This document shows positions 1-64,000 of a stretch of DNA of 64,000 nucleotides, one piece after another. A program made the translations under genes and the position numbers. Numbering within the stretch: position 1 is the first letter of the stretch; the number at the start of each line of letters is the position of its first letter. Under the pieces are notes generated by a model, which had not been told where the DNA came from, searched no databases, and saw only the letters and a program-made list of their open reading frames with translations. The DNA is from Candidatus Omnitrophota bacterium. GTDB taxonomy: Bacteria > Omnitrophota > Gorgyraeia > Tantalellales > Tantalellaceae. The stretch covers positions 11,229-75,228 of the forward strand of contig JBARQV010000033.1 in assembly GCA_049643885.1 (NCBI GenBank). The letters are read 5' to 3'.

Positions 1-7
1 GCAAGAA

Positions 8-3000
8 GTGGAAGTAGACGGCAAGCCGATGCAAATAACCCTGCCAAGCGAAGTGGGGAATCGAAAGGTCCTGAGCCATGAGATCTTCCCGGCATGGACC
101 GGCGGTTTCCATGTATCGTTCATTCTGGAAAAGACACCGGAGGACATAGAAAATCTCAATAAGGCAAGAGACGTATCCCTGGATAGGATCGGAGCAAAAA
201 TACGGGCGTTGGAAGAAATTCCTGAACAAGAGAGAACACCAGAAACGGAAACCGGGAGAATGCTGGAAGTCCTGAAAAAAGTTCAAGCCGACCTGAAAGC
301 ACGCGACATGAAAGACGTGAGAATTTTTGTCGCGGTTTCTCTTGAAGGAGAAAAACTCAATGCTCATATAATCAGTGGAGTTATAACGGTGCCTGTCGAT
401 CAGCTGGAGAGAACTGAGGTATTGGCATATTCTCTTGGACATGAATCGTCTCACCAGTTTGTCCCTGAAGTATACGAAATAGACGATCCGCAAGTAGAAG
501 AGGATAAAGTTATTGAAGTCGGCGTTGAAGTATTCGGTCCTATGATACAGGTATCCATTGCCCGGTCACCAGAGGGCGGATATGGGATAAACGTTACATC
601 CATAGATATTAATTTAAAAATGGATGACTCGAGGGCCGTGGAAGCGGTAAGAAACGCTTTTATCATGGCCTGGAACCAGCTTGAAGGACAGAAAGCACGC
701 GGCGAAGAGATAGATCCGGAATATGAAGATTTCGTCAGGGCAATGCTCGAAAGAGAAGGCCTGGAGCTGAAATATGAGGCGGCCCCGGGAGTTACGTTCC
801 TGATCGACGACGCCGGCATGCGGGTCCTGTCGGAAAGAACCCCGTTAATGGTGACCCAAGCTTTCCCGGTTGCCCTGGCGCGTGAGATGCTTGTCGCCGA
901 ATTGCCCGAAACCAGGCCAGTCGTTCTACAATCGCTTCTTGCGAATATCGCCAGCGGAAGGGGGATGTTTTCCTGGTTTTTGAGCCCGTTATTATGGTTA
1001 TTAACCATAGGCTCGACTCCGATTCATGAGTGGGCGCATATACAAGCAATCAGGAGATATGGCATAAGCCCTGAATTACTGTCCCCGGCCCAGAGACGTG
1101 GAGAGGATGTTGGAACTTTCTCACTAATATGGAGTCTTATCAAGGGCGAGGTCATAGTTCATAAAGCCCTTTCTGGAGTTGATGAAGCTCACATGGAGGT
1201 ACATGTAGCCGGAGTGAGAGCTAATCTTCGTGCATCTTTTTATTTTGGGATTTTACTGGGAGGTGCAATCGCTGCTTATCTTTCTCTGTCGCCTCTGGCA
1301 TTTTGGCCCATGGTCTTTTTGTCGTATCTTACAGCAATCAATTTCATATCCGTGGTGGTCGAATATTTTGGAAGAGGAGACTTGGCGATGATACTGCGAG
1401 AATCTAAATCTTCTGTTTTTGAACTAATCACCCGCAGGCCGCATCTGGAGGAGTCGATGTTAGAAAGATATTTTTATGGAGAAAAACGAAGACTTTCGAG
1501 GTTGGCGAAAAGAATGGGCGTAAATATCAAGGGATTTGAAGATGACATTGAAAAGATTCGTTACGAAGTCGCAAAAACGCAAGTAAGTTATGTTATAAAA
1601 TGGCGAGCGATTGACCAATCGTTATTAGGAGATTATACCACGCCACTATGGATAGCTGGTAAAAAAGATGAGATTTGGCAGAAAAGGTTTAATGAAATTG
1701 TTTCGTATCTACCCAGAGGCGCGCCAATATTTAACGAAATAAAAGATGATCAAGTGAAAGCAAAGATCATTGCAGAAGTTATTGGTGAAATAGAAGAAGC
1801 TGTGGGTGCCGCCCGGCTCTCGGAGCGCGAGGGATACTTCCACAGCGTTATTGGAATGGCTGATAGAAGCGGTTATTCTGAAATAATGCACGCACGGTGG
1901 GGGAAGGAAATCAATGACCTTTACTTAAAGGTGAAAAAGGACGTGGCAGAAAAGAGAAGGGAGAGAGGGGATTTAAGTTCAGGCTATGCTAAAGGGATGC
2001 TTATAAAAGAAGTATTTGATTCGATCCGCAGGAACGTTAAAGGCGACCTGAGGCAAGCCGAGAACTATGTTAAGTACCATTATGTGCTCGACATCAACCA
2101 GGTCCTCAGCGATAAAAAGGGTGTTTGCAGGCATATGGGAATAATAACGGCGATGATGTTAGAGAAACTCATTCAGCAAAAGGAACTTGATGGCCTTGCC
2201 TTCTATGTTCGCAGGGATTTTCACGCGTGGGCGATGTATGCAACAACTTACGGGGAACTCATTGTCCTGGATGCTGCCCAAAGTATCGATGGGGTTGTAG
2301 AGCAATTCGGCTATCTTGAAGATTTTGCAAGGGCGCAAGACCCATGGGCGGTTCTGAAATCTCCTGCAAGTAGCAACCGGGAAAGAAGAGCATGGGCACG
2401 TTGGTATGCGAAATATGGTAGGGATTCGGAAGATTTGATGCGAAATCCCACAGCTGTAAGGATGATTGTGGAGCGCGTGCAACGACAGGCTGCGCGAGAA
2501 AGAGCAGCAGAAGCAGAAGGCAGAAGAGATTATTACTATGGGACGGTCCTGACAAGTGGGATGGGGCCGGATCAATTGGGCAGGAAAGATATGTTTTATA
2601 TGCCCGCTGCGGTTTTGCAAGAAATTATACGGCAAGGTCCTATTGAGGAGGCTGCTCCTCAACGCGTTGAACCGGAAGATCTGGTCCGCGAGCTTGAACC
2701 TGTGGCCAGGGACGTGGCGGAAAGGTTCAGAAGGGAAGGGATTAGCCCGCAAATGTGGAATATGTACAGGAGAGAGCTTATGGCAAAAGGGCGTAGGCGC
2801 AGTGCCGTTTTCCGGAGGATACATAAGATAATCCTTGATTTCCATACATCCATTTTAATAAAGGAACAGTATAGCAGACCGGTAAGGCATGCTTATGTAC
2901 GAGACTCCGAAGCATTAAACATTGCGATTGACAGAGAACTGGCCACGGCGCGTGAGATGCTTGCCGCCGCGCCGCCAACCGTTGTGCCCGGTAAAGGTGT

Positions 3001-6000
3001 CCTCTGGTTTATCTCGGGGGCTATTTTCGGGCTTATGAACCTTTTGGGGATTACTATTACTCCGGCCAGAAAGGATTTTGTTGAAGATTTTATTATTCCT
3101 TTACTTGAAGAAGGCGGTATGCTCCTGGTGCTGTGTTATTGGGGGGCGTTGCCATATTTATTAGTAAGGCTTGGATTTGCAATTATGCATGCAAGACGAA
3201 GCTTGATAAAGGCAATACTGGGGCGCGTATTCTTAGGCAGGGCACCCCCTGTGGGGGAAAAACCGATTTCTCAGCAAGTCATTGAACAGTTAACCATCCC
3301 CGCCATCGCATCAGCCGCAGCTCTCCTGCCCCTTATAGCTTTAGCTTTTGGAGTACCATTAAGCCCGGCAATATTCGGATTCGTTGCTGGGACAGGGCTC
3401 TTTGCCCATATCCTCGGGAACCGCTATGTTACGGAATTCAAGTCCCGCCTGCAGAAAGCTGTTCTGGGAGAAGAGCTAGGCATAGATTATGAAGGCCGCC
3501 CTGCCGCCTTGGAAAAAGTAAAAACAGACTATGAAACCCTGATACGCCCCCTGACAAATATTCCCTTTGATGAACTGCCGGGTGCGACAAAAGAGATATT
3601 GTTCGGGGCTGGAGTGGACAACGGGTTGGTAGAAATGAGTAGATCGGCAGGCAGAAACGCGAGGGATCTATTCCGGTCCGGTTTTCCAGTTCTAAAGGAC
3701 GCCATTTTGGTCGAGGGAGATCCTGACAGGACAAGGGAGAATCTAATGGCTATAGCTTCCGGCCTTGTAAGGATAGGCGCCGCAAGCGAGTCGTTCGGCC
3801 ATGCCGATTATGTGTTCAGGCTGGGCTTGCCGAAGCTTATACAGGCCTTCGGCCCGGAACTGATAAGGGAGCAGTGGGAAACTTTCGTGTTATTTGGAGA
3901 AACTGCCGGCAAGAATGCGAGATATCTTTTTGGAGCGACCTTGCCGGCGTTCAGGGAAACTATAATCGTAGAGGGGGACGTCCAGAGGACCAGGCAAAAT
4001 TTGCTGGACATCGGGAACAGTATTTTAAGAGTTGTGCCGGAAAACGATGAAATAGCTGAGGAATTACTTAATAACGCCTTGCCTGCGGTGAGCGGTATTA
4101 TCATCGTCGAAGGCGACGCGGAAAAGGCCAAGGATAATTTAAACAGGATCGGAAGCAGTGTTTTAAGAGTTCTTGAGGCAGCAGGCGATAAAGTGCGGGG
4201 CCTGTTCAGGCACGATTATCCCAGGATAGAGGCCGGGCTTGGCGCTGAATTTGTAAAAACACATTGGGAAGGCATTTTCAGATTGGGCGAAGCCGCGGGA
4301 ACGGCCGCAGGCAATTTCTTCAAAAACGGGTTTGCCGGCTTCATCCAAAGCTTTGGTTTAGATTTCCTGGAGAACAACTGGCAGGATATCGTAAAACTGG
4401 GTGAGATCGCGGGTAAGCGTTCAGGCTATGATGTAGGGAATATCTTTAACCGCACATTGGTAGGGTTCGCAAAGATCTATGGACTCGAATTCGTAAAAGA
4501 CAATTGGCGAGATCTCATGGATATCGCCGGATCTACCGGCAAAGACGCCGCTTTTCTTTTGTCAAACGGGTTTTATAGTCTGGAAGAAGGATTCGGCGCT
4601 GATTTTATTAAAGCGCACTGGAAAGACCTTGTGGAATATATCAAAACGAACGGTGAATACGCACTGGAACTGGTCAAGGACGGCTTACCGTCCATGAAAG
4701 AAGCGATCGTAGTAGCGGGAGATGAAGCGGAAACGAGGCAAAATCTCCGAGCCGTGGGCGAGGCGCTTGCGTCTGTCGCCAGGGCCGCGGGGAAGCAAGA
4801 AGCGACGTACGTTTTCAGTCAGCATCTTCCCGATATTAAAAGGCGGTTCGGTAAGGAGTTTATAAGGGATTGCTGGAAGGACATGCTGGGTCTGGGCGCG
4901 AGCACCGGTAAGAATGTAAGATATTTCTTCAGATACGCGCTTTCCGAGTTCAGCAAGACGATCGTGGTAAAAGAGGACGTGGAAAAGACGCGTGAAAATC
5001 TCCGCGCCATAGGAAATGAGCTTGTAAAACTCAGCAATGCGGCGGGAGAACATGCGCTTGTAGTATTTGAGTACGGGATACCCGCCATGATAGGGGCGAT
5101 CGCGGTCGAAGGCAATGCAGAAGAAACTGCAAAAAATTTAGACATTATAGGAAGCGAACTTATAGCTTTGGCGCTGCTGGACGGCGAAGATGCCGGCAGA
5201 CTGTTCGAATATGGACTTCCGGCTCTCGAGAAAGTGCTTATAGTCGAACAGGATGCTGAAAAGACAAAAGAAAATCTTGCTAGTGCCGGAAAGGAGCTTT
5301 TTGAGCTTGCCGCAAAAGTTACAGGTGAGATGCGTATTTTTTGGCGAAGCATATTATGGTCCCAGGATGATATAGTTGCGGAAGGCGATTTCGCGCAAAC
5401 GATCGAAAATTTAAAGACTGTCGGAAAAGACCGCGTAGAATTCACCAATAACGCGGGTATGGGCGGAATTGCAGAAGATTTCTTTAAAACAGTTTTCAAT
5501 TTACGCTCACGCTTCGGACTGGATTTTCTGCCATGGCGTGATGTTATAAAATTCGGCAGAATACACTTTATTTATAATCTAAGCAACAAAGTGGGATGGG
5601 AATTTGTAAGGTCTTATTGGGGGGATTTAATAGAGATCGGTGCTGTCCTGGGGTACAAAACAGGAGAGATGTTCAATGAGGTACTTCCGGCGGTAAAATC
5701 CCTGGTTACTCCCGAAAGTATTCAGGATCTGGTCAGATGGGTGTCGTTAGGCGATCCTGTTGATACCGATATATTGAAGGAATTTCTGGCTTTATCCCGC
5801 GAAGAAAGGGCGGATTATTTTAATACCCGCGAGGATGAGCTGGCCAGAATACGCGATGGCAAATTCGACATAGCTGATCAAAAACACCTTTTTATCGGAT
5901 ACCGGCTTATTCTCGACGATATCCGAGACAATCCGACTGTAAAAAAAGACATAACATATAAAGAATATTTATCTTATGTAAAAGCCGGAAAGCCCGCCAA

Positions 6001-9000
6001 GGAAAGATTCCGTGAAAAAGACCGAGCGGAGCTTACCTACTTATGTTATGAAGCATTGAAACTCATGAATTTTATCAGAGAATTGAAAGCCAGAGCCGAT
6101 TCGCTGGGGAGACCACTTGTGTTGGTTGAGAATATTACGTACGGTTGGATGGCCACAATACCCATTGAAGAGGAGATCAAAGCCATGGGTGTAAAGATCA
6201 TAAAGACCAAAGCCGGATCGACCTTTGCTCACGATAATCCGACGGTTATGCACGGCTTGAATCCTCATGGCCCGGATGATTCCAAACTTTTTAGCGAAGA
6301 AGATCTGAGATATTTCGTAGAAGAACAGCCTTTGGTGTTGGTGGTGGACGGAACTTATTCGCTTGACCCGCAAAAAATGGCGCGTTTTAGAAGAAAAGGG
6401 GCACGATATCCAGATGCCCACCAGGCTTATCGTAATTATTTCCACGCCATAAGCGGAGAGCCTAAAGATAATGATTTTGATATCGATAGATTGCGACTTG
6501 GAAGCAAGCTTAAAGAAGATAATGTTTATAAGGCAGTAAGGAGAAGTGCCGAAGACATCAAGCCGGCGCCCGAAAGGGGTAATTACCAGATGAGATTCTG
6601 GTATCCGGGAAAGAAGTCACTTGGATTAAATAGCCAGAGAAAATCAAGAAAACTTTCAAGCCAATTAGATCTTATCAATTCTAAAAATACGGACGAACCT
6701 CTTTTAGATAAAATCAGCGGTCCGACATTAATTTTTTCTGTGGCTAACATGGAAGATGAGGCCATACCCGATAGTGTCAGGCAGGGGGGGATATATCATA
6801 ATTCCGCGCATTTTGACGACAAAGAACCCTTTGGGAGAACGTTTATTGATGTTACACCTTACGGTCCGAAGATCTCGAATGAATTTCAAAATGCAGCCAT
6901 CGCGGAATACAAGCGATTAAGCCAGCAATTAGGAGTTGTGCCGCCCCTTGCCCCGCCTGCCGTGATGGCGAGGGAAAGCCGCTGGGCCCAGTATGCGGCA
7001 CCTATGGCCGGCGGCGTTCTGGGTTTTCTCACGGTATTTTTATTCGGCTCGGCATTGTTGCCGGGCATATTGAGCGTCTTGCTTTTATCAGCGTATTTTC
7101 CGCTTGCGAGGCAAACGGCCCTGGCGCGTGAAGTTGCCGGTGAAACGGGCGTCGCCGCTAGGCCCGTGGATACGTTCGGGGATATTCTTGGCAACTTCGG
7201 GCCTATTATCGGTCCCTTGGTGTGGCTCCATGAATTTGTTCACCGCCTTACCGGCGTGTTGGGCGTAAAAAGGCTAGGCATATTTAGCAGATTTATGGAC
7301 GAGGCAATGGCTTATTCGGTCGAATCGGTATTCGCCATGCCTGTAGTTGCTGTTTCTTCGATCGTGTATGGGTTAGTCATGCTTTTCATGCCCCCCAGGG
7401 GCGAAGAAGCCCGCGCCCCGCCTGCCGAACCGGGGATAGATTTCGAGGGCGAGTGGTTGACTGTGCCCATGATCGCTGAACGTCTTGAAGAAGAGCCACA
7501 ACTTACAATTGCAATATGGGAAATGCTCACACCGGAACTTAGGAAAGCTGTTGAGAGCCTGCTTAGTGAAGAGAGGAAAAGGCTGGTTAAGATCCGACTT
7601 TTTATTTATGAACACCTGGCTGAACTCCAAAGCAAGGAAGTTTCGAGTGATCTCGAAGATAGAAAGAACAGCGCAAGTTTACTAGAGCGGCAAAGAAAAG
7701 TTTTTGAGATCGGACGAAAGGGATTTGAAGCTCATGGAGTAGAGCATGGTTTAAATGTTTTTCTACAGATCATGCTGGATGGGCTCATCCGGAATGAATT
7801 TAAGGGCCCGCTAAATATGGGACCAAAAGAGTTCTTTGCCGGTCCTTACGGACCGCATTATATCGTTCTTGATCCGCGCAGTGTCAAAAAACCGGGCTTC
7901 GAATGGCAAGAGAGGCAGAACCATTTATTATATCTTGTTCCAAACGGGTCGGACTACAGGTTACTAATAAGCTTGGTAGATAAAGCACGTGATGAAGGGA
8001 TCATTAAACCGGAAGACGCCGGATTCATAAAGAACAGGATAACGACTTATGACATGTTCATTGCAATGACTAAAGAGGTTTCTGTTCCGGAGGAAGTACC
8101 GGCTACAACAGCAGCTGTTGAGGTTCCTGTTGCAGAGGAAGCGGCTGTTACTACGGTATTTGTTGAGGCCCCTGCCATTGCGCCTGCTGAGGTTATACCC
8201 GAGGAAGAAGTTCTTCCCGAGGCGCAGAGGGTATACTCAGCGGCGAGGGATCTTATTCCGGTGCTCCTGGATCTTATAAGGAGAAATTCACCGACTTACC
8301 TTGTAGGGCCTTCTTTTCTGGAGGATCTGGCGAAAGATGAGGGACGCAACAGGAAGGTGGAAAGGGTACTGGGCAAGGAAGGCCACAGGATAGATGCCAG
8401 GTATTGCGGGTACGATCCGACGCGCGCGGATCCGGAAGAAGCCTGGTTTGAAGAACTTACAAAACCTGGTGGAATTCTTGACAGAGCACTCAAAAGGTTC
8501 GGTATAGACGTTGTGGAAAACCCAACGTCAAGAATGACCATAAGGCTTGTCAGGGGGGCGGATGAAGAAAGGAACCAGGACAGAAGAAGTAAATTAGAAG
8601 CGTTAATTGTGAAAAGGCTCATGGATATAAATCCTGTCTTGAGATCAATGCTTGAAACAATGAAAGAAGAAGATCGGAAAAACTGGTTAAGGCAGTACGT
8701 GAAGATAATAGATGTAGATGTCGAAGGTATCGAGCATGTGAATCCCGTGCTGGACCTCTTTGCCGATGCCGGGGCGATGGAGCTGGACAGGTACGAGAAA
8801 AAAGATTACAAGGACGAAGCCCCTGACGAGCTTAAGGAACGATTGGTCATACTGTTAAAGCTTTCCCTGGGCAGTCTGGTCGATTCAGAGAGAGGTGACA
8901 TACTCGAAGGCCTGACCGCGGGTAAGCTTTACGGGGTTTTAGAAAGGGTTTTTTCGGGGCTAGCGTATTTCGCGGTCAAAAGAATAGATTGGGAAAGTAT

Positions 9001-9046
9001 AAGGGACAGGATAGATGCCGAGAACGAAGTAATAAGATCGCTGTAA
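8..9046 (+). CDS. Giant multidomain protein, 5'-partial (gene continues upstream of window); 3012 aa visible. Contains TM blocks with HExxH motifs, a transglutaminase-like Cys-His-Asp core, a long alpha-helical tandem-repeat array, and a C-terminal domain shared with the next ORF
   Basis: Uninterrupted ORF of 9 kb reaching the window edge with no stop upstream; TAA at 9044-9046; strong periodic coding signal; internal paralogy to downstream ORF at 9061. Confidence 0.85.
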   Translation: MEVDGKPMQITLPSEVGNRKVLSHEIFPAWTGGFHVSFILEKTPEDIENLNKARDVSLDRIGAKIRALEEIPEQERTPETETGRMLEVLKKVQADLKARDMKDVRIFVAVSLEGEKLNAHIISGVITVPVDQLERTEVLAYSLGHESSHQFVPEVYEIDDPQVEEDKVIEVGVEVFGPMIQVSIARSPEGGYGINVTSIDINLKMDDSRAVEAVRNAFIMAWNQLEGQKARGEEIDPEYEDFVRAMLEREGLELKYEAAPGVTFLIDDAGMRVLSERTPLMVTQAFPVALAREMLVAELPETRPVVLQSLLANIASGRGMFSWFLSPLLWLLTIGSTPIHEWAHIQAIRRYGISPELLSPAQRRGEDVGTFSLIWSLIKGEVIVHKALSGVDEAHMEVHVAGVRANLRASFYFGILLGGAIAAYLSLSPLAFWPMVFLSYLTAINFISVVVEYFGRGDLAMILRESKSSVFELITRRPHLEESMLERYFYGEKRRLSRLAKRMGVNIKGFEDDIEKIRYEVAKTQVSYVIKWRAIDQSLLGDYTTPLWIAGKKDEIWQKRFNEIVSYLPRGAPIFNEIKDDQVKAKIIAEVIGEIEEAVGAARLSEREGYFHSVIGMADRSGYSEIMHARWGKEINDLYLKVKKDVAEKRRERGDLSSGYAKGMLIKEVFDSIRRNVKGDLRQAENYVKYHYVLDINQVLSDKKGVCRHMGIITAMMLEKLIQQKELDGLAFYVRRDFHAWAMYATTYGELIVLDAAQSIDGVVEQFGYLEDFARAQDPWAVLKSPASSNRERRAWARWYAKYGRDSEDLMRNPTAVRMIVERVQRQAARERAAEAEGRRDYYYGTVLTSGMGPDQLGRKDMFYMPAAVLQEIIRQGPIEEAAPQRVEPEDLVRELEPVARDVAERFRREGISPQMWNMYRRELMAKGRRRSAVFRRIHKIILDFHTSILIKEQYSRPVRHAYVRDSEALNIAIDRELATAREMLAAAPPTVVPGKGVLWFISGAIFGLMNLLGITITPARKDFVEDFIIPLLEEGGMLLVLCYWGALPYLLVRLGFAIMHARRSLIKAILGRVFLGRAPPVGEKPISQQVIEQLTIPAIASAAALLPLIALAFGVPLSPAIFGFVAGTGLFAHILGNRYVTEFKSRLQKAVLGEELGIDYEGRPAALEKVKTDYETLIRPLTNIPFDELPGATKEILFGAGVDNGLVEMSRSAGRNARDLFRSGFPVLKDAILVEGDPDRTRENLMAIASGLVRIGAASESFGHADYVFRLGLPKLIQAFGPELIREQWETFVLFGETAGKNARYLFGATLPAFRETIIVEGDVQRTRQNLLDIGNSILRVVPENDEIAEELLNNALPAVSGIIIVEGDAEKAKDNLNRIGSSVLRVLEAAGDKVRGLFRHDYPRIEAGLGAEFVKTHWEGIFRLGEAAGTAAGNFFKNGFAGFIQSFGLDFLENNWQDIVKLGEIAGKRSGYDVGNIFNRTLVGFAKIYGLEFVKDNWRDLMDIAGSTGKDAAFLLSNGFYSLEEGFGADFIKAHWKDLVEYIKTNGEYALELVKDGLPSMKEAIVVAGDEAETRQNLRAVGEALASVARAAGKQEATYVFSQHLPDIKRRFGKEFIRDCWKDMLGLGASTGKNVRYFFRYALSEFSKTIVVKEDVEKTRENLRAIGNELVKLSNAAGEHALVVFEYGIPAMIGAIAVEGNAEETAKNLDIIGSELIALALLDGEDAGRLFEYGLPALEKVLIVEQDAEKTKENLASAGKELFELAAKVTGEMRIFWRSILWSQDDIVAEGDFAQTIENLKTVGKDRVEFTNNAGMGGIAEDFFKTVFNLRSRFGLDFLPWRDVIKFGRIHFIYNLSNKVGWEFVRSYWGDLIEIGAVLGYKTGEMFNEVLPAVKSLVTPESIQDLVRWVSLGDPVDTDILKEFLALSREERADYFNTREDELARIRDGKFDIADQKHLFIGYRLILDDIRDNPTVKKDITYKEYLSYVKAGKPAKERFREKDRAELTYLCYEALKLMNFIRELKARADSLGRPLVLVENITYGWMATIPIEEEIKAMGVKIIKTKAGSTFAHDNPTVMHGLNPHGPDDSKLFSEEDLRYFVEEQPLVLVVDGTYSLDPQKMARFRRKGARYPDAHQAYRNYFHAISGEPKDNDFDIDRLRLGSKLKEDNVYKAVRRSAEDIKPAPERGNYQMRFWYPGKKSLGLNSQRKSRKLSSQLDLINSKNTDEPLLDKISGPTLIFSVANMEDEAIPDSVRQGGIYHNSAHFDDKEPFGRTFIDVTPYGPKISNEFQNAAIAEYKRLSQQLGVVPPLAPPAVMARESRWAQYAAPMAGGVLGFLTVFLFGSALLPGILSVLLLSAYFPLARQTALAREVAGETGVAARPVDTFGDILGNFGPIIGPLVWLHEFVHRLTGVLGVKRLGIFSRFMDEAMAYSVESVFAMPVVAVSSIVYGLVMLFMPPRGEEARAPPAEPGIDFEGEWLTVPMIAERLEEEPQLTIAIWEMLTPELRKAVESLLSEERKRLVKIRLFIYEHLAELQSKEVSSDLEDRKNSASLLERQRKVFEIGRKGFEAHGVEHGLNVFLQIMLDGLIRNEFKGPLNMGPKEFFAGPYGPHYIVLDPRSVKKPGFEWQERQNHLLYLVPNGSDYRLLISLVDKARDEGIIKPEDAGFIKNRITTYDMFIAMTKEVSVPEEVPATTAAVEVPVAEEAAVTTVFVEAPAIAPAEVIPEEEVLPEAQRVYSAARDLIPVLLDLIRRNSPTYLVGPSFLEDLAKDEGRNRKVERVLGKEGHRIDARYCGYDPTRADPEEAWFEELTKPGGILDRALKRFGIDVVENPTSRMTIRLVRGADEERNQDRRSKLEALIVKRLMDINPVLRSMLETMKEEDRKNWLRQYVKIIDVDVEGIEHVNPVLDLFADAGAMELDRYEKKDYKDEAPDELKERLVILLKLSLGSLVDSERGDILEGLTAGKLYGVLERVFSGLAYFAVKRIDWESIRDRIDAENEVIRSL
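2110..2280 (+). other. Transglutaminase-like cysteine-protease core (Cys-His-Asp) inside ORF 8-9046
   Basis: KGVCRHMGIITAMM...DFHAWAMYATTYGELIVLDAAQ matches the G-x-C...HAW...D signature of transglutaminase-like superfamily. Confidence 0.6.
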
Positions 9047-9060
9047 TGTGAGGTATAAAG

Positions 9061-12000
9061 ATGAATTGGCTTAAGAGGGTTCACAGGGATCAAGAGATCA
9101 AGAAGCTCTTCAGCTTCCAGAGGCGGAGTCTAGCCCTTAAAGCCTGTTCAGTTATCACCTCGGTCGCGTTTTTCTTTAATATTCTTTCTTACGATATCGC
9201 CCTTTCGGGCCCCCTCCAGAAAAAACAACCGGCTACGGAAGGGCAAGCCTGGGCCATACGAGTTCCGCCGGAGTCTTCTCACGTCGGCTCCGGTGTGAAC
9301 TCAGGCCCGGGCACTCCCCAAAAGCTTACCATCAAAGGCTTTACACTGCCCGAATATCTTGGTGTGGTGACCGACAGGTTCAGTCCCCCGGCGAAGGAAC
9401 CTGATAAGATAGTGGTTTTGATACAGGACGCGCATTGTAACTATGCGGCCCAGAAAAAGATCGCCGAGATCGTCCGGCATTTCAACAAGCTCTACCGCGT
9501 GCGCGTCGTCAACATGGAAGGAGGTAAGGGCGATTATAACCTTTCGATATTCCTGGATATAGGCGACAAGAAGGTCAGGGAAGAGGTATCCGATTACTTT
9601 GTGAAAGAGGGGCAGATAAGCGGCGCTGAATACTTCGCCATAAACGATCCTTTCAGGGCCTACTTATGGGGAGTGGAAACCTCTGAACTTTACCTGGAGA
9701 ACCTTAAAGTTTACAGGGAGTCCCTTGGATACAGAGGTGAAGTCGAGTATTTCCTGGATTCGCTTACCTATATTTTGAACAATCTTAAGCGGCACATTTA
9801 TTCGAAGGAACTCTTGGATTTTGACAACGAATATTCCCGGTATAAGGCCGGCGATATCAAATTCAAGGATTACGTGAATTACCTTTTAAGCGTGGCCAAG
9901 GAGAAAAAGGTATATATCAAGAATCTCCTGCACCTGTATTTGTTATATCACTCGATAGCATGGGAAGGGGAAATAGATTTCAAGAGAGCGGATCATGAAA
10001 GGGATATCTTGATCAGCAGGCTTGAAGGCGTTCTGTCCGGGAAGGAGATGGACGAGCTTATCAACAAGACCGTAGAGTTCAGGAACAAGAGGCTTTCGCA
10101 GACCGAATTCTACGGGTATCTCCTGAAGAAGGCGGAGGAAGTGAAGCTCGACCTGGCCGATTTCCCGGAGTTCAAAAAATACCTCGGTTATATTTTCCTC
10201 TATCATGTCGTGGACAGGGCAAAAGTAATGGAGGAGATAGGCATTCTCGAAAACGCTATAAAAGGATCTCTTTACGAGAACGATAAACAGAAGGAGCTAG
10301 ACCTTCTTTCCAAGCATTTGACTCTTACAAAGAACTTTTTCGACGCCACTTTGACAAGAAGCGATTACGAATATTACGAACAGAACAAATTAGCGTTTGA
10401 AACACAGAATTACATTTCGTTTATAGAAAAAGAAGCCCCAAAGTACAAAATAACCGCCCAACTGCCTTCTGATATACAAAATCTTGATTTTCGTATGGCC
10501 GAAATGGACAAGTTCTACGAATACTCGTTCAAGAGGGACCTCGCCTTCCTCGACAACATAAAATTTAATGCGACTGAATCTCCAACATCCAACATCCAAC
10601 AACCAACATCTATTTTGATTACCGGCGGTTTCCACGCCGAAAATCTCTGTAAGTTGTTTAAAGAAAATGATATAGCATATATATGCATAATGCCGAATTT
10701 TACGAGCGAAGAAGGTTATGTTTGCCCGTATTTCGACCTCTTGGCGGGTGAAAGACCTCAAGTTGAAATGATGATCAGCGATATCATGGGCTATTCACTT
10801 GCTATAGCGAGCATACTCAGCCAGCTGGGGCCGGACGTGTATGATGAAAACGCTCGCAGGATATTCGGGCTTCATGTTCAGTGGAAACGCGCTGTGGCGG
10901 AAGGAAAAGGCGGCCTCGCGATCATGGCAGAGGATGGGAGATTCCTCGGCGCGGTCAATGCCAGGGGAGAGATCGTCCCTGAAGACAGGTCAAAAGGCTT
11001 TGAAGTGGCGCGGGTTCCGGCAGTTGTCCCGGCTATCGCTCCGGCAACTCCCGAATTGGTGGATCTATTCGGGAACTGGTTCGATCTGAATCTGGAACTT
11101 GATTATTTTAGCGGAGAGTTTGAAAGAGGTGAGGCGAAAGGGCTGGCGGCGATACAGGAAGGGGTGCAGGCCGAAAGAGGCATGTATCCCAAAGAAGAAA
11201 TAGAAGGCGGCGATTTCTATTTTGACCTGGAAGCCTTCTCTTATTTTTCAAGGGGACTTATCGACAAAGCCACTTTAGCGGAAGTCATGAGGCCTTACAG
11301 CGATAAGCTGCCCGGCCAGATAAATGTTATAGTCGTGGACAAAGGACCAAAGGCCGTAGCCAGATACGGGAACACTATAGCGATAAACCGCGCCGTGTTC
11401 GAGCTTACGCGCGGCGTCTCTCCCGTTATCCGCAATTTGATCACTATGAAACTCCTGGACACGGCCCTGAGGGCAAGCAGCGAGACCGGTATCAGGGAAG
11501 GAGAGGATCTGGGTATTTCGCTTGCAGACCTGAGAAGGGTCGGGAGCCGCGAGAAACCGGACAGGATAATGGAAGTCATACGCCAGGTATTCTCTCCAGA
11601 GTCAAAACTCGCTTCCGACGAACAGGAAGAAAATCTGATCCTGGCTTACGATTATGACCAAAAATATATTGCTCAAGGCAGTTTCAACGAAGAGATACTG
11701 AAACAGGCCATTAAAAGAGGTTTCACCACGGTCATAGTTAGATTTTTGGAAGGCGACGTCATAGGAGGACAGGTCGAGGTCATATTCGCGAACAAGTCGG
11801 ACGTGCTAGTGGAACGGATAGATATGCTTCCCGAGAATATGGATGTTCTTTTCTCGGCCGTCGGCGAGAACATGGAACCGGGCTCCGTATGGCGCTTCAC
11901 GCGGCGTTTCCTGACATACGATATTAAACGACGAGCGTTTCTCGCAAAAGAACGCCCCAGGATAATGACCTACGAATTGGAGAGAAAACTTGAAGTGTAT

Positions 12001-15000
12001 CGCGAGAGGATCGGCGACAGGGAGCTTGAAGGGCGGAATTTCGGGTATGAATACAAGATAGAACGTGACGAAGCGAGCCCTCTTGGCAGGAAGGTAAGGA
12101 TAGACCTGACAGAGAACCCCCCGGAAGGGTTTGAGAGCGCGAGGCCTGTGATCAAGGCGAAAAAATATACTTACGAGGACATCTATGAATATTTTAATTT
12201 TTATCACAAATACTGGATGCCCAAAGAAGGACACGGTGATTGGGAGCTTAGCAGGTTCCTGAGGGAGATAGTGGCCAGTGACCTCACTCCTGAAGAGAAG
12301 CGCGAAAAGATACTGGGGTTCTTCGAAGAGTTGACCCAGGGGCAGATGTATATGGATGGCAAGGGCGTGCCGGCGCCTGATAAAGACCCGCTTGAGCTCA
12401 TCAACGGGGAGATAAGGGGCACCCCGGGACGGCTTCCCTTTGAGGAAAGGCTTCTAGCAATGCTCAAATCGCCCCCCGAAGTGCCCCCTGTCACAAGACT
12501 GGCACCTGGTAAAGGTGTCCTGGATATTGTCGCAAGGGGTGTTTTCAAGGTAACCGATCCCTTTATGGCCAGGGAAGATGCTGAAGATCTTGTCGTTCCT
12601 GTTGTTGAGGAAGGTATTATGTTTCTCGCGCTTGCGCCGTATTTATGGGGCGGCGCGCCGTCTTTGGTCGTTCTTTTTGGGGCAGTACTTTATTTTCTTT
12701 TGAGGGCAGGGTTTATTGCGGCTCACGCGCTGCAGGACAGGGCGCCCCCGGGGAGAAGAAGGACGATCTTTGAACGAATTATCATCCCCGCCCTTATATC
12801 TGTTCCCGCTTTCTCACTTCCTGTTCTGGCATTATTAGGAGCTTCTCCCATAGCCCTTGGCATTGTTGCGGGCGCGGTGACACTTTTACATATGGCCGCG
12901 AACCGCTATGTTACTTTTGCAGGCTCAAAGTTACAGAAGGCTGTTCTTGGAAGAAAGGTCGAGCGGTATATCGGAGAGACGGGGACAGATGTCGAAAGGT
13001 TTAAGGTAGACATCGGGGATGACAGGGAATCGTTACAAAAGTTTATGAAGAAAGTAAAAAGTGTTTTTATGACCGAAAGGGAGGTCGCATCATTGCAAAA
13101 CGTTCTGGCGCACGGGGAGGATTCGCTTGAAAAAATGGGGAGAGTGGGCAAACTTTGGCAGGCCGTGCGTTACGGGAACGTGAGGCAGAAAAAAGCCGAT
13201 TTTCTTAGAGGATTCCTGGAAGAAATAAACAGCACCGGGACCTTTAGTGTAGGAAGGACCGAAACTTTAGAACCAAGAAGCGTAACAAGGACCAAGAGTG
13301 ACATGGAAATGATCGAAGAACAGCGTAAGGTATACGTGGAAGGAGTGGAAGAAATATTCAAGCGCGTAGAATCGGGCCAGGAATATGATACCGGGGAACT
13401 GGCTGGGTTATTCGACAGGATCATACTCAATGTCCTGACACAGTTCGGTATAAAGGATGACGTTATGGTGGTAGGCCTCGGGAGTTACGGTAGAGGAGTC
13501 GTCCCGATAGGGTCGGATTGTGATGCCGTGTTCATAGTAAGAGGCGCCTTTCCCGGGCTTGTAAAAAAAGATATACAGGAAAGGGTGGTCTGGATACTGG
13601 AACAGATCGGCCTGGACGTCGATCCGGGAGCTCTCCTGCCCGGGGACCTGAAAGATTGGCCTACCATGGACCAGCTCAGGGCGGCATTCGATGAAGGGGT
13701 CGAAAGCGGGGAGCTTGTGGGTATAAATATGCTGTTCCTCGCGGATAACAGGCTTGTTTCGGATGCCGATGAAAAGTCGATACCGGAGTTCGGGGAATAT
13801 TGCAGGATGAGAGACGAAATAATCACCGGGAAGCACCCGGCATTTATCGCTCACCTTGTCCTGGAAATAGCGAATTTCCTGAGGATAACCGGCGGAACAA
13901 CTCCGGAAGCGGCGGGACCTTCAGCGGGCCTTATAGATATATATTACAGGTACGGGGATGATAAAGAAAGAATCATGCAGGAGATCGGCAAGAAGATAAA
14001 ATCTTTATATACAGTTGAGGATGGCGAGCTGAGACTAAGCCCCTTGGGCGAAAGTGAAATACTCCGCGACATCAGACAATTCAACGTTAAACAGGATTCC
14101 GGCGGCATGAGGAGCCTTGACTTTGTTTTATGGACAGGGAGGGTCTTGAGCGGGGTGAACGACCCCGATCCTTACAAGATCATTGAGCAGTTGTCCGCCG
14201 AGTACGCGACCGGCGAAGAAAAAGAAATATTGAGGGAAACAATGGATTATTTCATCAAGTTAAGGTCCGTTATTAATTATATCTCCTCTTTGGAAAAGGC
14301 CGAGGGGACTCCCGAGTTCATCGAACATGACACTATAGATTTCAACGATATCAGCAGCATTGAGCAGATCGTCAAAGTCATGGAACCGCAGAACGAGCTG
14401 GTGCGGAAGATCATGTCATTAGAAGGACAGGAACAGGATATAGAATCCGAACTGAGGAAACTAAGCACTATAGATACCGAGGATGTAGAGGAGAAAAGAA
14501 GATTATCGGGAGAGAGGCGGTCAGTTCGGGGAGAATTGTTGAAATCACGCAAAGAATTGGCAGGTGAGTTCCGGGGAAAGGTCAATTCCATGAGGGGTAA
14601 AATAGCGGCAATCGGTTTAAAGGCACTGGATAAATATCTTGTAAGCTTTATAAGGGAAGGCAAGATAAGGGATGAAGACGCTTTGTACGTGATGGTCCCC
14701 ATCGGCCAAAGGGCTCTTCTTGACCTGAAAAGAGAACTGAAACACCGGGGAGAGTATAGAAAAGACCTTGCCAGGGTAATGCGCGAGCGATATCGCGCTT
14801 CACGGGCTGATCTCGGCAAAGGCGTCCTGGGATTTATCGCGGCAGGTGTTTACAAATTTACTGATACCGTCATGGACCTTTTTGGCCGTGAAAAGACGCC
14901 CGGCTACAGGGCTTTTGTCGAAGATTATTTTATTCCCGTTATAGAAGAAGGCGCGATGTTCCTCGTTCTACGCTCCTGGGGGACGTTGCCGTATTTTCTC

Positions 15001-18000
15001 ATCCGGCCTGGGTTCATACTGGCTCACGCGTTCCAGGACAGAGCTCCTCCCGGGAGAAGAAGGACGATCTTCGAACGGATCATCATCCCCGCCCTTATAT
15101 CAGTTCCTGCCTTTTCACTTCCTATTCTCGCGCTTTTGGGAGCATCGCCTGTAGTACTTGGAGTTGTCGTAGGTGCGGTGACACTTTTACACATGGCCGC
15201 CAACCGCTTTGTAACTCTAACAGGTTCCAGACTCCAGAAAGCCGTTCTGGGAAAGAAGTTTGTCCAGCCTCCCGTGAGAAAGGCCAGGATCATTTCAATA
15301 AGAGGAGAAAAGGTTTCAGATACGTATCCTGTTGTGCCTGTAACTGTTCGCGAGGAAGCGGAACCGGTGCCCGGAGTCGAATTTATAGCGACGGAGGAGA
15401 TACTCGATGAACTGATGACCGATTATCCCGAAAGGATCCTCAGAGACCGCGGGATGGACGCCGAACAATATTCAAGGCTCGCTGAAACAGCCGTTGTCAC
15501 GAACAAAAAACCGATCAAAGTCGATCCCAGCGGGAGGGAATGGATAGGTGAGCGGTATATCATCGGGCGGACCCCGTCGGGCGAGGATATTGAACTTGGC
15601 AGAGGCGGCGTAGCTGTTGTTTATTATGGCCTTGATACTCAAAGTGGAGATGAGATCGTTTTAAAGGTTCCTGAAGAAGAAAGAGCTGTTCCCGGTAAAG
15701 AAAAATTACCGTTTGAACTTAAGAAAATGTCATTATTACGCGAGGCGGCATTCATAGAATACGTGAAGGAGCAGGAAAAACAAGGCCGTGTGGATCTTGA
15801 GGGCGGGGTGGTAGATTTACGCGACGCAGGGGTCTACAGGGGGGCGTACCTTGATGATAAGGGGCGTCCGACCGGGAAGGAATACACCAATTATTATATA
15901 GCAATGGGTTACGTTCATGGTTTGACGCTGGGGGATCTTTTGAACCAGCGCGGTCCACTTGCGGAAGACGAAGCCAGGGCTCTTTTTGAAAGGGTATACG
16001 ATACAACAAGAAAACTCCACAAGATAGGCGTGATCCATATGGACATAAAATCGGATAACATCTTCATTCCTCTGGTCAACGGCAAGCTTGAGTTCGGGAA
16101 AGCCGTGCTGGGAGATTTCGGCTTTTCGATAAAAGTCGATAATGTCGATGGCCAGTATGTTCACGATTTCACGTACGGGACTGAAGGGTACGTACCGCCG
16201 GAGGGGGGCGTAGGTGTATTTTCAGGGAGGAACGACATGTACGCCCTGGGCATGACGCTTTATGAAATGATGACCGGCACGGTAATCGAAGATGGCGTCA
16301 AGGCGGAATTCACGCCCGACATGGAAAGTGCGCTTCCCGCCGATCTGGTCGCTGTTGTCAGATTGTTGACACAGGAAAACTGGGAAGAGTCGTCAGTTCT
16401 GGCGGAAGGCGTAACCGGGATATTGGAGAGAGGAAAAGTCGCCATAGCGGACGATGTCGTTCTTGAGGATTTTGAAGGGTTTGAACTCGAGGACATGGTC
16501 TTAAAGCTCATGAAGCCCGGTCAGAAATACTCAAGGGAGGAATTTAAAGCCGAGGTAGAGAAACTCAAGTTATTTTTAACGCGTGCGATAGGGGTCAATC
16601 TCCGGCAGATGGCCGGTGATATTTCGGAAGCGAAGTTCGGCGCCGGCAAGCGCGACGGATTCAAACGTTTCATCGTTAAAAAGATCCGGCATGCCGGGCG
16701 CGGCGATTACAAGCACGCGTTAAGGGTCGAGGCTGATACCGACCAAGGCCGGCAGGTCTTCGCGGTCAAGTTCCTGAAGCCCAAAAGGCCCGAGTATACT
16801 TTTGAGGGTTTTAAGAAAATGATAAAAACAGAATACGAAAATAGCAGGAGATTAAGTGAAACGGGTTTAGCGGCGGATTATTACGGGGAACCTTATTATG
16901 TCGGTGAACGGTTCGATGAAAAGTTCTCAAAAGGATTAGAAGAGCATGGCATCCTGGGCTTGCTTGTGGGTGAATATGTGGAAGGTACGCCTGTCAGTGA
17001 GATATACGAAAGAGATGAAAGGAAAGAAGCGTATCGCGGATTAGTGAAAGCCACGGTCCGTCTCTGGCTAGAGACTTATGATCCTGAAACGCAGGCCGGT
17101 CTTGTTTTGTATGACCTTGCCGGGAGGAATTATGTGCTTGAGGATGGAACGGGCAGAATAAAGACCATAGATCCCGCGTTTTTGGATCCGTTCAATGTTG
17201 ATTACCTGAGAGACATGATAAGCGCTCTTCTCATAGCGGAATTGGCCATGGAAAAAGAAGGTATAAGGTTCGACGCGATGCCGGGCGGCGCGGACGAGAT
17301 GTATTTCCTTTCGGCGATACCGGAGGAGATAAATGATTACCTGAGGGAAAAAGGCGATAGTTTGGACGAAAGGAAAAAGAGGGCCGTCATGGAGCTTCGT
17401 GGAGCCGAGGCGTTAAGGGACATCCAGGTAGCCGTTGAGGAAAAGATCGACCTACAAAAAGCTATTGCTGACGCGTCAGGCAGAGGCGATGTGATACGGA
17501 TGGCCGAGCTAAGCGACGGAAAAGAACTGGAAATACATGACGCTAAAGCGTTAGTGCGGGACGATGAGGAGATGTTCAAAGAACTTCTGGCGGCGGTCCA
17601 GAAGGTTGTAGCTTCTTCTTTCGGGCCTTCAAAAGCATACGGGCTTGCGGCTGAGTTGAGGATAAAGCAGATCCTCCAGGAGAACGAGGTGATGATAGCC
17701 GTTGTGGGTAACGAAGTGATCGGCTTTCTGGCATATCAGTTCAAGCCCGGGGAAGCCCGGAGTATTTTAGACTGGTTTGCCGTGATGCAGGAGCATCAGG
17801 GCAAAGGCATCGGCTCGAGGATGATGGACGAATTCATGGAGGTGTCACTGAAAGCCCGCGAGACCGGCATCGAAAAGGCCTGGTGGCATTCATGGGACGA
17901 AAAGTCAGACGATTTTTATATTGGATATTTTAGAAAAAAAGGAATAAAACCTGAACAGGTCGGACGTAATTTTACTCTTGGACTGGATGCAGTTGGCGCG

Positions 18001-19431
18001 GCAATGGCTCCTGACCACGGGGCGATAATGAGAGGGCTCAGGCCGGAGGACGTGGAAGAAGCCATAACCGGTGATGTCGACAAGAGCACGTTGTCCGAAG
18101 AGTTCAAGGCGATCGAAGAAATGCTTGACGATAGCTCATTAGAAAGGAACAGGACACTTCGCGAGCTGGCAGATAAACTGGAGATCCCATGGGATCTTAT
18201 GCTTTCAAGGATCAAAAAAGCCAGGGACGACCTTCTGAAAGGAAATAAAGCATTGAAGGAGTTTCCCGCCATTGTCCGCGGTCTCGATGAATATGCTCTT
18301 GGCATGGCCACGGAAGACAAAATAACTTACAGCACAGAGATCCTCGCGATGTTACCCGCGCCCTTGAGAGCCGAATATGTCCTGCACGAAGCGATCTGTT
18401 ATTATTTCCCGGGATTGGAGGGGCACCAGACCGCCAGGCAGATACAGATGGTCCTGTTCCCGCGGAATTACGGGAACCTGACGCCTGAAGAAAGAGAAGA
18501 ACTTGAGGGGACAGAGGCGCTGACAGGTGACTTAACGTTGTTTTTAAGCGCATTTATCGATGTAACGGCCCCGCCGCTTGAAGGCCCGCCGGCTGAAAGA
18601 AAAGCGCAGGAGATCTACGCCCAGGCCAGGATGCTGGCCCCGGCGCTTGCCGATGCCGTAAGGCGGGGCGCGCCGACGTATGACATAGGGCCGTCATTTT
18701 TCAGGGACATGGCCCGGGACGAGCAATGCAATAAGGAAGTAGCGAGGATACTCGGCAAAAAAGGCCACAATATTTACGCCAGGCATTGCGCGTTCGACCC
18801 CACGAAAGATACTGCCGCGAAATGGTTCGAAAATATGGTCGAAGACAGGCCCGGGGGAGTCCTTTACGACATGCTGGAGACTTTCAGCCGGGACGCCTCA
18901 GTAGACCCAAGGACCAGGATGACTATCAGGCTTATAAGAGGGCCGGATGAAGCAGGGAACAAGGCAAGAAGAAAAGATATGGAAGGTTTTATTTTAAGGA
19001 ACCTTAAGCTCATGAATCCCGATCTGGCAGAGAGACTGGAGACGATGAGCGAGGCCGAAAGAAATGAGTGGTTCAACAAACATGTGAAGGTATTGGACGT
19101 GGATGTCGGGAATATTGAACACGTCAACCCTGTGCTGGATCTTATTACGGACATCGGCGTCATGGAGCTTGACCGCTACGCGAAGCACGATTACGAAGGT
19201 AAAGCTCCGCGGGACCTTGAGGAGAACCTTGTCAGACTATTGAACCTTTCGATAGGGAGTTTTGTGAATATCGATACGAAACAGGCGCTTAAAAAGGTCT
19301 CCCGTAAAGATCTATACAGGGTTTTAGCAGCCCTTTTTACGGGAAATATGTACATTATGGTAAGGAAGATCGACTGGGGCAGCATAAGGGAGAAGATCAG
19401 GGCCCAGAATGCTGTCCTTAAATCGTTGTAA
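9061..19431 (+). CDS. Giant multidomain protein (3456 aa): N-terminal signal/anchor + conserved 'QDAHCN' module, two polytopic TM modules, GlnE/GlnD-like nucleotidyltransferase, Hanks-type Ser/Thr kinase, second atypical kinase-like fold, GNAT acetyltransferase-like segment, conserved C-terminal domain
   Basis: ATG at 9061 preceded by GAGGT 6 nt upstream; 14 nt after stop of upstream ORF; 10.4 kb uninterrupted ORF; multiple recognisable catalytic motifs in-frame. Confidence 0.9.
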   Translation: MNWLKRVHRDQEIKKLFSFQRRSLALKACSVITSVAFFFNILSYDIALSGPLQKKQPATEGQAWAIRVPPESSHVGSGVNSGPGTPQKLTIKGFTLPEYLGVVTDRFSPPAKEPDKIVVLIQDAHCNYAAQKKIAEIVRHFNKLYRVRVVNMEGGKGDYNLSIFLDIGDKKVREEVSDYFVKEGQISGAEYFAINDPFRAYLWGVETSELYLENLKVYRESLGYRGEVEYFLDSLTYILNNLKRHIYSKELLDFDNEYSRYKAGDIKFKDYVNYLLSVAKEKKVYIKNLLHLYLLYHSIAWEGEIDFKRADHERDILISRLEGVLSGKEMDELINKTVEFRNKRLSQTEFYGYLLKKAEEVKLDLADFPEFKKYLGYIFLYHVVDRAKVMEEIGILENAIKGSLYENDKQKELDLLSKHLTLTKNFFDATLTRSDYEYYEQNKLAFETQNYISFIEKEAPKYKITAQLPSDIQNLDFRMAEMDKFYEYSFKRDLAFLDNIKFNATESPTSNIQQPTSILITGGFHAENLCKLFKENDIAYICIMPNFTSEEGYVCPYFDLLAGERPQVEMMISDIMGYSLAIASILSQLGPDVYDENARRIFGLHVQWKRAVAEGKGGLAIMAEDGRFLGAVNARGEIVPEDRSKGFEVARVPAVVPAIAPATPELVDLFGNWFDLNLELDYFSGEFERGEAKGLAAIQEGVQAERGMYPKEEIEGGDFYFDLEAFSYFSRGLIDKATLAEVMRPYSDKLPGQINVIVVDKGPKAVARYGNTIAINRAVFELTRGVSPVIRNLITMKLLDTALRASSETGIREGEDLGISLADLRRVGSREKPDRIMEVIRQVFSPESKLASDEQEENLILAYDYDQKYIAQGSFNEEILKQAIKRGFTTVIVRFLEGDVIGGQVEVIFANKSDVLVERIDMLPENMDVLFSAVGENMEPGSVWRFTRRFLTYDIKRRAFLAKERPRIMTYELERKLEVYRERIGDRELEGRNFGYEYKIERDEASPLGRKVRIDLTENPPEGFESARPVIKAKKYTYEDIYEYFNFYHKYWMPKEGHGDWELSRFLREIVASDLTPEEKREKILGFFEELTQGQMYMDGKGVPAPDKDPLELINGEIRGTPGRLPFEERLLAMLKSPPEVPPVTRLAPGKGVLDIVARGVFKVTDPFMAREDAEDLVVPVVEEGIMFLALAPYLWGGAPSLVVLFGAVLYFLLRAGFIAAHALQDRAPPGRRRTIFERIIIPALISVPAFSLPVLALLGASPIALGIVAGAVTLLHMAANRYVTFAGSKLQKAVLGRKVERYIGETGTDVERFKVDIGDDRESLQKFMKKVKSVFMTEREVASLQNVLAHGEDSLEKMGRVGKLWQAVRYGNVRQKKADFLRGFLEEINSTGTFSVGRTETLEPRSVTRTKSDMEMIEEQRKVYVEGVEEIFKRVESGQEYDTGELAGLFDRIILNVLTQFGIKDDVMVVGLGSYGRGVVPIGSDCDAVFIVRGAFPGLVKKDIQERVVWILEQIGLDVDPGALLPGDLKDWPTMDQLRAAFDEGVESGELVGINMLFLADNRLVSDADEKSIPEFGEYCRMRDEIITGKHPAFIAHLVLEIANFLRITGGTTPEAAGPSAGLIDIYYRYGDDKERIMQEIGKKIKSLYTVEDGELRLSPLGESEILRDIRQFNVKQDSGGMRSLDFVLWTGRVLSGVNDPDPYKIIEQLSAEYATGEEKEILRETMDYFIKLRSVINYISSLEKAEGTPEFIEHDTIDFNDISSIEQIVKVMEPQNELVRKIMSLEGQEQDIESELRKLSTIDTEDVEEKRRLSGERRSVRGELLKSRKELAGEFRGKVNSMRGKIAAIGLKALDKYLVSFIREGKIRDEDALYVMVPIGQRALLDLKRELKHRGEYRKDLARVMRERYRASRADLGKGVLGFIAAGVYKFTDTVMDLFGREKTPGYRAFVEDYFIPVIEEGAMFLVLRSWGTLPYFLIRPGFILAHAFQDRAPPGRRRTIFERIIIPALISVPAFSLPILALLGASPVVLGVVVGAVTLLHMAANRFVTLTGSRLQKAVLGKKFVQPPVRKARIISIRGEKVSDTYPVVPVTVREEAEPVPGVEFIATEEILDELMTDYPERILRDRGMDAEQYSRLAETAVVTNKKPIKVDPSGREWIGERYIIGRTPSGEDIELGRGGVAVVYYGLDTQSGDEIVLKVPEEERAVPGKEKLPFELKKMSLLREAAFIEYVKEQEKQGRVDLEGGVVDLRDAGVYRGAYLDDKGRPTGKEYTNYYIAMGYVHGLTLGDLLNQRGPLAEDEARALFERVYDTTRKLHKIGVIHMDIKSDNIFIPLVNGKLEFGKAVLGDFGFSIKVDNVDGQYVHDFTYGTEGYVPPEGGVGVFSGRNDMYALGMTLYEMMTGTVIEDGVKAEFTPDMESALPADLVAVVRLLTQENWEESSVLAEGVTGILERGKVAIADDVVLEDFEGFELEDMVLKLMKPGQKYSREEFKAEVEKLKLFLTRAIGVNLRQMAGDISEAKFGAGKRDGFKRFIVKKIRHAGRGDYKHALRVEADTDQGRQVFAVKFLKPKRPEYTFEGFKKMIKTEYENSRRLSETGLAADYYGEPYYVGERFDEKFSKGLEEHGILGLLVGEYVEGTPVSEIYERDERKEAYRGLVKATVRLWLETYDPETQAGLVLYDLAGRNYVLEDGTGRIKTIDPAFLDPFNVDYLRDMISALLIAELAMEKEGIRFDAMPGGADEMYFLSAIPEEINDYLREKGDSLDERKKRAVMELRGAEALRDIQVAVEEKIDLQKAIADASGRGDVIRMAELSDGKELEIHDAKALVRDDEEMFKELLAAVQKVVASSFGPSKAYGLAAELRIKQILQENEVMIAVVGNEVIGFLAYQFKPGEARSILDWFAVMQEHQGKGIGSRMMDEFMEVSLKARETGIEKAWWHSWDEKSDDFYIGYFRKKGIKPEQVGRNFTLGLDAVGAAMAPDHGAIMRGLRPEDVEEAITGDVDKSTLSEEFKAIEEMLDDSSLERNRTLRELADKLEIPWDLMLSRIKKARDDLLKGNKALKEFPAIVRGLDEYALGMATEDKITYSTEILAMLPAPLRAEYVLHEAICYYFPGLEGHQTARQIQMVLFPRNYGNLTPEEREELEGTEALTGDLTLFLSAFIDVTAPPLEGPPAERKAQEIYAQARMLAPALADAVRRGAPTYDIGPSFFRDMARDEQCNKEVARILGKKGHNIYARHCAFDPTKDTAAKWFENMVEDRPGGVLYDMLETFSRDASVDPRTRMTIRLIRGPDEAGNKARRKDMEGFILRNLKLMNPDLAERLETMSEAERNEWFNKHVKVLDVDVGNIEHVNPVLDLITDIGVMELDRYAKHDYEGKAPRDLEENLVRLLNLSIGSFVNIDTKQALKKVSRKDLYRVLAALFTGNMYIMVRKIDWGSIREKIRAQNAVLKSL
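13390..14290 (+). other. GlnE/GlnD-type nucleotidyltransferase domain inside ORF 9061-19431
   Basis: VVGLGSYGRGVVPIGSDCDAVFIV matches hG[GS]...[DE]h[DE]h nucleotidyltransferase motif with downstream helical domain typical of GlnE/GlnD-like enzymes. Confidence 0.55.
15550..16300 (+). other. Hanks-type Ser/Thr protein kinase domain inside ORF 9061-19431
   Basis: GRGGVAVVYYG (Gly loop), IVLKV (VAIK), HMDIKSDNIF (catalytic loop), GDFGFS (DFG), GYVPPE (APE), DMYALGMTLYEMMTG. Confidence 0.75.
17600..17900 (+). other. GNAT acetyltransferase-like segment inside ORF 9061-19431
   Basis: IGFLAYQF...FAVMQEHQGKGIGSRMMDEF resembles GNAT motif A (Q/R-x-x-G-x-G/A) with preceding beta-strands. Confidence 0.5.
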
Positions 19432-19446
19432 TATAAGAGGTGTGTG

Positions 19447-22400
19447 ATGTTCAGGTTAAGATTTTTAGGACATGATCTTATTAATAAGGCGATAAGCCTC
19501 ATGCTTGTATTTGCCTTTTTCTCCGCCTTTGTCGTTAAGGACACATGGCCGGTAGAGGACATCGGCGGATTCAGACTGGAGGAAGTTGTGACGGGCGAGC
19601 TTGCGCCGATCGACGCGGATACTTTCACCATACCCGATTACCTGGCGAGCGTGCGGGATTCATACAAGGGTTCTTCGAACAAGGTCATCGTACACATCCA
19701 GGACGCCCACTGTAATTACGGCGCGCAGAAAAGGGTATCGGAAATAATAAATTACCTCAAGCAGCAATACCGGATAAGTGAAGTCAACCTCGAAGGCGGC
19801 AGGGGCGATTACGATCTTACGGTCTTCACGCGTATCCCCGAGAAAGACGTGAGGGAGAAAGTCGCCGATCTTTTCGTCCGGGAGGGAGCATTAAGCGGCT
19901 CGGAATATTTCGCCGTAAATAATCCCGGTGAAGTGTCGCTGTGGGGCGTGGAGGATGCCAGGCTGTATATGGATAACCTCAAAGCGTACAGGGACTCACT
20001 CTCATATAAAGGCGAAGTCGATTCTTGCCTGAAGACCCTTTCGCATATTTTGAACAATCTCAAGCAGAAGATCTATACCGAAGAACTTTTTGATCTTGAC
20101 CTCAAGTATTCACAATACAAAGCAGGAAATATCGGCTTCAAGGATTATCTTGTATATCTCCTGGCCAAGGCTAAGAATAACGCCGTAGATATCAAAAGAT
20201 ATCCTAATGTCTATCTCCTTGAACAGTCCCTCCAGCAGGAAGAAGCGGTGGATTTCAAAGAGGCTACTTTCCAGAGAGACGAACTTGTGAAGCGGCTGGA
20301 AAAGATGCTGCCAAAGCGGGCGCTGGAAGAGCTGGTAATGAAGACAGTCGAATTCAGGGCCAAAAGACTTTCCCAGTATGAATATTACGAACATATTTTA
20401 AAGAACGCGAATATAGTGAATATAGACATGGAGGATTATCCCCGCCTCAGAGAATATATCGTCTATATCTCCCTTTACCACGCGATCGATAAGCTCGCGG
20501 TGATGGCCGAGATCACTTCTCTTGAAGACACCATAAAGGGTATCCTTTTCCAGGACGATATCCAGAAGGAGCTGAGTGTCCTCTCCAAAAACCTGGTATT
20601 GACCAAAAATATCTTCGACATAGAACTGACCAAAGAGGATTACAGGTATTACAGGGAGAACAGGTCTTCCTTCAGAGCGCGTAATTTCACCGCGTTCATC
20701 GACCGGGAGGCGCCTAAATACAAAATAGACGCCAGGCCCGATAAAGGGATCGAACGGCTCGACGATCACCGGGAAAGTATCGAGAAGTTCTTTGCGGTCT
20801 CCTTCGACAGGGACCTTGCCTTCATGAAAAATATCCGGTTCAAGGAACAGGCTGAAGGCATAGAGGCCGCTGTGATAGTTACCGGCGGTTTCCACACCGA
20901 GAACCTGTCTGAATTATTCAGGAAAGAAGGGATATCGTATATTTCCATTATCCCGAACTTCACTAACGAAAAGGGTTACGAGTGCCCATATTTCAAGATC
21001 CTGGCGGGCGGAGAGACGGATATCGAAAAAACGGTCGATTCTGCATTCTCCGCGTTACAGGTCCCAAGCATGCTTACCGAACTCGGCATCGAGGCAGGCG
21101 GCGAAAGGGAAGTGAACAGGTTCAAGTTATCCGCGAGGATCGCCGAGGCGATGATAAGAGGGAATTCTTTTATCATCAAAACGCCTTTTGAACTGGTGAC
21201 TTTCAGAATGGAAAACGGCAAGGTCGTGTATGACGTGGAAAAGCCCGCGGACCTGGCAAGCGCCAGTTGTGATGTCGTGGTCTCTGATGTCGGGCCGCTA
21301 AATTACCAGGCGCAGGAAGAAGTGGTAGATGAACCCCTAAAAGAGGCATACGATGAAGGCAGGTATAAGAGCGTTTTCGGGGAACCCGGGAAAGATCTGG
21401 ATAAGGTTGTTGATTACATCAGGAATGTCCTGGGCCTTGGAGAAGTCGCTGACCGGCTTGTTGTCTTGCAGAGGGCCGGGAGAGTCAACCTGGTGTGGGG
21501 AAGGCCCGGGGAGCCGCTGGGCAGCTTCAAGGGGCACGCCGGAAGGATGGGTATTCATATAAATAATGACCTTGCGAAGACGCCTGGGCAGATACAGGCT
21601 GTCCTGATACATGAGGCGATGGCGTATTTTTTTCAGCTGGGACATGATTTTAACGAAAACGTGATGATAGCGTACGCAAAAGGATCGGGAGCCAGAGATA
21701 CAGCGGATCTGCGGAGGGCATTAAGCGGCGCGGAAATGCGTCCCGTCGCCGAAAGGACAAGGGAGGAAAGGGAAAGAGTCGGCGAGGATTATGCCGAGCC
21801 TGTCGGGGTAGCCGCGTTCAGCCTTACCGGCTTTCTGCTAAGGGCACAGACGTCCGCCGAGCCTGTCCAGGCGATGATCGCCCAGGCAAGGGACCTTTAT
21901 AACCGCGGTATGGTACAAGATGCGGTTTCATTGGCCGCGGCAGCTGTCAATTTTATCAGGGACCAGTTTGAGGACGTTGACGACCCGGACATATTCGGTG
22001 CCATAAGGGCCTTTAAGGATTTTGAGAAGAATGTTCCGATGCAGGTGCTTCTGGGAGTCCTTGATACGAATTACGACGCCTTCCGGTCTTTGTGGGAGAG
22101 GTTCGATACCGGCCGCGCGCAGGATTATGGCAGGGACGTCCTGAAGACAAGGATAGAGAACGAGGATATGCCGGATTATGTCCGCGTGCGGGCATTGGAA
22201 AATGAAAATTTCATGAAACTTTGCCGCGAAATGTTCGGGGATGCCGTGGCAGCCGAGTATCTTGAGAGTCTTCCAAAATGGGGGGATGCCGCGTATGATG
22301 TGGCAGGGATAAAGGATATTGAAAAAAGCGATATCCCTTCAAAACAGAATGCGATCAGGGCCCAAAGGGAAAAAAGGATATGGGTCAAGGACAAGCGTCA

Positions 22401-25400
22401 GTCGTATGATATGGGTGTGGTCAATGGCGACCCTAAGAACGACAACGGGCTTTTTAGTGGAGAAGCGTTTGAAGAAGCCGTACGGAGAGTATTGGAGGGC
22501 GGTAGGGATGCCCGCTCCAGGTGGGAAAGTCCTGACCCGGAGAACGCCATGCCCAGGCAGTTCGACTTTGACCGGTTCTGGGAGATCTCCGAGATGCCAT
22601 GGGCGGATCTTGTTTATAACGTTTACGTGCTACTGGTCCAGCAAAATGTCATATTTGGCAGGTTCATAGAGGCATCAGATACTGGAAATAAAATAAAATC
22701 CATGCGAAGGACCCTGGAGATGTTCATGGAAGAGGGGATAGCGAATGAAATAATAGGGAGGACCGAAGCGGAAAGAGATGAAATCATTAAGCTGGCAATA
22801 AGGTTCGAAAGCGCGTGGAATCAGGGAAACGCCGCGGAAGGCCGGCAAGTTGTTTTCGACACGGAAGACCTTGTGCACAGAAGGTTCGCCGATATGACGG
22901 AAAGGCTCTATCTTGCTTTTGCGGAGGCGATCGATTATTTAAGAACACAATCCGGACCGGTAGCGCCGGATGAAATATTACGGAGGATAGCCGAGAGCAT
23001 GCATTTGCGCGATCTGTCCGGCATGGGAAGAATAGGAGCGAATGAATTAGGCTGGATATTTGATGAATTTCTCAATGAAGAAATGCTTGAGAAGTTACGT
23101 ACCGCCGGTAAGTGGGAAGATGCTGCCGGAAGGCACGCAGCCGAACTTCAGAACATTTTCATGGCGAAACTTGCGAAATTTTCCGTTTTCGGCATGGAGG
23201 GCATCAAAAAGTCGGAATTCAGGGCAAGACACAAAGGGCCGGGAGGAGCGATAGAGAGATGTTACAACGATTTAACCACGGCATTAAGGACCGGGGCGGT
23301 TTCTTCGATTCCCGATTTTTTTGACAATGAATCCAATATAGAAGATAAATATGGCCTGCGTAAGGGGGAAGCAAGGCTTCTCAGCCACTGGGTGAGCATT
23401 CTTTTAAGGGGAGAGATAGCTAAGGCCGGCGAGATGCCGACGGAACCCGTAAAGAAAGCCATGACCCCGCTTGCACGGTTGGGAGTAGGGGCGTTCACCA
23501 TGGGCGGCATGAACGTTATTTGCGATGAGAAACAATTTCTCGAAGACGCCAAAATGCTCAGGGAACGTCTCAGGGGAAAAGAAAAAGATCCAGATGAAAC
23601 AAGAAAAGTTCTTGCTGATTTTGTCCAGGAAAGATATACAGCAATGCAAGGTGCGGATGCCGCGGGAAGGGCCAGGGAAAGGGCTGTGAGGTTCCTGAAT
23701 GGGATCGATGATGTTTACATGGCTCAGACCGCCCGGTTTATTACAGATCTCGCGGATGAAAAGCCCGATGCGCTCAAGGAACTTCGAAAGCTTACGACTA
23801 AAACAAAACTGAGCGAAAAAGGCTATATGGTGCCGCACGAATGTGTTTTTAAAGTCCCCGTGTTAAGCGCTGAGGAAACGATCTTTAAGTTCGAGATCGA
23901 CAGCTCGGCGAACCTGGATGAGCTGTCCGGAAAGTTGTTCAGGAGGGGTATCGGGGGCAGAGTCGTAGCAATTGATGATGCCAGGGCTTATCTTTCAGAG
24001 CTGAATGCCAGGCAAGGAGGGAAGTATGTGGTTATTAGGAGATTCGGGGAGGTGAGAGCATTGGCTGGCGGAGGAGAAGCGACTTTTATGTCTCTGGTAT
24101 TCCCGAACGGAGAAATACTTGAGGTGCCGGCGTTGCTTTATACTGATCTTGATACCGGTAAGAAAACCCCTCTCAGCGGGGCATTTAAAAAAGCCGACAG
24201 AAACGAAAGACTAAAAGGAACCCTCGAGGGCATAAAGGCACTTCTCGGCGGCCGCATTATAGATACGGACGTAATAGAAGGCCTTTCGTCCGCGTTGGAC
24301 GGCAAGAATGTTTTTATAGTCAGGCAGGAAAGATGGGATACGTCTCAAATGAAAGACGGACAGGAAGTATTCCGCGAGGCAGCGAAGGGAACAAGGCCCC
24401 GTGATGTGCTGGACAGCGCCGAAGCGAACATAAATGACTTGATGAAAATGAAAATGCAGATTGCCTCCTTGAGGGCTACCGCTCTTGGGGTTACCGCCGA
24501 AGGGACCAGGTTCTATGACGCCCGGTCTTTGCTTGATGTGGACGGGGAACTAAGGCCCATTCTTGCGCTGGAGATGTACAGGGTAGCAGCCGCGGCCGCT
24601 GACCCGAACTATGATCCGAATGAAGAAGTAACTGAGCTTATGCTGAAAGATTTCATGGAAGCTATTGGCAAGAACCAGGCCATTGTAGCCTTCAAAGATG
24701 GAAAACTTACCGGGGTTTTGACCTTTTCCGAAAGAGGCATAGCGGTGGAAGTGGTCAGGTTCGGGGTCTCGCCTCAGGCGGGTGATGACTCAGTTATAAG
24801 TAATATCAGAACTTTGCTTATGGACCAGGCGATGGATCTTCTTCTGAGGAGGAGCGTGGATGTGGTGCAATCCGTTATGTTGACGCCGACTTTAGCGAAT
24901 CTGGAATTTTACCAGGATTATTTTCAAAACAGGATCGGGCAGGGAGATCTGAGAGATATGGAATCAGAGGTGCGGGAAAGGCAATATGTTGTTCGCTTGA
25001 GGCCGCAGGTTACCGGTGAGGGGCTGATAGCCGGCGGGGTTTACAGGAGGAACAGGGCGAAGGCGCGCGAAAAGGTAGAAGAGCTTAGAACTGAACCGGG
25101 CGCGGCGGCCGTGAAACCGGTAACCGACAGGTGCGCGTCTCTTTTAAAGGATAAATGGGCTGCTGTCGAAGCGGCCCTGAAGAGAAGGGGTGTTCCCCAG
25201 GACCAGATCGACAGGGCCAGGCAGGCTTTAGAGAGCCCGATGACCATGTTTGGATTTTTTAATGCCTTGGTAGAAAATGCGGATGACTATATTCTGGGAC
25301 AGGACAACGCTCTCGCGGTAAATATCGTTGAGTTTCTTGCCGGAAAAGGGGATCTTCTGGATGAATACATACTGCATGAAGCGCTGGAAAGGATCGACGA

Positions 25401-26406
25401 TAAATTCCTGGATCATGAAGAAGCTATAGAAATTACCAGCGGTGTATTCGCCGGGCGCCCGCGGTTCGTCAAGGGCGGGGCAGTGAGGCCGGGAGAGACT
25501 CCACTGGGCAAGGCGTTACGGGATTTCATAAATACCGAAGCAGGGGAAAAAGAAGCGGTCAGCCGTGTCCAGGAAGCGATAAGCCAGGATGTCAGGGCCG
25601 AGGCAGAGGTGCCGAACCCGAAAAAAAGAGTGGCCTCTGTTTTCAAGGGACACAAAGGAACGCGTTTCAAGGAATTGAGCGGCGTCTATAAGGACAAGAG
25701 CGAGGCCGGGACAAAGGCGATGGGCAAGACCAGGAGCAGCTATGAGGTCAATGTGTCTGAAGAAGGTTTTACCGACGCGGAAACCATCGCTAACATGGGG
25801 GAAACAGGGGCCCGGGCTTTTGCGATGATGCGGGGAGAAGACAACCGGCTTTCGGATGAAGATAAAGGGGGTCATATTACGCTGTTTCAGCCGACAAAAG
25901 ACTCGAGCGGACGGGATCTTGACCGGGGGCCGACGCAGAACGCGATCTGGGAAAGCTTCAAGGAAGAAGCAGCTCGGAGAAGAGTGGCCGTGAACGATGA
26001 CAGCATAATCAGCCGGACGGACAGCGTGATCACCATCCGGACTGAAGACGGATCGGTTTACAATCTCATTTTCTTTTCGGATGATTATACCGATTTCAGC
26101 ACGGAAGAAGGAAAAGAGGCGTATCCAGACCCGGTCAAAAGGCAGGGCATATCCAGGACCTGCGCGTTTTTTGAGGAATCTAAAACAGCCGAAAGTGTTG
26201 ATTCAATGAGATACGCGATGGGCCAGGTAAAAAGGTACTTGACCGCTATCGGTTCTTCGGATCTTCTGGACAAGATCAGCGATATTAAAGATCCCGCAAA
26301 ATACTTTGACGCGTTATACAAAGCAGGCTTAAAGATCGAGCCAATAAACTTTGCCAGTATAAAAGAGTATATTGAGATGTTCGAAAAAGTCGCTGTATCG
26401 CTGTAA
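19447..26406 (+). CDS. Giant protein (about 2319 aa) with N-terminal signal/anchor + conserved 'QDAHCN' module, second conserved module shared with ORF at 29485 (GH...HE...H motif), long largely helical C-terminal region
   Basis: ATG 19447 (alternative GTG 19444) with AGAGG RBS 6 nt upstream; only 12-15 nt after upstream stop; 7 kb uninterrupted ORF; N-terminal module paralogous to ORFs at 9061/29485/36881. Confidence 0.9.
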   Translation: MFRLRFLGHDLINKAISLMLVFAFFSAFVVKDTWPVEDIGGFRLEEVVTGELAPIDADTFTIPDYLASVRDSYKGSSNKVIVHIQDAHCNYGAQKRVSEIINYLKQQYRISEVNLEGGRGDYDLTVFTRIPEKDVREKVADLFVREGALSGSEYFAVNNPGEVSLWGVEDARLYMDNLKAYRDSLSYKGEVDSCLKTLSHILNNLKQKIYTEELFDLDLKYSQYKAGNIGFKDYLVYLLAKAKNNAVDIKRYPNVYLLEQSLQQEEAVDFKEATFQRDELVKRLEKMLPKRALEELVMKTVEFRAKRLSQYEYYEHILKNANIVNIDMEDYPRLREYIVYISLYHAIDKLAVMAEITSLEDTIKGILFQDDIQKELSVLSKNLVLTKNIFDIELTKEDYRYYRENRSSFRARNFTAFIDREAPKYKIDARPDKGIERLDDHRESIEKFFAVSFDRDLAFMKNIRFKEQAEGIEAAVIVTGGFHTENLSELFRKEGISYISIIPNFTNEKGYECPYFKILAGGETDIEKTVDSAFSALQVPSMLTELGIEAGGEREVNRFKLSARIAEAMIRGNSFIIKTPFELVTFRMENGKVVYDVEKPADLASASCDVVVSDVGPLNYQAQEEVVDEPLKEAYDEGRYKSVFGEPGKDLDKVVDYIRNVLGLGEVADRLVVLQRAGRVNLVWGRPGEPLGSFKGHAGRMGIHINNDLAKTPGQIQAVLIHEAMAYFFQLGHDFNENVMIAYAKGSGARDTADLRRALSGAEMRPVAERTREERERVGEDYAEPVGVAAFSLTGFLLRAQTSAEPVQAMIAQARDLYNRGMVQDAVSLAAAAVNFIRDQFEDVDDPDIFGAIRAFKDFEKNVPMQVLLGVLDTNYDAFRSLWERFDTGRAQDYGRDVLKTRIENEDMPDYVRVRALENENFMKLCREMFGDAVAAEYLESLPKWGDAAYDVAGIKDIEKSDIPSKQNAIRAQREKRIWVKDKRQSYDMGVVNGDPKNDNGLFSGEAFEEAVRRVLEGGRDARSRWESPDPENAMPRQFDFDRFWEISEMPWADLVYNVYVLLVQQNVIFGRFIEASDTGNKIKSMRRTLEMFMEEGIANEIIGRTEAERDEIIKLAIRFESAWNQGNAAEGRQVVFDTEDLVHRRFADMTERLYLAFAEAIDYLRTQSGPVAPDEILRRIAESMHLRDLSGMGRIGANELGWIFDEFLNEEMLEKLRTAGKWEDAAGRHAAELQNIFMAKLAKFSVFGMEGIKKSEFRARHKGPGGAIERCYNDLTTALRTGAVSSIPDFFDNESNIEDKYGLRKGEARLLSHWVSILLRGEIAKAGEMPTEPVKKAMTPLARLGVGAFTMGGMNVICDEKQFLEDAKMLRERLRGKEKDPDETRKVLADFVQERYTAMQGADAAGRARERAVRFLNGIDDVYMAQTARFITDLADEKPDALKELRKLTTKTKLSEKGYMVPHECVFKVPVLSAEETIFKFEIDSSANLDELSGKLFRRGIGGRVVAIDDARAYLSELNARQGGKYVVIRRFGEVRALAGGGEATFMSLVFPNGEILEVPALLYTDLDTGKKTPLSGAFKKADRNERLKGTLEGIKALLGGRIIDTDVIEGLSSALDGKNVFIVRQERWDTSQMKDGQEVFREAAKGTRPRDVLDSAEANINDLMKMKMQIASLRATALGVTAEGTRFYDARSLLDVDGELRPILALEMYRVAAAAADPNYDPNEEVTELMLKDFMEAIGKNQAIVAFKDGKLTGVLTFSERGIAVEVVRFGVSPQAGDDSVISNIRTLLMDQAMDLLLRRSVDVVQSVMLTPTLANLEFYQDYFQNRIGQGDLRDMESEVRERQYVVRLRPQVTGEGLIAGGVYRRNRAKAREKVEELRTEPGAAAVKPVTDRCASLLKDKWAAVEAALKRRGVPQDQIDRARQALESPMTMFGFFNALVENADDYILGQDNALAVNIVEFLAGKGDLLDEYILHEALERIDDKFLDHEEAIEITSGVFAGRPRFVKGGAVRPGETPLGKALRDFINTEAGEKEAVSRVQEAISQDVRAEAEVPNPKKRVASVFKGHKGTRFKELSGVYKDKSEAGTKAMGKTRSSYEVNVSEEGFTDAETIANMGETGARAFAMMRGEDNRLSDEDKGGHITLFQPTKDSSGRDLDRGPTQNAIWESFKEEAARRRVAVNDDSIISRTDSVITIRTEDGSVYNLIFFSDDYTDFSTEEGKEAYPDPVKRQGISRTCAFFEESKTAESVDSMRYAMGQVKRYLTAIGSSDLLDKISDIKDPAKYFDALYKAGLKIEPINFASIKEYIEMFEKVAVSL

Positions 26407-26544
26407 TCTTACCCAACATTGTCGTTGTTAAATTTAAAAAAGTCAGAAATTTCTCTTGCGTTTTCTTCTTGCCCCATGTTATCGTATAGGAGTTAATATT
26501 ACAAAAAGCAAGTAGTATTAGTATATACTGGAGGAAAGTAAGAC

Positions 26545-29262
26545 GTGAAAAACAGCATATCCTGGAGGGTGTGTGTGAAAGTTATAAGTCTGGTTATAAT
26601 TTTCATATTCACCTCTACAAATGTAGCACCCGTACAACCTTTCAAGTACGCAAGTTATTGCCGGGGTATCAATCTGTCCCCTCAATATTCATCCAAGCCG
26701 ATCGAGGACATAAGCGTCCAGGAGAAGAGCCGGCTCGGCCTTATTATTTTGGAAGCCGTGACAAGAAGGCCGGAGCTTTTGGCTGCGGAGACCATCCAGG
26801 ACATGGCCATGGGAGAATACGTTGTCCGTTTCTCATCTATCGAGCCGGTTGCTATTAAGAGCGGTCTTGCGGCGGAAGAAAGCGCAAATCTCTTTTTTAT
26901 TCCATGTTATGTCGCGGAAAAACTTTTTTACGCGTATCTTGTCCGTTACGCTGATGGCAGGTCCAAGATCGCCGTGATGACGGAAAAAGAGTATGAGTCA
27001 TCTTATAAAGAAATAACGGATAGTAAGGCGATCGATCCTGAAACCGCGAGCCGGTTAAAGGAAGACCTCTCCCCGGGAAGCCTAAGGGAAAGCGGACCTG
27101 ATATGTGTTTTCTGGACAAGACCGACCCGAGCGTCGGGATGCTCTCGCGTTTTCTTGAAAAAGCAGGAACAGTTAACTTAAAAAAGAAACTGGAAACGCT
27201 TTTAGGTCAAAGACTGCTTTTCACTGTGCAAGGGCCGGCTCTTGTGTCGCGCGGAATCGTAGTTGATTCTTCGAAAGAGCCGGAGAGCAGGGCGATATCA
27301 ATACTGTCGAGGATCCTTATAGATTCGGGCGCAAGTTATCTCCGCGTTGTAGGAGCCTTTTCGGAGTTTCTTAAGGATGAAAACTCATTTGACCTGGATG
27401 TATTTGATCCGGAGCTTAATGTTTTCTTGCGTGAATTGGACAAAAGCCTGGGGTCGCCCGTCTCCAATGAAGGGAATATACGTTTTTCGGATCGGGCATA
27501 TGGAGAGATGATGATCCCGTTCACCATAGTCAAAGGCAGGCGGGTAGAAGTGAAGCTTGAGGATTGCCAGGAGGTCGTACACGATATTATCCGCGTTTTC
27601 AAGAAAGTGATCAAGCATGAGATGGAGGATTATAATAAGACTGCCCCGGAAGGACGCAAAATAACGATAAAGGATATGCCCGGCCGCAGGATCGTGGTTG
27701 AGCACATTTCCGATTGTCTTCTTCCCACCCTTATTGAAGACAAAGACGGAACGATAAGAATAAATGAGCTTGTTGTAAAGACCCTGCGCGTGGCACTTGA
27801 TAAAGGCGTATTTACCCGTATGGGCAATATGAAATCTTTTCATGGGCAGGGGGAGCGGGGTGAAGATATCGGGAATTTTTATGAATCACTGCTTTATTCA
27901 CTAGCGCTTCATTCTATAAGAGGACATTTCAGGATAAATGAGTATGGATTCGCGGTGTTCAACCCGGATGAAAGCTGGGCCCAGGGGGAGAGAGGAAGAT
28001 CGCATTTATATCCAAATATACTGGCGATGCTTACCTGGTGGTTTGTGGCTGTCGATCACGGTGTTGACTTGCGCGAAAGAGTAAAACTTTTCATTGAAGA
28101 GAACCCCGAAGTTTTCAGGCATCTCTCGGATGAAGAAAGAGAAAGACTTCCCGAGCATGTTGGTCAGCTGGACTGGCATATGATGAGAGACGGTGTATCT
28201 CTGGGGAGCATGTATGACAGAAAGACCGGCATGGATTACCTGGATTACGGGCGAATAGTGCGGGAAGGAAGATATGTAAAACCCTATCCTAAAAAAGAAA
28301 AACCCGAACGAAATGATGTTTCTGGGGGCGAGACGGAAGACTCCGGAAAGTCCGCGCAAAGGGGGGAAGAAGCGGCTACCGAGGCGGAGATACTGGAACT
28401 ACTTTCAGTCGAAGGCCGTCCTTTTACCATGGCGGAAATAGCCGCGGATCTGGATTATCAGCAGCCGGGTGACGTTCTGATCCCTCTTGTAAGGCTTGTA
28501 GAGCTAGGCGTAGTGGATGATGCCGGGATCAGGGATGAACAGCCGTTATTCCAGGCATTGCCGCTCAAAGTAGACGATGTAAGGAGCATCCAGGGAGTAT
28601 TGGATGAAAACGAACTTTTCGGGTTAGATACAGATAACATGAAGGTCAAAGGTGAAGTATATAAGAGGACAGAACCCAGGTGGGCGAGAGCCCTTGTTGA
28701 AACAGTAACGAACAGTAAAAGGATAGATGAAATAAAAGAAAGCGGCCAGAAGCTGGTCATTGCCGTTGAGACCGACTGGATACCTGAAGAACAAAGGGTT
28801 TTTATACAGGAACTGGTCCAGGAGATAGAGAAGTTGAACCACACGGGTTCGGTCAAAATAGTAAGAGGGTCAGGCGCTGGCCTGGCAACGAAGATCAGCA
28901 AGGCAATATCCAAAGAAGGCGTTAAGCTCAAAAATGTTGTTGTCCTTGCGAGCCGGGAAACGATCGAAAGCAAGGAATTCGAGCCATTTAGGGCTAAAGA
29001 CGACAAAGATACAGAAAAGGCTTTTCTCGCCGGTGTTGACGCAAGCCAGCTAAAAGGAGATTCATATATAAGGCTGGTTGAGATGCTTAACCTTACTATT
29101 CGCATGGCTTTAGGGCAAAAACTACTCTCAAATCACCGCAAAATAACGATTGAAGTGTTGAACAGCAGAACGATAATACTCCTACCCAGGGCCGAAAAGG
29201 TCAAAATCGAGGATCTTCAAGATATCTATAATAAACAAAAGAACTTACTTGCCGCCGCTTAA
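26545..29262 (+). CDS. Large secreted/membrane-anchored hypothetical protein (905 aa) lacking the shared N-module; N-terminal hydrophobic signal, possible winged-helix-like segment near aa 610-660
   Basis: GTG start with GGAGGA RBS 9 nt upstream; hydrophobic N-terminus (VISLVIIFIFTSTNVAP); 2.7 kb ORF embedded between giant genes on same strand. Confidence 0.75.
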   Translation: MKNSISWRVCVKVISLVIIFIFTSTNVAPVQPFKYASYCRGINLSPQYSSKPIEDISVQEKSRLGLIILEAVTRRPELLAAETIQDMAMGEYVVRFSSIEPVAIKSGLAAEESANLFFIPCYVAEKLFYAYLVRYADGRSKIAVMTEKEYESSYKEITDSKAIDPETASRLKEDLSPGSLRESGPDMCFLDKTDPSVGMLSRFLEKAGTVNLKKKLETLLGQRLLFTVQGPALVSRGIVVDSSKEPESRAISILSRILIDSGASYLRVVGAFSEFLKDENSFDLDVFDPELNVFLRELDKSLGSPVSNEGNIRFSDRAYGEMMIPFTIVKGRRVEVKLEDCQEVVHDIIRVFKKVIKHEMEDYNKTAPEGRKITIKDMPGRRIVVEHISDCLLPTLIEDKDGTIRINELVVKTLRVALDKGVFTRMGNMKSFHGQGERGEDIGNFYESLLYSLALHSIRGHFRINEYGFAVFNPDESWAQGERGRSHLYPNILAMLTWWFVAVDHGVDLRERVKLFIEENPEVFRHLSDEERERLPEHVGQLDWHMMRDGVSLGSMYDRKTGMDYLDYGRIVREGRYVKPYPKKEKPERNDVSGGETEDSGKSAQRGEEAATEAEILELLSVEGRPFTMAEIAADLDYQQPGDVLIPLVRLVELGVVDDAGIRDEQPLFQALPLKVDDVRSIQGVLDENELFGLDTDNMKVKGEVYKRTEPRWARALVETVTNSKRIDEIKESGQKLVIAVETDWIPEEQRVFIQELVQEIEKLNHTGSVKIVRGSGAGLATKISKAISKEGVKLKNVVVLASRETIESKEFEPFRAKDDKDTEKAFLAGVDASQLKGDSYIRLVEMLNLTIRMALGQKLLSNHRKITIEVLNSRTIILLPRAEKVKIEDLQDIYNKQKNLLAAA

Positions 29263-29484
29263 TAGAGAAGTTAGTATTTCAAAAAGCAAGCTCAATTAAT
29301 TTGTATTCCTTATATATTAGGTGTAAACTAAAATTAGGGTACATATATCTAGCTTGGCGTATAGATAACCGTAAGCTTGGACTTAGGTTAGAGGATATGT
29401 CTGGTCTAGGTTGTGTGCCTTTTTTATAGGCTAAATAGTAAATAGTTTTGAAAAGTATTAATACAATTGTTTGCGAGGTGCGTC

Positions 29485-32400
29485 ATGAAAAATATATGGC
29501 TAAAGACAATAAGTGTTGTTGTAGCGCTTACTTTCTTCCTGAGCATGCTGCCTATCGATGCACTAGCAGTTGAAGATCCGGAGGGTGCGCCTTTACCTTT
29601 TGCTGAAGGAAAAGGAGATGAAGCGGCGGTGTTTAACCCGGAGACTTTCGCGCTTCCCACGCAGATGGGAACGGTAAAAGATTCGTGGAAAGGGAAGACT
29701 GATAAGGCGGTTATTCACATCCAGGACGCCCACTGTAATTATGACGCGCAGAAGCAGATTTCGAACATCATTGAATATTTAAGCGGAGTGTATGGTGTAG
29801 ATACTGTCAACCTGGAGGGCGGTAGCGGCGAATACGACCTCGCTGTGTTTACAAATATCCTTAATAAACATGTGAGACAGGAAGTCGTTGATTCATTTGT
29901 CCATGACGGCCTTGTCAACGGGGCGGAATATTTTGCCGCGACCAATCCGGATAAGGTCAAACTCTGGGGGATAGAAAAGGTGGATCTTTACCTCCAGGAC
30001 CTGGATGTCTACCGTGAATCGCTTACGTATAAAGAGCAGGTGGACAGGTACATCAAATCGCTTACCCACATCTTGAACAACCTCAAAATGCATATCTTTC
30101 CCAAAGACCTCCTCGAGATGGACATGAAATATACGCAATATAAGACGGGCGAATTGAGTTTCAAGGATTACCTGGTATTTTTGCTGGATAAAGCGAAACA
30201 GATGGGGATAGACATAAAAGGATTCGCGAATATCTTCCTGTTGAAACAATCTCTTGAACAGGAAGGCCGGATCGATTTCAAACTGGCCAGCAGGCAGCGC
30301 GAGGACCTGGTGAAAAAGCTGGAAGCGTCCCTGTCGAGGAAGCTTATCAAGGAACTGGCCGGGAAAATGGTCGCGTTCCACGAGAAAGAGATATCCCAGT
30401 ATGACTTTTATGAATACCTGATCGAAAAAGCGAAAATGGTAAATATTGACATGAAAGAATACCCGGAACTGCAGAAATACGTGGTATATATCGCCTTATA
30501 TCACGCGGTAAATAAATCCAAAATAGTGGCGGAGTTAAATTCCCTTGAAGACAGCATCAAGGTGTCCCTTTTCACTAACGATGACCAGAGAGAGCTCGAC
30601 GTCCTTTCAAAGAACCTGGTCCTTACGAAGAACATGTTCAACATTACAATGACCAAAGAAGATTACGAATATTACATGAAGAACAGATCATCTTTTGACG
30701 TTCGTAATTATTTATCCTTTATCGAAAAGCAGGCTCTCCGCTTCAAGATAACCGCGAGGCCCGAGCAGGATATAGAGCGGCTTGACGGGTACCGCGAGGA
30801 TATCCAGAAATTCTTCGAGATATCGTTCAAGAGGGACGATGCGTTCATGAAAAACATGAAATTCTCAGAGCAGCAGGGGCAGGGCAGGAAAAAGATGCAG
30901 ATAGCGATCGTCATGACGGGAGGGTTTCATACTGAGAACCTGTGCGAGCTTTTCAGGAAAAAAGGTATTTCTTACGTTTCCGTAATACCGACGTTTACCA
31001 ATCCCAAAGGGTACGAGAGCCCTTATTTCAACCTTCTCGGAGGAAAAGAGGCCGGTTTAGTCGAGCAATTTAATGAAATATTCGCTTCGATGTCCGCGTT
31101 GCAGGTAGCAAGCATGCTGAACAACGCGCTCGGATCACAGGTGTGGGGAGAACGTAACATCAGGGCTTTTGATGCTGCGGCTATCGTCAGGGAGGCGATA
31201 GCAAGAGGCATCGAAGTAACGGACATAACAACGGAAGCCGGAAACATCATCTTCCGCATGGCGGATGGAACTACCGAAACAATGGCTATCACAAAGTTTT
31301 GGAAGATAGTGGGAGATGTTGACATCGACGCACAGATGGACGCACTGCCCGAAAACGCGTTTTCGGATATCATAATGGAACGCGGCCAGGTACAGGAGAT
31401 CAAAAACTTTCTTAAGGAAATAGGCGTGCCTGCCGATGCCGTTGATGCGTATATGGATGAACTTTTCACGGGTATAAATCCCGATACAGAACTGAATTAC
31501 CTGAGGTTTGTGGAAGGGGTGGATTTTGGAGGTCATCCGGGCGGATTTGGAATAAGACTTAACAGGAAATACGGTGACGCCCAGGGGCGTCTCACGCGTG
31601 AAGGGATGGCGAAACTTGTCCATGAGATAGTAGGCGGTCTCTACGGCAACCATCTTATGGCCGGTAAAGCGGAAAGCTGGTTCAAACAGTCGGCCAGGGC
31701 AAGAAGAGGCAAACAGCTGGCAGAAGCGCCCGCGAATTCTCCGTTAGGAAAATATGGCAGGCCGGTATGGAGGTTGAATTTCGGTGAAAGAAACAGTGTC
31801 GAGAGGGATTTCGCGACGCGCGGGGAAGGAGAGGAAGAGGCAGCGGCAGCGGCGGAAGCGGTACCCGGCGCGGCAGTCGAGGGTGCGAGAGTGGCCGAAG
31901 TGGGAATGGAATTTTTTACCGCAGCGCCCGAAGTGGGTGCCGTGAACGAGATTGCCGCGAGGATCCAGACGGGCGACGCGGCCAGTGTCGTGGAGCAGAT
32001 CGATGCGGTAGTTCTTGAGATAAATAACAGGGCTAATTTAGCGGATACGGATGCCGCCAGGGATATGCTTTGGGCCTTTTTAGGATCGATATTTCAGAAT
32101 GGAGCGGCTCTTCAAGGACTTACTTTTGAAGGCAGGTCTGTCAGGGAATACGCCCTGGCCGCGGCCGGGCATGCTTTATATACCATTGACAAAAATCTTG
32201 GTCATGTGCCCGAAGGCGTTCCTGTCGATCGTTACTCTCGAGCGGTCTGGCTGGACCGTTTAATGAATGCCGCGTTTAAGAACCAGCAAGCGGGACCGGG
32301 TTATACAAACAGCGTAAGGGGCGCTCTTCGAGGCGCGATCAAAGGAATACTTAAGGGCAATACGGATCTTCCCGTGGAGGCTGAGGATGTAGCTCCCGTC

Positions 32401-35400
32401 CGTGTCTGGACCTGGGACGCTGAAAGGAAGATGCCTGTTCCAGCGCCGGGGATCGGAGTCGTCAGATTGCCCAATGGGGAAAAGATAGATAAAAAATTGT
32501 ACGATCTGGCAAGGGCAAGAAATGCCGCGAAGGACGCGCAGGACCAGGGAGACGGAAGAAGCGCGATAATGGCGTTTAACGCGGCGAATAAATTGCGCGC
32601 CGAAACCGTTGAAATGCTGGAGAACGTCTCACCCGAAGCGAGGGAAAGGTTAGGGTTGCCTTCACCCGATGAATTGGCAGAAGAGGCACGAGAGGATCCC
32701 ATTGCCCAGTTAGAGGTCGGGGAGATCGGTGAGGGCGAGCTTGCCGCCGCTGAGGGGACCAGGCTTATAGAGAACATGTTCACGTTCGTTGACAGGACAG
32801 GACGGGCCAGGCCGATGTCCGCGGCGGAAGCGGAGAGAACAATAGGTGACTTGGATGTAATGATAGCTCTTATTGTCGCCGGCAATTCGGCCAAGGTTGA
32901 TCTGACAACGGCCGTGAACAATAATCTCGGGACAATGGATAGATACGTTGCGGAATTCGTTAACAGCATGGCCCATCCCAGCCGCCGCCAGGCGCGGTGG
33001 GCGGGGTTGAGATACACGGCGCGCGAGTCCTTTGCTAAACCCGAGCTTAACGCCCTCAGGGCGATGAAAATGATGCGGCAGCTGCTCCGGCAAAAACTGG
33101 AGCAACTCAAGGCGCAGGAAGTCCAGCGCGATAACGTGTCTTATAACACTTTTGTGGCCAGCACGAGCAGGGGGATATACCAGGCCCAGGAGCTTCTTGG
33201 ATATCTCGCGGCACAGGATGAACCGGCCGACGTGACGATCCAGGCAATAAGGCATATGAACCAGCGCGTAGGCCTTTTAAGGACGAATATAGAGGCTCTT
33301 TCTATTTTGCAAAGAAGAGTGGAGCAGAACCTGGGAGACGAAGAAAGGTCCAGGGAAATGGCCGCACAGTTGGGAGAACTGGAAAAAATGCTCGGCGAGA
33401 TGCAAAAGAGCCTGTCCATTTTCGTGATAAATCATGAAACTCAATTATCGTCGGCAATGAAAAATGAAGACGCGAAAGAAAGATTATCGGAACTTATACG
33501 CGGTCCGGAAGACGACAAGACAAAAGGCCTTTTGGGACAGCCGGTCGTAAAGCACCAGGAGATCATCGATCAAATCACCGACGCGGCCGCGGAGGGCAGG
33601 TCCGGAGCAGCCATACTGGACCCAAATCTCGCCCAGGTTAAAGACAATGAATTCACCGCGGCTGACGCCGAAGGCGGCGTTTTCTCGCAGATGCGTGATA
33701 CGATAATACGGGAGAGACACAACGGATTTGAGCCGGGAAGACCCGTGATGAGTGGGGAATTGTTGCTGGAGTTAAGGAACGCCATATTGGGCGTGAACCT
33801 TCTTATGCAGCAGGCAATGGGCATAAGGGAGGACGTTCCGTTCTCAGACGAAGAAAAGGCCCTCATGACCCTTGCCAGGAGATACGGTGAACGTTTGGCG
33901 GTCAGTATACATTCGCAGGGGATACGTCCGGCGGATACCGGATGGACAGGACTGCCGACAAGAGACCCCGCGTTTTTAAGGATGGCCCGCCTGATGTTGC
34001 AGAGGAAGATAGGGGACCTGATGCTGGAGGACGCCAATAATCTTATGGATCTTGTGGAAAAACAGCTCGAAAGAACGGAAAGAGGAGAATTAGCTCCTCC
34101 AACCAGAGGCCAAATGGCCGGTTTGGTCAGGGAACTGTACCGCGCCGACAGCGAGCTTGACCGTTTTATGGAATTAGGCGTGGTAGGGGAAGCCGGCAGG
34201 AACGCATTTACGGACAGGTTCGTCGCTTTCTGGAGAAGAGCGGAAGCGATAGATCCCAGGTACGGCAGCGATAACCTGGAGACTTTGCTGGAATGGGCGG
34301 AAAAAGCGGGTATGATCGACAGGATAGGGTTTCCTGCCAGGATCGGAGCTACCGCGGACAGGCTGCTTGATGAAACTGTCGAAGCCCTGCAGGAGAGGAT
34401 AGATGCCAGGCGGGATTTTGAAGCGGCTTTAGCCCGGGCTAAAAGAGAAATCCCATCAATGCGTTCGACCGAAGGACAACGGAGTTATCTTATAAGTATG
34501 ACCAGCAGGGCCCTTAACGAGGAATTGAACAAACCGGAAGACCAGAGGAGCTATGAAGATATAAACGAATTAAGAGCTGATCTAGCCCGGTACGAAGCGG
34601 AAAGGAACGAACTCCGCGCAAGGCGGCGCGCTCTCATGACGGAAGCCATTCTCGCGCTTACCGGCCGGAATATTGAAGCCGGGACGATACATGACAGCTG
34701 GCTGGACGTTGATCCTGTCAGGCTGGAGTCTGAAATAAGGTTTCTTCGTGATACCGCGGGAACGGACATTTACGCGCATAATTATACTATTTTCCAGCGG
34801 CGGTTCCGGGCGATCATGGACAAAAAAGATCTGATCAGGACGTTGAACGGACTTCTTCCTGGGACGGCAAGGCCTATTCCGATGGGGGCTGCCGAACTTA
34901 TTGCGAGCGCCAGGGCACTGGTGCGAAGAGCCATTGCCGCGTTGGTCGATAGCGGTGGGACCGCGCGGCAGGTCCTGGCGTTATTGGATGCAGGTACCGC
35001 GAATGCGAACACTGCGGTCGCCGGTTTAAGCGCGGCGGAGTTGAGTGACATGCTTGACGAACTGGAAGAACGCGGAGATGTTGTTTATGAGGATAAGAAC
35101 CTGGAGGCAGGCGGTATCAAGGACCGATTGGAACTGATAGGGCTGTTGAATATGCAGCTTCCCCGGGGCAGAAAGATCGCGACAAATATTGACAACCTGA
35201 CGATGGACAGGCGGGAATTGATAAGAACGGCGGTTAACGGGGCTGAGTCCGCGAGTAATATCTATTCTATATTACAAATGTCCCGCGATGAAGATATATC
35301 CTTGACCGCTTTGTCGGGTATAAAGGTTCAAATCGTAGGGCTGGGATTGGACGCGAACGGCCTGCGCGAGATCCTCAATGACATAGAAGCGTTAGGTTAC

Positions 35401-36831
35401 GATATTTACGGGGGAAGGATTGAAGGGGCCGAATTGTTCGGGCGTGATATGTTCGCGCTTCGTGATCAGGTACAGGCTTTGCAGGATTCATTGCGCGGGG
35501 TTGCCTGGGACCAGGCGGCGGGTCAGATCGGCCAGGAACTTGCGACCCCGGAGAACACTTTTCGCAGGAGACTAGCCGAGTCTATGGTACCTGCGATGAG
35601 AGGCATGGACAGGATGCTGATCCGTGACGATACGCTTCCGTCGATCATTTCCAGGCTTGAGCGGATGCCTCTATTCCGGTGGCAGCAGGCCTCGCGGGCC
35701 AGGTCCGCCAGGAAGACGCCCGAACAGGTACGGGGTGTAATAAAAGTGCTGGAATCATACCGCGACATATTCATGGGCAGGTCGGGCATGGTATCCGAAA
35801 GGCTGCAGCGCGCCTGGGACGGGTCCAATGAAGCGGCGTACAGGGAAGCGATGATAAGGATAGTCGAGGCTTCTGGAGAACTTGGCGATCCTTTACTTAA
35901 AAACGGTACATATGATCTCGCGGTAATAGACCAGGCGATAAAGACCGCCCAAACGCAGCTTAGGTTGAGCGAGGCTATAGCATCGCGCGCGGCCGAAGAA
36001 GGAAGGGCAGCCATGGGCGAAACTGTCATCAACATGAATCAGTTCGCCGAACAGATCGAGGAAGCGATGGGGACCCTGATGCAGCCCAATCTTCCCGGGA
36101 AGATGAGCGCCGGTGTTCCCGTCGGGACGCCGGAAGACGAGGTGAACTGGAGAAATGCCGTCAGGGCTAAATCCAAGATCAACAGTTTCTGCAAGACTGC
36201 GTTTGGTAAGGGAGTCGATACCCCGGCCCAGGCGGACGGGAACCAGATAGGTCTTTTCAGGATAGTCAGGGGCGATCCCATGGAGACGCTTACCGGGGAA
36301 CATGGTATGGCTCAAGACTGGCATAAGAGAGCCCGGGCCGGAGAGCCGTTTGTCGCGTATATTCCTGAGATGGAAGGCCTGCCGTCGAACATCGACAAAT
36401 TCCAGATCAGCAATTACAGGGATTTTGTGCTTGCGGTGATACAAATAAGAGCTAGCGCGGGACAGAAGATGTACCAGGACCTGCTGGATCTGATAAACGC
36501 CGGCGATATTATTCTTTTGCGTGACAGCTATTCGGATTGCACCGCGGGGCCTACGGTCGCGCCGCCGGAGATATTCAGGCGGTTTCTGGGTATGAGGAAG
36601 ATAGTCCATATAGAGGATACCGAAGAAGGGTCATCGGCCATGGCGTCGGCACTTACGGATTTTAAAAAATTCCTTATTCAGGCCTCACCAGACAGGGAAG
36701 CCGCAAGGAGAGCTCTTGAAGGCATGAATAATCTGACCGATATACTTAAGAATTACGTGATGCAGTGGAGCGTGGTCGAGAGAATAGGCCAGGAAATAGA
36801 AGCCTACATAGAAGTGGTCATATCCGTATAA
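29485..36831 (+). CDS. Giant protein (about 2448 aa) with signal peptide + conserved 'QDAHCN' module, second module shared with ORF at 19447, long helical/coiled C-terminal region
   Basis: ATG 29485 with GAGGTG RBS 5 nt upstream (in-frame TTG at 29467 possible); 7.3 kb uninterrupted ORF; clear paralogy of first about 500 aa to ORFs at 9061/19447/36881. Confidence 0.9.
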   Translation: MKNIWLKTISVVVALTFFLSMLPIDALAVEDPEGAPLPFAEGKGDEAAVFNPETFALPTQMGTVKDSWKGKTDKAVIHIQDAHCNYDAQKQISNIIEYLSGVYGVDTVNLEGGSGEYDLAVFTNILNKHVRQEVVDSFVHDGLVNGAEYFAATNPDKVKLWGIEKVDLYLQDLDVYRESLTYKEQVDRYIKSLTHILNNLKMHIFPKDLLEMDMKYTQYKTGELSFKDYLVFLLDKAKQMGIDIKGFANIFLLKQSLEQEGRIDFKLASRQREDLVKKLEASLSRKLIKELAGKMVAFHEKEISQYDFYEYLIEKAKMVNIDMKEYPELQKYVVYIALYHAVNKSKIVAELNSLEDSIKVSLFTNDDQRELDVLSKNLVLTKNMFNITMTKEDYEYYMKNRSSFDVRNYLSFIEKQALRFKITARPEQDIERLDGYREDIQKFFEISFKRDDAFMKNMKFSEQQGQGRKKMQIAIVMTGGFHTENLCELFRKKGISYVSVIPTFTNPKGYESPYFNLLGGKEAGLVEQFNEIFASMSALQVASMLNNALGSQVWGERNIRAFDAAAIVREAIARGIEVTDITTEAGNIIFRMADGTTETMAITKFWKIVGDVDIDAQMDALPENAFSDIIMERGQVQEIKNFLKEIGVPADAVDAYMDELFTGINPDTELNYLRFVEGVDFGGHPGGFGIRLNRKYGDAQGRLTREGMAKLVHEIVGGLYGNHLMAGKAESWFKQSARARRGKQLAEAPANSPLGKYGRPVWRLNFGERNSVERDFATRGEGEEEAAAAAEAVPGAAVEGARVAEVGMEFFTAAPEVGAVNEIAARIQTGDAASVVEQIDAVVLEINNRANLADTDAARDMLWAFLGSIFQNGAALQGLTFEGRSVREYALAAAGHALYTIDKNLGHVPEGVPVDRYSRAVWLDRLMNAAFKNQQAGPGYTNSVRGALRGAIKGILKGNTDLPVEAEDVAPVRVWTWDAERKMPVPAPGIGVVRLPNGEKIDKKLYDLARARNAAKDAQDQGDGRSAIMAFNAANKLRAETVEMLENVSPEARERLGLPSPDELAEEAREDPIAQLEVGEIGEGELAAAEGTRLIENMFTFVDRTGRARPMSAAEAERTIGDLDVMIALIVAGNSAKVDLTTAVNNNLGTMDRYVAEFVNSMAHPSRRQARWAGLRYTARESFAKPELNALRAMKMMRQLLRQKLEQLKAQEVQRDNVSYNTFVASTSRGIYQAQELLGYLAAQDEPADVTIQAIRHMNQRVGLLRTNIEALSILQRRVEQNLGDEERSREMAAQLGELEKMLGEMQKSLSIFVINHETQLSSAMKNEDAKERLSELIRGPEDDKTKGLLGQPVVKHQEIIDQITDAAAEGRSGAAILDPNLAQVKDNEFTAADAEGGVFSQMRDTIIRERHNGFEPGRPVMSGELLLELRNAILGVNLLMQQAMGIREDVPFSDEEKALMTLARRYGERLAVSIHSQGIRPADTGWTGLPTRDPAFLRMARLMLQRKIGDLMLEDANNLMDLVEKQLERTERGELAPPTRGQMAGLVRELYRADSELDRFMELGVVGEAGRNAFTDRFVAFWRRAEAIDPRYGSDNLETLLEWAEKAGMIDRIGFPARIGATADRLLDETVEALQERIDARRDFEAALARAKREIPSMRSTEGQRSYLISMTSRALNEELNKPEDQRSYEDINELRADLARYEAERNELRARRRALMTEAILALTGRNIEAGTIHDSWLDVDPVRLESEIRFLRDTAGTDIYAHNYTIFQRRFRAIMDKKDLIRTLNGLLPGTARPIPMGAAELIASARALVRRAIAALVDSGGTARQVLALLDAGTANANTAVAGLSAAELSDMLDELEERGDVVYEDKNLEAGGIKDRLELIGLLNMQLPRGRKIATNIDNLTMDRRELIRTAVNGAESASNIYSILQMSRDEDISLTALSGIKVQIVGLGLDANGLREILNDIEALGYDIYGGRIEGAELFGRDMFALRDQVQALQDSLRGVAWDQAAGQIGQELATPENTFRRRLAESMVPAMRGMDRMLIRDDTLPSIISRLERMPLFRWQQASRARSARKTPEQVRGVIKVLESYRDIFMGRSGMVSERLQRAWDGSNEAAYREAMIRIVEASGELGDPLLKNGTYDLAVIDQAIKTAQTQLRLSEAIASRAAEEGRAAMGETVINMNQFAEQIEEAMGTLMQPNLPGKMSAGVPVGTPEDEVNWRNAVRAKSKINSFCKTAFGKGVDTPAQADGNQIGLFRIVRGDPMETLTGEHGMAQDWHKRARAGEPFVAYIPEMEGLPSNIDKFQISNYRDFVLAVIQIRASAGQKMYQDLLDLINAGDIILLRDSYSDCTAGPTVAPPEIFRRFLGMRKIVHIEDTEEGSSAMASALTDFKKFLIQASPDREAARRALEGMNNLTDILKNYVMQWSVVERIGQEIEAYIEVVISV

Positions 36832-36880
36832 TCCTTTCTTCGGCTTTTACGGATGTTGGGATAGAAAAGGGGGTTTTGAG

Positions 36881-39800
36881 ATGAAAAAAATCACAACCAT
36901 TGTGGTTTTTTTTATGTTTCTCGCTTGTTTCGTCCTCACGGACGCCCGGTCCGTGGTGGATATAGACGCTCCCTATGATGTGCCGGAAGTCGGTGAACTG
37001 CAGCTTGCGCGCCTGGATGTTGATACATTTACCATTCCCGCGCATCTTGGCGAGATCAAATATAAGTTTAAAGGAGATCCCCGCAAGGTTGTCATCCATA
37101 TCCAGGACGCCCACTGCAACCATTTCGCGCAAAAAAAGATCGCCGATATTATCGACTACCTGAACCGTGAATACGGCATAAAGACGGTCAACCTTGAAGG
37201 CGGCGTGGAAGAGTATGACCTTTCCGTGTTCACCTCCATTACCGGCAAAGCCATAAGGCAGGAGGTCGCCAACCATTTCCTCAAGAAAGGCGAGATAAAC
37301 GGGGCGGAATTCTTCGCCGTGAATAATCCCGATAAGGTGCAGCTCTGGGGCGTCGAGGACAAGGACCTGTATCTTGCTAATCTGAAAGTCTACAGGGATT
37401 CCCTTGCGCATAAAGAAGAGGTTGACGAATACATGAAGGGGATCACTCACGTGATAAATAATCTCAAACTGCATATCTACGACGGTGAACTCCTTAAGAT
37501 GGACATGAATTACAACGCTTACAAGGAAAAGAACATGCAGTTCCGTGAATATCTGGAATTTCTGCTTAAAAAAGCGCAGTTCCATGAAATCGATATGACG
37601 AAGTATCAAAATTTGAATCTTCTCGAAAAATCGATCGAACAGGAAGAGGCTATAGACTTCGAGACGGCAAGCAACGAAAGGAAGACCCTTATCGATGAAC
37701 TTAAGAAGAACGTCTCGAAGGCCGACTTGCGGAATATCGTGCAGATGACCGTCGACTACAAGACAAAGAGGATCACGCCGAAAGCTTTTTATACGTATCT
37801 TCTCGACAAGGCAAAGGATGAAGGGATAGACGTAAATAGGTTCCCGGTCCTTGCCGGTTATATAGAATATGTCTCCACCTTTGAATCCGTCGACCGTTTC
37901 AAAATAATGAAGGAACTGGATGACATGGAAGCGGAGATAAAAAAAGACATCTACCAGAACAATACGCAGAAAGAACTCGATACGCTTTCCCGCAACCTGG
38001 TCATCATGAAAAATATTTTCGATATCCGCCTGAATAAGACGGATTACGATTATTACCTGGAAAATGAGGATTCTTTTGATGCCATTAATTTTCTCGAGTT
38101 CATCGACAGGGAAGCCCCGAGATACAGGATCACGGCACGGCCGGATCCGGAAGTCACAAGGTTGGACGTATACAGGGAAGACCTCTCCCAGTTCTTTGAG
38201 TTTTCCTTTCAAAGGGACGAGGTCTTCCTCAGGAACATGAAGTACAGCCGTGTCGCCGACGGCATCCAGGCGGCTATACTGATGACCGGCGGTTTCCATA
38301 CCGAGAACCTGTGCGTGCTTTTACAGGAAGATAATATCTCATATGTCTCCATTCTCCCCAGGTTCACCATGGACAGGGGTTATGTGAGCCCTTATTTTGA
38401 TATCCTTGCGGGGGATTCGACGGGCATACAGGAAGTTTTGCGCTCTGTCTTTGCACAACAGGCCGCGATGCTGCAGGTGCCTGCGAAGATGTCGCCGAAA
38501 ATAGCGGGATTTGTTTTCTCGGCGACGGAATTGGCGGCGTTCAGGGCATCAGTCCAGCTGACGGCCATGATGTTGATGGAAGCTGGAGATAGGGGGATGC
38601 AGACGGGCCAGGTAATGAAAGTCCCCATAGTGGACGAAGAGGACAGGGAGCAGGCTGCGATATACGCGAGGGTGACCATGAGAGAAGGCAGGGCTGTGGG
38701 AATAGATCTGGTTGAAGAAGAAGTAACTCCCGATGTTGAGATGAAAGTGACGATAGACGAACTCAACGAGCTTTCCCTGCCAAGACCCGCCGCTCCCAGG
38801 GTGCCGGAAGGCGCTGCCGTCGCGGAAGGCAGGCGGGGGCTCAAAGAAGACAGGTATCCCAGGTCCGAGGAGTCTTTAAGGGAAATGGTCAGGACGGGAG
38901 AGGCCCGGCTTGCCGAGGACGTGGACCTGGCCGCGGTGAAGGCAGGGGCGAACGAAGTTCTCCGTGGTGAGATAGGCGCCGAGCTTGCTTCTCTCATTGA
39001 GGACCTCAGGGGAAAGAATCCGGATGATACGGTAATGCTTGGAAAGGTGATCGGGCGAAGAGATATGAGAAGGCCTTATACGGTGAAGGACGTCCTGGAC
39101 AGGCTCCGCGGGAGAGGTTTCACGATAAGCGAAGATGATCCTATCGGCGACCTCGAGGAATTACAGAGAAGAATAGCCGCGGCCGAGATGGGAGATGTAA
39201 GGTTTTACACGGCTTCCCTCGGAGATACAATATACGCGCAAAGCTACAGGGACGAGGCCGGCGTCACGCATATCATTCTCAATTCCGACAGAGGCATCGC
39301 TGGGAAATATCTAAGAGACCGGGAAGTATTGGCCAGGCTCGGCGCGCATGAAAGGCTGGAAGCGGACAAAGCGAACCTGGGCCTTGATCACGCCATGGTC
39401 GAGCACCTGGAGGTCATCGCGAACGGTTACAGCGGCATGACGCCGTTAAGCGGATTTATTCTGGATAAAGAAGTGGCGAGATTTGAAGACCTTGATGATA
39501 TAGGCGAAATACATGACAGCGACCCGGATGGGAGCTTTTATATGGGAAATTACCTGCAGAGGCAAATATATCTTGCAAGAGACATGCTGGGGCACACCGA
39601 TCCGAAAGGCCCTCCCGTGGATGAGATCCTGGAGATCTCCGAGGAAGAGATGCTAAGGATAAGACCCCAGTATGAAAGGATAGGCAACGCAGCGGGAAGA
39701 TACTTCACGTTGACTTACGGGCCGCGGCTCAGGCTTCACCTGTGCGTGACCGGGCAGGCGGCGGCGGTACGTGAAGAGATAGCGGGAAGCAAGGATTTCC

Positions 39801-40192
39801 GGAAAGCCGCGGATGACGGTCTGAACCCGCAGATCTTTATTTTCGCGCATGAAGGTATCTCGAATGCAGATATTAACGCTTTAAGGGCGGCTGACGGCGT
39901 TGCCGGAGCCATAAAGTTCGGCAGGGTGGATCCTGCCAACCCGCTTGAGGTCGACCTGATCGCGCTACTTGGAGCTGACCTGGTCCAGGCGATCAGGAAT
40001 AAGGATGAAGAACTGGCCAGGACAGCGGGAGCGTTGATGGAATACATGTCGGGCGGCCTGGTCGAAGTGAGGAACCTGGAGGACCTGAAAAAATTCATGG
40101 AGCAATATGAAATCTTTAAGATAAAAGCGATAGATTACGGGGAAATAACCGAGTTTGCCAAGTCTCGGATGGAGGTACTCCGCTCCCTCTAA
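36881..40192 (+). CDS. Large protein (1103 aa) with signal peptide + conserved 'QDAHCN' module and a unique C-terminal half ending in the family C-terminal tail (...EVLRSL)
   Basis: ATG 36881 with AAAGGGGG RBS; 3.3 kb ORF; N-module paralogy; followed by intrinsic terminator. Confidence 0.9.
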   Translation: MKKITTIVVFFMFLACFVLTDARSVVDIDAPYDVPEVGELQLARLDVDTFTIPAHLGEIKYKFKGDPRKVVIHIQDAHCNHFAQKKIADIIDYLNREYGIKTVNLEGGVEEYDLSVFTSITGKAIRQEVANHFLKKGEINGAEFFAVNNPDKVQLWGVEDKDLYLANLKVYRDSLAHKEEVDEYMKGITHVINNLKLHIYDGELLKMDMNYNAYKEKNMQFREYLEFLLKKAQFHEIDMTKYQNLNLLEKSIEQEEAIDFETASNERKTLIDELKKNVSKADLRNIVQMTVDYKTKRITPKAFYTYLLDKAKDEGIDVNRFPVLAGYIEYVSTFESVDRFKIMKELDDMEAEIKKDIYQNNTQKELDTLSRNLVIMKNIFDIRLNKTDYDYYLENEDSFDAINFLEFIDREAPRYRITARPDPEVTRLDVYREDLSQFFEFSFQRDEVFLRNMKYSRVADGIQAAILMTGGFHTENLCVLLQEDNISYVSILPRFTMDRGYVSPYFDILAGDSTGIQEVLRSVFAQQAAMLQVPAKMSPKIAGFVFSATELAAFRASVQLTAMMLMEAGDRGMQTGQVMKVPIVDEEDREQAAIYARVTMREGRAVGIDLVEEEVTPDVEMKVTIDELNELSLPRPAAPRVPEGAAVAEGRRGLKEDRYPRSEESLREMVRTGEARLAEDVDLAAVKAGANEVLRGEIGAELASLIEDLRGKNPDDTVMLGKVIGRRDMRRPYTVKDVLDRLRGRGFTISEDDPIGDLEELQRRIAAAEMGDVRFYTASLGDTIYAQSYRDEAGVTHIILNSDRGIAGKYLRDREVLARLGAHERLEADKANLGLDHAMVEHLEVIANGYSGMTPLSGFILDKEVARFEDLDDIGEIHDSDPDGSFYMGNYLQRQIYLARDMLGHTDPKGPPVDEILEISEEEMLRIRPQYERIGNAAGRYFTLTYGPRLRLHLCVTGQAAAVREEIAGSKDFRKAADDGLNPQIFIFAHEGISNADINALRAADGVAGAIKFGRVDPANPLEVDLIALLGADLVQAIRNKDEELARTAGALMEYMSGGLVEVRNLEDLKKFMEQYEIFKIKAIDYGEITEFAKSRMEVLRSL

Positions 40193-40242
40193 TACAAACC
40201 CACGGCTGAATGAAGCTTGGTGTTTAGAAGTACCTCCGGGAA

Positions 40243-40276
40243 GCTGCCGGTGCTCACGCGCCGGCAGCTTTTTTTA
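40243..40276 (+). terminator. Rho-independent terminator closing the giant-gene array
   Basis: GCTGCCGG-tgctcacgcg-CCGGCAGC perfect 8-bp GC-rich stem followed by TTTTTTT, 50 nt after stop of ORF ending 40192. Confidence 0.7.
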
Positions 40277-40702
40277 TCAGTATCTCATGAATTGCAGGAG
40301 ATGGATGGTGAAGACGTTCATGCCGATGATGATCCGGGTGATCCTGAACAGCTGATTGAAGAAAGAGCGTCTTTTCGATGTAAGGATCTTCCAGCTCCCT
40401 TCAAGGACAAGGAACATTCCCGCCAGGAAGGCGAACCAGTCTATGCTGACTTCGGCAAAGGGCGTGTCGAAAAGCCAGCAATTAACGAGAAAGCAGATAG
40501 TTATCAGTGCCAGGAGCCCTATTATCTGTAAGAATTTTTCCGTCATGACACAGAATTTACCATATACCACGCAGAGATGCAAATATCCGGCATGATACGG
40601 GCTATGGGGGCAGGCGAGAATTGATTTCTGCAAAAACAATAAAATCCTTCCCACCAAATTAAAATATCTATTCCGGCGGATACATGCCTTCCGTCTCGAC
40701 AA
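40277..40702 (-). CDS. Possible small membrane protein (hypothetical); start uncertain (TTG at 40702 or ATG at 40546)
   Basis: ORF with two or three hydrophobic helices (LLALITICFLVNCWLF, AFLAGMFLVLEGSW, IIIGMNVFTIHLL); no clear RBS; sits in the only sizeable non-coding gap. Confidence 0.25.
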   Translation of the reverse strand: MSRRKACIRRNRYFNLVGRILLFLQKSILACPHSPYHAGYLHLCVVYGKFCVMTEKFLQIIGLLALITICFLVNCWLFDTPFAEVSIDWFAFLAGMFLVLEGSWKILTSKRRSFFNQLFRITRIIIGMNVFTIHLLQFMRY

Positions 40703-41034
40703 AAATTCTTAACGCTTTTCCGTCATTTTAAGCTGACATGGCAAAACTCGCCCCTCGCTATAGGAATGCTCGGGGCTCGGACAGTTGCCATGCCTACGCA
40801 TGTTTAATAGCCGTGACAACTTCAGCTTAAAATATCCGGAAAAGCTGAATTTTTGAATGATCCGTCAGGCATGCATTCGCCGTTATATGATTTTATTGTT
40901 TTTGCAGAACTAATTTTCGCGCCCCTCTGCCACTTTGACACTTTTATGATGTAGTTGCCCAATTTATTGGGCAAACCATCGAGCAAGAATAGTTGCTCGA
41001 TAAATCGAGCAACTACATATATAATGGTTTTAAT

Positions 41035-41973
41035 ATGAAATACAGGAAAATCGCGAATACAGATCTCGAAGTCTCGTCCATATGTCTGGGCACGTGGGCG
41101 TTCGGCGGCGATTGCTGGGGAGAGGCGGATGACGCCCAGTCGATCCGCGTCATCGAAGAAGCCGTCGATAAAGGCATCAATTTTATCGATACCGCGCCGA
41201 TCTACGGCAGCGGCCGTTCGGAAGAAGTAGTGGGTAAAGCGATAAAAAATAAAGCAGGCGTTATTATCGCCACGAAATGCGGGCTTGAACAAAAAGGCAA
41301 ATCGATCAGGCCCAATCTGCATGCAGATTTCATAAGAAAAGAAGCGGAAGGATCTTTGCGCCGTCTTGGGGTGGAGACGATAGACCTCTACCAGTGCCAC
41401 TGGCCGGATCCCAATACATCCATGAAAGAGACTTTCGGTGAAATGGATAAGCTCGTCCGGGAAGGGAAAATAAAGTACATAGGTGTTTCAAATTTTGAAA
41501 AAGGCGTCCTTGAGAGATCCATGCGCGCGGCACCCATTGTAAGTGATCAGGTCGAGTATTCTCTTTTTAAAAGAAAGATCGAAGAAGAGCTCATGCCGTT
41601 TTGCGGAGAAAATAAAGTTTCAGTTCTCACGTACGGACCCTTGGGCGGGGGAATTTTGACGGGGAAATACAAAACGCCCCCGACGTTTCCAAAAGGAGAT
41701 GTCAGGAACTTTTTCTATACTTTTTATAAAGAACCTTTCTGGAGCAAGGCGAAGGCGCTTGTTTCAGTCCTTGAAGAGCTTGCCGCGAAGAGACAGTGCC
41801 CGGTATCGGATATCGCTATTAATTGGGTTTTAAGCCACGCAGCTGTAACAAGTTGCATTGTCGGGTGCAGGACGCCCGAACAGCTCCGTCAGAATATCAC
41901 TGCCGCGGATTGGGAGCTGAGTGCGGATGAATTGGCTAAGATCCAAGGGGAGTATCAAAAAGTTTTTGGGTAG
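41035..41973 (+). CDS. Aldo/keto reductase family oxidoreductase
   Basis: MKYRKIANTDLEVSSICLGTWAFGG..., IDTAPIYG, LYQCHWPD, typical AKR motifs; in-frame upstream extension to 40993 is probably not used. Confidence 0.85.
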   Translation: MKYRKIANTDLEVSSICLGTWAFGGDCWGEADDAQSIRVIEEAVDKGINFIDTAPIYGSGRSEEVVGKAIKNKAGVIIATKCGLEQKGKSIRPNLHADFIRKEAEGSLRRLGVETIDLYQCHWPDPNTSMKETFGEMDKLVREGKIKYIGVSNFEKGVLERSMRAAPIVSDQVEYSLFKRKIEEELMPFCGENKVSVLTYGPLGGGILTGKYKTPPTFPKGDVRNFFYTFYKEPFWSKAKALVSVLEELAAKRQCPVSDIAINWVLSHAAVTSCIVGCRTPEQLRQNITAADWELSADELAKIQGEYQKVFG

Positions 41974-41977
41974 GTTA

Positions 41978-42136
41978 TCGTGAGGTAGGATATCAGGGGA
42001 TTGGGAAATCAGGGGGAAGAATATCAGGGGATTAGGGCATCAGGAACACCTGATATCCTGGTTCTCTGATTACCTGTCCCCTGATAACCGGATGCCCCGA
42101 TAATCTACCTCCCGATTCCCTAATATTCTGATATCC
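41978..42136. repeat. Long imperfect palindrome built from GATATCAGGG / CCCTGATATC units between convergent genes; probable bidirectional terminator/structured repeat
   Basis: Left arm has repeated ATATCAGGGG units, right arm has complementary CCCTGATA / CCCGATTCCC units; located between the AKR stop (41973) and GH1 stop (42142). Confidence 0.6.
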
Positions 42137-42141
42137 CTTCT

Positions 42142-43449
42142 TCATTCAATCTTTCCAGTCCTTATTACTTTTGCCAGGTATCTCGCTGAATCTCTAATAG
42201 TACGTTTCTGCGTCTTGTAATCCACCTCGATCAGGCCGAAACGCGGTCGGTAGCCTTCAGCCCATTCAAAATTGTCCAGGAGCGACCAATAGAGGTAACC
42301 GATCATGTCCACGCCTTCGTTTATCGCGCGCAGGACCTGGGCAAGATGGTCTTTTATGAATTTTTTGCGGGTATCATCATCCGAGGCAATGCCGTTCTCG
42401 GTTATGAATATCGGCAAGCCGTAGCGTGAAAAGGTCTTCGCGGCCTCGTATATTCCCTCGGGATATATCTCCCATCCCATATCGGTCCTTTTTCCTGTTA
42501 CATGATGTTCGCGGGAGCAGATCTCTCCTATGGGTTTTTTTACCATAGGCCTTATGAAATGGACGTGTTCCCTTGTGTAGTAGTTAAGGCCGATAAAGTC
42601 CAGCGTGTTCTTCACCGGGAGTTTTTCGTTGATGTAGGGAAAGAAGAAGGACCGCCCGGTTATCGCGGACCTTATAAAACTGTGGTTGTAAAAATTACTC
42701 CTAAGGAAGGCCGCAAGCCTATGCCGTATCGAGTGCCTGGTGCAGGGATGGAAGGCAGTAACAGCCTTAGCGATGCTGATCTTGGGTTCTTTTGCCCCGA
42801 CAGAAGAGCGAGCGGTTTCTTTCATTTCGCGATAAGCTTCAACATGGCCTTTCAGCATGTTTTTCAACGTTGTAAGGGCATCATAATGGGTCATTTTCTC
42901 AGGGGGCCACTTACTGTTCACGTAACTTCCAAGAGCCACGACGCACGGTTCATTTATGGTCATCCACCACCGGACGCGGTCGCCCAGTTCCTTAACGGCG
43001 CGAGCGGCGAAGCGGGTGAAAAGCTTGGCTGAATCACCGCTTAACCATCCGCCCTTGCGCTCGAACCAGACGGGAATAGTGAAGTGGTTGAGCGTTACCA
43101 TCGGTTCTATCCCAAGTTTGATAAGCTCGTCAACGACCTCTTTGTAGTGGTCCCATTCCTTCCGGTCCCAGACCCCGTCATCTTTTTCAACCCGGCTCCA
43201 TTCGATACCGAACCTGTGGACGTTATGGCAGAGCTCTTTGGCGATCGCGAAGTCTTCTTTGAACCGGTGATACTGGTCGCAGGCCTTCCCGGAAGGCTGG
43301 ATGTGGCCCGACTGTTCCCACTCCCACCAGTTATTGTTAACATTGTCGCCCTCGACCTGGTGAGCGGAAGTAGCCGAACCCCACATAAAATTTTCAGGAA
43401 ACCTGTCGCTCATGTGGATATTATACACGGAAATTGATGTTTTGAACAT
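42142..43449 (-). CDS. Glycoside hydrolase family 1 beta-glucosidase
   Basis: FPENFMWGSATSAHQVEG N-terminal signature, TINEP and ITENG catalytic glutamate motifs; alternative start ATG at 43413. Confidence 0.9.
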   Translation of the reverse strand: MFKTSISVYNIHMSDRFPENFMWGSATSAHQVEGDNVNNNWWEWEQSGHIQPSGKACDQYHRFKEDFAIAKELCHNVHRFGIEWSRVEKDDGVWDRKEWDHYKEVVDELIKLGIEPMVTLNHFTIPVWFERKGGWLSGDSAKLFTRFAARAVKELGDRVRWWMTINEPCVVALGSYVNSKWPPEKMTHYDALTTLKNMLKGHVEAYREMKETARSSVGAKEPKISIAKAVTAFHPCTRHSIRHRLAAFLRSNFYNHSFIRSAITGRSFFFPYINEKLPVKNTLDFIGLNYYTREHVHFIRPMVKKPIGEICSREHHVTGKRTDMGWEIYPEGIYEAAKTFSRYGLPIFITENGIASDDDTRKKFIKDHLAQVLRAINEGVDMIGYLYWSLLDNFEWAEGYRPRFGLIEVDYKTQKRTIRDSARYLAKVIRTGKIE

Positions 43450-43600
43450 ATGTCATCCCAGGCGAGGCTGAAATAGAAATATGTCATCCCGGAAACTGCC
43501 GAAGGCAGTTATCCGGGACCCAATAAAATTATTATGTGATCCCCGCTTTCGCGGGGATGACATATGCCTAAATCGGCGAATTCCGGGATGACATACTTTC
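43447..43600. repeat. Cluster of REP/MITE-like short repeats (GGGATGACAT core in both orientations, GCCTTCGGC / GCCGAAGGC tetraloop hairpins)
   Basis: ATGTCATCCC(A/G)G at 43450 and 43482, reverse copies CGGGGATGACAT at about 43547 and CCGGGATGACATA at about 43580; 23-nt string TCGGCGAATTCCGGGATGACATA recurs at 49281. Confidence 0.6.
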
Positions 43601-43649
43601 GCCTTCGGCGATGGAAGAGCACCATATTTCCATATTAATCAAAAATAAG

Positions 43650-43678
43650 TTGACAAATTATCAAGATAGGAATAAAAT
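43650..43678 (+). promoter_or_regulatory. Candidate sigma70-type promoter (TTGACA-N17-TAAAAT)
   Basis: Near-consensus -35/-10 with 17-nt spacer about 175 nt upstream of the BNR-repeat gene; followed by a GC hairpin at 43684-43714. Confidence 0.4.
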
Positions 43679-43851
43679 ATAAAGGCGGGTGAGGGTAGGG
43701 GGCGATCACCCGCCTTTGTTACGCGAAAGATCCGGGACCGGATCTGCGTTTTACTGCTAATATTCTACCAAAAATCATGAATATGTCAACTATAAATTGA
43801 GGTGGTTGTTTACCGTTAAAACCGCTCCCGACAGGGGCAGGAGAGGTGAAA

Positions 43852-45435
43852 ATGGGCAGATTTAAAGCTTTAATATTTACGTTGATCTTTTGCGCTTTTG
43901 CGGCTGTTTTCAGTGCTGCCGGTACGTGCGAATGGAAAGAAAAGTTCGTTGTATCATCAGGAAATATTTCGAGCATGGAGTGCCTTAACGGGACGGGTCT
44001 GGTATACCTCGGGACAAGTGAGGGGCTGTATAGATCAGATGATAGCGGAGAGAACTGGAATAAGGACGATATCCCGGGCGAGGTCTCAGAAATAAGGGAT
44101 ATTGCTGTTTCAGAAGGAAAGGTGGCCGTTGCGACGGATAACGGTATATATATAGGTAGAGGTAAAGGTAAAGGTAAAGGTGGGGAGTTCTGGGAAAGGA
44201 TCATCGGAAAGAAAGATATCGCAGGTGTCGCTATTTGCCGGCTCCCGGGGCAAAAAGACATTTTACTGGCCTGGGCCGATGAAGTTCTCTATAAGATAAA
44301 TGATGATGATCTGGTCCGCGCAGGCTCAGGGTCTTTGTGGAGAAAAAGAATAGACGATGTTGTGTGCCATAACGGCGCAATATACACGGCCGCGGGCGGA
44401 AGCATTTTACGGTCCCCGGATGGAGGGGATACCTGGGAGCGGATGAAACTCGTTTCCGAATACGGCCCCGCGGAAGATCTGGATGAAAAAAATGATTTTG
44501 AGAATACTGAAAATGATGAGGTGAAAGAGAGTAAGCTTTCACTTATAGGGAATATTGATCCTTCCGGGAAAGGGATAACCGTTTCAACGGAAAGAGGCAT
44601 TTTTCAGTTTCGCGTTAAAGATGGCGCGTGGGACCGGATAGACACCACGGGGCTTCCCTCGACACGGGTCAAGTATGTCGCCGGTACCGGAGGTGTTATT
44701 TTTGCCGCGACTGACAGGAATGTTTTCTTGTATTCTGCGGAAGGAAGGGAGTGGCGTTCCGTGTTCGAACTTCCCGTCCAGGGAAGCATTTCCTTTGTGA
44801 AGTCCAGTATTGACGGGGATGAGCGGATATGGCTTTGGACCGCGAACAGAAAGCGGCTTTTCAGGCACGATGCGCTTGCCTTGATAAAAGCAGCCGATGA
44901 TCTCGAAAAAGGAAAAGATATTCCCGACGCTCTGAAAGAGCCTTCGATACTGGAAGTCCAGCGGATGGCGATCAATTATGCCGAGGTGAGCCCGGATAAG
45001 ATAAAAAGATGGCGCAGCGGCGCGAAGTGGAAAGCGCTTTTGCCGAGGCTGTCTTTCGGGATAAGCGAATCAAAAGACGACCAGGTCGAGATCTACACGA
45101 GTTCCACAAAAAATTACCATTACGTGGTCCCGGACGTGGTCGATACGGGGTGGGATATCGACCTTACATGGGACCTTTCGGACCTGGTCTGGAACGATTC
45201 CCAGACGAGTATCGACGTGAGGAGCAAGCTCATGGTCCAGCTCAGGGACGAAATACTCGAAGAAGTGACGAGGCTCTATTTCGAGAGGAAGAGGATCCTG
45301 GTCGAGCTTGAGGAATCCACGCCGAGGGACAAGCGGAAGCTTCGCGAAAAACGGATGCGCATAGAGGAACTTACGGCCCATATTGACGCGCTGACCGGGG
45401 GACAGTACTCAAAAGCACTGAATGATCGCCGGTAG
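43852..45435 (+). CDS. Secreted BNR/Asp-box repeat (sialidase-like beta-propeller) protein
   Basis: Signal peptide MGRFKALIFTLIFCAFAAVFSAAG; Asp-box motifs SDDSGENW and SPDGGDTW; GKGKGKGKG low-complexity insert; alternative GTG at 43846. Confidence 0.8.
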   Translation: MGRFKALIFTLIFCAFAAVFSAAGTCEWKEKFVVSSGNISSMECLNGTGLVYLGTSEGLYRSDDSGENWNKDDIPGEVSEIRDIAVSEGKVAVATDNGIYIGRGKGKGKGGEFWERIIGKKDIAGVAICRLPGQKDILLAWADEVLYKINDDDLVRAGSGSLWRKRIDDVVCHNGAIYTAAGGSILRSPDGGDTWERMKLVSEYGPAEDLDEKNDFENTENDEVKESKLSLIGNIDPSGKGITVSTERGIFQFRVKDGAWDRIDTTGLPSTRVKYVAGTGGVIFAATDRNVFLYSAEGREWRSVFELPVQGSISFVKSSIDGDERIWLWTANRKRLFRHDALALIKAADDLEKGKDIPDALKEPSILEVQRMAINYAEVSPDKIKRWRSGAKWKALLPRLSFGISESKDDQVEIYTSSTKNYHYVVPDVVDTGWDIDLTWDLSDLVWNDSQTSIDVRSKLMVQLRDEILEEVTRLYFERKRILVELEESTPRDKRKLREKRMRIEELTAHIDALTGGQYSKALNDRR

Positions 45436-45475
45436 TCCCTTCCGGGGAGGCGTCGCTCCGATTGTAAGTTTAGGA

Positions 45476-45551
45476 GTGCAGTATGTTCCCTACCAGGGCC
45501 CCTCCGCCCGGTGTGGGTCCTCCCTGTACGGGAACATACTGCACCTTTTCT
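45476..45551 (+). terminator. Rho-independent terminator (long stem-loop + T-tract)
   Basis: GTGCAGTATGTTCCC ... GGGAACATACTGCAC 15-bp inverted repeat followed by CTTTTCT, 40 nt after stop at 45435. Confidence 0.6.
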
Positions 45552-45618
45552 ACATTAACTACAAACTACTAATTTCTATCTTCCAATTTCCACTATCCAC
45601 TATCCACGTATATTACGC

Positions 45619-45646
45619 TTGACAAAACACATAATATTGTTACAAT
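45619..45646 (+). promoter_or_regulatory. Candidate sigma70 promoter for fabG-acpP-fabF (TTGACA-N16-TACAAT)
   Basis: Consensus -35 hexamer, 16-nt spacer, TACAAT -10, about 20 nt upstream of GGAGG RBS of fabG. Confidence 0.5.
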
Positions 45647-45667
45647 TATGGGAGCGCGGAGGTGGTT

Positions 45668-46694
<1,027 letters not shown>

Positions 46695-46713
46695 AACCCA
46701 CCAGAGAGAACTG

Positions 46714-47973
46714 ATGCCGAACAGAAGAGTAGTCCTTACGGGGGTAGGTGCTATTACTCCCGTAGGGAATAATGTTCCAGATTTTTTGAATGCTGTCGTT
46801 AATGGCAAGACCGGTGTTGCCCGGCTTTCCGCTTTTGACCCCACACCTTTTAATTCCCACATTGCCGCTGAGGTCAAGAATTTTGATCCATCACCTTACA
46901 TGAACCCTAAACAGGTCAGAAGGCTGGACCAGTTTGTCAAGTTCGCCATAGTCGCGGCCAAACAGGCGTTCGAGGACAGCGGGCTGGACATAGGGAAAGT
47001 GACAAGGGAGAGAGCGGGCGTTTATATCGGTTCGGGTATCGGCGGGCTTCATACAGTAGAATTTGAGCACGAAAAGTACATGAAAACACCTGATAGAAAT
47101 GTTGCCGCTTCGAGGATATCTCCGTTTTTGATCCCGATGTTGATAGTGAACATGGCTTCCGGGGTCGTTTCCATAGAACTCGGGTTTAAGGGGCCGAATT
47201 CAGCGGCCGTGACAGCTTGCGCGACTGGAAGCCATTCGATCGGCGACGCTTTTAAGATAATCCAAAGGAGCGAAGCCGATATTATGGTAGCCGGCGGGTC
47301 TGAAGCGGCCATAACCAATATGGGGTTTGGCGGTTTTTGCGCCTTGAAGTCACTTTCCACCCGGAATGATGAGCCCGAGAAGGCTTCCCGGCCTTTTGAC
47401 AAAGAGAGAGACGGCTTTGTCATGGGCGAGGGCGCGGCGGCGATCGTGCTGGAAGACTTGGAGCATGCCCGGGGAAGAGGGGCCCGTATATACTGTGAGA
47501 TCGTGGGTTACGGCATGAGCGGTGATGCCTATCACATGACGGCTCCCGATCCGAGCGGCGACGGCGCTATAAGGTGTATGAAGGCCGCTCTCGATGACGC
47601 GGGTTTGAATCCGGAAGATGTGGATTATATAAACGCGCACGGAACTTCGACGGTGCTCAACGATAAGATGGAAACGCTCGCGATCAAGGCGGTGTTTGGT
47701 GAATACGCGAAGAAGCTCGCGGTAAGTTCGACAAAGGGAGTGACCGGACACATGCTTGGCGCTGCCGGTGCCGTGGAACTTATAGCCTGCATCAAAGCGA
47801 TCGAGAATAAAGTCATACCTCCTACCATAAATTATGAATATCCGGACCCCGAGTGCGACCTTGATTATGTCCCGAACGAAGCCAGGGAAAAGGAAGTGAA
47901 TGTGGCGCTCAGCAATTCACTCGGATTTGGCGGACCTAACGCGACTCTTGTAATCAAGAAGTTTACCGGATAA
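46714..47973 (+). CDS. fabF: 3-oxoacyl-[ACP] synthase II (KAS II)
   Basis: [15 protein letters not shown]-terminus, active-site [17 protein letters not shown] and GHMLGAAG motifs. Confidence 0.9.
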
Positions 47974-48063
47974 TCATCATGTAATCATCATGCCTTGTTT
48001 TTCATGTGTGGATTCTAATGATCAGGAGAAGCCTGAAGCGGTAAAAATAGAAGGAGATTGATC

Positions 48064-49218
48064 ATGAATTACCTTTTAACAGAAGAACAACAGATGATAA
48101 AAGATCTGTGCCACCAGATCGCCGAAGAGAAGATCAAACCCGTGGCCGCTCATTACGACGAGACGAATGAGTTTCCCTGGGAAATAGTGAAAGTCCTTGC
48201 CGAATCGGATATCTGCGGGATATACATCCCGGAACAGTATGGCGGCATGGACGGCGGAGTGTGTGCCCTGGCCATCGCTACCGAGGAACTTTCCTGGGGC
48301 TGCGGCGGTATCGCTCTGGCTTTCGCGGCCACAGGTTTGGGGACTTTCCCGATAATCCTTTTCGGGAATGACCAGCAGAAAGCCAAGTATCTTCCCGATA
48401 TCGCGTCCGGTAAAAAGCTGGCGGCGTTCGCTCTTACCGAGGCCGAGGCCGGGTCAGACGCCGGGAGCATCAAGACGACAGCAAAAAAGGACGGTGATCA
48501 TTACGTCCTTAACGGCACTAAGCAATGGATAACCAACGGCGGTGAAGCCGAGACATATACTGTTGTCGCCATGACAGACAAGTCGAAAGGCGCGCGCGGC
48601 GCGAGTGCTTTTATCGTTGAGAAAGGCACTCCGGGATTTGATTTCGGTAAAAAAGAGGACAAGATGGGCATCAGGGCTTCAGCCACGAGAGAGCTGATAT
48701 TCAGTGATTGCCGCATCCCGAAAGAAAACCTCCTCGGAAAAGAAGGCCTCGGGTTCATCGTCGCGATGAAAACGTTTGATTTTTCACGCCCGGGAGTCGC
48801 GGCGCAGGCGATCGGTATCGCCAAAAGGGCGCTTGATGAAGCCGTGAAATACGCGCACGAGAGGAAACAGTTCGGCCATTCCATATCTTATTTCCAGGGC
48901 GTCCAGTTCATGCTCGCGGATATGGCTATACAGCTTGAAGCGGCGCGCGCTTTGGTCTATGCCGCGGCCAGGATGATAGATAACGGGGACAAGAACATAG
49001 CCAAAGTGTCTGCGATGTGCAAGACGATGGCTTCCGATACGGCCATGAGGGTCACCACTGACGCGGTCCAGGTCTTCGGCGGGTACGGGTACATGAAAGA
49101 GTATCCGGTGGAAAAACTCATGAGAGACGCGAAGATCACGCAGATATACGAAGGGACGAACCAGATACAGAGAAGCGTTATCGCGTCGGCCCTTATCAAG
49201 GAGAGCCTCGCGAAGTAA
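48064..49218 (+). CDS. Acyl-CoA dehydrogenase (short-chain/butyryl-CoA dehydrogenase-like)
   Basis: ACAD fold motifs including catalytic IYEGTNQIQR; AGGAG RBS 8 nt upstream; followed by etfB/etfA. Confidence 0.85.
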   Translation: MNYLLTEEQQMIKDLCHQIAEEKIKPVAAHYDETNEFPWEIVKVLAESDICGIYIPEQYGGMDGGVCALAIATEELSWGCGGIALAFAATGLGTFPIILFGNDQQKAKYLPDIASGKKLAAFALTEAEAGSDAGSIKTTAKKDGDHYVLNGTKQWITNGGEAETYTVVAMTDKSKGARGASAFIVEKGTPGFDFGKKEDKMGIRASATRELIFSDCRIPKENLLGKEGLGFIVAMKTFDFSRPGVAAQAIGIAKRALDEAVKYAHERKQFGHSISYFQGVQFMLADMAIQLEAARALVYAAARMIDNGDKNIAKVSAMCKTMASDTAMRVTTDAVQVFGGYGYMKEYPVEKLMRDAKITQIYEGTNQIQRSVIASALIKESLAK

Positions 49219-49220
49219 TT

Positions 49221-49302
49221 TTATTTGTTCCCGGGTCTCGGCCTTCGGCCTCGCCCGGGATGACATATTTTTCTCGGCGAATTCCGGGATGACATATTTG
49301 CC
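49221..49302. repeat. REP/MITE-like element, second locus of the GGGATGACAT family
   Basis: GGCCTTCGGCC hairpin + CCCGGGATGACATAT + CGGCGAATTCCGGGATGACATA; shares an identical 23-mer with 43573-43595. Confidence 0.6.
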
Positions 49303-50094
49303 ATGAGGGTAATAGTACTTATAAAACAGGTTCCTAACACGACGGATGTAAAGATCGATCCGGAGACCAACACCCTTAAAAGGGAAGGGGTGGAATCCGT
49401 CATCAATCCTTTTGATGCGTATGCCATAGAGGAAGGCGTCCGTATCAAAGAGAGAGCCGGTGAGGGCGAAGTGACTGTGATAAGCATGGGCCCCCCGCAG
49501 GCTGAAGACGCTTTACGCGAAGCGTTATCTTTAGGATGCGATAAGGCGATCCTGCTCAGCGACAGGAAGTTCGCCGGCAGCGATACCTGGGCGACCAGTT
49601 ACGCGCTTTCGCAGGCGATCAGGAAGATCGGCGATTACGATCTTATTATCTGCGGGAAACAGGCGTCGGACGGTGATACCGCACAGGTAGGTCCGGGGGT
49701 TTCGATGCACCTGGACATACCGCAGGTGACTTACGTCAAAAAGATCGAATCTTTGACTAAAGAGAAAGCTACAGTGGAGAGGATGACAGAGGAAGGTTTT
49801 GATATCATCGAAGTTCCGCTGCCCGCTGTCCTTACGGTGGTCAAAGAGATAAATGAGCCGAGGCTGCCTTCGCTTAAGGGAAAGATGAAGGCCAAGAAAG
49901 AGCAAGTGCCGGTCTGGAGCGCGGATGACGTGAACTGCGACGAGAAGAAGATAGGCCTGGACGGCTCGCCCACCAGGGTACTGAAAATATTTACTCCCCC
50001 TCCCAGGGAAAAAGGGCGCGTTTTGGAAGGGGAACCGCCCGATATATCCAAGGAACTCGCGGGGCTTCTGAGAGATGTTGTGATCGGCGGTTGA
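49303..50094 (+). CDS. etfB: Electron transfer flavoprotein beta subunit
   Basis: MRVIVLIKQVPNTTDVKID... canonical EtfB N-terminus and length. Confidence 0.85.
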   Translation: MRVIVLIKQVPNTTDVKIDPETNTLKREGVESVINPFDAYAIEEGVRIKERAGEGEVTVISMGPPQAEDALREALSLGCDKAILLSDRKFAGSDTWATSYALSQAIRKIGDYDLIICGKQASDGDTAQVGPGVSMHLDIPQVTYVKKIESLTKEKATVERMTEEGFDIIEVPLPAVLTVVKEINEPRLPSLKGKMKAKKEQVPVWSADDVNCDEKKIGLDGSPTRVLKIFTPPPREKGRVLEGEPPDISKELAGLLRDVVIGG

Positions 50095-50122
50095 GCAATG
50101 GACTACATACGACCGACGAAAA

Positions 50123-51334
50123 ATGGCAAATAATGACGTGATAAAAGTGATACTGGACAAATGTACGGGCTGCACGCTTTGCGTGAAGGTGTGCCCGTTT
50201 GACGCCATCAAGATGGTGGATAAAAAAGCGGTCATAGATCTGAGCAAGTGCACTCTATGCGGCGCGTGTGTGGACGCCTGTAAGTTTAACGCCATCATCA
50301 TACAAAAAACCGAAAAGAAAGAAAAGGTCGACCTTTCCGCCTACAGGGACGTGTGGGTATTTTGCGAGCAGAAGAAAGGCAAGGTCCAGTCCGTAGCTTT
50401 CGAGCTTTTAGGTAAAGGAAGAGAACTCGCCGATAAATTAGGCGTCAGTCTCTGCGCGGTCCTCCTCGGGGAGAATGTCGGGGAAGAAGGCGATGAACTT
50501 ATCGCGCGAGGCGCGGACAAGGTATACCTGGCCGACAACCCGAAACTACGCGCGTACCAGGACGAACCGTATACGAAGGTCTTGACCGAATTGGTCCGGA
50601 AGCATAAACCCGAGATCGTTCTTTGCGGCGCCACTACCATAGGCCGGAGCCTTATTTCCCGCGTAGCCGTCAAGATCGAAGCAGGGCTCACGGCCGATTG
50701 CACAGGGTTGGACATAGACCCGGAAGAGAGGCTTCTGCTGCAGACCAGGCCGGCTTTTGGCGGCAACATCATGGCTACGATCATCTCGCCTAACGCCAGA
50801 CCGCAGATGGCGACGGTGAGGCATAAGGTCATGAAAGAAGCAGTTCCGGAAAAAGGCAGGAAAGGCGAGGTCATCAAGGAAGAGTTCCCCGAAGAGATCT
50901 ATACCTCCCGCAGTAAGCTTATAGATATCGTAGAAGAAATAGAAGAAACGATAAACATCGCCGAAGCGAATATCATTGTATCCGGCGGAAGAGGGGTAGG
51001 GTCAAAAGAAAATTTCGATATCATCAAGGATTTTGCCCTTTCCGTCAATGCCGCTGTCGGCGCTTCAAGAGCGGCGGTAGATTCCGGATGGATGCCGTAT
51101 TCCCATCAGGTAGGGCAGACCGGGAAAACGGTTTGTCCTAAACTTTACATCGCGTGCGGGATCAGCGGACAGATACAGCATCTTGTAGGCATGAAAAGTT
51201 CAGACGTGATCGTCGCTATCAATAAAGATCCCGAAGCACCAATATTCAGCGTAGCCACTTACGGAATAGTGGACGACCTCTTCAAAGTCGTTCCTCTCCT
51301 CACAAAGCAATTCCAGCAGGTATTAGGTAAATAG
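50123..51334 (+). CDS. etfA: Electron transfer flavoprotein alpha subunit with N-terminal 2x[4Fe-4S] ferredoxin domain
   Basis: Two CxxCxxCxxxCP motifs in first 60 aa followed by EtfA FAD-binding domain (...VAINKDPEAPIFSVATYGIVDD). Confidence 0.85.
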   Translation: MANNDVIKVILDKCTGCTLCVKVCPFDAIKMVDKKAVIDLSKCTLCGACVDACKFNAIIIQKTEKKEKVDLSAYRDVWVFCEQKKGKVQSVAFELLGKGRELADKLGVSLCAVLLGENVGEEGDELIARGADKVYLADNPKLRAYQDEPYTKVLTELVRKHKPEIVLCGATTIGRSLISRVAVKIEAGLTADCTGLDIDPEERLLLQTRPAFGGNIMATIISPNARPQMATVRHKVMKEAVPEKGRKGEVIKEEFPEEIYTSRSKLIDIVEEIEETINIAEANIIVSGGRGVGSKENFDIIKDFALSVNAAVGASRAAVDSGWMPYSHQVGQTGKTVCPKLYIACGISGQIQHLVGMKSSDVIVAINKDPEAPIFSVATYGIVDDLFKVVPLLTKQFQQVLGK

Positions 51335-51585
51335 GGTATTAGGATATCAGGGTATCAGGGGGCAGGATACCGGGATATCAGGGTATCAGGGGGCAGGATA
51401 CCGGGGTATCAGGGTATCAGGAGGTAGGATCCCAGGGTATCAGGGTATTTGGGGGGCAGGGTATCAGTATATCGGGATACCAGTTTTTTGTCCCTAATAA
51501 CCCGATTACCTGATACCCAGCCTCCCGATTTCCCGGTTTCCTGATATCCTATCTCCCGATTCCCCAATTTCCTGATCTTTCTCCC
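51335..51585. repeat. Long hairpin-forming repeat array (GGGTATCAGGG units, tandem 31-nt duplication, then complementary CCTGATA(C/T)CC units); same family as 41978-42136
   Basis: ATATCAGGGTATCAGGGGGCAGGATACCGGG occurs twice in tandem; downstream arm is its approximate reverse complement; shares CCCGATTCCC and GATTACCTG with the 42-kb copy. Confidence 0.65.
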
Positions 51586-51654
51586 TTGACTACTACCACT
51601 TAGTTAGGTATACTCAATGAAACATCCCTAAACATAAATAAAGGTGTTCAAACT

Positions 51655-51873
51655 TTGACTAGAAACTCTATTATGCTGGAACGAGGTAGAAAAAAATATA
51701 ACGTACAAGAAATAGCCGACTTGCTGGGCATATATCGTGGAACGGTCATTAACTACGAGAAAAAAGGCATTTTTCCGGCGCCTCACAGGAATCCTATAAA
51801 CAAATACAGGGAATATACCGAAGAAGACGTAGAGAGCCTGAAGAGGATACTTGAGGGGAAATCGCACGCATAG
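51655..51873 (+). CDS. Small MerR-like helix-turn-helix DNA-binding protein
   Basis: YNVQEIADLLGIYRGTVINYEKKGIF resembles MerR/excisionase-type HTH; TTG start 8 nt after AAGGTG (alternative ATG 51673). Confidence 0.5.
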   Translation: MTRNSIMLERGRKKYNVQEIADLLGIYRGTVINYEKKGIFPAPHRNPINKYREYTEEDVESLKRILEGKSHA

Positions 51874-51885
51874 AAGGGAGTAGCC

Positions 51886-54800
51886 GTGTATTTTAAGAGC
51901 CTTGAAATAGTAGGATTCAAGTCGTTTTTAAACAAAACAAAATTAAAGTTCGAACCCGGAGTCACCACCATAGTCGGTCCGAACGGGTGCGGGAAAAGTA
52001 ATGTCGTCGACTCCATAAAGTGGGTGCTCGGGGAACAGTCTTCCAAGTCGATGAGAAGCTCTTCCATGCAGGACGTTATTTTTAATGGGACCGATAAGTA
52101 TGATCCCGTGAGCATGGCGGAAGTATCACTTACACTTTCTAACGAAGACAGGGCCCTGCCGGTGGATTATGATGAGGTCACAATAAGCCGCAGGCTTTTC
52201 CGTTCGGGGGAAAGCGTGTATTTCCTCAATAAGACCCCCGTGAGGCTGACAGACGTCAGGGAACTTCTCTTGGGGACCGGTATCGGGACAAGTTCCTATT
52301 CAATAGTGGAACAGGGCAGACTGGACATGATCCTCAACGCGAAGCCGGAAGACCGCCGGTATGTTTTTGAGGAAGCCAGCGGCATCACCAAATTCAAGGC
52401 AAAGAAAAGAGAGGCCTTGCTTAAACTGGAACACACCCGGAACAACCTTATCAGGATCACCGATATCATACATGAAGTGGAAAGGCAGATCAAGGCGATC
52501 GAGCGCCATGCACGAAAGGCCGAAAAGTATAAAGCCTTTTATGACCAGCTTAAAGACCTTGACGTTAAATTGTCATACCGGAATTACGTGGATCTCGAAA
52601 AAGAGAGCAGTTCGTTGGAGCGGAGCAGCGGCGAGATCGGGGAACTTTCCGGAAAGCTGAAAGCCTGGCTGGAAGAGGCCACGGGCACGCTTGTGCGGCA
52701 AAAAGAAGAATACAACCAGGTGGTGGGCGATCTGCAAGCCACCCAGGGCCAGGTCATGAAGCTCAGGTCAGATGTCGATAAGAATAACCACGTGATGAGC
52801 GTTAACGGGGAGAGGATACAGGAACTTAAAAGGTACACGGAACAGCTTGACAAGGAGATCAAAGAGATAAGCGGCAGGCAGGACGCGTTATGCAGCCGTC
52901 TGGAAAGGCTCGAAGTCAGATGTTCCGATATTACAGGCCAGAGGCGGGGCAAGGAGGAAAAACTGGCCGGGCTTGAGGAAAATGTAAAAAGAATACTCGG
53001 TATCGTGGAAGAGAACAAGAAGCGGATGAAGGAAAACCGCGAGAAGACTCTTGATATCGTCAGCGAGCAGACCAAAACGAAGAACATGCTGATCAAGATG
53101 AACGCTGACATCCAGAACATGATGGCCAGGGAAAGGCGGCTCAGGACCGAAAAAAGTAACGTCGAGGCCGAAAAAGAGGCCGTTTCGTTCGAGTTGGAGA
53201 AAGCGGAGGAAAGGGCCGGCCAGGTAAGGGAAGAGCTCGACAGAAAAGTACTGGAGTTCAGGGAGTTCAGTGACGCATATTCAAAGAAACAGCAGGAGCT
53301 GTCCGCCCTGAACGAAGAAAAAAGGAACAAGGAAAAACGGCTTAACGAAATAAAACCCCGCAGGGAGTTCCTGGAAAAACTTATCAGCGAGCGCGAAGGA
53401 ATAGGCGAAAGCGTGAAAGCTATAATAAGGTGCGTCGAGACCGGCGATATCCGGCTTGCCGGGGTCCGGGGGATACTTTCGGAGATCATAAACGTGGGCC
53501 AGGGCTACGAGGAATCGCTCGAATTCCTGCTCGGTGACGTGTCCCAGGCTATCGTGGTCGAAACCAAGGAAGCAGCAGCCCATGTCATCAGATACCTGGA
53601 AGATAATTCCCTGGGTAACGTGAGCTTTGTGATCCTGGATGAACTGGAAGGTTCTGCCGGGAACTTTACGCCGGAGGACGGGAGATTCAGCAATGTTACC
53701 CGGATACTTGCCGGTGATGAACGCTGCCGTGCGGCCCTTTGCAATATGCTCAGAGATGTGTTTGTCACAGAAAGGCGGGAAGGATCAGGGTCTTTGATCG
53801 AGGAAGGTGGGGTTGTTACGGGCAGGATAATAGGAGAGAAGGGCGAGGTCCGGCAGAAAGGCATGTACCGGAGCCGGAACTATTCGCAAAAGGAGATGAT
53901 CTCGCTTTTCGGACGCCGTGAGAAGGTAGCTCAACTTCGCGAAGAAGAGGAAGGCATTAAAAAACAATTATCGGATATAAGCGAAGCTGTAAGGGGCCTG
54001 GAAGAATGGTTGGAGAAGTCCGTTGTCGAAAAAGAAAGGATCGAGGCCGAGCTCAGAGAAAAACAGATGGAATTCGCCGCCGCCCAGTCCAGAAGGGGCG
54101 CGGTGAAGGAGAAGGTAGATGCCCTGAACGATGAAATACTGCTTCTGCAGACGGAACTTGAGGAAGAGATATCGTCGATCAAACAGCTCCGCGAAGAAGG
54201 GGAGGCTCTGAACCAGCGTCTTAACGAGATCGAGTCCGAAAGCGCGAAGCTCGAAGAATTAATAGAGGAGTCGCAAGGGATCATACAGGAAGGCGCACAG
54301 GAAAGGGAAAAGGCTCTTTACGCGATATCCGACCTTAAGGCAGAACTTTCAGCGCTGCGCAAGGAAGAAGAAAACCTGACCGATAACCTCCATCGGGAGA
54401 AGGAAAATTACAGCCGGATAGATCTGGAAGTCAGGGGAAGGCATGACCGGATCGAGAACAACGGCCGGCGGGCCGGCGAGCTGGAAAAGGAAATAAGCGA
54501 TCTTGAGGTCAAGAACCGGGAACACCAGGCGGAAATAGAGAAAAAATCAGCCGAGATCGAAGAAAAAGCCGGCCGGAAGGGAAGCCTGGAACAGGTCATT
54601 ACCCAGGCCGAATCCGCTATCAAGAGGGCGGCACAGGAGTTGGAAGAAGCAAGGAACAAGGCCAGGGATGTCGAGATAAGCCGTAAAGAGATCGAATATA
54701 AGCGGACCAACCTGATCGATAAGATCCGTGATGCGTATAAGGTCGACCTGTCCCGGATCGAGGTCGATCTAGACGGCCAGTCCCTGGACTGGGAGGCTGC

Positions 54801-55479
54801 CAGGGGCCAGATCGAAGAACTCAGGACGAAACTGGACAGGATGGGAGAGGTCAGTCTCGGGGCGATGGAAGAACATGACCAGCTTCAGCAGCGTTATGAC
54901 TTTCTCGTAAAACAAAGAGACGACCTGGTAAAAGGCGAGGAGTCTCTCATGCAGGCTATCGCCAGGATCAATCGGACCACCCGCAAGATGTTCGTGGAGA
55001 CATTTGAAGCGATAAGGAATGAGTTCCGCGATTACTACCGCATGTTGTTCAACGGCGGCAGGGCCGACCTGATCCTTACAGACGAGTCTAACCTACTGGA
55101 AAGCGGAGTAGATATAGTCGCCAAGCCTCCCGGGAAAAAACTGCAGAATATATCACTGCTTTCCGGAGGAGAAAAGTCCCTCACGGCCATAGCCCTGGTA
55201 TTCGCGCTTTTCAAGGTAAACCCGAGCCCGTTCTGTATCCTGGACGAGATAGACGCGCCGCTTGACGAATCGAACGTTGTGCGGTTCAGCCGCGTTCTGC
55301 AGGAGTTCCTCAAGACTTCGCAGTTCATCATCGTTACACATAACCGGACGACAATACGGCTGGCGGATGTCCTGTACGGAGTGACCATGCAGGAAAAAGG
55401 CGTCTCGAAGATCGTCTCTGTGAAGTTTAAGGACGAGGACGAACTGCTCGCGGAAGAGGCTGCCCAGGTAGCCGCTTAG
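51886..55479 (+). CDS. smc: Chromosome segregation protein SMC
   Basis: N-terminal Walker A GPNGCGKSN, long coiled coils, C-terminal LSGGEKSLTAIALVFA signature and D-loop ILDEIDAPLD; GTG start after AAGGGAG RBS. Confidence 0.9.
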   Translation: MYFKSLEIVGFKSFLNKTKLKFEPGVTTIVGPNGCGKSNVVDSIKWVLGEQSSKSMRSSSMQDVIFNGTDKYDPVSMAEVSLTLSNEDRALPVDYDEVTISRRLFRSGESVYFLNKTPVRLTDVRELLLGTGIGTSSYSIVEQGRLDMILNAKPEDRRYVFEEASGITKFKAKKREALLKLEHTRNNLIRITDIIHEVERQIKAIERHARKAEKYKAFYDQLKDLDVKLSYRNYVDLEKESSSLERSSGEIGELSGKLKAWLEEATGTLVRQKEEYNQVVGDLQATQGQVMKLRSDVDKNNHVMSVNGERIQELKRYTEQLDKEIKEISGRQDALCSRLERLEVRCSDITGQRRGKEEKLAGLEENVKRILGIVEENKKRMKENREKTLDIVSEQTKTKNMLIKMNADIQNMMARERRLRTEKSNVEAEKEAVSFELEKAEERAGQVREELDRKVLEFREFSDAYSKKQQELSALNEEKRNKEKRLNEIKPRREFLEKLISEREGIGESVKAIIRCVETGDIRLAGVRGILSEIINVGQGYEESLEFLLGDVSQAIVVETKEAAAHVIRYLEDNSLGNVSFVILDELEGSAGNFTPEDGRFSNVTRILAGDERCRAALCNMLRDVFVTERREGSGSLIEEGGVVTGRIIGEKGEVRQKGMYRSRNYSQKEMISLFGRREKVAQLREEEEGIKKQLSDISEAVRGLEEWLEKSVVEKERIEAELREKQMEFAAAQSRRGAVKEKVDALNDEILLLQTELEEEISSIKQLREEGEALNQRLNEIESESAKLEELIEESQGIIQEGAQEREKALYAISDLKAELSALRKEEENLTDNLHREKENYSRIDLEVRGRHDRIENNGRRAGELEKEISDLEVKNREHQAEIEKKSAEIEEKAGRKGSLEQVITQAESAIKRAAQELEEARNKARDVEISRKEIEYKRTNLIDKIRDAYKVDLSRIEVDLDGQSLDWEAARGQIEELRTKLDRMGEVSLGAMEEHDQLQQRYDFLVKQRDDLVKGEESLMQAIARINRTTRKMFVETFEAIRNEFRDYYRMLFNGGRADLILTDESNLLESGVDIVAKPPGKKLQNISLLSGGEKSLTAIALVFALFKVNPSPFCILDEIDAPLDESNVVRFSRVLQEFLKTSQFIIVTHNRTTIRLADVLYGVTMQEKGVSKIVSVKFKDEDELLAEEAAQVAA

Positions 55480-56708
55480 GAAGGCTTTTTCATTCTAGCA
55501 GGATCAAAAACGCAGGTCTTGTTTTTTCCGGTCTGCTTCGCGGCATAGAGCGCAAGGTCCGCTTTCTCTACAAGATCATCCCCTACTCCGCTGTCGGCGG
55601 GAAAAGTCGCCAGCCCGAGACTTATGGTCAATTTCAGGTCTTCCGGAAGAGAATCATAAAATTTAAAAGAGTTATAGACTTCCATACGCAGCCTTTCGGC
55701 TATGATCTGGGCGTTGCTTTTGTCAGTGTTTGACATGATGATGCAGAATTCCTCGCCGCCGTACCTGCACACAAAGTCTGTTTTGCGCGAAAACCGGTCA
55801 AGGGTCCCGGCAACTCTTTTTATGGCTTTATCTCCCTCCTGGTGACCCAGGGTATCGTTGTAGTTCTTGAAATTATCTATGTCTAACATGAGAAGGCTTA
55901 GACAAGAGTCTTTGTCAGTGGCTTCCATGAGCATAGTGTCGAGTGCCTGATGGAAATGACGCGTATTCCATAACCCGGTCAGCCAGTCAGTTCTTGAAAG
56001 ACGGACGGTCTCCTGGTAAAGACGCGAATTTTCAATGGCCAGGGCGGCCTGGTCGGCGAACATGTTCAATATCCGTATATGGTCTTTTGTGATAGGGTTG
56101 CGGGAGGAAATATTGTCGGCCAGTATCGCGCCAAGGGTCCTGTTGCTTGTCTTAAGCGGAACAGTTACGAAAAGATCAGCATTCAGGAGATTCTTTATAT
56201 CGTCGTGGACTTTTGATTTCGCTTCTTCAGTATTGATCTCGAAGGGCATGCCTTCCAGTATGGTCAAGGCCAGGATCCCGGTGTCTTCTTTGAGGGGTAT
56301 GCTTATACCTTTTACTATGCTGTTCAGCTTTGATTCCGGATCTTTTTTAAATCTTTCATAAGCCGTCGCAAGCGCCTGCAGGGGAAGGCGCTTTGCGTCG
56401 ATAGAATGCCAGACCTTATCGGCTTCTTCCGCGGAGTGCGGGCCGATTCCCATTTTCCCCTCAAGCGTCTTTTTATCTTCATTGACCATAAAAAGCATGG
56501 CCCTGTCAAACCCAAGTCCCTCATGAGATGTGACAGAGGTGAGTATCGTGTACAGTATCTGATCAAGTTCCAGTGATTGCATTATGGAATTGGTGATCTC
56601 TGAGAGCATCACAAGCTCATGCTTGGTCTTCTCGTAGAGATCCCTTAATTCCGAGTTATTTTTTTCAATTTCGGAAACAATCTGATTTTCAGCAAGCCGT
56701 TTATTCAT
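55476..56708 (-). CDS. GAF-domain diguanylate cyclase (GGDEF, here GGEEF)
   Basis: C-terminal GGDEF domain motifs RSDWLTGLWNTRHF, LMLDIDNFKNYND, RYGGEEF; N-terminal GAF-like region; 4-nt tail overlap with smc. Confidence 0.85.
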   Translation of the reverse strand: MNKRLAENQIVSEIEKNNSELRDLYEKTKHELVMLSEITNSIMQSLELDQILYTILTSVTSHEGLGFDRAMLFMVNEDKKTLEGKMGIGPHSAEEADKVWHSIDAKRLPLQALATAYERFKKDPESKLNSIVKGISIPLKEDTGILALTILEGMPFEINTEEAKSKVHDDIKNLLNADLFVTVPLKTSNRTLGAILADNISSRNPITKDHIRILNMFADQAALAIENSRLYQETVRLSRTDWLTGLWNTRHFHQALDTMLMEATDKDSCLSLLMLDIDNFKNYNDTLGHQEGDKAIKRVAGTLDRFSRKTDFVCRYGGEEFCIIMSNTDKSNAQIIAERLRMEVYNSFKFYDSLPEDLKLTISLGLATFPADSGVGDDLVEKADLALYAAKQTGKNKTCVFDPARMKKPS

Positions 56709-56820
56709 AATTAAATAAAGTCTATATTATTATTGGGTCAAAGTCAACCCGGAAGCGTTAATTTTTTGAAAAGTAAGATAGTCTTGAGGTTAGAATATAA
56801 AATAGCTAGATATATTTATG

Positions 56821-56849
56821 TTGACTTTTATTGGACTAACTGTTAATAT
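56821..56849 (+). promoter_or_regulatory. Candidate sigma70 promoter (TTGACT-N17-TAATAT) for the downstream giant gene
   Basis: Good -35/-10 with 17-nt spacer in AT-rich leader about 60 nt upstream of the ORF; flanked by TTGACT/AGTCAA inverted repeat. Confidence 0.45.
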
Positions 56850-56906
56850 ATAGTCAACTTACAAGTTAAGAGATAAAATATCAAGAAGGACTTGTGAAAG
56901 CGGTTA

Positions 56907-59900
56907 TGTGGACGAAAAGTAAACCAATAAAAATATGTATTCGTGTAATTGCAGCTATAACTCTGCTCTGTTTCATTACATTAGACATAGCATGGGCTTA
57001 TCCTGTAGACGGCAGAACCTCCCCTGAAACCCTTCTCCAGCAGACTCTATTCACTTCAAACGAAAAGGCAGAATCACTCAGCAAAGTAGCCATTCGATAT
57101 TTCCGCATAATGGTCGAGCTGTATTTCGACGACCTTCCAATAGCCGGCGTTGAAGAGAAAGCAAAAGAGATGCTGAAAATAGTCCAGGAAGCCGCAGAAA
57201 GGCTTGCCGGGCAGGAAGAGGCTGTAAGAATGCGGGAGAATAACCGTTTCAGCGTGGAAAGCAGTATAGGCCAGGTCCTTTTTAAGATAGATAGCGGGGA
57301 CATAGTCCTAAAATTCTTCTTTCCCCAGTACAGGGAACTCGAGGCAGCAAACCAGGGATTTGACGTGAAAGAAGAGAGAACATTTCACACGTATCTGAAA
57401 TACCAGGTCCTAAAGGCGAAGCAACGAGAAGCAGGGAGGACAGACAGAAAGACTGTTCAGGGGGAGAGGCCGGCCGCGACGGAAAACATCGAGCAGATCA
57501 TAGAGCATATAAGGGAAAAACTTGATAGAAACGAAAAGGTCATGGTGCTGGTCGACGGTGACCCGGGGACCGGTAAAACGGATATAATCGCTCCCGGAAT
57601 AAGAAAAGCTTTCTCATCCTGCAAGGTGATAGCGCTCGATGATTATATAAGGTCCAGAGACAGCGTAAACTATGTTGATGTCCGCCGGCTTGAAGGCGAC
57701 CTCTGGGCCGCGCAAAGGGAAAATGTAGATGTTATCGTTTTTGAAGGATTGAACCTGCAGTTCGCTCTGGACGAGATAAAAGCCCAGCCTTCACCTTTCC
57801 AGGAATACATTTATCAGCTTATGGGCCGCAAGCCGGTCGGTATCAGGGCGATTGTAGACGACGAGCAGGAGCGGATCGACTTTATCAAGAAGACTTCTCC
57901 TACCGCCGATATATTCAGGGCAAGGATGAGATACAGGCAGGGGAGCGAGTACGACCTGAAAGATGGCTACGATTTCATATTCAGGCGTAAGACCGCGAAA
58001 ACGAGCCTCCAAGAGATGCTTTCCAGGGATGCGGAGAGGGCGCCTCCTGTTAAATCCGGGATATTGAAGCTTGTTCTGGAGGACTCTCCGGAGAAGTTCA
58101 TGCCCGAGTACCGTGAAAAAGTAGAGGCATTTTTGGAGGTGATCGGCGAGGAATTCGGGTGGGAGCTTATAGACGATATTACGACTACCGAGGATCTTAA
58201 TGAAAAGGCGCTGGAAAGATTAGAGAAGGAGATATGTTCCCTTTATTCCCATCCTGATTACGTTAAAGGGAACGAGCAGTATACCCAGGAGCTGAGGAGG
58301 CACGTGGATAGTGTGATCTATCTTGTTAAAAGCATGGCCCTGGGCAGCGGATTCGACAAAAAGACGGCCGCGGCTCTCGGGGTGGTCGCAGCCGCGCATG
58401 ATCTGGGGAAACTCAAGACCCCGGAGAAGCTGGCCCTCCATTATTCCGAGAAATTGCTTGGCGAAATGACTTCCGGGGAAAGAAGCATGATCTTCGAACA
58501 TACGAAGGATTCTCTCACCATGCTGAAGGAAAACGGTATTAGACTTCCTCTTGAAGCCATTTTGCCCTTGGTTTTGATCCATGAGATCCCGACAGCCAGA
58601 GACCACCAGATCGTCGGGTATCTTCCGGCCATGGCGAAACTGCGGATACCGGGTGAAGACCAAAAGATCAGGGTGGAAGTCAAGACCCTTTTGAGGGAGA
58701 TAAGCCGGTCCCTGTGGAAGGCGCCCGCCGTAATGTCTATCACAGACCGGTTCTGCGCTTTCACCGAAAGGCGTCCTTATCACCGGGGAAGGGTAATAGG
58801 CCATGAAAAAGACATCAGCCACGGCTTTTTGAAATTCCAGGAGCACGAGGGATATCTTGATAACGATGCAGTAAGGGCTGTTGAACCGGTCCTTATAGAT
58901 TATTTTAAGAAGCTGGAAGGAGACCGGACGGAAAGGGAAGACGGCGGCACTTTGCCCGCCGTGATCCCGATACAATTTACACTTGGGCAGTATCTGGCCG
59001 GCGTGGCGGTTTTCTTGATCCTTTTTGTGAACCTGTGGGCGCTTTTAAAGATAATGTGGGCGAAAAGAAGATTGCGCCAGTATCTGCAGGATAAAAGGCC
59101 TTTAAATAATGTGCAGGTCAGGGGCGGTTATCCGACGTTGTCTATAATAAGAGGCGTCAGGGTAGCGGCCGGAATAGATCCGGAAGGCCGGGTCGTTACG
59201 GAAACCTGGAAAAGGAGCCGCATCCTGGGGCCTCTGGATCTGCTTTTATTTTTAGTTTATTTTCCCGTCCGCCTGCTTATAGGTTTGAAAGAAATTTTTT
59301 CCGGTAAAGAAATGGTGCCGCCCGGCGATGGCCGTGAAAACTCCAAACCGCAAAGGTGGGCAGCTCCGACTCAGAGGACAGAAGTAACATCTAAGAGTGA
59401 AGCTCCACCCGTGTCTTCGGGGAAGGCAAGGGTAAGAGTCGCCGACACGCATCGTATGTTAACAGAACTTCTTACGAATGAGAACTGGAGGGATTATAGT
59501 TTTACAAGGGAATATTTTACAGAGCGTTTCACGGAGGAAGTTATTATAAGAGCATTCGATGTTCTTGTAAAGCTTGGAATATTGAATGTTGATACGTCCG
59601 AGCAGCAATGGACTTACTGGTTTGCCGATCCGTACCGGAACATGCCTAATGAAAATCTTGCCTGGATAAGTAACCATCTTATCAGGACCCTGCCCCAGGC
59701 CCCGTCAGAAATTGAATTGGGTATTGTAAGAAAAAGCCTGGGATCTTTCACCGGCGAAGCCGTAGAAGATACGGCCGAAGAGGCCGCACCGGCAGGGGAA
59801 GAGCCGATGGAAGAAGTCACTTCCGTAGAAGGTGTCCTTATTATCAGGATAGTCGCCGCGATAGCCGCGGACGAAAAGCTGAGAAACGGCCAGTTTGACA

Positions 59901-62900
59901 GGACCGTGGTCGGGGACAAGATCGGTCAGTCTTTCGGTTTGTTAGAAGTGTTCAATAAAATGGTCCAGCGCGGGATACTGGTAATGATCAGGGACAAGTA
60001 CTGCCTGGCGGAATATTTGCGGACAATGTCCTCCACGGAACGCAGGGGATTGCTGGAGAAAAAACTTGGCATAGCCGTCACGGCAGAAGCGCCTGCAGCA
60101 TCTCCTGAAAGACCCGCGGCGCCGCCCGTCGCTGGTGACCGGGCTTCCGTAGAAGAGAGCCGAAAGGGCAATTTGCTCAGAGTGTTTGATACTATTGTTG
60201 CTGATGACAACCTGAAAAACAGTTCTTTCGGGCCCCATATCGAAGAACAGACCGGTCTCAACGTTGAAGCTCTTAAACCTGTGATCGACGAACTGGTAAT
60301 GTTAAGCGTGCTGGATATCGCCGGTGTGGGATACGTCCTTAATGTCCAGTACCGTATAGCTGGTCCCGAAGCAGTCGGAAGAGTGAGAAAGATCCTCGGC
60401 GGTTTGCCGGATCATATGAATGTCAGCGAGCGGCTTAAGACCAGGCAGGCGCTCCAGACAGCTCTTGCCGGGCTCGGAGCGTCTACTGAAGATCGTTCCC
60501 CGGGACAAACCGGTCCCGCGGAACAGCCCGTTATGCCGAAAGAACCGCGGAAGCTCAAACCGCACGAAACAGCCGCGGGTGAAGGAGGAATAACCCGGGA
60601 AAGCAGCGCCGTAAAGGTATTAAAAATAATAGTGGAAAATAAAGAACTGAAAACCGCAAGCTTTAATAGGGGCGGGCTCATGGAAAAAGCGGGAAATATG
60701 GAAATGGGGACCGCTTATCTAGGACTGGTCGATCTTGAAACGCTGGGGATATTAAAGGTACTGAATAAAAATAAACCCAAAGGTGAATGGGTGTACGAAC
60801 TCGGCGTTGAATACAGAGACGCGCCGGAAGAAGCGCTCAAGTCGATAATGGAAGACAAGGACCCGAACGGCCTGAGACGCATGTCGGACCAGGCAAAACC
60901 GGGGCAGATCGAAAAAGTCAAGATGTTCCTGAAGTTGAAGCTTGCCGGGAAAAGCGGCGCAAGCGGAACCAGCCCGGCCGGTTTTCTCGGTGGTTTTGTC
61001 CCCATGCCTTTACTGGCGAACGGAAGTTTGGGAGCGGGGAGTTATTTCAGCGTTATCGCGGTGCTGGCCGTGGCGGCCATGATCTATTACTACCTGCCGG
61101 TCTGGTGGAGAATATCGAAAGCGAAAAGCCTTTTTCGTAAGTACATGAAGGCAGAAGGAGACGATGAAAAGATAGATGTGAAAGGTGAAATTGAATCGGA
61201 AACAGATTTTGAGTTAATCCATTATCCAGCCACCATAACCGACAGTGCATATGAAATTCTGGTCGTCCAGGAAGGTGTAGAGGTAAGAGAGCGCACTTTA
61301 AAATTCTTAGGTGAAGAGCTTAAGGTCATTTGGACAGATTATACGACGACTAAAACAAAATTACTTTATCTTCCGCTTGAGATAGTGGCTTGGACTATTG
61401 CGATCATAGCTATCATCGCAGTTATCCCGTTCATGGTCATATATGCTGTCGGGAAAAATATCGTAAAAGATAATCCTTTCAGGACCCTTTACAGGACCTC
61501 TAAGGCAAGAAAGGTCCTAACTGAATATGTGACTCTACGGGATGAACTTGAGAGCGACAAGCCGATGGACCCGTTTGAGGCAGAAATAAAAGAGGAAAGG
61601 CTGGCTGAACTCGGGGCAAAATGGAAAATCGGACCTGCGCCGGGGCAGGGTATGAGTATAACATGTGATGCCTCTATACGCATAGCACCCGGGATAAGGA
61701 TGCTTTATGAATATAGCGGCCGCGGGAAGAAAAATGTATATACATTTGTAAGTTTAGGTAAATATGACGGGTATTTCTACAGGGCTCGTTTACGGAATGC
61801 CCCCATCGTAATTGCCATAGAATTTTATCGTCTTTACAGGAAGACGGTGAGCCTTGCGAAAAAGATGCCAAGATTCTTAGATGATCTGATCCGGGCGATC
61901 CCGGTAATAGATAAGAAGATCGTTTTTATTTTGGATAAATTTAACAGGAAGACAGACGGCGAAGAAGAAAAAGGCGAGAAAGCGGCTGAAGAGGAGATCG
62001 CGCTCGAAGACAAAGGTGATATTCTTAACGGCTTTAACGAGGTCGTGAAGAATTTTGTCAAGAAAAGCAATCCGGTCGAATTTACGCGCAAGGATTTCCG
62101 GGGAAAGAGGATAAAGAGCAAAAAAGGGAAAGAGGCCTTTTCATATACTACCTGCACGGCCGAGTTGGAAGGATTAGTAACGCTTGGGGTTTTGGCCGTG
62201 GACAATGCTCTAAGGCCATATAAGTATCAAGTAGATGAGAAATATCTCAGGGGTCCCCCGGAAGCGATCGAGAAAAGACTTGAAAAAGTAAGAGCTATTA
62301 TCGAAAGTGAAAACCTGCCTGCCGATCCAACTGCAAAAAAACTCAGAGAATTAAAAGAAAGAATGGAAGATGAGGCCTTTACGGAAGAAGAAAAGGCCGT
62401 TCTCGCCGAAAGCAGAGAGATAACCGACCGCAAATACAAGGAAGCCCTGCTCAAAGACGAAGCCGTAGTGAAATTCTACCTGGAACTGCTTTACGGATTG
62501 AATCTGGAACTTTACGCCCTTGCTTACGAACGTATGCATCTTGAGGATTCCGGGGGACCGGCGAAAGAACTTGCCGGGATAAAAAAGAAAATAAGCAATT
62601 TGCGAAGACGGTCCGAAAGAGAGATCAATAAATTCAAGAAAATGAAATACAGCGGTCCTGCGATCAGGCGGTATGAAAATTACCGGGGCAAGGCCAAGGA
62701 ACACTTCAGGGAAGCCATCGAGCTTATAGGCAGGGAAAAGCTTGATGAGGAGACGATCAAGGCTTTCAGGGGCATGATGGGAAGGGCGATAAATGACCTT
62801 AAAGCGGACAGGATGTGGCTTCTCGGCAGGAGACTTGAGAGAAAACGGAGAGCCAAAAGGGTCTGGATAGACGAAAAGAACGGTAAATATATATTAGTCG

Positions 62901-64000
62901 AGGGCCGCTGGGTCGGCAAAGGCGCGCCTCAGCTTAAAAAACACAGGACTGCTTACAGTTACCTGTGGGACGCTTTCCGCGCTACGGACCACAAGATAGA
63001 TTCGGAAGATGAAAACCTGCTCTGGATAACGCCTGTCATAGATGAATTAAAGAGCATCCGGGATCATCTGCAGGAAAACGAGAAAACACCTTCATCTGTG
63101 CCGGAAAAAGAGATCAGGGAACTAGTGAAGAGGTTGAGTGCCGTCCTGGAGCAGTTAAAAGGGGTGAAAGTCGAGGAAAAGAGGTTCGCACGGTATACCC
63201 TTGACGCGGTCGCCAGGCTCGTCCGCATAAGAAAAATCGACACCGCGAGAGGGCTGTTGACGACAGCCGTGAGGCTTTTTGAGGATAGACGTAACAGCGT
63301 GGAAGACATACTTGAGAACATAAAAACAGGAAGCCTGAACGCGCTTCGCGATAAGGTGGAAAAACGGAACAAGGATATCGCGGGACGAACGGAAAGGATC
63401 ATCGAATACTTTAAAAAAGGCGGGGATGACAATACAAGAAAAGCCCTCGGAGAATTAAGAGGATTAAAGAGGCTCAGGTGGATGCGGGAGCCGGAATATT
63501 CCGGGCTTGACCGGCAACTGTTCTTGTGCGTGCAGAGCGTGGCGTCCGGCAGGCCGGACATGGAAAAGATAGAGTCGACTATGCGCATTGTGAAGTCAAG
63601 GGCCAAAAACGCGGATATCCTTTCGCACTTTATGGAGGATTACAGAGACCTGCATGAGCTTTGGCTTTTAGGAAAGAGGCCGGACCTGAGAACAGAGTTT
63701 GACGTCTTCAAATTCACATTCCAGGAATATCTCAGCAAGGCCGACAGGATACGAGGCAGGCCCGGAAGGATCGGGTCCTGCGAAGAAGTTCAGCGCGCTC
63801 CCCGGACTTTCTGGACAAGATTCCATCAAGCCGCTTTTATCCCGTTCCGGATGGATGACCCGTCCGGCAGGACGGATAAAAAAGGAAAACCTGTAAGAGT
63901 GTTCAACCCGGCGTTCCAGGCCGTTTCAGATATGATGCTGATCCAGCTCTTGCCTGATCTAAAGCATATCGTGACCGCTCTTAAAAGAAAAGAGACCCGG
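56907..64000 (+). CDS. Giant multidomain protein, 3'-partial (no stop before window end; more than 2360 aa visible): N-terminal signal/anchor, uridine-kinase/PRK-like P-loop, HD-domain signature, four winged-helix-like repeats, internal TM helices, long helical C-terminal region
   Basis: Uninterrupted frame from 56895 (GTG) / 56907 (ATG) to position 64000; not in ORF track because it lacks a stop; all overlapping antisense ORFs are short. Confidence 0.85.
58240..58640 (+). other. HD-domain (metal-dependent phosphohydrolase) signature inside ORF 56907-
   Basis: RRHVDSVIYL ... LGVVAAAHDLGKLKTPE ... LIHEIP pattern H...HD...H typical of HD/HDIG domains. Confidence 0.45.

Follow-up and report, generated by a model that had tools for sequence, protein, structure and literature searches.

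The window (the whole 64,000-nucleotide stretch of DNA that was analysed) ends within a single very long Omnitrophota gene, called at 11,637 aa, of which it contains the N-terminal fifth. The product is one of a small family of mosaic giant proteins that is restricted to Omnitrophota and marked by a conserved leader and N-terminal domain, and its architecture is one of soluble blocks between transmembrane hairpins, set apart by winged-helix-like spacers and disordered linkers. The reading that we prefer, and hold to be slightly favoured overall, is that of a membrane-tethered scaffold for nucleotide signalling or turnover, probably cytoplasmic and possibly turning over c-di-GMP.

The last in-frame stop before the ORF lies at 56867-56869, and the frame is then open to base 64000, with 2,377 codons in total and 2,364 from ATG 56906 (56906..64000; this and all features of the gene given below are on the + strand). 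An alternative start is found at GTG 56894, but the ATG is favoured because homologues open with MWTT.... A run of about 2,370 codons without a stop at about 49% GC has a chance of roughly e^-110, which argues against a random frame. The earlier note had described an ORF of more than 7 kb without a stop up to the window end, and this was borne out, although its start at 56907 was one base out of frame; the motif positions that it gave all fell within a few bases of those recomputed here.

In a near-identical contig of a Candidatus Omnitrophota MAG (JBARSM010000028.1, 146 kb), one gene of 11,637 aa is called, with about 27.8 kb of it lying past the window end. This length is a gene call, the sequence itself having been followed directly over aa 1-3,267. 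The extension to aa 3,267 was obtained by looking up the neighbouring GGDEF gene, as neither conserved C-terminal peptides nor the exact DNA at the distal end of assembly L002 matched anything in scans of genome and metagenome contigs. A stop or frameshift, which the earlier note had named as contrary evidence, was looked for in six further assemblies from NCBI, ENA and Logan, and the frame was intact in all of them, three (L002, L003 and L005) having 3,267 open codons each and three (L004, L006 and L007) being open to the contig ends. No Pfam hit is recorded for the called gene, which therefore falls into the 'dark matter' fraction of Omnitrophota giants. This, together with the metagenomic origin of the DNA and with patchy strain differences that could come from a mixed-strain consensus, might suggest an assembly or annotation artefact, chimeric or pseudogenised, with no real gene behind it; but given the identical open frame in the six other assemblies, the module-level homologues with conserved catalytic residues at the same locus of other Omnitrophota genomes, and folds that are predicted with confidence, such an artefact is so improbable as to be almost negligible.

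About 25 relatives (26 matches) were found among 1.84 billion representatives searched, and all those with a source name are Omnitrophota; the proteins encoded next to the gene, and the partial copies P0002 and P0030 that are near-identical to its product, likewise bear the name Candidatus Omnitrophota. Word-index protein searches were much less sensitive, since the whole ORF returned only P0001 and missed even the 97%-identical P0002, and queries with the P-loop plus HD segment or with the winged-helix alignment returned nothing. The relatives recombine the same modules with a histidine-kinase ATPase (HATPase_c), a Ser/Thr kinase (Pkinase), HAD, PAS-GGDEF, PPDK_N, a methyltransferase and sigma-70 region 2. 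Local domain mapping placed the P-loop module without HD in P0003 and P0005, HD without the P-loop in seven other relatives, and neither in P0001. Therefore, both modules are shuffled independently and a coupled kinase/hydrolase cycle is not required.

The chromosomal position of the gene is conserved, beside smc and usually with a GGDEF cyclase, and the module content at this site is swapped between genomes; the conserved order is etfBA-merR-smc-[GAF-GGDEF]-giant. In the window, the cyclase neighbour, a GAF-GGDEF diguanylate cyclase, is divergently transcribed (55476..56708, - strand), and scanning the 198 bp between the two divergent genes for promoters gave no signal above background. The homologous loci of P0001 and P0003 have the cyclase too, and in the giant P0006 a GGDEF domain is fused into the protein itself. 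As the neighbour persists at the P0001 and P0003 loci, where the giant has no HD module, and is missing at the P0007 locus, the link to c-di-GMP is weak. The gene had also been counted as the seventh of a series of giant genes upstream; about 16 kb of housekeeping genes lie between it and those six ORFs, and kinship with them was rejected because no similarity could be detected.

At the N-terminus, hydropathy and the family alignment delimit a hydrophobic leader or anchor, IRVIAAITLLCFITLDIAWA (aa 11-30, 56936..56995, with the motif itself placed at 56939-56998; ...CFITLDIAW-A/YP boundary), which resembles a Sec signal in its basic N-terminal stretch and AXA-type site and is common to about 20 relatives. 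It is followed by the family-defining N-terminal domain (aa 31-185, 56996..57460; motifs TLxQxTLFTS, PLAGVE and GQV...LRFFNP), for which sequence searches against Pfam, NCBIfam and the PDB yielded no usable match and no known family.

The first block then carries a P-loop domain of PRK/uridine-kinase fold (aa 205-372, 57518..58021), recognised by motifs and structural matches, its kinase-type fold being closest to members of that family. The P-loop region VLVDGDPGTGKTDII (57545-57589) includes an intact Walker A of the type GxxxxGK[ST] (GDPGTGKT, aa 218-225, 57557-57580), invariant in three of three members. The stretch VIALDDYIRS (57626-57655) contains the acceptor-side Asp motif (D-D/S-F/Y) as LDDY (aa 244-247), and VIVFEG (57728-57748), the arginine lid RMRYRQ (57923-57940; R340, R344 and Q345 invariant) and GYDFIF (57965-57988) follow. 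The LDDY acceptor-side Asp and the three lid residues are presumably catalytic, going by what is known of the kinase family. With PRK/uridine-kinase-type enzymes (Udk 3ASY, NRK1 2P0E, the TTM1 kinase domain 7Z67, FrcK 3C8U, glycerate 3-kinase 7XPC and PanK 3AVO) the domain has in common a Walker A, an Asp-Asp-aromatic motif after strand 2 (LDDY aligning to QDDFF of NRK1), a strand of the form hhhhEG, a DE..R segment and a lid rich in arginine. Unlike those enzymes, the domain is minimal, at about 165 aa, and has no significant sequence match: sequence by itself gave E >= 0.2 for a kinase, Pfam PRK (PF00485) gave no hit, the best Pfam matches (Zeta_toxin, 0.0011; AAA_16, 2e-4) covered only the Walker A region, and NCBIfam gave 21.7 bits for PRK06547 against a cut-off of 173 and E 0.039 for udk, the latter in two of three members. 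The bifunctional fusions of a P-loop kinase with a phosphohydrolase, PFK-2/FBPase-2 (1BIF) and TTM1 kinase-TTM (7Z67), differ from this protein, which has an HD domain as the hydrolase, and a push-pull kinase/hydrolase pair is possible at most, because the two modules occur independently in the family.

This second module (aa 373-690, 58022..58975) is an all-helical HD phosphohydrolase of HD-GYP/PgpH type without the GYP motif. It carries the HD signature VVAAAHDLGKL (58382-58414) and the conserved residues H466, H498-D499, K502, H512, H532, D535, H559 and D614, with H466, H498-D499 and D614 of the H...HD...D signature invariant in eight family members. With Pfam HD (PF01966, cut-off 22 bits), the isolated domain scored 23.4 bits and the whole 2,364-aa query only 18.2 bits, and eight of eight relatives match this profile (best E 7e-10). 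HD_5 (PF13487) gave 24.4 bits, below its cut-off of 27.2, with matches in four of eight relatives at E <= 0.1. Of the profile scans, that for HD (PF01966) passed its threshold with the isolated domain; neither PRK nor HD_5 did.

The nearest relatives of the HD domain are cyclic-dinucleotide phosphodiesterases, which make up its four best structural and five best sequence-profile matches, and none of the core metal ligands (H, HD, H, H, D) is missing. The ligand order is that of the HD-GYP phosphodiesterases (PmGH 4MCW, PA4781 4R8Z, DvhD 9RBZ and V-cGAP3 5Z7C) and of the HD domain of the c-di-AMP phosphodiesterase PgpH (4S1B), which also share the K after the HD dyad and the tail D-x-F-x-A-x-T/S-x-x-R-P-Y; H532, H559 and ITDRFCAFTERRPY align to residues of PmGH (additional His ligands and the DxxDALxSxRPY tail). 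Unlike HD-GYP enzymes, the module lacks the HHExxDGxGYP motif that was looked for. The second His of 'HHE' is missing and replaced by Glu (IHE here, NH in the family), and the GYP-aligned position reads LIHE (family consensus NH-E/D-P) followed by a disordered, lineage-specific 30-aa insertion (aa 561-590), in which a 'GYLP' is neither aligned to GYP nor found in relatives. The motifs LHYS and GW.L are family-specific, and the module sits inside a giant polypeptide and is no REC-, PAS- or 7TM-coupled enzyme.

These matches, the conserved DxFxAxTExRPY tail typical of the HD-GYP class, the mostly signalling types of module that co-occur in relatives, and the GGDEF domain that adjoins the gene or, in a relative, is fused into the giant make it unlikely that the enzymes serve general nucleotide or metabolite housekeeping, tethered to the membrane in a multi-enzyme string, and not second-messenger signalling. 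Under such housekeeping, HD would be a phosphatase acting on dNTP, (p)ppGpp, Ap4A or nucleotides, and the P-loop domain would be a salvage kinase of the type specific for nucleosides, nicotinamide riboside, pantothenate, glycerate or fructose, in keeping with the reduced biosynthesis reported for Omnitrophota and with the description of the catalogued giants, for the most part, as 'multi-enzyme metabolic clusters'.

The missing GYP motif and the disordered insertion at its place would also suit a chiefly structural, beads-on-a-string membrane tether, in which P-loop and HD are nucleotide-binding sensors or pseudoenzymes like degenerate HD-GYP and HDOD receptors. Strain comparisons gave a pN/pS of about 0.8 and the modules are freely shuffled, both of which point the same way. 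We nevertheless find a non-catalytic scaffold improbable: among relatives that share only 25-45% identity, none of the core metal ligands varies, nor do the Walker A Lys/Thr, the acceptor Asp or the lid arginines, a pattern that would be expected for active enzymes, and the differences between strains are concentrated in linkers, in WH1 and WH3 and in TM4, with only one (aa 292, L003) within the two catalytic modules. As to the origin of this patchy variation, a diversity-generating retroelement was rejected, as the substitutions are not adenine-specific.

Downstream of the first hairpin, winged-helix-like modules recur at aa 847-917 (59444..59656), 979-1046 (59840..60043), 1088-1157 (60167..60376), 1235-1312 (60608..60841) and 1704-1790 (62015..62275), the last being the copy most widely common to other members. 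The earlier note's four tandem repeats were real as modules, but the count rises to five in the window, and to 27 across the family, by HMM; BLASTP self-comparison missed the repeats and only the HMM revealed them. The winged-helix fold proposed for them was corroborated by AlphaFold: in AF2 models of modules 1-4, helices precede a beta hairpin in the winged-helix order, alpha1-beta1-alpha2-alpha3-beta2-beta3 (per-module pLDDT about 80-90). The top Foldseek hits, all at E >= 0.06, are mostly winged-helix proteins, including all the compact high-probability ones (SelB, RPC62, MarR, ArsR and O-methyltransferase N-terminal domains). The profile likewise matched mostly winged-helix proteins in the PDB at E 0.013-0.3, and winged-helix Pfam hits were all below cut-off. 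Each module has the helix-(strand)-helix-helix-hairpin-helix topology of MarR/ArsR-type wHTH domains, and several copies in a row are also found in the C-terminal mRNA-binding fragment of SelB (2PLY) and in RPC62/RPC82 of RNA polymerase III. Unlike in all of these, long disordered linkers separate the modules, enzyme modules lie alongside and the protein is a membrane protein; because of these three features, a spacer or docking role would be at least as likely as nucleic-acid binding.

The internal transmembrane helices that had been proposed were also recovered by hydropathy (58988-59056, 59228-59296, 61037-61105 and 61379-61450). They form hairpin 1 (aa 695-717 and 775-797, 58988..59296), with a strongly basic 57-aa loop, and hairpin 2 (aa 1378-1400 and 1492-1515, 61037..61450), with a conserved 91-aa loop. 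By hydropathy only, the leader and three hairpins give seven hydrophobic helices in 3,267 aa; parity counts in relatives were dropped, as hydropathy alone overlooks hairpin partners. After hairpin 2 come a conserved region with no fold assigned (aa 1516-1700, 61451..62005), about 50% identical to P0001, and, beyond the fifth winged-helix module, a conserved R/K/E/L-rich helical module of about 560 aa (aa 1800-2364, 62303..63997), common to P0001, P0003, P0004, P0006 and P0007. Pfam, NCBIfam and PDB sequence searches gave no usable match for the helical module, which has no solved relative, or for aa 2,365-3,267.

By the positive-inside rule, K+R counts around TM1-TM4 place the loops of the hairpins on the cytoplasmic side and leave the P-loop, HD and WH1-4 blocks beyond the membrane, and the leader, with its basic n-region, 17-aa hydrophobic core and AWA/YP cleavage-type site conserved in about 20 relatives, could be a cleaved Sec leader. 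The protein would then be a surface or periplasmic enzyme array, with periplasmic nucleotides, or a host or prey cell to which the bacterium is attached, as its targets. Published TMHMM/DeepTMHMM surveys place many giant-protein domains extracellularly or with SP+TM, and Omnitrophota are described as host-dependent episymbionts or predators. TM5-TM7 suggest the opposite orientation, however, and the flanks of TM5 and TM7 contradict a simple alternating topology, with a net charge of +51 over aa 1516-2446; a P-loop kinase requires ATP, relatives with the same architecture carry HATPase_c, Ser/Thr kinase, PPDK_N, methyltransferase and sigma-70 region 2 modules, and such localisations were flagged as unlikely by the authors of the 2023 survey themselves (bioRxiv 10.1101/2023.11.21.568195). 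We therefore regard an external enzyme array as quite unlikely. There is only a slim chance for its more specific form, an array for nucleotide signalling in which an episymbiotic or predatory cell would expose the P-loop domain, an HD-GYP-like PDE and four winged-helix modules beyond its cytoplasmic membrane, to bind or process host or periplasmic nucleotides, cyclic dinucleotides or nucleic acids. The earlier suggestion of a secreted giant acting on a partner cell found no support, as the relatives carry HATPase_c, Pkinase, PPDK_N and methyltransferase modules of cytoplasmic type.

In the preferred reading of a membrane-tethered scaffold, the soluble blocks would lie on the cytoplasmic side, because relatives carry ATP- and SAM-dependent modules, and both enzymes would be active. 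The kinase may phosphorylate a small nucleoside- or vitamin-type metabolite with a hydroxyl group, and the HD domain would hydrolyse a nucleotide phosphodiester, most plausibly c-di-GMP from the conserved adjacent GAF-GGDEF cyclase, with the winged-helix modules probably serving as spacers or docking sites and not as classical repressors.

Giant Omnitrophota proteins are mostly unannotated, and profile and structure methods can split such a protein into modules: in this case a UK/PRK-like kinase and an HD-GYP-like hydrolase behind the conserved leader and N-terminal domain, together with a winged-helix spacer that recurs and a helical module of 560 aa. The result supplies concrete domains for expression and assay, and a defined system for the membrane-side question on giants.

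Such giants have been described before (West-Roberts et al. 2023, bioRxiv 10.1101/2023.11.21.568195; Nielsen & Lui 2026, bioRxiv 10.64898/2026.06.07.730766), and the signalling module of the 2026 catalogue lists 'HD-domain regulators', HATPase_c and HAD. In the available text of these papers, no mention was found of the leader and N-terminal domain, the winged-helix spacer family or the smc-adjacent locus. SecA_DEAD, C39, S8 and dockerin domains were absent from aa 1-3,267 of 11,637, which over that part sets the protein apart from the 'Archaeovorin' (SecA_DEAD, C39) and dockerin subtypes as there described. It resembles the catalogued giants in its phylum, its length of more than 10,000 aa (as called), the signal-like leader at its N-terminus, the transmembrane helices that recur at intervals of a few hundred residues, the divergence of its enzyme and regulatory modules and the scarcity of its sequence relatives. 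The protein is thus a dissected example of a class already catalogued in the phylum and no new kind of system.

The giant ORF was located by translation of the window, in which the last in-frame stop lies at 56867-56869 and the candidate starts are GTG 56894, used in the public gene call, and ATG 56906, which is favoured because homologues begin with MWTT... Counted from this ATG, from which residues are numbered here, the frame stays open until base 64000, for 2,364 codons. A stop-free ORF of more than 7 kb reaching the window end, as proposed in the earlier note, was thus confirmed in this frame, whereas the start given there (56907) is 1 base out of frame and yields many stops when translated. 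The motifs quoted in that note were all found within a few bases of where it had placed them.

The neighbouring GAF-GGDEF protein was looked up by exact match and is present on 14 contigs. On JBARSM010000028.1 (GCA_049644745.1, 146 kb), which has 9 differences from the window in 7,095 bases, the ORF is called as one 11,637-aa gene with no recorded Pfam hit. The frame was open across the 3,267 codons readable in three assemblies and to the contig ends in three more; therefore, neither the stop nor the frameshift that would speak against a single long gene was found in these six other assemblies. Past the window end, the ORF of one of them (L002) encodes a third transmembrane hairpin (aa 2444-2466 and 2482-2505), followed by a block with a HELGH motif (HExxH, zinc-protease-like) near aa 2680; a Pfam search of aa 2,365-3,267 of this copy gave no match.

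An exhaustive HMMER search with aa 1-1200 among 1.84 billion representatives retrieved only 26 proteins, many of them giants of 2,000-6,500 aa, and all the named ones were from Omnitrophota. Candidatus Omnitrophota is also the taxon name on the neighbouring proteins and on the near-identical partial copies of the giant protein. The sole match in a word-index protein search was P0001, again from Omnitrophota; this search missed P0002, a partial copy in its collection that is 97% identical to the query, and its negatives for this family are not to be taken as absence.

Local domain mapping revealed that the relatives are a mosaic of modules. The leader and N-terminal domain (aa 1-185), with a conserved ...CFIxYDIAWAYP..., are present in nearly all of them. 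The P-loop module (aa ~190-366) occurs elsewhere only in P0003 and P0005, the HD module (aa 372-670) in P0004, P0006, P0007, P0008, P0009, P0013 and P0014, and a helical module (aa ~1800-2360) in P0001, P0003, P0004, P0006 and P0007; the closest relative, P0001, has neither the P-loop nor the HD module. HATPase_c was detected in four relatives and a Ser/Thr kinase in three, and others carry HAD, PPDK_N, CofD, methyltransferase, sigma-70 region 2 or HEAT domains, with PAS and GGDEF domains recorded in P0006. The hydrophobic-CFIxYDIAWAYP leader (window 56936-57010) is near residue-for-residue identical in ~20 relatives, a conservation far above that of an ordinary signal peptide, and might serve for sorting or anchoring in a way particular to this lineage. 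In the upstream ORF at 9061 (window 9061-9200), the hydrophobic N-terminus is followed by a similar 'FFFNILSYDIALSGP'.

Domains of the giant protein were identified as follows. The Pfam HD threshold was reached by the isolated domain and by 8/8 relatives; the HD_5 score was slightly under its cut-off. Eight HD sequences, 24-33% identical, share invariant H466, H498-D499, K502, H512, H532 and D535, together with H559, D614, E621, R623 and Y625, and the predicted catalytic residues of the giant protein are conserved. The family profile matched the HD-GYP protein PmGH (E 2e-7), DvhD (6e-7), PgpH (1.6e-4) and V-cGAP3 (2e-3). In contrast to HD-GYP enzymes, the module is missing the GYP motif and has a 30-aa insertion in its place. 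This insertion (aa 561-590; window 58586-58675) lies exactly at the position of the GYP loop and contains 'VGYLP'; it is missing from most relatives and was modelled by AlphaFold as disordered (pLDDT below 50).

The three P-loop sequences, 40-45% identical, have in common K-MVL-DGDPG-GK (Walker A), LD-Y and V--EG-NLQ, as well as DE--R, R...RQ and GYDFIF-R. When aa 181-690 were modelled with AlphaFold from a 10-row alignment (mean pLDDT 77), the module came out as a five-strand alpha/beta domain, for which Foldseek returned guanylate kinase, TTM1 kinase, NRK1, APS kinase, PFK-2 and phosphoribulokinase (probability 0.97-1.0, but E ~1e-2). The uridine-kinase/PRK-type assignment of the earlier note agrees with the kinase-type P-loop folds matched by structure. 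Sequence searches gave only sub-threshold matches centred on the Walker A, in one of which LDDY was aligned to QDDFF of NRK1.

An HMM seeded on the apparent repeat modules found 27 copies in the family, five of them in this protein (aa 847-917, 979-1046, 1088-1157, 1235-1312 and 1704-1790) rather than the four repeats first described. The winged-helix pattern itself was recovered in an AlphaFold model of aa 840-1345 (pLDDT 73 overall, about 80-90 in the modules and <50 in the linkers), where the modules run helix-helix-(strand)-helix-helix-hairpin-helix. The top Foldseek matches, all weak (E >= 0.06), were mostly winged-helix proteins, and included a four-WH fragment of SelB, RPC62/RPC82, MarR and ArsR regulators and the N-terminal domains of O-methyltransferases; profile and Pfam matches pointed to winged helices as well and were also sub-threshold. 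Because these modules flank enzyme modules in relatives, and 'RAPPVKSGILKLVLEDSPE', between the P-loop and HD modules of this protein, matches the tail motif of one such module, they seem no less likely to serve as spacers or docking sites than to bind nucleic acids. The P-loop/HD linker (aa 372-398; window 58019-58100), ERAPPVKSGILKLVLEDSPE, corresponds to the 'RAPP...L..LP' tail at the C-terminal end of the spacer, which suggests that the P-loop domain took the place of the body of the spacer preceding the HD module in relatives.

Hydropathy analysis of the window revealed five strong hydrophobic segments (aa 10-30, 695-717, 775-797, 1378-1400 and 1492-1515), the four past the leader bearing out the internal transmembrane helices proposed earlier. 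With its helices paired in hairpins, the protein should have all its large blocks on the same side of the membrane. The basic N-terminus and AWA|YP of the leader, as well as the placing of K+R around TM1-TM4, put the first two blocks outside, whereas the flanks of TM5 and TM7 and a net charge of +51 over aa 1516-2446 indicate the opposite orientation. Equal ambiguity appears in the published surveys of Omnitrophota giant proteins, where extracellular calls are doubted (bioRxiv 10.1101/2023.11.21.568195; 10.64898/2026.06.07.730766). We infer that a cytoplasmic location is more plausible, because relatives carry ATP- and SAM-dependent modules.

Upstream of the gene lie housekeeping genes (40993-55479) for an aldo-keto reductase, GH1, FabG, FabF, acyl-CoA dehydrogenase, EtfB, EtfA-ferredoxin and SMC, and a divergent GAF-GGDEF cyclase gene on the minus strand (55476-56708). 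The locus is conserved, with the order etfB-etfA-merR-smc-[GAF-GGDEF]-giant found for this gene, P0003, P0006 and P0007; a GGDEF gene is absent from the P0007 locus and is not separate in that of P0006, where GGDEF lies within the giant protein itself. P0001 is also adjoined by a GGDEF gene. At least four Omnitrophota genomes have this order (window 46714-56708, with etfA(ferredoxin); L008, L009 and L010, homologous loci of relatives), and their giants differ in length (4,665, 4,986, 6,377 and 11,637 aa) and module content; L010 lacks the separate GGDEF gene and has PAS and GGDEF domains inside the giant protein. A small MerR-family gene (63-72 aa) lies immediately upstream of smc in all related loci (candidate window regions 55250-55479, with a putative merR-like small ORF, and 51886-55479).

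The six giant ORFs further upstream (8-40192) are mutually similar, but no similarity to them was found for the giant ORF, and its winged-helix modules are absent from them. It belongs to a separate gene family and is not the seventh member of that series, as had been thought. The six consecutive upstream ORFs have no Pfam hits; four share an N-terminal region of 500-800 aa, 41-47% identical and containing 'HIQDAHC', and five end in ...[RKVI]S[LV], the ORF at 26545-29262 ending in ...LLAAA.

When assemblies L003 and L004 were compared with the window, the SMC (1,198 codons) and GGDEF (411 codons) genes were identical at every base, and the giant ORF had 47 and 65 differences, respectively, with pN/pS ~0.8 and no adenine bias found among them. 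The ~7 kb flank was also free of differences, variation being found only inside the giant ORF (window 56906-61120; L003, L004, L002 and L005). The differences are patchy and cluster at aa 793-942 (end of TM3, linker and WH1), 1073-1153 (linker and WH3) and 1355-1404 (around TM4), a pattern that resembles the traces of recombination or gene conversion, or else a consensus of mixed strains.

The P-loop kinase-like and HD domains would both be active. The HD domain would hydrolyse a phosphodiester bond in a nucleotide, a cyclic dinucleotide being the most plausible substrate. A case for c-di-GMP as a candidate comes from the GGDEF cyclase, which is either a conserved neighbour or part of the giant protein; this link is weak, since the GGDEF neighbour remains in loci that have no HD module. 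The acceptor of the kinase would be a small hydroxyl-bearing molecule, and the two modules need not act as a pair, because they are found independently in the family.

Transmembrane-threaded multi-enzyme Omnitrophota giants, some of whose "signalling" content is HD, HATPase_c and HAD, have been reported before in both surveys (bioRxiv 10.1101/2023.11.21.568195; 10.64898/2026.06.07.730766). The accessible portions of these papers do not mention the family that shares the leader and N-terminal domain, the winged-helix spacers as a family, the assignment of the kinase and HD-GYP-like domains or the conserved slot adjoining smc. The giant gene is a Pfam-dark member of this described class, the first 2,364 residues of which are now split into modules.
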